The translations under genes and the position numbers were made by a program. Below the pieces are notes generated by a model that was not told the origin of the DNA, made no database searches, and worked only from the letters and a program-made list of their open reading frames with translations. A DNA stretch of 62,321 nt, counting the filler, from Platydemus manokwari (taxonomy: Eukaryota), in NCBI GenBank assembly GCA_037951405.1. It is 6 parts of 6 records of this genome, joined end to end, with 100 filler letters (N's around TTAATTAATTAA, not from the genome) between each part and the next. Parts side by side here need not be neighbours in the genome. Positions count along the whole stretch, not along the records: positions 34,133 to 42,860 come from JBBMOY011358982.1; 5 more parts are not named here. One strand, 5' to 3'. Positions 1-62,321 of this stretch are shown piece after piece (positions within the stretch are counted from its first letter, which is position 1; every line of letters begins with the position of its first letter).

Positions 1-13004: not shown

Positions 13005-16000
13005 TTTATATAAGATTAAAATTATAAAAATTTGAGTTACAGGAATTTTTAAAAAATCATATTAAAAATAAATATACCTTATTAATATTTATAAAATGAT
13101 CTTACTTTAAAAAATTAATGTTAAACTCTCAGAGAATGTTGAGAGAGACATTGAAAAAGTTGATCAGATAAAAAAGAGCCAAGAAGCTAGATGAAGTCAG
13201 AAATAAAGAGAGGGATGTTATTGCTCTTGATATTATTATTCAAAATATCATTGATATTATNNNNNNNNNNTTATCTAAATTATTGTGAGGTTATGATAGA
13301 TTTCTTAAATAATTTTTAATAATTTTAAAATGATTAATATGTTGTTGAAATATATTGTTGTCGAATTTCATAAAATCCTTTTTCAATTCTTATTTTATGA
13401 AATAGCAGCAGCTAACATAGTGACTTCATGTTTGTATTCGATTCTGAGAAAATAAATATAAGATATTAAATAGATAGAAGATAGAATGGGGGGGTATAGA
13501 TAATGAATATGGAGAATATAGATAGATAAATAGATTTGGATATAAAAATATAAAATATAAGATAATTCTAACATTTTAATGAAAGAGGATTTTGAGGATT
13601 TTAAAATTTTATAAATAACTTGTAATCATTTTAATAAAACAAATTTAAACAATTCTTTTAAATATTTTGATTAAATGAGCTGATTTTTAGACTTGTTTTC
13701 AATTTCGTATTTAATTTAATAGTAGCAGCTAACAATTATTGGAACTTCTATTATTAGTATTTATCATTGGTATGAGTGTTATTATTGAATTTCATTTGTG
13801 ATTGTCTTGTTGTGTTATTTTTGGACTCACCAACAAAGAAACACAATCGGAAACAGTATAATTAAACCGATATAGTAATTTTAAATAAAAATAATTCGTT
13901 GGGTTAAAAAGAAAATTTTAATAGTCATAGATGAAAAATCCCATTATCAATTCTAGGGAAAATATATCACAAACGGGATAATGATGTATTTTAAGGAAAA
14001 GAAAATTAGATTAGGCCTTTAAAGAAATACAAAGTTTCTCTGGTAAATATTGCTTGATGGTGGTTATTATTTACAATATTGTTTAAATCACAAAGAAACT
14101 CTAAAAACTAATCCTATTGTAAAGAGATATTATTCTCCCTTGATGCTGCTCAGTTATAAAAAGAGTTCTATTTTAAAGCTGCTTATTTTAAGCACTGATG
14201 TCATACCAAGGATCATATTTTACAGGTGTGGAACAGAGGAAATGTTCGAATCATGGTAAATGACATAATTTTTGAATAAACCCTTTCGGAAAGGTTGCTT
14301 ATTATGGAAAGGTTGCTTAGGTTATGGAAATACTGGAAAGATAATAAAGACAAAAACTCTAATATTATTTCAGACATCAGACAGAGAATGATTTTAAGAA
14401 ATAATGGGTATTGTTTATACTCCCAGACAATAAATATCATAAAAATTTTTATAATAAAGAAATTAGCAACAATATTTACCGCTTGTTGTCATAACCAACA
14501 TCCATCATATCGAGAAATAAATAAAAGCTCAATCTTAGAATAAGATTTTCAGATAATTGGGATACAAAAAATTAAATTCAAATTCAAATTTTACGATTCT
14601 AGAACCAAGTAACAATTCTAAAATTTGACGTCCAATAACAGCATTGAGAGAATTCAATACATGGTTTTACATAAATAATCTAAATGACGGACACATCCAA
14701 CTAGGATCAAGCAGGAAAAAGATAAAAGATAAAAAATAAAAAAAAAATTTAATCCTTGTCACTAAAATATGTACTAGTATTCTCGAATATAGAAATTCAA
14801 AAGATTTTCTGCGGGTGATGAAAAAAAAACTCTAAATCTAAGGAAGATCGAATGCTATTATTAGAAAATGCTTGCATTGCGAAAATCGAATGAGAATAAA
14901 GTTTAAAATGAGATTGAGTAAAAAAATATTTTCACGATATTTCACAAAATTCAAAACTTTATTTGAAAAAACATCATTCGTGAATTTTACAGGTTAATAC
15001 TTAAAATAGCTTCATCATCTGAAAACTTCATCATCAGAAGATATGATTAATATATTCGTCAGTAAGTGGTTGTGTTATGATCAGAATTTGTTGCAAAAAT
15101 AAATGAAAATTTTAAAATGACTTCCAATAAATATATGATTGAGACAAGCTTGGACAAGAATTAAGAACCAAGGAGCACAAGAATCAAATGAGATGTCTAC
15201 AGACAGAATCAAGAAATAAAATATAATTTGAAAATTTTGGGGTCATTTATCAAACGGCAAATCCAATATATGACCCAGAAATTTCCCAAATTATATCCTT
15301 TCGATTTTCAGTCTAATTAAAATAAATTTCTTACTCGAACCACCATTACAGCCTTGTGTGATATTAAACCATAATTACTTTACAATGTGCGTAAATGCCC
15401 TTTCTATTGCCTCTGCAATCATGTGGGTAAAACTTTAACCTAAATATCTTCATTAGTGGTTTAAATATTATTAATAACTAACTGTCTGGAGAAAATTAAA
15501 AAATATTTTTATACTATTTTGGTTTTATATGAAATCATTGTTTCGCTTATAAGTCGGTTACGTAAATATAATTAGGGGACTAGTAAATTTTTAATTCATA
15601 TAAAAATCGAAAATGGTTGATCTTATCGATTTATATGAATAATAGGTAAATCCCTTTTCTTATTCAGGAATACTGATGTTTCCTTTGCTAGACATAAATA
15701 AATAAACATTAAGAAACCTCTGAAGGCAAATGTCCGGATTTCCAAACCCAATATTTATAATATACACACTTAACGAAGCAGGCATTAATTGAGTGGATTA
15801 TTATTAAGTTATTCAAAAAAATTTCAATATTGATTGTGAAAATTAACAGAAATCGTAATTTTTAAAAAGAATCTTTAAATTTTAAAATAATTCAAAACAT
15901 ATTATATTTGAAATCAGGAAGGACATTATTTACACCTCTCTAAAGGAACTCAAGTACGGTTTTTAAATAGTTCGAGTTAACTTATGAACGTAAGCAGGCT

Positions 16001-17120
16001 TATGCAAGAAAAATATAGACAGGTGGGTGACGTCAAACAGTTTGTCTAAAGCTACAATCGATATTTTCAGATTAACCGGATTTCCAAATAATTGTCGAAT
16101 TTGCTTATAGTTGCTCGACTGGATCAAAGTACGTTTAGCAGAAAAAGTCTGGCATTTTTTAGGTTATTAGGAATAACAAGAAACTATTCATGAAAAATAT
16201 TTGGGATATCGGATGCACCAAACTAATGAAATAAAAATTGTAACAAATAGTAAACCAATAATATCAAACTCCGGAGACAATCGGTAAACCAAGAAGAAAG
16301 GATAGATAAAGCATTAAAGGGTTTGTCGCTAAATAACACCATAACAAAGTGCAACTCACCATTAAAAGAGTCCAATAACATAATAATTCCAAAAATGGTC
16401 GAATTATTTAAGTATTTTAATTATAAGCATAATTTTATAAAAAGAATATAATTTATGAAAATTACCTTCAAGTTCACAAGAAATCTATATGGTGAATGTT
16501 CACAATACTTGACTAAACACGAGAATCCAACCATAGGAAAATTGAAAGCCAATACTAACAATAATGACTGAGAAAAAATGAAAAAAATGAAAAATAGATT
16601 ATGATGAGATAGTTTTAGTTTAAATTGGTATTGAAAGAATCGACATGGTCATTACATACTTTAAAGAAAGATTCAAGATTTAAGAAATTGGATACCATCA
16701 GAATTTGTTGTGTCGCTGACGAGTGGAGAAAGACAGGAAATATTTAGTGAAATAAATTAAAGAGCTTATTAATTAATGTGAAGTATGTCAAATTTCAATG
16801 TCACATTTATACTACATTTATAATTTTCAATTCAAAATCATTCTGATCAAGGACATCATTTAACACTTTCTAAGAATATATTTGTTTAAATAATCTGCCT
16901 TTGAATAATATATTCAACATGAACCCAAATATGTCTGATTTAAGTAATTTGAATAACATAAGTGCCGATAAAATTCATAAAAAAGACGATAAATAATTCA
17001 AACTTATATACGATTAAAATTATGAAAAGATATTTTTAAAAAATTATATTAAAAATAAATACACCATATTAATATTTATAAAAAAGGATCTTACTTAAAA
17101 GATACTTTTTAAACTCTCAG
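13005..17120 (+). mobile_element. highly decayed Ty3/Gypsy-like region bounded by about 120-bp direct repeats
   Basis: Direct repeats 13005-13132 and 17004-17120 (…ATATTAAAAATAAATA.ACC.TATTAATATTTATAAAA…GATCTTACTT…TTAAACTCTCAG). Internal IGCTKLMK*KIVTNSKPI...EERIDKALKGL...ITKCNSP at about 16.2-16.36 kb is typical of the Gypsy pre-RT region. Confidence 0.45.
13380..13740. repeat. dispersed satellite-like repeat family, copy 3 (diverged)
   Basis: AATAGCAGCAGCTAACAT...TATTCGATTCTGAGAAAA, purine-rich tract, then AATAGTAGCAGCTAACA again about 320 bp later. Confidence 0.5.
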
Positions 17121-17349
17121 TTTAAATTTTAAAAATTATTTAAATTAATAAAATTTAAATCTTTTAAAAAAACATGTAATATAAAAATGTGGGGATTTTT
17201 ATTTAAATAAAAAATGAAGGCAAATCATATGGAAACAAATTTAAAATATTTAGAATTTTTTTAAAAATTGATGTATTGACGAATCGATTTTTTGTTCTGT
17301 TGTAAACATGACTTTTGATTTGAATATTAAAAATGAAGAAATTTCGGGA

Positions 17350-18190
17350 ACTAACGAGTAGTATTTACAATAATTATCGTATACTTGTACCGATCTTCAT
17401 GGTGATTTATTAGAAAACTCTTAACCAGTTTATCGATGGAATACCTGTTGAAATAGTTGTGGATTCAATTTGGAATTAAAGTCAAGGAATGAATGGACCC
17501 AGTACTCGAGAATTCTGTCTGGAATGAAAATCCATTCTGATTATATAATAAAAATTATGATTATGCAATCGCCGTGAACCACTATTAAGTAATGAAGAGC
17601 GCGTCGAAATCTAACTGAAAAGTCACGACATGAAATTATATTCAAGTTCGATTGAGATACTCCCCTGAGTAACTACTGTTATGAACCAGACAGTGGCCAG
17701 CAGGTTTGAGAATCGGACTGCCACATATGCCATTGTACTTAGACTTTCTTAAGTTTATGAATGTTTGACTGATTGTTTGGGGTACTAGTTGCTTGAATAA
17801 ATATTTTTTGATTGCGTCGACTGATTTCCACCTTTTAATAGGATCAAAAATCAATTTAATCTCGTTCTCGAGAAAACCAGGCTAAAAAACTATAGGATCA
17901 AAATCATTTTTACTGACTTTAAAACCAGATAAGATTCTCCTATTTCGTGAAGGTCTCGAACCGGAACTTTTTACTGTTTTCCTATTTGTTTTTTAGACTA
18001 GACTCTGGAACGGGATTGATTGGTGCCTTGACTTAATCTTTGGTATTCTGTACAGTTCTGCTTGCGGAACTGTTTTCTAGTGAAAGCCATAAAAACTCTG
18101 AAGATACGAAGCCAACCGTTTTGCTGCAGGATGAGCGGCGAATAACTCTTGCTTAGTAATAAATTCTTACACTTGTCATTCAAACACAAT
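17350..18190 (-). mobile_element. possible RLE non-LTR retrotransposon C-terminal remnant
   Basis: Long, nearly open minus frame interrupted by stops; SEWIFIPDRI resembles the W.FIHRARLN motif of NeSL/R5-type elements; weak. Confidence 0.3.
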
Positions 18191-18760
18191 TATTTAAACA
18201 AATTAATATAATTTTATATTAAATCTGATTTAAATCTTTACAAGTTTAATTCATTTAAAAATCCTCACAATCACTATGGGGATAATCTCTAATTATTGAC
18301 TTTTAATCCAAATTATTTTCATTCTTTCTAAGCATTTGTGGCTCAATACCTTTTGCTTGTATGGGACGATTCCTCATGATTACCCATCCCCTACCTCATT
18401 TAAGGTATTGCCATGTGACCAAGCTACCTCTTATATTTTCGATTGATTGAATTCATTACAATCGATTTGGATTCAATTTGTTCGTGCTGTAAATAATATA
18501 TTGTGAGTAAAGCTTTTTATAATTTTTATTACCAGTCTGTAAGGGTAACTGTAAGTTAAATATTGATCAATTTATTTTTAATGGCAAATATATTTCATAG
18601 ATATAAAAATAATTAAAATACTAATTACGTCAGCACAATTCTTGACCTTATTTTCATATTGATGAGTTACATTTTGTGTTTCATTTTGAATTGGAGAGAA
18701 AAATAGTTCTAATAAATATTACTCGATTCATTTCAGAATCATCGATTCATTGAATTCCAA

Positions 18761-20149
18761 ATGGCACTCAACAAATTCGATAAAATCTGGAAAATCATGA
18801 AACACATCGATTTGGAAATCAATGATGAAAGTAAATCTGAAATGACGTGTATTATTTGTGATAAGATTTTGATCAATGCTTGCAATGGACCTTGTGGATG
18901 CAGATATTGTCAGAAATGCGTGAAAAATTATCTGGACAATGGGGGTCAATTCTGCCCGGGAAGTCAACCGTTTTGCCGAGACGAGGTCATTGATATTGAT
19001 AGAAACATTCAAATAGATCAGGCGATCAATAGCAAAATATTGAGTATCATCGTCAAATGTCCACAGAAATCTTGTGAATTCAAAGAAGAAATCAGAAAAA
19101 TCGGAGACCATTTGAGAGTGTGCAAAGCCCAAACGGCTTGTTGTCCTTATTTCAGTATTGGGTGCAAAAATATGAATGTTATGAAAGATAAAATAGACGA
19201 TCATTTAGTATCAGAGAACAATTTCCATTCAATACTGCTGGTGGAATGGATCGAAAATCTATCGAATGAAGTCGGAATGTTACAGAAAGATATCGCTTGT
19301 TTGAAGAAAGAAAATAGCTTATTGAAAGAAGAGGTGAAAACACTGAAATGGAGCAATGAAAACCAAGTAATTCAACTAAATTCTTCGAAATAAATAACAA
19401 AAAATATTCGCACTATTAGGATTTCTTAAATAAAATCAATGAACGAACCGAGATGGAATCGTGTACAAAACGGAAAGACTCAGACAATAAAGAAGAAAAT
19501 ACTCGCGTAAAAATCTATTGTTATTAAATATTTTTTTATAATGAACACAACAATTTAGAAAACCAAAGGCAATCATGGCGACCCCGACGCATCGGAATTC
19601 ATGTCGACTTCACACTCGGAATCAGTGAGAAAGAAAGAAAAAAAGTTATCCAGTTTCAAATTCAAACCTCTTCACAAGAAACGAAGTCGTGGTGAATTTG
19701 TATGGGTTATCGAGAGCTTCTCCGAGAGACAAAATGACCAAAAAAATGGCATCATAACATCAATTGCCAGTAGTTCATTTTATTCATACAAAAATGGCTA
19801 TAAAATGTGCTTAATAATGAATCCAAATGGAATTCCCGAAAGTGATGAAACATATTTATCGATTGGATTTTGTATCTTGCCGGGTGATTTTGATGCTCAA
19901 TTATCATGGCCATTTAAGCATGATGTCACATTATCACTTATCAATCAAAAAACCGGTCGAGTTCATATAAGTAAAACCAAGAAATTCAATGAATTAGACA
20001 TCGAACCCGAGAGGAGAATGCCGAGTTCTGACAAAATTATTGGGATTAATTTTCCTCAATTCCTTAAATTGAATCATCTATTAAAAGATTCAGCACTGTG
20101 CGCCAAAGGTCGAGTCGTAATAAAATGTGCAGTGCATCTACAAAGGTAG
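18761..20149 (+). CDS. TNF receptor-associated factor (RING - TRAF Zn fingers - coiled coil - MATH), about 427 aa; join(18761..19366,19420..19506,19559..20149)
   Basis: RING CIICDKILINACNGPCGCRYCQKC...CPG; TRAF finger CPQKSC...HLRVC; CPYFSIGC; coiled coil; MATH with GEFVWVI, FYSYKNGYKMCL and GDFDAQLSWPF. Two phase-0 GT-AG introns (53 and 52 nt) join the ORFs in frame. Confidence 0.93.
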
Positions 20150-21408
20150 TCGATTTCATATCTCGATGACCCCATCAATATTTTTAATCGAACCAGTTAC
20201 CAGAATGTCAAATAAGATTGGTCTTTTGCTTATCCTTTCGATTTATTGCGTGTGATACTAGATCATGCATTTCATAGCAACTGTTCCTTGTTTCATATTA
20301 TTGATATTGATTGACTTGAAATATATGATGTATACGTACCGTTAAAAAGCACCAACAACTGATGAATCTCTACTAAACGATTTCATCTTCACTTCAATAT
20401 AATGGGAATGTTAGCGTTTCTAATCAGCATATTTCTTTTGTATGTTTTGTTTTAATCAGTAAAGCTTATTTTGAAATAATACAAATACATCTGATTCAAA
20501 CACTGACGTAGTAACTTTTAAATATATTGATCGTTCCTGATGTTTATTAATTTTATATTTTTACAAATAACATACTTGATATCACTGTTGTGCAGGAAAC
20601 AAGGAAATTGTCTTAGTTTGTTTTGTTAAGATCGATGGGAGTGTATCGAATTAAAATGCTAAACAAAATATAATCGAATAATTCAGACAAACCAAATATC
20701 GACCAATAGTTATACAAAAAAACATTTAAAAAACAAGTTTTATCAAGTTCTGTTAAGAATAAAAATCTTTAGGCTATCTTTAGACAATGAAAGACCAAAT
20801 CTGAAATAAGCACAAAACATAATCAGAACAAAGGGAAATGGAGAATCGATAAATCATGAACTAGCCTCAAAACCCATTGTCGAAATGACAAAACAAATGA
20901 AATTAAGACATTTATTAATCGATAAAATAAATAAAGCACAAACAGTACAAAAAATAGCAAAAACCAAGCACAAACGACGAAATAGGCTTTGTTCTTGAGG
21001 TAAAACAAAACAAAGAAAAGAAAGACCATTAACACAAAAACCACATACTTAGAAAATAGGTAAACAACCCTATTAATGAATGGTTATTTTCACACATTAC
21101 GATACAATTACCTCTCTGGTAAAACCGAGCATCTAGTTGAAAAATCAATGTTGATTTCTACAGTCTATGTGGCTTGTATTTTAATCATTAAGTTATTGTT
21201 ATTTTCAGAAGAATTCCGCTGAATGTAGCACCGTAATAATTATTAACCCTTACTCGAAATCATATTCGCAGAAACATCAACTTTATCAACCAATGAACAC
21301 TTAGAATCATTTTAATTGTTGCTCGTTTTATTTACATAGCTTTGCACGACATTTTTAAAATTACAGAGTTATTTAAATCAACTATCTCCTCATTTTATTT
21401 TTGTTAAT

Positions 21409-21498
21409 AACTTGGTATTAAAACTATGTTTTGTCACTATTAGACATCTTAACAAATGAGATATTAACTGAATTATACGAATAAATCAAACATAGCAG
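21409..21498. repeat. about 90-bp inverted repeat, left arm (partner 23346-23433)
   Basis: AACTTGGT...TGTTTTGTCACTATTAGACATCTTAA.AAATGAGATATTAACTGAATTATACGAATAAATCAAACATAGCAG is the near-perfect reverse complement of 23346-23433. Confidence 0.9.
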
Positions 21499-23245
21499 TT
21501 ACATATAAAATTAAGTTATAAAATTATCTCATGCACGAAAATTCATTATAGCGAAAGTGGGTCAAAGGACCCTTTTTCTTAACTTAAGCCAATTATTCAT
21601 TTAAAATCAATATTTGCTTAGCAATGCTAAAAAAGGTACAATTTAGGATTTTCACTTTAATAAGTGCTATGAAATTTGATTGCATTGAAACATATGAAAA
21701 GATTTAGTTTACAAGAAAACATGGATTTAATCTAAATATAACCGAGTGCTCTCTTTTGAGTAATTCCAGTTCTCAATGAATTTAAACTTTGTCCTTGATT
21801 AATTTTTTAGTTAATTCTTATCACTCTTCATAAAATTTTACTAGATTTTGTCGAATATTCGTTGCATATCATTGTTTTCTCTGGAACAGTTTTGGTAATA
21901 TCGATCGAGTCTAAATGCATTACAACCGGTCAAAAATTCTACGTCACAACTTGCCCTTCTGTAATTACTGATAAGTGTGACTTGCACTTTAATTTTGTTA
22001 AGTTCCTATCCATAGATATACGGTATCCAAGGTACAATGAATAGCTAGTTTATGATTGCAAACTCAAACACATAATTTACTGAAGAAAATTTTACACATG
22101 GCCAACTAATTCAGCGATAAAATCTAGTGAGAAACAACCAAATTGCGTCAGTAAAATTTGATATTAATCCGCAATAAATAATGAAATTACATTTTCAAAA
22201 TAAACGAAACTGATTGCACAAATCATCGCTTTGCAAATTAATATGAAATCAGCGAGATTCTGTTTTTGCGTAGGATTTTTATCAAAGAAAATTGATAATT
22301 TGGTCTATGTTTTACTGTAAAATTATCACGAGTTTTTCATTTCTGTCGTGCATCAGATTATCCCACTGATGACAGATATGAGTTTCACAATCAAATTATT
22401 TCATTAAATTTGACAATCTCATTAAACGATGACGATATGCTACCCACACAGAAGTATATTACGAAGATTTTTTAATGGAGTATTCTATTCTAGTGATTAT
22501 CTACTCACAAAAATTGGTCCAAAATCAGAGAAATAAAAAAATTTCAAATGTCAAATAGTAGTGACTGAAATTAGGTTAATAAATTAGGTCATCTTCAGAT
22601 AAAGTAAAAATAGTGCAACCACTACCATGAAGCAATTAATTACATAATTGATATGAATGACGTCACCGATATGTTAGAAATTTTTGGTCACGCGCTACTC
22701 AGTAAAAGTAATCCAAAAACTTAAAACAATGCTAATAAGAATCAAAAAGTTTTCCAAAAATTAGTACGAAGATTATGAAACCTTGCGATATCCGTTTTAG
22801 AAAAAATCCTGTAAATAAAACATTTCGTATTACATGTCTTCTATCAATTCATAAACTTATTTTATAAGTTGTTAATAAAAGATGTATCAGTATGTAACTG
22901 TAAAATATCGTGACATTAAATACTGAACTTCAAACATTATAAAAAGTTTCGTGATCCTTAACTTACAAATGCCACAGAGCTATCACGCGCAGAATTAATT
23001 AAGAACTATGATGATTTCCTTGTACTCAAAACCAGAACTGTACGAATATACATCTAGAAATACCTGATTTATCGATTTATAAACTGGTAAAATCAATACA
23101 TACGATTAATTAAATTAAAATAAAATTTTTAAAAGAATTTCAAAAAATAATATATAATTATATCGATTATTAATAATGCATTAATCATTATCTTAATGAG
23201 AAAAAAATGAAAAAAATATTTCATTCATAAAGCAGCTACTTACAA

Positions 23246-23345
23246 NNNNNNNNNNNNNNNNNNNNNNNNNNNNNNNNNNNNNNNNNNNNTTAATTAATTA
23301 ANNNNNNNNNNNNNNNNNNNNNNNNNNNNNNNNNNNNNNNNNNNN
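23246..23345. other. assembly gap linker
   Basis: N44-TTAATTAATTAA-N44. Confidence 0.98.
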
Positions 23346-23433
23346 CTGCTATGTTTGATTTATTCGTATAATTCAGTTAATATCTCATTTTTTAAGATGT
23401 CTAATAGTGACAAAACAGTTTTGAAACCAAGTT
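23346..23433. repeat. inverted repeat, right arm
   Basis: Reverse complement of 21409-21498; begins exactly at the gap edge. Confidence 0.9.
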
Positions 23434-23849
23434 TCCATTCTAATCACAACACTTCTATATGATTATTTGAGTTTTTAAAATTTAATTTTTTATAATTATA
23501 AATCGAGTTAGTTAATTACAGACATGTTTAATATTATCATTGCTTATTTTATAAAATAATTGCAAAAATTGAGAATATCTCTTAATCTGTTTCTAATGTT
23601 AAAAATAGGGTCCTCGCTAATTTTCAATAAATAGCAAATTCGATTCACTTTTATCATTTTTTCAAATAATCAAATTTTAGGAGAAACAACTGAAATTCTT
23701 CTTGAGTACTTAAATAAAAAATTCAAATTTTTTTTCAAGAATATAATTAAATAAACTATATAGAATTTTGCAATACACTCAACAAATTTCAAATTTCATT
23801 TTAGGACCCTTGTTTTAATTTTAGCCGAATTTTTTTACATGAATTTATT

Positions 23850-24320
23850 TTAATCATCTATTTATCAAGATTTATTTAAGTCTTTCAAATGATGTCATTC
23901 GCAGTGTACTTGATTCCAAATCAAGTGTTTTTTCACTCGAATATGTTTCTGTTAGCAAATTTTGTCTACAAATCAATTGATTTTCATTATTATTTAAATA
24001 TTTCTCTAAAAAATTTTCACTGAAATTATCTGTTTAAACTTATCTTCTATAAGCCATCCATTAATTGTACATCAACAAATCTTTGTTCTGTTGGTAACAC
24101 CGCACATAGATTGTCTACAAATACGTCAATCATCTCAAACACTTGAAAAGTCCACAGATTTCATATTACTAACTAAAAGTAGCAATACATAATGAGAGCA
24201 GAAAAATTGATTTTTCGAATTTTTTTGAGTATTATATGCAGATTAGAATTTTCTGGCAATGCCTTGCTCCATTTATAATAATATTCCATGTTTGGAAATA
24301 TTATAAATTCACTGAATTAT
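23850..24320 (-). mobile_element. possible hAT transposase remnant
   Basis: NGARHCQK and FCSHYVLLLLVSN loosely resemble the hAT YDGA..M and HC.AH.LNL motifs; very decayed. Confidence 0.25.
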
Positions 24321-26419
24321 TAACCATTATTGGATATGCTTTTAGTTTTATTTATTGATTTTATTTTTAATTGGATATTTTACTATTTATAATGACCGAC
24401 TATTCCCACCCTCAGTTGAGAAAGATTGTTCCATAATTATATAAGCTGATTGGAAATCTTGTCTTCCTCAGTATAAGAAGTCTTCCATATTGGTTTCATC
24501 TCTATTATACAAAAATATATTGAAGATTTATTTAGCTAAAAGATTTTGGTAAATTAATTAATAGTTTGGTGAGAGGGGGATTTAATGATTATTGTACAGG
24601 AAATATAAAATAAAAAATTTGTCAAATAATTTAAAGGAATGAAAATGTTTTGACCCGTATTGGAGAAGACATTGAAGACATTACGACCAAGTAAGTACAA
24701 ATAGGATAGTAAAGCTATAAAAGAGTACAAAATGACAAAAATAGATTCGAACATGAAATGTTTATTCAAAATTCTAGATAAAATGAATAATTTTTTAATT
24801 GATCTGGTTAACATTAATCGCATCTTTACATTCACTCCTATCAAATCTTCCTCGAATGGGATTTAATGAAGTACTAAATATATAGGAGGAAGCTTTCGAA
24901 AATAGGTTATTCTTATTCTTTAATACTTATTTTCTCATTTCTTTAGCCAGGTGATAGTATTTTTCCAGTTACCCATTAGAAAAAGGCAGATTGCTCTTAA
25001 AATTCATAACAATACGTTAAAAATTAATTCAAATTATTATATTATTTTATAATGGTTTGTATTACTCATTAAGCTTCATTGTCAATATCTCTGAGATTTT
25101 GTAAGCAACCAAAAATTTGAGAGCAATAACATTACTGGTGCTGACGTCGTTATAAACCAATTCAACAATTAATTGAATCAATTTGTTATCAAATGTAAAA
25201 GAAACACCATAAACTGCTTTTATTGGGTTATTAATGGCTTAACCATTATTCGGTTTTCATTACATTATTCGTACCTATACGATTTATACTGAGTTCAACT
25301 CAATTCATCCGATGAAAATTATGTATTTTTAATATTATAAAACTTCAAGTAATATCCTAGATGAAATAATCAATTCTGAACTACCAGCACAAAGAGTACC
25401 TCTGTCAGTACTACTCCTATATATATACTATACCTACATATGTATAATAATAACACCAAATGTTATACTTACACCGAGTTTTAATATTAAATTAAGCCCA
25501 TCACGACTCAAACGAGCATGCACAGTAATACGTACTAATCACTGACCATCATTACTCTTTCTTTTGATTTGTGTGTCGTTGGAGCTATTCGTCATTTAAA
25601 TTCGAATATCAAATATTTTCTCATGTTATATTGATACTTTTGGTTTGTATCAGGCTTTAAGTATTCAATTTTCTTATTATTTCCAATTTGTGTGCTTTAC
25701 TGAATTATTATTGTTTCTCTCAAATTATTTCATCCACATTCTCTCACGACTCGGTAGTCTCTAGGTTCTGGTTTTGCAACACCTTATCATCCAAAATATA
25801 TATAAACTAAGAAGTGATATTGATAACCTATAGTTGAAACGACGTTTAGTTATTGGCATGGATCCAATTCCATGTGAAAGGGTTGAAATCATCGGTTATG
25901 TTCAATACGCGATTTGAACAAAAAAATTACGTGACTTTAACAATTTTACTTTTACAAATTTAATTTAGGACAGAACAGGTTACTATTTAGTGTACTTTGT
26001 GCTTGTTTGTGTTCTAGTAGCGATTGTTTGGCAGGAAAAAATTATTTGTATACAGGTGATTTGGAAAGCGTGTTTTGTTATAAACAGTTGTTATTAGACA
26101 TTATATCTTTCGGTAGCTGTCGTTGGAATACCAATTGTTCTCTTAGTCTCAAATGTGATCCACCTGTAAGCATAACATGTGTTACCTTATGTATTTGCAT
26201 TTCGATTAATAAGTCTCATTGTATATCCCCACTGTTACTATGGATAGTGCCTTTCAGTTGTTGGCTACATTCAGTTCCTCTTCACACTACAGTTACAGTC
26301 AACTCTCATTATTCCGAAATATTAGAAATTGATTTCCTTTTGGATAATGAAGGAATTTGTAATCTATATGATCGCCATATTAATGATGAAATTATTCAGA
26401 AAAAGACAATTTTTATTTA

Positions 26420-27030
26420 AAAAATCATCTTAAGTTTTTTGTAGAGTTTTCTTTTGAATGAATTTCTGTAAATCAATTTTGACTTCTTTTAAATATTTTA
26501 TTGTATCATTGGTTATTTTTTTAGTAGAGCTGTTTGAAGAAGAACTTGCTTTGATCACAATTTCAATAAATTGCTTGTACTTATGTTGAAACTTTCATCG
26601 ACCTGACCATTTTCTTCTTGACACAGTGAAATGATTTCGTCAGCATCAATGACTTCTTATCTTTGGATCAAATCCTCTTCAATCATAATTTTATCAAACT
26701 CATTCTTATGTACCTCAAGAACGGGATCTGATGACAAGTTTTCTTTAGCATAAGATCCGTGAAGACTTGAAATAATCACAACCTTTTTGAAACAATTTTG
26801 ATGGTTTCTTCTTTCACATCTTCCCAAGCTTCGTAGATTATCAATATTGCTTTCTTAAGATTAACAACAAAGGCTTTTGTTTGATCAAACGAGTTCAAGT
26901 TGCCAACTACTAACTTTTTTCTGTGATAATGCTTTAATTTTTTTATTTTATCTGCATCCTTTGGTTGAAGATGAGCAGTTGAGTTCTTCGGAAGCATTAT
27001 AAATTCAATGTGTGAAATTTATTCCAAATA
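26420..27030 (-). mobile_element. pogo/Tigger DDE_1 transposase 3' remnant
   Basis: IEFIMLPKNSTAHLQPKDADKIKKLKHYHRK...NLKKAILIIYEAWEDVKEETIK matches the consensus FLPPNTTS.LQP.D.GII..LK..YR...A...AW..V...TI. Confidence 0.85.
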
Positions 27031-28260
27031 ATTAAATATATTTTATTGTTCTGCATTGTCTTATTTGGTATTTTTATTTTAAATATTATTTGTATTATTC
27101 TGACTATTAATCTGCAGCAACAACCTTATCTGTTGGAGTCCAGACAAATACAAACTTAAATAATTATTTTTATTCGTCATATATTATTAATTTATTTTAA
27201 TTTCTGAGATTTAAAATATTTTAATTTTAGTTATTTCATTTCATTTATTTTCCATATTGCTAGTCTATTTTTGACTTTCAATTATTCTATTTCGCTTGTT
27301 TAATTATCTGTATTTGATTGTGATTATTTTTAATTGACCATTTGTTGATATTTAAATTTATTTTATTATTATTCTTGTTAATACCCATGTCATTAGTTTT
27401 TTTGATTGATATAATTTGATTTCGAGTTCTTGAAATGTTATGTACGATTTTAGTACATATTATTATATATTTACTATTTATACTTCATGACAATGCCGAA
27501 TTAAATACTTCAAAATAATTTCCTTAGTTAATTATTTTTTATTTATTAATTATATTTATTTTTAATATTTATATTTAGTGGAAAAAATATTAAACTCTAG
27601 ATATTCATTTAAAATAGCTCATCACTATTAAGTTTTCATTACATTTTAGACCAATGTATCAACATTTAAATTTTAACATTTTTCTAAAACATAGTAAAGT
27701 ATATTATACTTCATATTATACTTTGCATTCCTGCTAGTACGATCTTAAAGAATTTGAAGAGTTTTAATCATACTTGTAAAAAAGTCTGTGAACCCAATCT
27801 AACAAATAGGTTTCTGATCTTATTTATTAGATGAGTTATTTTAAGGCTTTTCGTCAAATTTTTAGCACACATAATTTGATTCTATAAAAAGTAGATTGAA
27901 CTTTAGAAACAATTTCTTTTCTTTCAATAAAATTTAACACTATTAGGTAACATCATGTTTATTTTTCTTTAATTCAGTACTTTTATAATTATATTGAAAA
28001 TACCGTTGGTGTTAATAATAATCGCAATGAAATATTACTTACAAGTTAAATTTTCACTGACCCTGGATTGTCTTATAACTTGGAACATTCATTTTAGTGG
28101 ATAACATTAATTAATTTTTATATATTTTTAATGTTTTGTTTGAATAATATAGTATAAAAATATAAGTTCAAAGAAAATTATCTTAATAATTTTTTTTATA
28201 TATTTTCTTTATTACTAATTTTTTATATTTAAATTATCAATTTAAATTTAAAATACTAAA

Positions 28261-29638
28261 ATGAATTCAACAGTAAAATTAAAAATAAAAAATGAATCCA
28301 ATTGTTTTTTAATAAATTTAATGTCGAATTGCACAATGAAAGAACTGATCGATGAAATATTAAAAGTCACTAATCCTGGCAATGAAGATATATCGTTATT
28401 ATCTGGATTTCCACCAAAACCTATTAATATCGATTTGGATTCGACTTTAACTGAAGTAATAAGATTTCAAAGTTATTCCTGATTTTATTAATATCATTCA
28501 GGCTAAAATATTCTCTGGTGATTGCATAATAATAAAATCCAGTTCGAATTCCGATATTAAACGACAGAAGCTAGAAACAAAACCAGAAAAATTAAACAAT
28601 AAAATATCGTATGGATTATATTTGTGTTTTGACATCTTTTCATTCGAATATACAAAAGGATAGATTCTTTGATCCAATCTCAACAAAACAGTGCCACATC
28701 AATTCTCATAAAGAAAACAATTCCAGCTGATAATTCTTGCCTCTTTGCTAGTGTTTATTACTGTCTCCATAATGGCAGTTTGGATGGTTTCGATTCTGAC
28801 AATGAGAGACAACTTGTTTGTGCCATGTTATTAAGCGAACCAAACAAGTTCGACAGTGCATTTCTGGAAGACAAAACACCCGAAGTTTATTGTGAATGGA
28901 TTATGAATGTAATGGTTTCCATGTAAACTGATTGGAATTTGATTTTGGATTTTCAGAAAGACCGCTGGGGTGGATCAATCGAATTGCATATATTGAGCAA
29001 TTTAAATTTGGTTGAAATCGATGTCGTGAACGTCAATACCGATCGAATCGATCGTTTTGGGGAGGATTGCAATTATTCTCACAAGATTTTGATTCTCTAT
29101 GATGGCATCCATTACGATTCATTGGCTTTGGAGGACGTGAATACTGGCGATTTGATCACCAAATATCCGGTTTCTGATGATGAGGTAGACGATGTTTGTG
29201 GTTTGATTGTGATATCGGCTTTGTTTATTGAACCGTGCCGTTATCCTAAAAATATTTGGTTGTCATGGAAACTCGAATCACCTAATCATATTCTCACCGC
29301 ATCCTAAGCACCCAGAAAAGAATCTCTTCTATCATATATTTTGTTATTGATTTTACCATTGTTTACACGTTTCCATAGAAACAGTCATTCGTCTGTATAT
29401 CGATTGTTATCTTTTATGAAAATTCGATGATGATTTTTCACCGAGGAATTATTTTTAGGTGATCGATAAAGCGAAACAATTGGCTAAAGAACTGAAATCC
29501 CAGAAACAATTCACCGATGTCAATACGTTCAAAATCCGATGTCACGATTGCAATTTGATCATGACCGGACAAGCGGCTGTCGTGAAGCATGCCAATTCCA
29601 CTGGCCATTCAAATTTCGGCGAAATAGAATCCAATTGA
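28261..29638 (+). CDS. YOD1: OTU1/YOD1 ubiquitin thioesterase, about 319 aa; join(28261..28455,28502..28608,28659..28908,28957..29184,29459..29638)
   Basis: UBX-like N-terminus (LLSGFPPKPI), catalytic IPADNSCLF, WGGSIEL, YDGIHYD, C-terminal C2H2 finger QFTDVNTFKIRCHDC...HANSTGHSNFGE. All four introns are GT-AG and phase-consistent (960 nt CDS). Confidence 0.95.
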
Positions 29639-32600
29639 CGACACGTGTTTTAGAAATATTTTTTTTCAGTTTTTTCGTTCCATAATTTATTGATTCCGTT
29701 TCTGAATTGATTTTCAGTGTGCGTGTTTGTGTGTGCTATTGATTGTGTGTGTGTGTGTGGCAATTTTGTTTCTCTGATTTTTACCAATAGGAACCAATTC
29801 AAATGAATTTTGAAATGACTTCATTTATTGACTTTTCTCGTTTATCGATTTACTTTACCGATAACCATGTCGAATGGTGACGGAAAGTGTTTATTAAAAA
29901 CGTTCGTGATGATTTAATGTGCAAACGGTTTTTACGTTTGTTTATTTAGCTGACTCATTGATTTGTACACACCTATTGATTATTAGTCATGTGATTGTTG
30001 GATATTGAGGTTCTTGACGTAATTCATTTGAAACACCATGACAACCGATCGCTCCGATGAATTTCATTGGAATAAATTAATGTGAGTCAAGCTCTAAAAA
30101 TCAAATCGTTTATAGTTAAGATAGAATTTCGTGATAATTAATCATTTTTTGTGATTATTTCGGATTGGTTTATGAAAATGATTTTTGGAATTTTAATTAT
30201 TTTCACCATGTCTCTGTACACTCAGATAATAAGTATTTATTTGATTTTCGAGGGATTTAAGATACAGTTGAGAATTGTTTATTTCTATTAACTTTTGTCC
30301 TACTTTTTGAAACAATTCCCACATTAATCAAGCAAAAGAAGAACAAAATATTAAAATTCTCATAATTAGAAAAATTCTAAGAATAGCAGATATATTTCTC
30401 ATAATTGTTTTCATTACGTTATAATTGAATTTTATTCACTCGTGAGGTTGAATATGGTTTTGGTATGATATGAATAATAACATTAGGGATTTACACAGGA
30501 CTGAAACTAAGTGTTTATAAAGAGAATATTGAAAATTGTTTACTACAGATCCTATCTATCAACAACTTAACAGTTAGGAATTTTCCTATGCTCAGAACAG
30601 AGCCAGTGGAATGTGACTTCGGTGCTCTAGAGAAAACGATACGTGCAGAATTTATCTTCTTCTGTATCCATAGATAACTAATTTGAGGGCTTGGGGCACC
30701 CAAAACTCGTTGATTATTGATGTTGAGTTGTTGATGTTTAAATGATATTGTGGACAACTCAACAAGACGAGTTCTATATTTTATATTGATATAATTTTAT
30801 TTTATTATTACACAATCAATGACCAAATATTATATAAAAGTTAATCTTTTTAAAAATACAACTGAATGAAAATTAACTCAATCAATGTTATTGATTTACC
30901 AAATGGGTCAAATTATCTTGTCTTGAGATCAAGAACAACCTTAATTGCCTTATCAAATTTATGTATTTAATTGAAGATGTAGTTATTATGAATCCAAAAG
31001 GGTCCAATCGCTTTGGTAATTTAATTATCTATTATTATGTTTAATATATTTATCAAAGCAATTAGTTGTAATAATAGTTTATCTTTTTCTGTTCTATACT
31101 CTCCACAAATATTCGTTGTATTAGAATTAGAATTAGATTCATTATGATTATTGCCAAATCACTCTCTATCGATTTTTGTGAGCGTGATTAGTGATGAAAA
31201 TCCATCAACTTATATAGTTGATAAAGTTCGGTACCCAGTAATTTTTCCATCACGCTCAGAAATTTTTAGTAATCTTATTACTTTGAACCCCGTGGATAAT
31301 TATTTTTTAAAGTTCTTTAACCTTAAAAATCCATGAAATTTTTTAGTGATATTATAAATTTTACTATAACGCTTATTAACCTTTAAGATTATTAATTAAT
31401 TTTTATTTTTATTCTTTCTTATTTGCTTTAATTAAATTATCTATTTTCCTTAAAATATTTGTTTTGTTTAAATTTATCTTTAATTCTATATAAATAATAA
31501 TATTTTTTTGAACAACATTCACTGAAATAAATCGCATTTTTACAAATATTAATCATTAATTTTTCATGGAGATAAAATAATCACATAAAGATGAAAGTCA
31601 AAATCAAATTTAAGAGTCAAAGATTGAATGTCAAATATTCACAAATGTAAAAAGTCAAGAATTGAATGTTTGTTGAAATTGGGAATTATTATTGGAATTT
31701 GTAGGTTTCAGTATCAGTATCAAATCCAGACTCAAGCTCTTCTTTCCCTAAGTTTTCTTCTTTTCTTCCCAGTCCTTTTTCAGGTTAGTCCACTGTCGTC
31801 GGATGGTGTGGGTTTCTATCGGTTTCTTGAATTCTGTATCTTTCAGACCCTGTTTGTCTAGTGTTTGGAAATGTTGTTTTAAGAATATATTTTATATTGT
31901 TGAGACCACAACACAATCCATATATACACCCACTTAATAATTAGAAAGGTTACTGGTACATAAATCAGAGCCAGTAAGAGATTTCATACGCCAAAAAATT
32001 AATGCAATCATCAGGACTTCAAGGACATCAGTTGAAAATCAAAATTTTCTAAAAATCAATAATTCATCAGAACTATATTTTCTCAATCATTTAACGCATT
32101 TCGTAATGACTTAATAAGTATAAAATTTCGGGTTTTTATTTAAAAGTATTTTTCAACTAATTAAGTTTTGGATTAAATTTTTCATAACTTCTCATAGAAG
32201 CATTTAGTCAAAACTTGAAATAATTTTGCACTGGAAATTTTTACATTTACCATTAATTATTTTTCTTTGCTTTGTCCTTTGTTGGCTACCAGGCTTTCAA
32301 CCACACATGTTCGTAGCGTGTCGAATATTGAGAAGTATCTCTTTATACACTCAAAGCTTTGATCAGTTAACAGATACACACAATCAGATTACAATTAGTC
32401 AGTAAGATTTTATTTAAATCTTTATTTAACTCTCATTTATCAAATCGACATTAATATATCAATGACGAGTGTTTTAACAAATCTTTTGATTATTGCTGTA
32501 TAAGATTTTAGCACATTAAATAAAGAATACTTCAATGCACGCATCAGACGAACGTCATTATTTTGAGACTTCACATTAGCACTAGAATGATCTTGTTTTT

Positions 32601-34032
32601 TAATTTCTGCCATCGTTTCCATAGTATTCCGGTAGTCTTTTTCGGAATTAAAGAAGCAGTGACTACTGCATTTTCCTTACAGCTTGGTTACCAAAAACAT
32701 CAATAAACATATTTGTAGCCCTCTTTCTCTAGTCATAATGAGCTTCTGTTCTTAGTTTGGTTACTGATTCTGACCTGCAGACCGAATTTAAACTTTAACT
32801 ATATAACGATTGCTTTTGTACTAAATAATTGGTATCTCTTTCTCTATGTGACTATGAGTTAATTTACAACTAATTTGTCTGAATGATAATAGATATGACA
32901 ATTATAAATGCATCTAAAAGCCTAGATATAATAATGAGAATATCATGAATTAGACATTGGACTAGCAATCAATAAATCAGAAACGCGAATCCTAAAGGAT
33001 CATTGAATATGCAACATAATAGATGAAAATACAAACTCGAAATATTATTAATTCAAACACAAGTACTATAATTTTACAATTTTACTTACTACGTAAATAT
33101 ATCTTGTGTCTTGGTTTCTCCTACACAAATAGGTATCTCGGAAATTGAAAATTTCCGCTTTGTTATTCGAGATAATGCAATTTTGAAACTTTAATTACTT
33201 TCTGAAGGTCAAAAATAAGTTCTTGAAAATAAAGACTTTGAGCAACAATACGTTTATTTATTGATACTGAATAAAATAAGTAAATTTATATAGATAAAAA
33301 TATCTTCAATGTTATTCAGTTTTATCCAAAAATATTGAGTTCAACTTAATTTAGATTGGTAACAATTGGATGTGATGAATAATAATTTAAAGTTTGTGGA
33401 GCTTTTCAAATTTTTGACTTTAGGGAAACTATTTTTTTTTAATTAAAGCTGTTTAGTTAATTGAATTCAAGATGGAGATCCTTGGTATTTGGAGATATTA
33501 ATGAAAATAGTTTATTACTTAATTGTGGTAAAGAATTTGTATCGGGATTTGGAGTGATAGTCAAAAGAGTTTTTAGAAGAACTTTATGACTGAATTTCTG
33601 GCGATGGCATGAGATATCACTGGATTAGTATATCAATAACAATTATGAATGAAATAGGTTAATCAGTAATTTACCTGTCAGGGTTATCTATTAGTACATC
33701 AGTTATTATTAAAGTTACCAAAGATTTTTTGTACCATCATTATTTTGTGTCATTATTATTATTGCTGCGGTTTTTATAACAGTACTGAGAATTTTTAAAA
33801 TGAGAATTTCGTCATTAGACTAAATATATACTTTTTATAAATTCGGTATAAAGATAACGAACAAGTGACAATAGGTTTATAAATTAAAAACATTATTTCA
33901 GACATTAAGTTATGATGATACCACAACGATTTTAAACTAGTCTGAGTGTAAGTATTCTATTATAATAGCATGAGCGATAATAAGACTTATCTTGTATTTT
34001 TAAAAATAGGTTAGCCATAGTCGTGCACTAGA

Positions 34033-34132
34033 NNNNNNNNNNNNNNNNNNNNNNNNNNNNNNNNNNNNNNNNNNNNTTAATTAATTAANNNNNNNNNNNN
34101 NNNNNNNNNNNNNNNNNNNNNNNNNNNNNNNN
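34033..34132. other. assembly gap linker
   Basis: N44-TTAATTAATTAA-N44. Confidence 0.98.
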
Positions 34133-34450
34133 ATTTGTTTAAATATTTGGATTTAAAATAGATTTGATTGTGTCTTGACTTTTTTTGTTTTGATTTTAGT
34201 TTGTGGTTTTTAAAATAGTAGCGGCTAACATGACGACCACGCATCTAGAATCGAGCCTGAAAAGATCAACGAATGTAAATTATAGAATAAGATTTTAGAG
34301 ATGATATAAAAGAAGATTTGAAAGAAGATATGAATTAGATATGATAAAGATGAGAAAGAAGTTATTAAAAGATTATTTATAACAGAGACAATTAACAAAA
34401 TCAAAAATTTTAAAGAAAAGGGGTTGTGAGATATTTTATATGAATTAAAC
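34133..34450. repeat. dispersed satellite-like repeat family, copy 4
   Basis: TGTGGTTTTTAAAATAGTAGCGGCTAACATGACGACCACGCATCTAGAATCGA ... AAAGAAAAGGGGTTGTGAGA, collinear with 12500-12852. Confidence 0.7.
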
Positions 34451-34464
34451 TACAATTTAATTCA

Positions 34465-36275
34465 AAACTTAATTCTGTTTCTTCGACACAAGTTGACCAG
34501 TAGTAATACAATTCAACTGTCTTTTGTTAATTACAGAAATAAATATCTTATATGGAGTGTCCATTAAGGTGATTAGGTGCAGAAACCAGACAAGGTGAGT
34601 TTCTTAAAGTGAGTCCTAAAACTCTTCCACTGATCAGGAAACTTGTCAAAATTTATAATATAATCATCATATTATGATAAGAATAAATATTTAGTACAGA
34701 GTCCGATGCATTCTGAAAGGCCGAGTCAATAACTTTTATTAATATGGGTGCAGTATTAAAAACATCTTGGTACGGAAACTGTATACCAAGGTCAGGTAAT
34801 GCGAAAGAACCGAATATGTGAAATGTTCAACAATATCTTCTACCATTGGCGTTGGGGTTGAGATAGAAGAAGGTAAAATACTTTTTAAAATTTTTTCTGG
34901 CAAATAATCATTTCCTTTCTGAAAATTGAAATCAGATTAGACATAATCCTTAGCAAGAGTCGACGGATAACGCAATTTTGTTCGAAATTTATCAAGTTAT
35001 AAATTAGAAATTGCTTTATGTCGATAGTCAAGAACACTTGGATTTGGTTCATCTAAGATCATACTTGCTAATCTTAATATTGGATGGGGAGTATTTGAAG
35101 TAATTGATTAGATCTACGATAAATTAAATCTTTCACAAAAGAATTAATAGTGTTGCGAAAGTTCAAATTAGAAATTTCTGTTATTATAATAATCAATCGT
35201 GTACCTTATATAACATAAACCACAGTCATAAGAAGCGAATTGAAGAGGAATATTTGTAAGATAACTTTTATTAATAGAAAAAGGAAATTGGACCATTAAT
35301 GTGTTCCAACAACCGATTTAAGTTGTCCCTAAAGTTATGCATTTTATCTCTAAGCTCAAGCCTAGCAGGATTCCACAGATTATCGGCCCACTTAGTGTCA
35401 TTCTCTTTTAATGTCATCTTTGCCTATTTGTATTTTGTTGAATATTTCATCGAAAAATAATGCATTTTCGAATGAGGAGAATTTATCATTATTATTGTGA
35501 CATAATTAATGATTCTTAAAGTTCATCAAATTTCTATCAAAATCTCAGAAACAAGTCATGATTTTGTCACAAATATCTTTGACCTTATGAACGGGGAATA
35601 GTGTTTCTTAATTGAGGTAACATTAGTGTTACTAGGAGTTGCAAAGTATTTCTTTGTTGAACACATAGAAAGTGCAACTTTAGCAGAAATATTTGCCTTT
35701 AATATAATATCGATTCTCTCTTTTGTTACTTTAAAGGGAGCTATCTGAGGGCACTTATCCAAATGTACGGCTCTGGTTCCACTAAGGAGTTTATAGTACA
35801 AAAAAGATACATTAATAACATGAGAGTCAGTTATAGATGGAAATGATAAAATCTTTCTGCCTAATCAGAGTCAATCGCGATAATATCGAAGGCAATAGCT
35901 ATCATGGAATCATTTACTGTCATATCAGTAAGCATAACTTCATCTATATTTACTGCAGAATGTTTAGTATTTATATCAGTAAACGGAACTAGAGCGCCAG
36001 TGTTGGAATCTATAACTTCATCTCTCAATGAGTCAAGTAAGGAGTCAAAGAGTTTGATACAAAAATCACCTAAATCAGTAGCGTTATTTATGTGGATGAT
36101 TTCTTTAAGTGGTATAGTAATATGATTTCTCAAGATTTATATGTCCAATCCGAATATGATACATATACTTGACCCAGTCTTTAAACAAGTTGAAACAAGT
36201 ACAATAATCACAAGTGCGAGTTTTCAACATAATGAAACTCTATCTGATATCAAAATCTAACTCAGAGTGTGCGAA
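34465..36275 (-). mobile_element. inverted 5' half of a NeSL/R5-type non-LTR retrotransposon (C2H2 finger, Ulp1-like protease, RT domains 0-2)
   Basis: Minus strand, in order: CDYCTCFNLFKDWVKYMYHIRIGH (about 36141-36212); MLTDMTVND; KMHYFSM; IPLQFASYDCGL (Cys codon 35222-35224); FDKFPDQWKSFRT; LITLMDTPYKIFISVINKRQLNCITTGQLVSKKQ (about 34475-34590, cf. RPITL.DT.YKIF.S.LN.RL......LIS..QKG). Confidence 0.75.
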
Positions 36276-36279
36276 TTCA

Positions 36280-37730
36280 GCACAACAATCAAGAGGAGTT
36301 AAACAAGGTTGTCCTATTTCGATGTTTGCTTTAGCAATAAATCCAGTACTTGAAGCAATTGAAACTTTACAAATTTCTAGTTTCTTAATTAGAATTAGTT
36401 CTGTTAAGGTTTTAGCTTACGCTGATGATATTGCTTTGATAGCTAATAATACTCCTGATCTTCAAAAACTTATAGATAAAGTTGTTGAAATAACTGAATG
36501 GGTTGGTTTACAATACCATCCAGAGAAATGTGCCTTTATAAGCTTACCACACAAAAGCACTGATGATGCAATATCTATTAATACTGTAAATATTAAAAGA
36601 ATTCTATATGTATCTTGGTGCTTCGTTAATGATAAAAATGATCTATCTCCTTACAAAGTTTTGAATGAACTTGTAATTGATCTTGATAAAATGGTTGATT
36701 CTGATTTATGGGATCGACAAAAAGCTTTAATCTTAGAATTTTCTTGCACTCTAGACTTGTTTACGCGTTTTGAAGTAGAGAAATTAAAATTTCTGTGTTA
36801 GTAGAGAAAAATAGTAAAATAAAGGCTTAGATGAAGCAATTACTTCATTTACTAAAATCAAGCTGAAGTTTTTTATCTTTATACATCGACAGTAAATGGT
36901 GGTGCTGGATTGATTGATGAATACCACGCCCAACGCATTATTCAAGCATTTCGTCTTTTTATCTCAAATTGGTCACTGACAAAAAAATTATATCTGATTC
37001 ACTTTGCTTTGTTTCTTCTACTAGACTTTGCATCGCAAATTGGTGAAAGCCTTGAATGGATCAATGCTAAACAATCTATAGAAAACTCTGCTTCTAAAAA
37101 GACTTCGTGGGTACTTGTTATCAATGCTGTGAAATATTTTCAAAATACTCAAAAGATAATCTTGATTTTTGAATTGTCAACCAAATATGTTCCCTATTAC
37201 CGGATAGCAGGGAGCGTATCGATTTAATGGTGACTGATGTAAACAAGAAAAAGATTTTTCTTGTAGACATGAAGTGCCCCATAGATACACTGTAAAACTT
37301 TGAGAAGTCGGACAAAAATAATATAATTCACTATACCGATTTCAGGAATGACTTGGCCGAATTGAAATCAGATTTCAATATTGAGCTTTTTACTTGTATA
37401 ATTGGCTCACTCGGTACAGTTCCGTCCTAAACAGATTCAATTTTGGCGAAGATTGGCGTGTCAAAGAATAAAATCCGAAACCTGGTCAAAGATTGCGTAA
37501 TTTCAAATATTAAACATTCAGCAAAAATTTGGCACTTTCACTCGACCAGTGCTTTGATCGATTTTATCTAATCACAAAACCAAACAATCTAACCAATGAA
37601 AGGCTGAGATGAGTGTCCCACAGTGTCAGCTGAAACATTAGCAAAGAGAAAACCCAAAGAAGAATACAAAAAGAAGAGAAATATTGACAAAGCACAAGTT
37701 AACAAAATTGATAATTGCCGCTACTAATAA
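36280..37730 (+). mobile_element. 3' half of a NeSL/R5-type non-LTR retrotransposon (RT domains 4-7, thumb, restriction-like endonuclease, 3' UTR), pseudogenised
   Basis: RGVKQGCPIS, VLAYADDIALIA, GLQYHPEKCA, YLYTSTVNGGAGL, and the RLE DLMVTDVNKKKIFLVDMKCP...IIGSLGTVP...KIGVSK...DCVISNIKHSAKIWHFH ending about 37570. The CCHC knuckle is not visible. Confidence 0.9.
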
Positions 37731-37890
37731 GGAACATGGAAAATATTAAAAAAACTTTTTCGTAATAATGCTGCAAGTAGTAGTTTTAAAAATACCATCA
37801 AAATGAGTAATTTTATTAATACCATTTACAGCTAGAAATTCGTTAAATTCTTTTGTAAAAATAAAAAAATAAAAATTGGGGGAATCTTCT

Positions 37891-38574
37891 TCAAACTTGT
37901 TTGAGGTGAAGTATCAAAGATATTTCTTCTCCACCAAAATCTATTAAATCACAATCTTGATCTGTTATTTTAAAAGTAATTTCACTAACACATTTAGTAT
38001 ATATTGGAAAATAAACTACTTGTTTTACTTCTTTATTATAGAAATAAACTAGGCAAACACTATTGGTTATAAAGCTATAAATAATATTTGACTTTATCAG
38101 CTCGTATTCGGTATTTGTGCTTTTCTGGATATATAACTTCCAACAGCTATTGCAAATTCAAAATTTATTAACATAAGCTCAAAAATATTTATTTCATTTC
38201 TTGATAAATGATTTCCAATAGTGTAAATTTTATTATTTTCATTAGGTTTAATTTTTACATTATATACTGGGTTTTCATTACTATCAACTTGAGTTATTCC
38301 ATTGATTTAATATACGCCCATACTTTGTTGTACGCGTTTATTTATATCCAGAATTTCTCTAGCACCTTTTGGAATTTTATATAATTTATTTTCATATTCA
38401 AAATAATTATTATTATCATTAATATTATAAACAGAATTTTAAACTGTCTTACTTATCTAATTTTAAAGGTACTGGAAATCTAAATTTCCATTCGGTTTTT
38501 GTACTACTAGATATTATTAACGTGCTATATTTTTTAGAAATAATGTTAATAAACACACTTAATTTCTCTTTCAT
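37891..38574 (-). pseudogene. Polinton minor capsid (penton) protein remnant
   Basis: FRFPVPLKLD; NSVYNINDNNN; YKIPKGAREILDIN (cf. IP.GSYEI.DIN); AVGSY; C-terminus VVYFPIYTKCVSEITFKITDQDCDLIDFGGEEISLILHLKQV* (cf. I.DQ.G.LIDFRGE.I...LHLK). Confidence 0.85.
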
Positions 38575-38739
38575 TTAAAATATCACTTTTTTGACTTATT
38601 ACTTAGTATGACTATTGCTCATATAAAAGAAACCAGTCTTCGTCTGACTTTCGGACCTCATTGGTACTTTGTTCCCAAAGAAGGCGAAGGGACTCAGACA
38701 TTGTGTGACCCTTGGACGTCGTTCGATAAAAAAAAGTGC

Positions 38740-39170
38740 CTCGCCTTTTATTAGTTTAAAAATGGAAATTTTATATATTTAGTACTTTTTATAAAATCAA
38801 ACATGGCTCTACCTTCAGAGGGAGTTAAAAATACCGACTGCTTTCTTTCTTTTTGATTTTTGTTTGCGCTAATTCTTCTTTCACTTTCTCAGTCTCCGAA
38901 CCAGCTTTTTTAGCTTGTTTTGCTTGATTTACTGCAGTTGTAACTCTTCCAGCAACTCCTGCTCCACCACGTAAACCCACTATAATTCTGGTATTGCAGA
39001 TAATAATGGAAAAACTCCGCTCGACTTTTGTATCTTATATTCTACATTATCTTAAATGTTTTTTTAATTTTTTACGTATTTCTTTAGTTATTTTATTGTT
39101 TCTCCCTCATGATAAATTGATTTAGATTTACCCGTCTTAAATATTTGTTTTAAAAGTTTTTCTTCATTTA
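38740..39170 (-). pseudogene. pX-like / core-protein precursor remnant
   Basis: SSGVFPLLSAIP[frameshift]IVGLRGGAGVAGRVTTAVNQAKQAKKA...GIFLTPSEG resembles the GGFLPLL...GG..G...AVN.AK...G.GL.L.P motif of adintovirus/Polinton X proteins. Confidence 0.7.
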
Positions 39171-39299
39171 TTTTTTAAAATTAAATATATCATTAAATGA
39201 AATATAAATGTTCATAATTTTGTTTAAATTAAATATAAAATTTAATAAATAAATATTATCAACATTTAATTCTTAAATGAAATAGAAATTAAATATTTC

Positions 39300-40552
39300 T
39301 TAAATAATTATTAAATAATCTACATCTTGTATTGTAAACATCTTCTCACCTTTAATTAATATTTCAACAGATTTTTCTTCAAATATGCAACAATAAGTTT
39401 TGCATTTCAAATCTGATGATTTATCAATATCAATCGATATTGTACATCCATTAATTAATAATTTTTCATCCTGGGCTTTAACATCGAAACAAATTATTTA
39501 GAAAAGTTCTGAAAATCTAACATATTCAATTGACGGTATTTTTTGAATTATTCAAATAAATTGAGATAAGCATCATAAGGAGCATCTTGATTATTTGCTG
39601 TGATATCAAATTGCATTTTATTTGCTGGATATTTACTGCCATTTAATCTAACTTTTAATGATTTTATATATTTATCATTTCCAATATTTGAAATGAATTT
39701 TGAATTATTTTTAATAAAACTAATTTCAGGATCTTTAAACCCAATTATAATATATATCGGTCTATTCTTTAATAAAGCTACTTGCCATGTATAAGTTTGT
39801 GACTCTGGAATATCGATAAGATTTGAAAGTCTATTTAAATAATTAACTTGAATATGTTTATCAATTGGTATTCTTTTTTGTATTCAAGTTCGTTCTTTGA
39901 ATTTAGAGATAATTTGGACATACAAAAACCAAATGAATTGAGAGTTAATTTTCTTTCTCGTTTTGTTCCGTGAAATATTTTCTTATCATATATTTTTTCT
40001 GTTTAAGGTTAATTTAAAAATCATCAAAAATAATAGTCTATTATAGTTTTCCAAAAATCCAAATATGAGTTTTAATATAAATCGTCCAGTAAACCTGTTT
40101 TTTTTTAATTTTAAAAGGCTTTTCTTCTTCTGAATTCCTCATCGTTTTTAATTGGATCTTCTTTAGTTTTATCTGAAATCCATAATGTCAACTCTCCAGT
40201 TATTTCATCAGAATGATCTAATAATTTAAAATTAAACATATTAGCTGCTTCTCAAACACTTTTGATATTTTCAATTTCATAGGTTCCTAATGTTAATCTC
40301 AAAAAATTAAATAAATTAAGAAAAATTATTCTCTAAAGTTACATTATGGTTTTCTTCTACGCCAGTAGCATTTTTGTCTTTTTAATTCAATCTTAGAAAA
40401 CTATTACAAAGTGATATCAAAGGCGTTATTTAAATTTATTGCTGTGGTTGATGGTGGGTTAATAATATATAAATCTTCTTTATTAATTTCATTTTTAAAT
40501 TTAAAATAATTTGCATCTAATTTGTTCAAAAATTTTTAATATAAAAATTCAT
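39300..40552 (-). pseudogene. Polinton major capsid protein (PY, double jelly-roll) remnant
   Basis: Across frameshifts: NVTLENNF; LRLTLGTYEIENIK; FILKLIFGFLENYNRLLF..FKLTLNR (cf. PL..LFGF.EDY.K...EL.L.R); YTWQVALLKNRPIYIIIGFK; VRLNGSKYPANKMQFD...PYDAY; IICFDVKAQDEK...TYCCIFEE. Confidence 0.85.
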
Positions 40553-40689
40553 AATTACATATGAACGAAATTCAAAAGGCCATACGAAGTCTGAGTTCCT
40601 TCTCTTCAATCAAAATACTTTCTAATTATGTTGTCAAGAATTTCTTTGTTAAAAATACTTTTTGAGTATTTTGTTAATTTTGTTTTTAA

Positions 40690-41480
40690 ATATATATCCT
40701 AATTTTTATAATTTTATTAGAATACTATTTATAGAATTATAAACATTATTATTTCCTCCTTGTTTAGCAACTAATAATTTTCGTAATTCATAAAATAATA
40801 CTATTGGATTTGCCGGAGGTGACGAGCACTTTACTCGACTTTATAACGGGTTTAATCCATTCCTTTTCTTCGACATGCTAAACTTATTTTCTATCATTCT
40901 CGGTGGGTAGGAACTGCGTACATCTGAAGTTGGTAAAATTTGTTAGATTTGTTTTTTCCAAAGTTTTAAAATAGGATAGAGTGTATTATTTAATTTTATA
41001 TGCATCTTTATTCCCCAAAATAAAGTTGTATAAATTATCCGTAATCTTAAAATTGATCCCATCTCCAGTATATGTAATATAATTGTTACCATTCAATTTT
41101 GTGATCAAAAATTGTGTAAAATAAATCATGAAAATTTTACAATGTTTGTCATTCATTTCTTTTGTTTCTAATGTTGGAAAAATAGAAGCTGCAGATAGGG
41201 CTTTTTGATTTAGTGTAAATATTTCCGGTTCAATATAACGCAGTCTTACATCAGTTTCTTTTATATAATTCATTTTTTCAAAATTTTTCCCATCAACAGC
41301 TTTCAATTCTTTATTGCCTGTTTCCATTGCTAGTTGTTGTTTTCCTGCAATAGCTTTTAATTTTTCATTTTCCTCCTCAATTGCTAATTTTTTGATTTCT
41401 TGATTTTGTACATCGATTGCTCATAGAGGTTTAGAAAATTCTGTAAGACCTCGGCTTAACATAACGCCATTTAATAAAGG
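40690..41480 (-). pseudogene. conserved Polinton/adintovirus accessory gene remnant (coiled-coil N-terminus)
   Basis: EFSKPL, coiled coil, INFKITDNLYNFI, and C-terminal PANPIVLFYELRKLLVAKQGGNNNVYNSI (cf. P.DPNEL..RL.LL.A...AGN....NEI); includes ORF 40986..41327. Confidence 0.7.
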
Positions 41481-41659
41481 TCATTTTTATTATTTTTAAA
41501 TTGAGAAAATTTGTTTAAATAAATCAATTTCTCCTAAAATTCAAAAATAAAATATTCTAATAATTTTTGATATTTTGATAGGTTTTGATAGTTATCTATA
41601 TTATGAAAGATTTACCCGATCTAATTTATCTTGTAAACTAAAAAGAACAATATATATAT

Positions 41660-42045
41660 AGCTAATATTTTGGCCTTTTCGGAACCAAACGAAGAGATGA
41701 TTTTAGATACCGACGCTTGTTTTGAAACGATTGGCAGCGTTTTAAGACAGTTGGAAGACAATGGAAAATAGGGAGTAATAGCCTATGCTTCTAGAATACT
41801 TGACAGTCATGAAAAAAGAGGAAGGAGCTTTTAGCAATTCACGATATTACTATGCATTTTTACCATTATATAATGGGGGAAAAAGGGACTCACAAAGCTT
41901 TGATACGCATAAAGAAATCTAACAAACTGATTAGTCCTCAGTTTCAAACATGGTTTGTAAACTTATCCGGATTCAATTTAAAATTTCAATATCCGAAGGG
42001 ATCAGACATGAAAATGCGAACGGATTCTCAAGGATAGGAAGACAT
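41660..42045 (+). mobile_element. Ty3/Gypsy RNase H fragment nested in the Polinton
   Basis: ILAFSEPNEEMILDTDACFETIGSVLRQ...VIAYASRILDSHEK..RKELLAIH...HFYHY...HKAL...PQFQTW..NLSGFN. Confidence 0.85.
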
Positions 42046-42199
42046 CGACTATCCGCAGCGAGTTTCCTAAGTTTGTCATGATAATAATATGAAAAAACCA
42101 TTCAGAGACTAAAAGTAGGTGGTTATGAAGAGTTTAATCATTTCGAATAATTGCGAAGAATATAGACAAAACTTAAATTGAAAGATATTAGTATTTACC

Positions 42200-42533
42200 A
42201 GGAACAAATCTTCAATAAAATTAACAAAATTATGGTGAAATTATAAATAATTATAATGAAACTGAAAAATTATATATACCCGCAATTATAAAACAAAATC
42301 ACCACCCTGTAAATAAAATTGAGTTTTTAGCAATGCAACGTGTTGTTGATTATTTTCCAAAAGATTTACAACATAGATATGCTGGTGATGCTGAAATGAT
42401 ACATCAAATAGATAACATTCCTAATCCAAAATTCAGAGGCCCATTAGATAGATTTTTAATTAAAAGTATTATGAAAGGGAAAATTATGGTTGGACAGGGT
42501 CTACCACACTTAGTAAAAAGATTTAAAAATTAA
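42200..42533 (+). pseudogene. Polinton/adintovirus PLA2-like (PLA2X) gene remnant
   Basis: HPVNKIEFLAMQRVVDYFPKDLQHRYAGDAEMIHQIDNIPNPKFRGPLDRFLIKSIMKGKIMVGQGL (cf. PIN.LD.A...HDI.Y...DL..RH.AD..M...LD.I.NP..RE...K..M..K...G.G); the catalytic HD is absent. Confidence 0.7.
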
Positions 42534-42541
42534 GAAAATTT

Positions 42542-42760
42542 ATGAATATCTGGATTACAATGATGAAACTAAAGACGATTTTCTTTTACGAGATGAAGAT
42601 CAATTAGCTGAAGAATTACATTATGAACAAAAAAAAGTTAAGAAATTTTGAAAAGTTTAAATATTTTTTAACGAAAATAAACATAATGCTGATTTACTTA
42701 AAATGCCTAAAAAATCTACAGAAAGACCTATATATCTATATATTGGTTGTTAATTATTTT
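42542..42760 (+). pseudogene. Polinton retroviral-like integrase, N-terminal remnant
   Basis: DQLAEELHYEQKKVKKF*KV...HNADLLKMPK matches the Polinton integrase start LAEELHKP.R..F..R.V.....WQADL..M. Confidence 0.7.
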
Positions 42761-42860
42761 GTTGGGTCTACCGACTGTAGAGAGCAACAATCCTCGTAAT
42801 AACCTGACTCCAAAATCAAAACAAAGTTGCACACTAAGTTATATTTCTATAACACTATAC

Positions 42861-42960
42861 NNNNNNNNNNNNNNNNNNNNNNNNNNNNNNNNNNNNNNNN
42901 NNNNTTAATTAATTAANNNNNNNNNNNNNNNNNNNNNNNNNNNNNNNNNNNNNNNNNNNN
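42861..42960. other. assembly gap linker
   Basis: N44-TTAATTAATTAA-N44. Confidence 0.98.
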
Positions 42961-45900
42961 AACATAAAGATCTAACACAAGCAAAGAAGATATAATAAAT
43001 CAGTTTGATCAATTTCAAATAATCGCAAATTATGAAATAGTATTCATCAATTTATTAAAACAAATAGAGAATATGATATAGAATAAAATTCATTCAATAT
43101 AATATATTAATTTTTTCAAAAAGCAATTTTAATAACTAAATGTAAGTTGAAAACCGTGAGAAAAATTATTTTTAAACAGCAGAATGAAAACATGTTTAAT
43201 TTATGTAAGACATTTCTCTTTGTTCGAGATCTAAGAAATATATGTAAGCAAAATTTATTAATATTAACATACACAATACTTTTAAAATTAGATCTTGAAC
43301 AATCAAGATTTGATAAGTTTTAAGTATTTGATAAATTTTAATATATATTTGAAAATTCAAGTCTACATATAATACAACTAAATTAAAACTTTGTTTATGA
43401 AGGAAAAAAATGTTAAGATATATTTTAAAAAATAACAAACCACATAACTCAGTAAGATAATATATCTTCAATGTGTCAGTTTATTGGTACAAATTCGTAA
43501 TTCTTAGACGGCATCTTGCAGACAAAATATTAACAATGCTTTGGGAGTTATTTCTTATTGAATTAATGGTTTTAAAGAAATGTGTGACGATTGTTTGTTT
43601 TTGTTGATCTACGTTTTAACAGTGAATGTGAAATTTTAGAAGTCGAAGATATATAAAGCATTAATGATTTCCAGATTACTAACCACCAGTTTTTTGGATT
43701 AATTTTTAAACTTAGCAATGACAAGATTATCATTATAGTTTATTTGTTCTTCGTTTCGATTTTGAGAAACCCAACATATCACAATAACGTTTAACCAATT
43801 GATAGATTTTCTAAAATCATTTAATAAACGAGATAAATATTTTCTCTGTTAAAATTTCTAAGAATAACTATAAGTGATTCTGCTTGACTAAAAGAAGTAA
43901 TTCCAACTTGGTGCCATTAGTCTTATTTTAAAGCACTTGATAGCAAATATGTTTGAGACACAGACTAGTTCATTGATAAATTAGAAAGATAATAAAGATA
44001 ACATCAAAGGTAACATCTGTTTTGATAACTGTCTAATTATGATATCGAAAAACTGACCTAAATCAAATCATTCTCTGATAATGTAATAGTCAAATGTTTT
44101 GTTTTATTAATACAATGCCGTTTAATATAATAATATATGTTCCAAGAATTTAAATTTAAAATTGAAACCACAAAACAAAATAATTTTTAAAATCAAAAAT
44201 AAATTTGATATTTCTGATGGTTTTTCATATTCTCAAAGGTTTTCTTTTCATAATAAAATGAAATTTCTCAAATATCAAAGGTTTAACGAATTAAACATTT
44301 AATGGGTACTTTTGGAGATCTTTATTCTTGCCAAACGAGATATAAGTATTTTTTAAAATAAATTTTAATTTATTTTGTAAAAGAATCACAATTCTGATAT
44401 TGTTCTTGTCGAAATCACAATTTTGTCAATCGTGTTACAAATAGCGAATGTAACCGTTTCGAAGTTTTCTATTTTAAGAACTTATTCCTTTAAATTCAAT
44501 ATATTTTTTCAAATGAGTCAAGAAAAAAATTCGAACTTCTTTGGTTCACATAATTGCTGGATCTACATGCTGTCGAACGTAACTACTCGATTATTTCTCT
44601 GACTCCAACAACTGATATGTATACTCACTAGGATTTAATATATTACACTTTAAAAGTTTGTTCGATAATATCTCATAAGGGTCCAGCCCCTGATAACAGC
44701 TCGGATGAAAACTTTGATCTTGTCCGTCCACTAAGCTGAGTTAATGACCGAATAAAAACAATCTCAAATACTTTTACAATACTCTACCGATCCTGGAACT
44801 GCAATATAATATACTATAGAAGTAAAATATAACGTACCTGCCCAAGATATATTATGTATGTATATTTTATTATTTCCAGTATCCAAATTATTTTATTATT
44901 GTATAAATAGAATTTATGTATCGTATTATATTTAAATAGTTATTTCCGTTTATGTTTGTCCTTCTATATTTTGTTTATTGTATGGTCTTTATTTTATTTA
45001 TGTTCTAATTAAGTAAAATTATATTTCGGGATTTAAATTTCATGGACTTCACAATATTCGTGATGTTTTTAAAACATGCTTTATGAAGTTATGGTTATAT
45101 AGCCATAATGATATTATTGAAATCAATTAATCTCTGTTACGATACGAAAACAGCTACACCAACGATCTTTGTGAACAACCAATTCTCTCAAAATTAATAA
45201 ATTGTTTAACAATTTTTTATGATAAAATCTTGTAATATAAATATTATCTACTACTACTGATGTTAAAAGTCTACTAGACCAAATTAACAAAAATAATAAT
45301 ATTCATATACCAAGACAACAGGCCAAGTATATTCTGGTAATCACACAAAGCTTCTCTTCCACCGTCAATAACGACATCGCACTCTCAGTCAATAAACATT
45401 GAAATTAACAATTATTTGAGGCAATTTTTATAAATGGACGTTGTTTCTGCTTTATAAATCTAATTGTGCTTTTCCGTGAGTCTTGAATACAGATAAAATA
45501 AAATGTGAAGCACCATAAAGTATTCATGTGATGTTAGCTCTTTCTCTATGTCAATCTCGACGCTATAAACAAAAACCGGCATGATATCAGCGATATATAT
45601 CTCATAGTATTGATGATTAACTAATAATTTCTTGTAAGATGATCATTCAAGTACCAAAGAACTCACTGACTCTGACTTGAAGAAATTGAAATGAGCACTT
45701 GTGATAAATAAATAAACCCATTTATATCGGTAAAGAAAGTGTCACTAGTAACACTTAAATTAATTCAATAAATTGAATTGACTTTCTGATTCACAGAGCT
45801 TTATCGAAAATGTACTAATCATCGATATTCGTGTACTAACAAAAACTGATTTTTAACTTTAGAGATTTTCACCTGTACTTGGTTTTTTTTATAAAAGTTG

Positions 45901-46563
45901 AAAGATACGGATTCTAGAGTTCTGTTTTCCAATGTAATTATTTTTATATTTAAGCCTTGCTGTTTGTTAATGATAAGAATTTTAATACGAAATGATTTAT
46001 TTAAAACAATTACGATGTTATGTACATCATTTTATTTATGTTGATGTAATAATATCTTGGAAGGTTAATTGTATCATAGCAACTGACAACTGTGCAATCC
46101 CTAACAAACATGCAATCAATACAAACATATGCACACATCATACATATCACATTCACATTTCCATTTACAAATCTCCCTTAAATTATATATGATTATACAT
46201 TTTATTTGAGATGACACCATTAAGCTGCTCGAATACGCAAATTCGTTAGAAGATCGGTTAATTTGAAATATTGATTGCCAATAATATTTTTATCCTAAGT
46301 AACTGGTTGTTCTTGTTTTTTCAGTTGCAGTTAAATTCATTTAATAACTCATTCATCGAAAATAGATACACAATTTATTATTGATTACCAGTAATTTATT
46401 CCATTTAATCGTTTGATATTTTCAAAATATTTAACAATATGGTTTATTGAAGTACATAATGTAGTTTCAATAAACATTGTCAAATTTCGTTCTTCATATT
46501 AATGAGGAAAGTATATTACATAATTTAGAAATAACCTGTACACGATTTTAAAACATAGCTTAA

Positions 46564-46796
46564 CCCTTTCAATAATGCGGGGATATATAAGTCCCAGAGA
46601 ATGTGCAAAAATTACTGATGCGAAAAATATTCGCATTAAACTACTTCAGAGACATATGTGTCCCAAGGCATTTTTTCAAAAAACCGTATTTTCTAAAAAT
46701 CTGAAATTATGTAAATATGTTCCTTTATTTATTTCCAGCACATATAGTTCAGTTATACAAAAATATTTTCACTGGCCAAAAGTCGTATAGAAAGGG
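46564..46796. mobile_element. piggyBac-derived MITE (233 bp)
   Basis: TTAA target duplication (46560-63 and 46797-800), CCCTTTC...GAAAGGG termini, subterminal palindromes GGGATATATAAGTCCC and GACATATGTGTCCC. Confidence 0.8.
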
Positions 46797-47047
46797 TTAA
46801 ATATCCTCAGTCACCAATTATTTAACTAAATTTGTAAAATTTCAGACTTGTTCCAGTAGTTTATCTTCACCTGAACAACAATATAGAGATAATTTCCTTT
46901 TCCAATAACCAATAAATTCTTAGGTCGAAATATTGATTCATTAAAATTACAATATTGTCAATAAATACCAAGATAACATTTCATATCCATATTTATATAT
47001 TTATTAAAATTAAATATATAAATATATAAATTATCTAATTTCTCTAC

Positions 47048-50963
<3,916 letters not shown>

Positions 50964-52229
50964 ATTTTGAGTAACAATTAGATTTCACTATTTAATAATG
51001 ATAATAATAATACAAATTAATAATAATTGTATAAATTAGAACTATCATATTTAGAATATTAGATTTATTAATGATGCATTTAAACAAACGAAGCATATTT
51101 AGCTTTATTTTGAGCAATGGACAATCTTTTTTGAACTTATAAATACTTGTAGATTCATTATAAAGAGATTAGAACTTAATTTGGAATCTAAAATTTCATT
51201 AGAAAGCCGAATGTTATTTGTATTGTATCTTAATTTAACTCAGTAGCAGAATAATAACAATTCGTCGTAGGACAAACAAATAGACATTTACTGAATAACA
51301 TAATAACAATAATAACATTCATTTAGAATAAAAATAACATTTTCATGATCCGGTGAGAGCAAGTCTTTTAAAGTCTATTGAAACACTTCCACCAATTGAA
51401 ATTGTTCGAAGTATTGATGGAATTGATGAGTCGATGGATCGATAATGGTATGAATAGGATGTGGCAAACAGTAATGGGCAAAGATCGTCTCAACAGTCCC
51501 CCCAATTGGAATTTTTCGAAGTTCGGTTGGATTTGATTAATTGAAGAATCGTAGCTTGATGGAGTTGAGTCTGAATGTGAAGTCCTATGAAATGTTATCA
51601 AATAATTTAATATAAAAATGGTTAAACATAAGGGTTGATGTTAAATGACAAGAGTTAGTTGACGTAATTATTAATTTTGTTGAAGTAGTGGATTTAATTT
51701 GATTATATAATTAATTGGGTTGATATTTAAGTTTTGTAACCAGTTTAAGTTCATTTATTTCCTTATGAAGTTTTTAATTTTCTGAAATTTTGATTTTGTC
51801 AAAGACGATCATGGTGTTTAGTCGAGTTTATTTCAATTATTCTATTAAATATTCTATTTAATTTCTCTATTAATTTTTCTTTTTATCGATTCTATTACCT
51901 TTTATTTAGATCTAGCAGAGCCTGAAAATAATTGCGAGGCAGATTTTTAGGAGATATTATTTACGTCGATACGGGAAGGAAAATCAGATAATATCATGTA
52001 ACCAAAATTATATTTTGTTGATGGCCGATGTAAAGGAAATTAATTATCATTTTATTATTTTTAAATTGGTAATAAATTTTTATTTTCAAATTAGTTAGAA
52101 GACAACATTAAAGGTCTAAAAAAGATATAATATTATTTTAAATAAGTAAAAAGATAACTAGTTTGCATCAATATTTTATTCTAATTCAAAAATACACCAT
52201 TTCTTTTTATTATTAAAACAAATCTTATT

Positions 52230-53150
52230 TTTTATCTAACTTCCATCTCCAATTGTTTTTGAGATCCTTTTTAGCCATTCAATTCTTCGAGGTTTTGGCT
52301 GTCTCTGAAAATCAAGAATGTGGACTTAAAAATTTCAAAATTTTGTGTGGACCGTCATATCGATTTCCATTCTTCTTTATCTTATGTGGTTCTTTCTTTA
52401 CAAACTCTTCCCGTGGAATCATAATCTCTTTAGTTCATCCAGTATATACCTTTCGTTTATCACAAATATCACAATTTCGTACTTCATGTTCGATGCTTCG
52501 TGACATATTTGGCCAGAAGTTAATTTTTCGAATATAATCGACCAATTTCTTATTACCAATATGGCACAACTCTTCATGAAGATATCTCATAAGTTTCTGC
52601 AAATAAACCTCTGGTACAACAATTAGCTTCTTTCCATTCTCATTATACACCACCATATCTTAAAACAATTCATATTTCTCCTAACTGTTAAAATATTTGC
52701 TTTTCTTGACAGCTGAATTGAGTTCTGCTTCTGTTTTCCTTGACCATATTCCAATGGAACCAACGACAGTATCTTCTTGTTGAATCTTTCTTAGTTCGTC
52801 ATTATTTACAATTAAATACTCGATAACATTAATAAAGCGAGATTTTTGTTGACCTTCTTTAGTATCTTGGTGCTGAGTTAAGCATTTTGAACAAAATGCT
52901 TCACCTATCCTAGAGAGTTCATACGCATTTCCATTATCTGATCCTTTCCTATATTGGAGTTCAAAATTAAATCCGGATAAGTTCGCAAACCATGTTTGAA
53001 ACTGAGGGCATATCGGTTTGTTGTTTCCTTCATGTATATCAAGGCTTTGTGATCGGTGCGAGTCACGAATTTCTTTACCAACAAATAATGTCTAAAATAC
53101 ATAGTAAACTCGTGGATTGCCAAAAGCACTTTCCTCGTGACGCATATCAT
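52230..53150 (-). mobile_element. Ty3/Gypsy pol remnant (RNase H, integrase Zn domain, C-terminus; integrase core deleted)
   Basis: CVTRKVLLAIHEF..YFRHYL..KKFVTRTDHKAL; PQFQTW; HEELCHIG...FWPNMSRSIEHEVRNCDIC; RYDGPHKI. Confidence 0.9.
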
Positions 53151-53307
53151 GATGCTATAAATATCTTAATTTTTCCTATTAAATTTAAAGACTTATTTAT
53201 TTAATAAATTTTGTATTGGTTATTTATTCAAAAACTAAATTTTTTCTTATATATAATTATTAATATAAAAGTTCTTTCAAATGAAGTTATTGTTAATATT
53301 AATTTTA

Positions 53308-53407
53308 NNNNNNNNNNNNNNNNNNNNNNNNNNNNNNNNNNNNNNNNNNNNTTAATTAATTAANNNNNNNNNNNNNNNNNNNNNNNNNNNNNNNNNNNNN
53401 NNNNNNN
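53308..53407. other. assembly gap linker
   Basis: N44-TTAATTAATTAA-N44. Confidence 0.98.
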
Positions 53408-53700
53408 TTCTGCCACTCATCCGGGATCGATTCTGAATCAAGACAGTCGTTGAAAATTGTTGTCATAATTTCTGTATTCGGGTCCGCAAACATCATGTTT
53501 TTGTATGTAATTCTGTTTCTGCCAGGGGCGCTGGGCTTCTTGTTTTTTAATATAGCATAGGTTTCTAAAAGGTTGAAGTTCTTGAATTCGAAAGTTGGTC
53601 TTCGTTTGATTAGGCTGTTCAGTATGCAAGCATTTTCGCATGGTTGCGAACATATTTTCGAACATTTCTCCATTGTTGATAAGTGGCTTTGATTGCAGTA
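53408..53700 (-). mobile_element. non-LTR retrotransposon RT domain 0-1 fragment
   Basis: KKPSAPGRNRITYK...DPNTEIMTTIFNDCLDSESIPDEWQ (cf. SAPGPD.ITY....DP....L..IFN.CL....IP..W); runs into a gap. Confidence 0.85.
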
Positions 53701-54114
53701 TATTTGGATATTGTTGAATTAATTTTATCACAACAATTATTGATAAAAATTTAAATAACAATTAATCGATAAATGTCAAATATTTTTAATGGATTTCAGA
53801 ATATTCTGGCTTATTTCAACATTTATTATTGAATGGCTTATAAAAACTTGTTATCAAACACAGAAATCCACAATCCCGTCTACATAAAAAAGCTTTCAAG
53901 ACAATAAAATCGATAATACATATATTTTTTTATCACAATAATTTCAGCTCGTTTTAAATATGTAAAATTTATTAACATCAAATTAATAAAAACAAAATAC
54001 AATCTGAATAAAAAATAATTGAAATTCGTATGAAATAATAAACATTATTTTGTGTTTCAAGGAAAAATATTGGAGATTGTGTGAAAAATAGAATTTTATG
54101 AAAGCACATAAATG

Positions 54115-57100
54115 TTAGAACAAGCTCAACAAATTGGCCGTTGTTGCGTAATCCACGGGTTTCTTTCCATTCTAAATAATAGGATATAATGATAAATATG
54201 ATTCGCCCATGTAGATCTGTAAATGAAAATGTACTTTATCCACAAGATTGACATTCGCTCGAAGTTCGATGAGTAATTTGGTACAATCATAAAATCCTTC
54301 AATAACAGACCAATGCAAAGGTGTCAAACCATTCCCATCTAATTCATCAACACTAACACCTGCTTCTAGGAGAGCCGGAATTATATTATGTCTTCCTCGA
54401 ATGGCTGCACAATGGATGGGTTGAATACCTTTATGGCCCTCAAAAGTTTCAGCCCAATGAATATCCGCGCCGCACTAACAAATAACAGTATAATTATATT
54501 ATTATTCAAACCCCACGTACCTTAACCAATAATTTTACAATTGTCAAATGACCGAATCCACAGGCTTGGTTTAATGGGCTAATATCATAGCTAGTTTTCT
54601 TGGTATAGGAATCGGTGATTTGACCTTTTAAGTTAGGGTTGCACTTACATCGTAAAAGCCAGAATGAAAGCTCATTGTGTCCTTAAAATTTTAAAGAAAA
54701 ATTAAAAGAATGATTTTCTGCCTTTCGAAAGGATGTGTTGTCAATATTTTATATCGATGTTAAGGATGCAGCCACAATTTTAAAACAAAAAGTATTTATA
54801 TTGATTTTACTAGTTATATATCTTTTATAAATCTCTTTTTATTATTATCATTAGATAAAGAATATTTCTTCACTATATTATTGAGTATCAGACCTCACCC
54901 CGATCACAAATAATAATCTAACAGATAAAATTTTTTCAAATTTAGCGAAAAATAGACTAAAAGATAAATATAGGATTAATAAAAATACAAAAATAGAATG
55001 AATAGCTAAAATAGAAAGACGAAACAAAAAATAACATAATTAATATAGAATAAATATAAAAATACAAGAAGTAAATAAAAAAAAACGATAGCAATATAAA
55101 TAATCGTTAAAAAATTTGTCAAAAAGCTAATACAAAAAATTGTATATCGAAAGAGTAATTGACTCAAAATTGTTGAAAATCATGTTAATCGGCCAATAAT
55201 CATTCAAAGCAAAATACTTGAATTTCCACAAATATTATCCGTAAATCACAAGTTACTAGAATACCTTGCGTGGTATTTTAGTAATTAATAAGTAGAGAAG
55301 AAAAATTTCATATTTCACGATTAGTGAAGGTAGTAACCTACACTATTTCATTATTTAGTCACATTTTTCAAGTAATTTTTATATTGTTAAAATGAAATCT
55401 TATTGTAAATTTTTATGTCGTCTTTAATTTTAATGGATTTAATCCAGTCCAATCATACTATTAATTAATTATTAAATTCAGCGAAAAATCATTTATAACC
55501 ACGAGGGATTGCTACCATTAATAGGTCCAATGCTCAGCAAGCTAATTAGCGACCAGGACTCTAGCGGGACGAGCACAGACACTTAAAATCAATACTTATA
55601 TCACATTAAAACCCTATATTAAAGATAAAAATAATTACCACCCGTTTATTGCCTCATTTAAATTCAATTTATTATTTCATATTTGTATCATTATTGTAGT
55701 GACTTGTAATACCAATTATATTTTATTTCTATTGTATTCATTATTGATTTAATTGGGACCACATTGAATTACTTTTGATTTTCCAATAATGTTGGTTAAT
55801 TCTGATCTATATTATATCAACTCTAAACTTCTATAAACCACAACAATATATTAATAAGATATTTATAATTTTAAAACGTCAGTGTCGTTATTTTTCAATG
55901 AAAACTCAATCTAGAAATGTTAATTATGTTAGTTTATATTAGTTATATCAGCTTCTTAAAATAACGTTAATCTGGAATATTTATTTTTTTTAGAAAATGA
56001 TTTGAACTCATTTTCTGCTAGTAATTAACTCGGTTTTCGCAAACAAATTCGTCGTATTTTAAACATATTCAAATACAGTGGAATGAAATCAATATTGGTT
56101 ATCAGTATTCTGCTATAAACAGACATATTCAACAGTGTTGAAAACTATAGAATGAATTGATAATAAGAAAAAGAAAACCGAAATCGAGTTAATATGTAAA
56201 CCTAATTACCTTTTTCAGCAGTTAAGTGTAGGCATGAAATACCAGTGCTGAGTGGAATATTAAGTGAACTATTGGCAATACCAATTAGATAAACAATAGC
56301 TTTTGTAAATCCTCTTTGGCAAGTTATATGAAGGGGAGTTGCACCAAGATGGTTCTCTTGAATGTCAGAGTTAGCACCACATTTAATTAGATATTTCATA
56401 ACATCTTCTCGGTTTTCCGAAGTTGCTATATATAGAGCCGTGAGATTGTCTCGATTTACACGGCTAAATACAGCATCAATCTGAGATCCATGTTCAAGAA
56501 GTAGTTTTACAGCTCTCTACAAAAACATAAAATTGATTTAAAATATTTTTAAAATTCATTAATGATTATTTTAATACAAAATAATAATATTAATAATTTA
56601 ATTTCTCCAATCTTTATTGATTTTTAAAAACTTACAAAAAATTTTTGAATTTTACAATAAAACAATATGCGACCGAATCTCAAACAATGAATAAGAGAAA
56701 AATATCTAATTTTATAATTAAAAAATTTGTAAACAACGTTTATTTTATTAAAGTATTCGATATTTGACTAAAAGATCTACAAGCAAAATTGAAGGATCTT
56801 TGTATATCTTTTAATGAATGATTCAATAAATGACCAGAAGCATGTAGATTTAAAAAAATTTTCGATTTTAAATAAAATACCAAAATATATTTTACAGCTT
56901 CAATAATTTGATAAATTACCTTATGACCTTTTTCAGCTGCCATGTGTATTGGAAGCATTTTCGATCGATTTCCATCAGTGGCCTCTGCATTAACATCAGC
57001 ACCAGCCTATCGGAAGTACAGAAAATAATTACCGATCTCAATTATAAATATAAAATAAAGATAGTAATAGAAAGGAAATATGCTAGCATTTCCTACTTCG

Positions 57101-60100
57101 GGCATACGAAATACGATATAATCGAATACAATTATAAGAAACGGTAGAATGATTTGATCAAGCAATCGACAATCCCAACAATTAATCAATTATTGACTCG
57201 TTTCATAGTTATTTCTATTCAACAGTATCAGATAGGCACACCAATGTACTGGTACACTATTCACTCACTTTAATGTAGTTATTAATTATATATGATTTAC
57301 TTACCGTATTTTGAGGGCTATAAGGTGCACCTTAACTATGGGTTGACTGATATATTAAATTAAAAATGTATAGCAAGATTTAATGCTCTTCATCATCCAA
57401 AATATAACATTTACTTATATTAACATCATCACCATCTTTTTTTTTTAATATTCCAACCTTAATAAATTCTAAAAATCTGTTTTAATGTGCGTCTTATAGT
57501 CCGAAAAATACGGTATGTAAATCATGAAATCATTTTTATTTTGAAAGACAGCTTAGAGGAAAATAAAATTAAAAATAAACTCCAACCTCTAAGAGCATCT
57601 GCATAATATCAATGCATCCAGCATTTGCAGCATAATGCAGGCATGTGAGACCACAATCTTCAACTGCAGATACAGAAACACCCCAATCAAAGAATAATTG
57701 CACAATTCCCAAATGACCGCTCTCGGTTGCCAAATGAACTGGTAAAATGCCATCTCTGTCTCCAGTAATCATGCGAGCAAATGGATCTGCTCCATGCTCC
57801 AATAATAATTGAACTATTTCTACACTTCCCACCTATTAGATAAAATAGATATAATCGTGAATTATAATTTGAAAGTTTTGATTGCCCAGTAGTTCTATTT
57901 ATCAAATATAAAAGCATTTTGAGTTAACCTCCCAAAATATCTATGAGAACAGCATAAAAATTGTTGTTTAAAGTCCATTTCATTTTATGTTGAAATCAAA
58001 CTTCCAATATTGTTTCTTTGAAAATAATTGATATCATTGATTTAAAGCCTCACTATTTGATAATGTAACAAACTAAAAAACTGATAATTTTACCACGATG
58101 TTTCTCGACGACTTACAATTAAAACACAAATCGAGTCATATACGAACGAACGTTTTTCAAATTAAATCAAACCTGAGCAGCTATATGTAGACAAGTAGCA
58201 TTGCGACTGCGACTGACAATGCATTTACCACTGACATCAGCACCGGCCTTCAGTACAGTTTCAACACCGACAACGTTTTTCTTGCTAACCAATGTCAATA
58301 GGGCATTAAACGAATCGCTACGACTACTATCGATATTAACACTTGCTGACTGTTGCTGGGTTAAATATTTCACAGTGGTTATCAAATCATTGAGAGCAGC
58401 TAAATGTAATGGGCTGACCCGTTCAACGGATTTAAGAATCATTGTAGAATTGACACTACTGCCAAATTGAATTAAAATCTAAAATTTCAGAAAATTTAAC
58501 TCCATTTTTGATTACAATAAAATTTTCACCTCAACTATCTCATCTAATCCATTTTGAACGGCGACATGAATTGGAAGAACTTGTTCACCCTGGCCTAAAC
58601 AACTTCTAATCTGAAGATCGACTCCAGCATAGATCAATTCTTTGGCAATTATGATATTTTTGTTACGCAATGCCACATGCAAAGCTGTCTCATAATTGGG
58701 CGAGCTTATGAAGTTCAGATTAGAACCATATCTGAAATTTACAAAATTGTCGATTAAAAACTTTTGTAAATTTTGTAAAAGTATTAAAATCGAAACAAAG
58801 AAATCCAAATGCACATAAATAAAACAATAAAACGCGCAATAATTCAGACAATTCACTACATTATTTTATATCACTTGTATATAACATTTCTAGGTACGAT
58901 ATGCGAAATTCTTAGTAACAAGAAGAAAATTACCACTTAGATAATAATAAAAATTGTATTCACAGAGCTACCTATCTACGAATAAATTGCTCCAGTGCGA
59001 AACTTCAGCGAAAAAGTCAGTAAATTTCCCGATTGTCTTAATATTTATAAAACAATATATTTTAAACTGTTACAATTTTGGCTTGAACCCCTTTCAAACA
59101 AATCATAATTAAATTTTAAAATAAATAAACAATTAGCTTAAAACCATGGCTACGGAAACCGTAGACCTAAACATCTTCAGGTCTCTACACTCATTGGCTG
59201 GAAAAATTCTTTAAAATCTGTTCTATCTTATTAGAATCACAAACAATAAAATCATCATTATAAAAATTAATTATCGTAAATCATGGTTATTTGTTCAGTG
59301 CATAATTTGATTCATTGTATCTTACAATATTATTTTATTGATTTTATCATTTATTTATTTATAAATAAGTGTTATAGTTTTATAAAACGTCGATTTTGGA
59401 ATCAGGTAACCAATCAAAAGCATTCTCAATATAATTTTATTATAATATTTTTTTACAAATCGTGCATTTACATTTTCGACTTAATCTCTACCCGTCACAA
59501 ATAACACTAAGTTGGAATATAACATTGACCTCTGAAAAATTAGACAATAATGAAAAAATGAAGAACATTTTTATATGTTTACTGATTCACTTTTGAATGA
59601 ATTAGTTTCTCGATATAAAGTCTTTTGTTAATCGAGGGTTTTTTTTGAAAACACCACCTTATTCGGTAATATATCGAATAATTTGTTAATAAAATGAAAC
59701 TTATGATTGATTCACAAGACTGTCACAAAAGTAGAGATTCAATTGAAACGTGAAATGTTTTGCTATCTTTTGTAAAATTCTTATATATTCGTTGAAAACA
59801 AATACTTCATATTCGTTAAGCTTCACTGAAACATCTAAAATTCTTCCCTAAAACACGGTCAATTCATGGATAGCAGTAATTGGTAAGCATAAAGTTCTAA
59901 GATTTTACAACAACTAAACTAAAAACTTTAATAAAAATGATACTGAGGCTCTGAGACTTAAATTTCATAAGTTTTACCATATTAAATTTATTTAAAACCT
60001 AAATTGAAATTTTGGATGACATCAATAATACAGATGTAATATGATTTCCGCATTTACTATGTGGTAATTGAACTGAAGTAGTTTGTTAATATTTACTCTT

Positions 60101-62098
60101 AACCAAACCAGATTGTCATGAAAATGATATTTACTTATCAGACCCACTAGATCGACTTTTTTTCTCTTTTAGATTAAAAAAATATTGATAAAATAAAAGC
60201 CACAGTAACATCCGACTTTAATTTATTTACAGCAAAAATGTATTAACTATAACTTTGATGTAATAAATAGCAATGTGCCTGAGTACATATTGATAAAAAT
60301 ATCGAATCAACAGATGTAGTCGTCCTGTCACAAAACCAATTTAAGTAAATATTATATTCCGTTATTTATCATTTGAAATTTTATATGGCAATTAAAGTCT
60401 CATTGTTCCATTATAAAACGTTAAAATTATTGTGTTTTGTTTTTCGTAATTATATTTATTAAATACATTTCTATATCTTATACCACAATCACAGACAGTG
60501 TGCAATCTGATAAATAAAATAATCTAGGTAACAATTGCAGAATTTTTATCTGTCAACGCGATATTTGCATTGAAAATCACTGACCAATGAGATTTGAAGA
60601 TATCGTACAAAATACGACCTTGATTGAATATCAATGTCCTGGATTCATATAAGTTTAATAAATAGTTAACTGTAAATATCTTGAAAATTAAAATTACAAA
60701 AATTCATAAATTTTCGTCATGAAAATGAAAAGATGATTTCAAAATTAATTAAAAATTATCAGAAAGAATATCCTCAAAATAATATCGAGGGTAATTCTGT
60801 TATGGAATCAAAATGTGATTACAAATAATGTCTGCGGTTAGCCATTGAGCGATAGTGACACTGAGAAAGTGGTAAAGAATTCAAATTCATTGAGATCCTC
60901 TACAGTATTAATGAATAGAAAAAACTACGAAACCGTTCTATTAGGAGACTTCCTATTATAATTGCGAATAATCAATCACAGTAATCCTGACAAACATTAA
61001 GAAATTAAAAAAGATAATCATAAATTAATTTTAAGAAATAAATGTATAAATTACAAGAAAAATTACCTGATCAGAGATCGAAGATTATTCAATGAATTGC
61101 ATTCTACTGCCAGAAATATTGGTGTCATTGTGATATCATTATGGACGAAAATCCAGTTTGGATTTGCACCATGTTCTAGGAGTCTGAGAATATCGGATTC
61201 AGTGCCAAATTGTAAAGCAAAAACGAGATAAGTAAATTTCAATTCATAACTGCTGACATTAATATCGATTTTATCGATTAGATTGTCTACAATATTGAGA
61301 ATTTTTTTTAACTCTTTTCTTTAATAAGAATCGATATACTTACATATTGGATCGTGAAGAAAATAATCAATTCCGATACGGAAATCTTTAGTGAAACAAG
61401 TATGCAAAGCCGTAAATCCTTAAAGCAAATACAGTAAAGCCAATTTAAATATTATAAAATCGAAATAAACAGCTTTATAGTTTCACTATTTTTCAAAGAC
61501 ATTGATTTTAAGCTGCATTAGAATAAATCAAGTCCACTACAAAAATGTCCTTGACTACGTGACGACTTGACATTGGAGATCTTCTAAAATCAATTTTGAT
61601 TTTCGGGCGAAACTTTTAGTGATTATTAAGTCACTTATTTATGAAGTTATGAAAAAACGATATTCAATTTTGAAATCAAAATAGAAATTTTATTAAAAAA
61701 AACCATTTCTCCTAGCAGACTGATTGAGAACTTTCCTGTAGAAATTGCTATGATTACGTGTTCAATGACCTTGGTAGTCATTAGCAATTAATTACACACA
61801 TTTGTATTACTAGTACCATCACTTGCCATCCCAGTGACAGAAATATTATCTTACGAATTCATGAATAATTTTTGAAAAAAATTCTTTTTATTAATTTTTA
61901 AAAAATAAACTGATGACATTTAAGATTTTATTCACCCAATCTGTATGGTATTTATAAAAACTGGTACCTTTATTGTCTTGTTTGTTGATATCCACTTCAA
62001 TGTCCAGGAGTAGTTTTATCAAATCTGCATTCTTCTTGCACGATGCAATTATCAGACCAGTTTCATTTGCACAATTAAAAGAATTTTTATCACAACCT
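54115..62098 (-). CDS. long ankyrin-repeat protein, 5'-partial; exons 62098-61968, 61418-61344, 61286-61067, 58731-58530, 58478-58173, 57832-57587, 57006-56920, 56516-56210, 54681-54521, 54474-54235, 54171-54115
   Basis: Eleven phase-consistent GT-AG exons (about 676 aa) made of serial ANK motifs (TALHVA, SPLHLAA, TCLHYAA, TPLHIT, LLLEHGAD, TPLHWS); ends NGKKPVDYATTANLLSLF*; upstream exons not identified within the window. Confidence 0.9.
57304..57513. mobile_element. pogo/Tc2-like MITE (210 bp) in an ankyrin-gene intron
   Basis: TA flanks and about 28-bp imperfect TIRs: CCGTATTTTGAGGGCTATAAGGTGCAC versus reverse complement CCGTATTTTTCGGACTATAAGACGCAC. Confidence 0.85.
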
Positions 62099-62321
62099 CT
62101 AAAAAATTGAAAAATACCCTAATAATACTTTATAGAATTAAGAAAATAAAATAACAAAAATTATTAGCCTAATTAATCCAATGTTGATAACGAAAATATA
62201 AATTCAGGTACAGCCTCAAAACCAGTATATAAGGTATAATTCATATATAGGGCGGCAACTTTGCATATTAATATTTCTAAGGACATTGATACTATCCATA
62301 CAATTAAGTTCTCAATTCTTA

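Follow-up and report, generated by a model that had tools for sequence, protein, structure and literature searches.

Gene remnants at the locus

The window, i.e., the whole stretch of Platydemus manokwari DNA that was analysed (62,321 nt including filler), carries at 37776..42790 the remnants of five genes, which resemble those for a minor capsid protein (mCP), a pX-like core protein, a major capsid protein (MCP), a conserved accessory protein and a PLA2-like/integrase protein (Table 1). All five match genes of a single metagenome locus, L003. Frameshift-aware local alignment of natural relatives with the window DNA gave scores of 599–657 for MCP, 183–212 for mCP, 129 for the pX-like gene, 139–163 for the accessory gene and 220–228 for the PLA2-like/integrase gene, versus 26–45 for the controls (each stretch shuffled three times and reversed once). 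The six pieces and their strands, as placed by an earlier note on this DNA, were thereby confirmed far above the controls. The breaks amount to 1–6 frameshifts and 2–5 stops per gene, which adds up to about 12 frame changes and no fewer than 14 in-frame stops across all five, and the capsid half and the PLA2-like/integrase half have decayed to a similar degree. The stop-to-stop ORF list holds three open pieces of at least 100 aa, not only the two small fragments noticed earlier.

Judged from sequence, a virus of the Maverick/Polinton type left its decayed remains here, broken and fixed in a likely animal genome; the matches and breaks of all five genes bear out the earlier proposal of an integrated, dead virus with a capsid module. 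This copy would make no particle now. We rejected an alternative genetic code as the cause of the stops, since table 1 reads the host frames without interruption and the element genes are frameshifted as well. The region had no match among phage records, and scans of viral contigs and genome contigs returned no matching locus. When sequencing runs were searched for the stretch, one contained it, perhaps its own source, and there was no RNA run among the matches listed.

Table 1. Features in and around the element (positions in the window)
Feature	Position	Strand	Remarks
Decayed non-LTR retrotransposon, outside the element and adjoining it	36208..37570	+	RVT_1, E 1e-13
Possible left end, AGTAGTAG	37776..37783	+	(AGT)2 motif; 108 nt beyond the mCP stop
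Minor capsid (penton-like) pseudogene	37891..38574 (alignment 38574–37894)	-	2 frameshifts, 2 stops
pX-like core-protein pseudogene	38784..39162	-	2 frameshifts, 3 stops
Major capsid (double jelly roll) pseudogene	39300..40535 (alignment 40535–39327)	-	About 6 frameshifts, 4–5 stops
Conserved accessory pseudogene	40652..41462 (alignment 41408–40652)	-	1 frameshift, 3 stops; upper bound is a candidate ATG from the sequence
LTR-retrotransposon RNase H remnant, inside the element	41643..42038	+	RT_RNaseH_2, E 1e-10; RT_RNaseH, E 5e-8
PLA2-like domain and start of rve integrase	42288..42744	+	PLA2-like, 42288–42506; integrase start, 42589–42744; 2–3 stops
Artificial 100-nt spacer	42861..42960	.	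Ends the 8728-nt piece 34133–42860

Capsid module and accessory gene

The MCP remnant covers residues 3–410 of a 415-aa relative colinearly with 42% identity. Its 111-aa open piece had 36 matches (best E 5e-18), and PF21738 is present in 16 of the 24 that were scanned; two of the 36, P0022 and P0036, are unrelated repeat proteins and were left out of the alignments. In the window, PF21738 was matched weakly by this piece alone (E 0.008). The model of an intact relative, P0038, displayed a double jelly roll (pLDDT 86) and aligned with the Sputnik, PBCV-1 and mavirus capsids (TM 0.57–0.65, E about 1e-15), whereas the named adintovirus and MELD capsids resemble P0038 by fold only (10–13% identity). 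As modelled, the element thus has the predicted double-jelly-roll major capsid of Maverick-Polintons (Polintoviricetes). In the Atlas, the MCP piece reached 0.97 to PF21738 clusters with recognition below 2300, which we take as a lead only, and a word-index search with the 111-aa piece gave 0 of 127 candidates.

The MCP tree comprised 45 of 46 rows and 112 columns (L010 had no match and was left out), all of them unnamed rows without named references. The window copy groups with two short fragments, P0001 and P0002 (99/94), on a terminal branch of 0.64 versus 0.14 and 0.29 for these two sisters, and its closest relative stands at about 60% (63% over 62 aa). The near relatives are all unnamed metagenome proteins. 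The window copy retains 33 of 42 conserved MCP columns versus 25–34 of 42 in intact relatives of like distance, so no loss of constraint is visible by that measure.

The mCP remnant matched genes of L003 and L001 in tblastn (E 1e-13 and 4e-12; 35–48% per piece), and these homologs adjoin MCP and ATPase genes in both loci. The model of an mCP relative is of low confidence (pLDDT 37); its top Foldseek rows mix unrelated proteins with a MELD penton (E 4e-4) and the minor capsid of mavirus (E 8.5e-4). The assignment of both capsid stretches in the earlier note therefore stands, MCP by its PF21738-bearing matches and the modelled fold, and mCP by its match to a gene located beside ATPase and MCP in relatives. 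Three colinear pieces of the pX-like remnant match a 188-aa gene of L003 (E 4e-5; alignment score 129 versus a null of 27–39). This gene has a weak Adeno_PX match (E 9e-4, below the cut-off), and the window piece itself has no Pfam match to Adeno_PX.

The accessory remnant matches a 281-aa gene of L003 (E 2e-9) and a 253-aa gene of L005 (E 2e-8), with 31–34% identity over 170–235 aa, and lies directly upstream of MCP both in L005 and in the window. It has neither a Pfam family above the cut-off nor an Atlas match, and its product is likely virion-associated. Pfam searches of window frames with stops read as X returned nothing for the mCP, pX-like, accessory, PLA2-like or integrase pieces.

Ends, missing genes and surroundings

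The possible left end bears (AGT)2, the commonest end motif of vertebrate Mavericks (PMC8097293). Four 8-mers of this kind occur in the window versus 0.49 expected. We detected neither a partner repeat nor a target duplication for the AGTAGT at 37776, and the right end lies off the piece. A reversed AGTAGTAG at 45248–45258 was rejected as the right end: it shows no similarity past 9 nt, its flanks differ, and it lies across a spacer.

The piece 34133–42860 ends inside the element. The earlier note had expected pPolB and the remaining genes in or beyond the gap at 42861, which is instead a stock spacer, one of five identical ones in the window (44 N, 12 nt and 44 N); queries from relatives for pPolB, the ATPase and the protease-like protein matched nothing at E ≤ 0.5 in the whole 62-kb window. 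Among relatives, L001 encodes a pPolB of 1403 aa (PF03175) alongside members of the element's MCP and mCP families, and L003 has an A32 ATPase (PF04665). A 152-aa L001 gene without a Pfam match resembles an adenain-like cysteine protease by its motif.

The RNase H remnant, which we take to be Gypsy-type, sits between the accessory gene and the PLA2-like part and splits the element, so that the capsid half and the PLA2-like/integrase half need not share one insertion. Its second copy, at 52904–53136, lies beside host genes (75% over 234 nt). The adjoining non-LTR retrotransposon presumably carries a C-terminal restriction-like endonuclease motif.

PLA2-like domain and integrase

The PLA2-like/integrase stretch contains one frame change near 42520–42545, i.e., at the joint, and the fusion is therefore unreadable directly in the window copy. 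The 5′ part and the integrase core of the gene are absent from the window, which holds only the N-terminal part of the integrase up to the first acidic motif. In L003, one 441-aa frame contains both PF08398 and PF00665, and L002 has the same fusion with a single stop between the domains. Among the matches listed, 100 of 120 relatives (47 groups at 70% identity) contain both domains, which is no frequency because relatives were sought with a fused query and within a length range of 242–772 aa. In a profile of the 120 relatives, 42288–42506 corresponds to columns 59–132 (E 1.5e-13) and 42589–42720 to the consecutive columns 133–176 (E 2.6e-6). The spacing between the two domains is 117 codons (79–151 in relatives), and the linker resembles that of P0099. 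The earlier note had listed PLA2-like and integrase one after the other; the 441-aa frame, the consecutive columns and the separate pX fit one fused protein rather than two genes on the PLA2X pattern of adintoviruses, and we infer that the two parts probably formed a single gene in the window copy.

Of 100 fused relatives among the matches listed, 99 possess the catalytic His-Asp pair, and the three acid motifs of the integrase are each present in 94–99; the window PLA2-like piece has not retained the pair. The relatives' integrase profile matches retroviral integrase structures, and by homology the element possesses the rve integrase of Maverick-Polintons (Polintoviricetes). Gly-Gly or Gly-x-Gly is found at 89 of 98 domain joints versus 1.2% of 1190 core windows, and a strict adenovirus-protease pattern fits only 11 of the 98. 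The joint glycines are inherited and hence dependent across relatives.

Alternative explanations

The PLA2-like and integrase parts could be two adjacent, separate genes in the ordinary adintovirus-type layout. We consider this unlikely, although the parts lie in different frames, a stop at 42533 closes the PLA2-like frame, and insect Mavericks with separate CAP/PLA2 and INT genes are described (PMC5803895, PMC8502044): the other element genes are broken to the same extent, the closest proteins are themselves fused, with similarity extending into the linker, the integrase frame has no Met codon ahead of its first conserved block, and pX is a gene of its own on the opposite strand, unlike in PLA2X. 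Less probable still are two other origins: separate Polinton remnants, one giving the capsid half and one the integrase half, could have been joined where the RNase H remnant lies, or part of a fungal or protist virus could have been assembled together with host DNA. Both halves match the same locus, L003, and are similarly decayed; two degraded retroelements also sit on the piece, and one of them recurs next to host genes elsewhere in the window. For such origins speak the foreign 400-nt piece at the join, the varying gene order among relatives, the metagenomic provenance of all near relatives (host unassigned) and the existence of lipase-bearing protist and fungal groups (10.64898/2026.06.19.733378).

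An element that is still more or less intact, broken only by errors of a poor draft assembly, is very improbable. The assembly is indeed fragmented (9–13 kb pieces), a single sequencing run, perhaps its own source, contains the stretch, and conserved MCP positions are retained as in intact relatives. However, the many breaks are spread over five genes and the frame changes show no preference for base runs (2 of 12 versus 13%), long host frames close by are open (386, 225 and 196 aa), the catalytic pair is lost, a retrotransposon piece lies within the element, and the terminal branch in the MCP tree is long. Neutral decay of this copy after insertion is, in our estimation, highly probable. We are nearly as confident in the overall reading, in which the locus is a dead Maverick/Polinton-type remnant whose PLA2-like and integrase parts likely formed one fused protein.

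Proposed life of the ancestor

The ancestor would have formed an icosahedral particle from the double-jelly-roll major capsid and penton-like minor capsid proteins, with its DNA condensed by the pX-like protein. Replication by a protein-primed polymerase and packaging by an A32 ATPase are suggested by relatives (both are absent here), and the rve integrase would have inserted the genome. The fused protein may have been carried in the particle, where its PLA2-like part would help to breach the endosome in a parvovirus-like manner and the integrase would be brought in with the genome, perhaps freed by viral protease cleavage within the glycine-rich joint; we regard packaging and cleavage as a tentative idea. 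After insertion, constraint would have been lost, the LTR-retrotransposon piece acquired, and frameshifts and stops accumulated.

Finding one more dead Polinton in animal DNA is ordinary in itself: PMC8097293 describes decay in the majority of animal copies, reaching 96% in vertebrates. Interest attaches instead to the fused lineage. Its catalytic motifs are intact in about a hundred diverse proteins, and an entry enzyme tied to an integrase would place two steps in one gene and provide a simple marker. Such a fusion bears on whether integration proceeds from the incoming particle or only within the cell; 10.64898/2026.06.19.733378 states that Polinton particles have not been observed so far. 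The fossil might represent a large group of Polintons, as yet undescribed, whose virions carry a PLA2-integrase that breaches the endosome and brings in the integrase with the incoming genome, released by the protease at the conserved glycine joint. This combined proposal is rather doubtful; if true, it would constitute direct genomic evidence for Polinton integration from an infecting particle. The locus also shows that a capsid family met here only in unnamed metagenome contigs has integrated into the genome of a host that is likely an animal.

Comparison with known systems

The element shares the PF21738 MCP, minor capsid, pX-like protein, PF08398 PLA2 and rve integrase with lipase-bearing group 2 Maverick-Polintons (class Polintoviricetes) and Alpha-type adintoviruses, and its relatives also have pPolB and the A32 ATPase. 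Phospholipase is common in group 2, and a protease and a phospholipase occur in about half of the gosseviruses and VC35, protist Polintoviricetes (10.64898/2026.06.19.733378); these have protist hosts, unlike the likely animal host of the window element. Unnamed metagenome Polintons (L001–L005 and proteins P0001–P0200) share all five genes at 31–56% identity, but their gene order differs and most are open, whereas the window copy is dead.

The PLA2X of Alpha adintovirus unites PLA2 with a C-terminal pX in one gene (PMC8502044). The window element appears to lack this feature of the Mayetiola-class virion module, as its PLA2 joins the integrase and pX is separate on the other strand. The PLA2 of the Sf Maverick CAP is free (PMC5803895), in contrast to the integrase-joined PLA2 of the window lineage. 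The parvovirus VP1 phospholipase A2 has PF08398 and the His-Asp pair in common with the relatives, and it is tethered to a capsid protein, whereas in the window lineage the tether is to the integrase.

No published description of a PLA2-integrase fusion was found in the literature searched.

Identification of the capsid module

The earlier note had placed a Polinton-type remnant with a capsid module at 37776–42790, and the identities and order of the element's genes bear this out. All matches of genes from two related metagenome loci, L003 and L001, fall within 37894–42711, and frameshift-aware scores of the element's genes were 129–657, versus 26–45 for shuffled and reversed DNA.

A 111-aa open piece of the major capsid protein (MCP) at 39551–39883 matched PF21738 weakly (E 0.008). 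When 1.84 billion proteins were searched with this piece using HMMER, 36 matches were obtained at E ≤ 0.001 (eight at 1e-10); among the 24 scanned, 16 carried PF21738, six had no family, and two were unrelated repeat proteins. Of 43 proteins retrieved by a profile search, 39 carried PF21738. Aligned to the window, these relatives yield colinear pieces that run through three frames between 40535 and 39327 and span residues 3–410 of a 415-aa relative at 42% identity, with approximately six frame changes and 4–5 stops. The predicted model of an intact relative, P0038 (pLDDT 86, pTM 0.87), resembles the capsids of Sputnik, PBCV-1, iridovirus, and mavirus (TM 0.57–0.65, E ~1e-15, identity 7–11%) as well as MELD and adintovirus entries (identity 10–13%). 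The MCP homology expected in the earlier note was recovered, and so, in the relative, was the double-jelly-roll fold; the window MCP, tied to P0038 by sequence only, would share its predicted fold.

Other genes and related loci

One metagenome scan yielded 10 loci. L003 (6.7 kb) encodes a minor capsid protein (mCP), an accessory protein, an A32 ATPase, a pX-like protein, MCP, a 201-aa gene product, and a 441-aa product in which PF08398 and PF00665 occur together, while L001 (9.2 kb) carries mCP and MCP on one contig with a 1403-aa pPolB, the protein-primed B-family DNA polymerase. Queries with genes of these loci recovered the window mCP at E 1e-13, its accessory gene at 2e-9, its pX-like gene at 4e-5, and its PLA2-like part at 4e-8. 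The mCP model was poor (pLDDT 37, from two sequences) and its top structure matches mixed pentons with unrelated rows, so the mCP assignment is based on homology, size, and position.

The ATPase, pPolB, protease-like, and 201-aa genes of L003/L001 had no match in the window at E ≤ 0.5. The earlier proposal that pPolB and the rest may lie in or beyond the gap is not supported, the gap being a spacer. The L001 pPolB bears zinc fingers at its N-terminus and, further inside, a motif resembling endonuclease VII; the 201-aa gene, without a Pfam match, presumably has an HNH-like end. Each of loci L001–L005 arranges and orients mCP, pX, MCP, accessory gene, and integrase differently, although the proteins are 40–60% alike.

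Probable PLA2–integrase fusion

With the L003 fused protein as the query, 967 of 8000 candidates matched at E ≤ 0.001. Among the best 120 of these 967, 100 combined PLA2 with an integrase domain (rve), 19 had rve only, and one had PLA2 only, counts that describe spread rather than frequency because a fused query and length limits favour fusions; a chromodomain was also present in 35 of the 120. The domains are thus fused in relatives. The 100 fused proteins form 47 groups at 70% identity, His-Asp-x-x-Tyr being kept in 99 and the three integrase acid motifs in 94–99. In another locus, L002, one stop lies between PLA2 and rve.

Window positions 42000–42900 were matched by 78 of the best 120 relatives, whose profile matches 42288–42506 and 42589–42720 in consecutive columns, and one relative, P0099, aligns through the linker. 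The catalytic-pair position lies approximately 117 codons from the first integrase Asp (79–151 in relatives), and the window integrase frame has no opening Met. The His-Asp pair is not kept, the front of the PLA2 domain is absent, and the integrase part, close to where the piece ends, breaks off before its core. Both plus-strand parts read in the earlier note were found; one L003-like fused gene is a likelier reading than its two separate genes, and the parts were likely once a single lipase–integrase protein.

At the joint, Gly-Gly or Gly-x-Gly occurs in 89 of 98 relatives versus 1.2% of 1190 core windows, and a strict adenovirus-protease cleavage pattern fits 11 of the 98 and also the window copy. 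Since the glycines are inherited, this joint is a lead only.

Polintoviricetes combine capsid assembly, ATPase packaging, pPolB replication, and rve insertion (PMC11071308; 10.64898/2026.06.19.733378), and the lipases of Polintons have been proposed to travel in the virion and assist entry (PMC4642659; PMC8502044). Because of the latter, the fused lipase–integrase may have been packaged in the particle, and a protease might free the integrase from it; we consider such a virion-borne fusion possible but rather unlikely.

Placement and decay

The element, judged on a truncated piece and a partial gene set, works like and descends from a Maverick-Polinton. Unlike Alpha adintoviruses, it does not carry the PLA2X mark. 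PLA2X is PLA2 joined to pX (PMC8502044), PLA2 is described in a separate CAP gene (PMC5803895), and phospholipase is common in group 2 (10.64898/2026.06.19.733378). The fossil itself is ordinary, 96% of vertebrate copies being decayed (PMC8097293); its distinctive feature is the likely fused lipase–integrase. This fusion is not described in the available parts of PMC3671162, PMC4642659, PMC11296320, PMC11071308, PMC8097293, and 10.1101/2023.08.22.554363; neither 'fused' nor 'fusion' occurs in the main-text part and supplement text of PMC8502044, nor any term sought in PMC11131425. We found no printed PLA2–integrase fusion in the open-access text searched.

Across the five element genes, frame changes number approximately 12 and stops 14 or more. 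Conserved MCP columns (33 of 42 kept) do not discriminate between decay and assembly error. A single sequencing run contains the stretch, with 0.74 of its words, and could be where it came from. As the breaks are many and show no excess in base runs (2 of 12 versus 13%), nearby host frames stay open, and the window copy sits on a long end branch of the tree, decay is favoured over assembly error for the breaks as assembled. The locus today is dead DNA.

The RNase H remnant inside the element, missed in the earlier note, is 75% like a second copy at 52904–53136. At 37776, AGTAGTAG fits the published (AGT)2 end; three more copies occur within the window, which contains no partner repeat or target duplication for it.

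Genomic setting

The window (27.9% G+C) is a string of 9–13 kb pieces joined by five spacers, so neighbourhood across spacers is no evidence. The element sits on the piece 34133–42860, and the host genes described here sit on other pieces. From its sequence, the TRAF-like gene has a GT-AG intron of approximately 190 nt. Among the best structure matches of host genes, 4r7p/3r2w (human) rank above 2i5k (yeast), and 4bos (human) above 3by4 (yeast). Together with the 386-aa frame at 6002–7162, these matches point to a likely animal host.

Features of the window and of related loci
Feature	Position	Strand
Spacers, 100 nt each, identical, with all-frame-stop word	starts 12853, 23246, 34033, 42861, 53308	
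386-aa open frame, no tested Pfam match	6002–7162	−
TRAF-like gene, intact, two exons (RING, zf-TRAF, coiled coil, MATH)	18761–20149	+
DDE_1 transposase remnant	26779–27018	−
OTU1-like deubiquitinase exons	28252–29307	+
Non-LTR element, decayed	left of element	
LTR-retrotransposon RNase H remnant, inside element	41643–42038	
UDP-glucose pyrophosphorylase exons	47034–50984	−
Second LTR-retrotransposon RNase H remnant	52684–53165	−
Ankyrin-repeat gene(s), many exons	54172–62118	
pPolB, at least 1403 aa, same contig as this capsid family	L001 3–4211	−
201-aa gene with cysteine pairs, between MCP and fused integrase	L003 4586–5191	+

The N-terminal motif and single C2H2 finger of the 386-aa frame presumably resemble those of NET/elbow zinc-finger proteins. 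At 11551–12030, a 150-nt unit occurs in three tandem copies (82–96% alike). A 72-nt sequence at 21427–21498 has an inverted copy, 99% alike, at 23346–23417, where one arm opens a piece.
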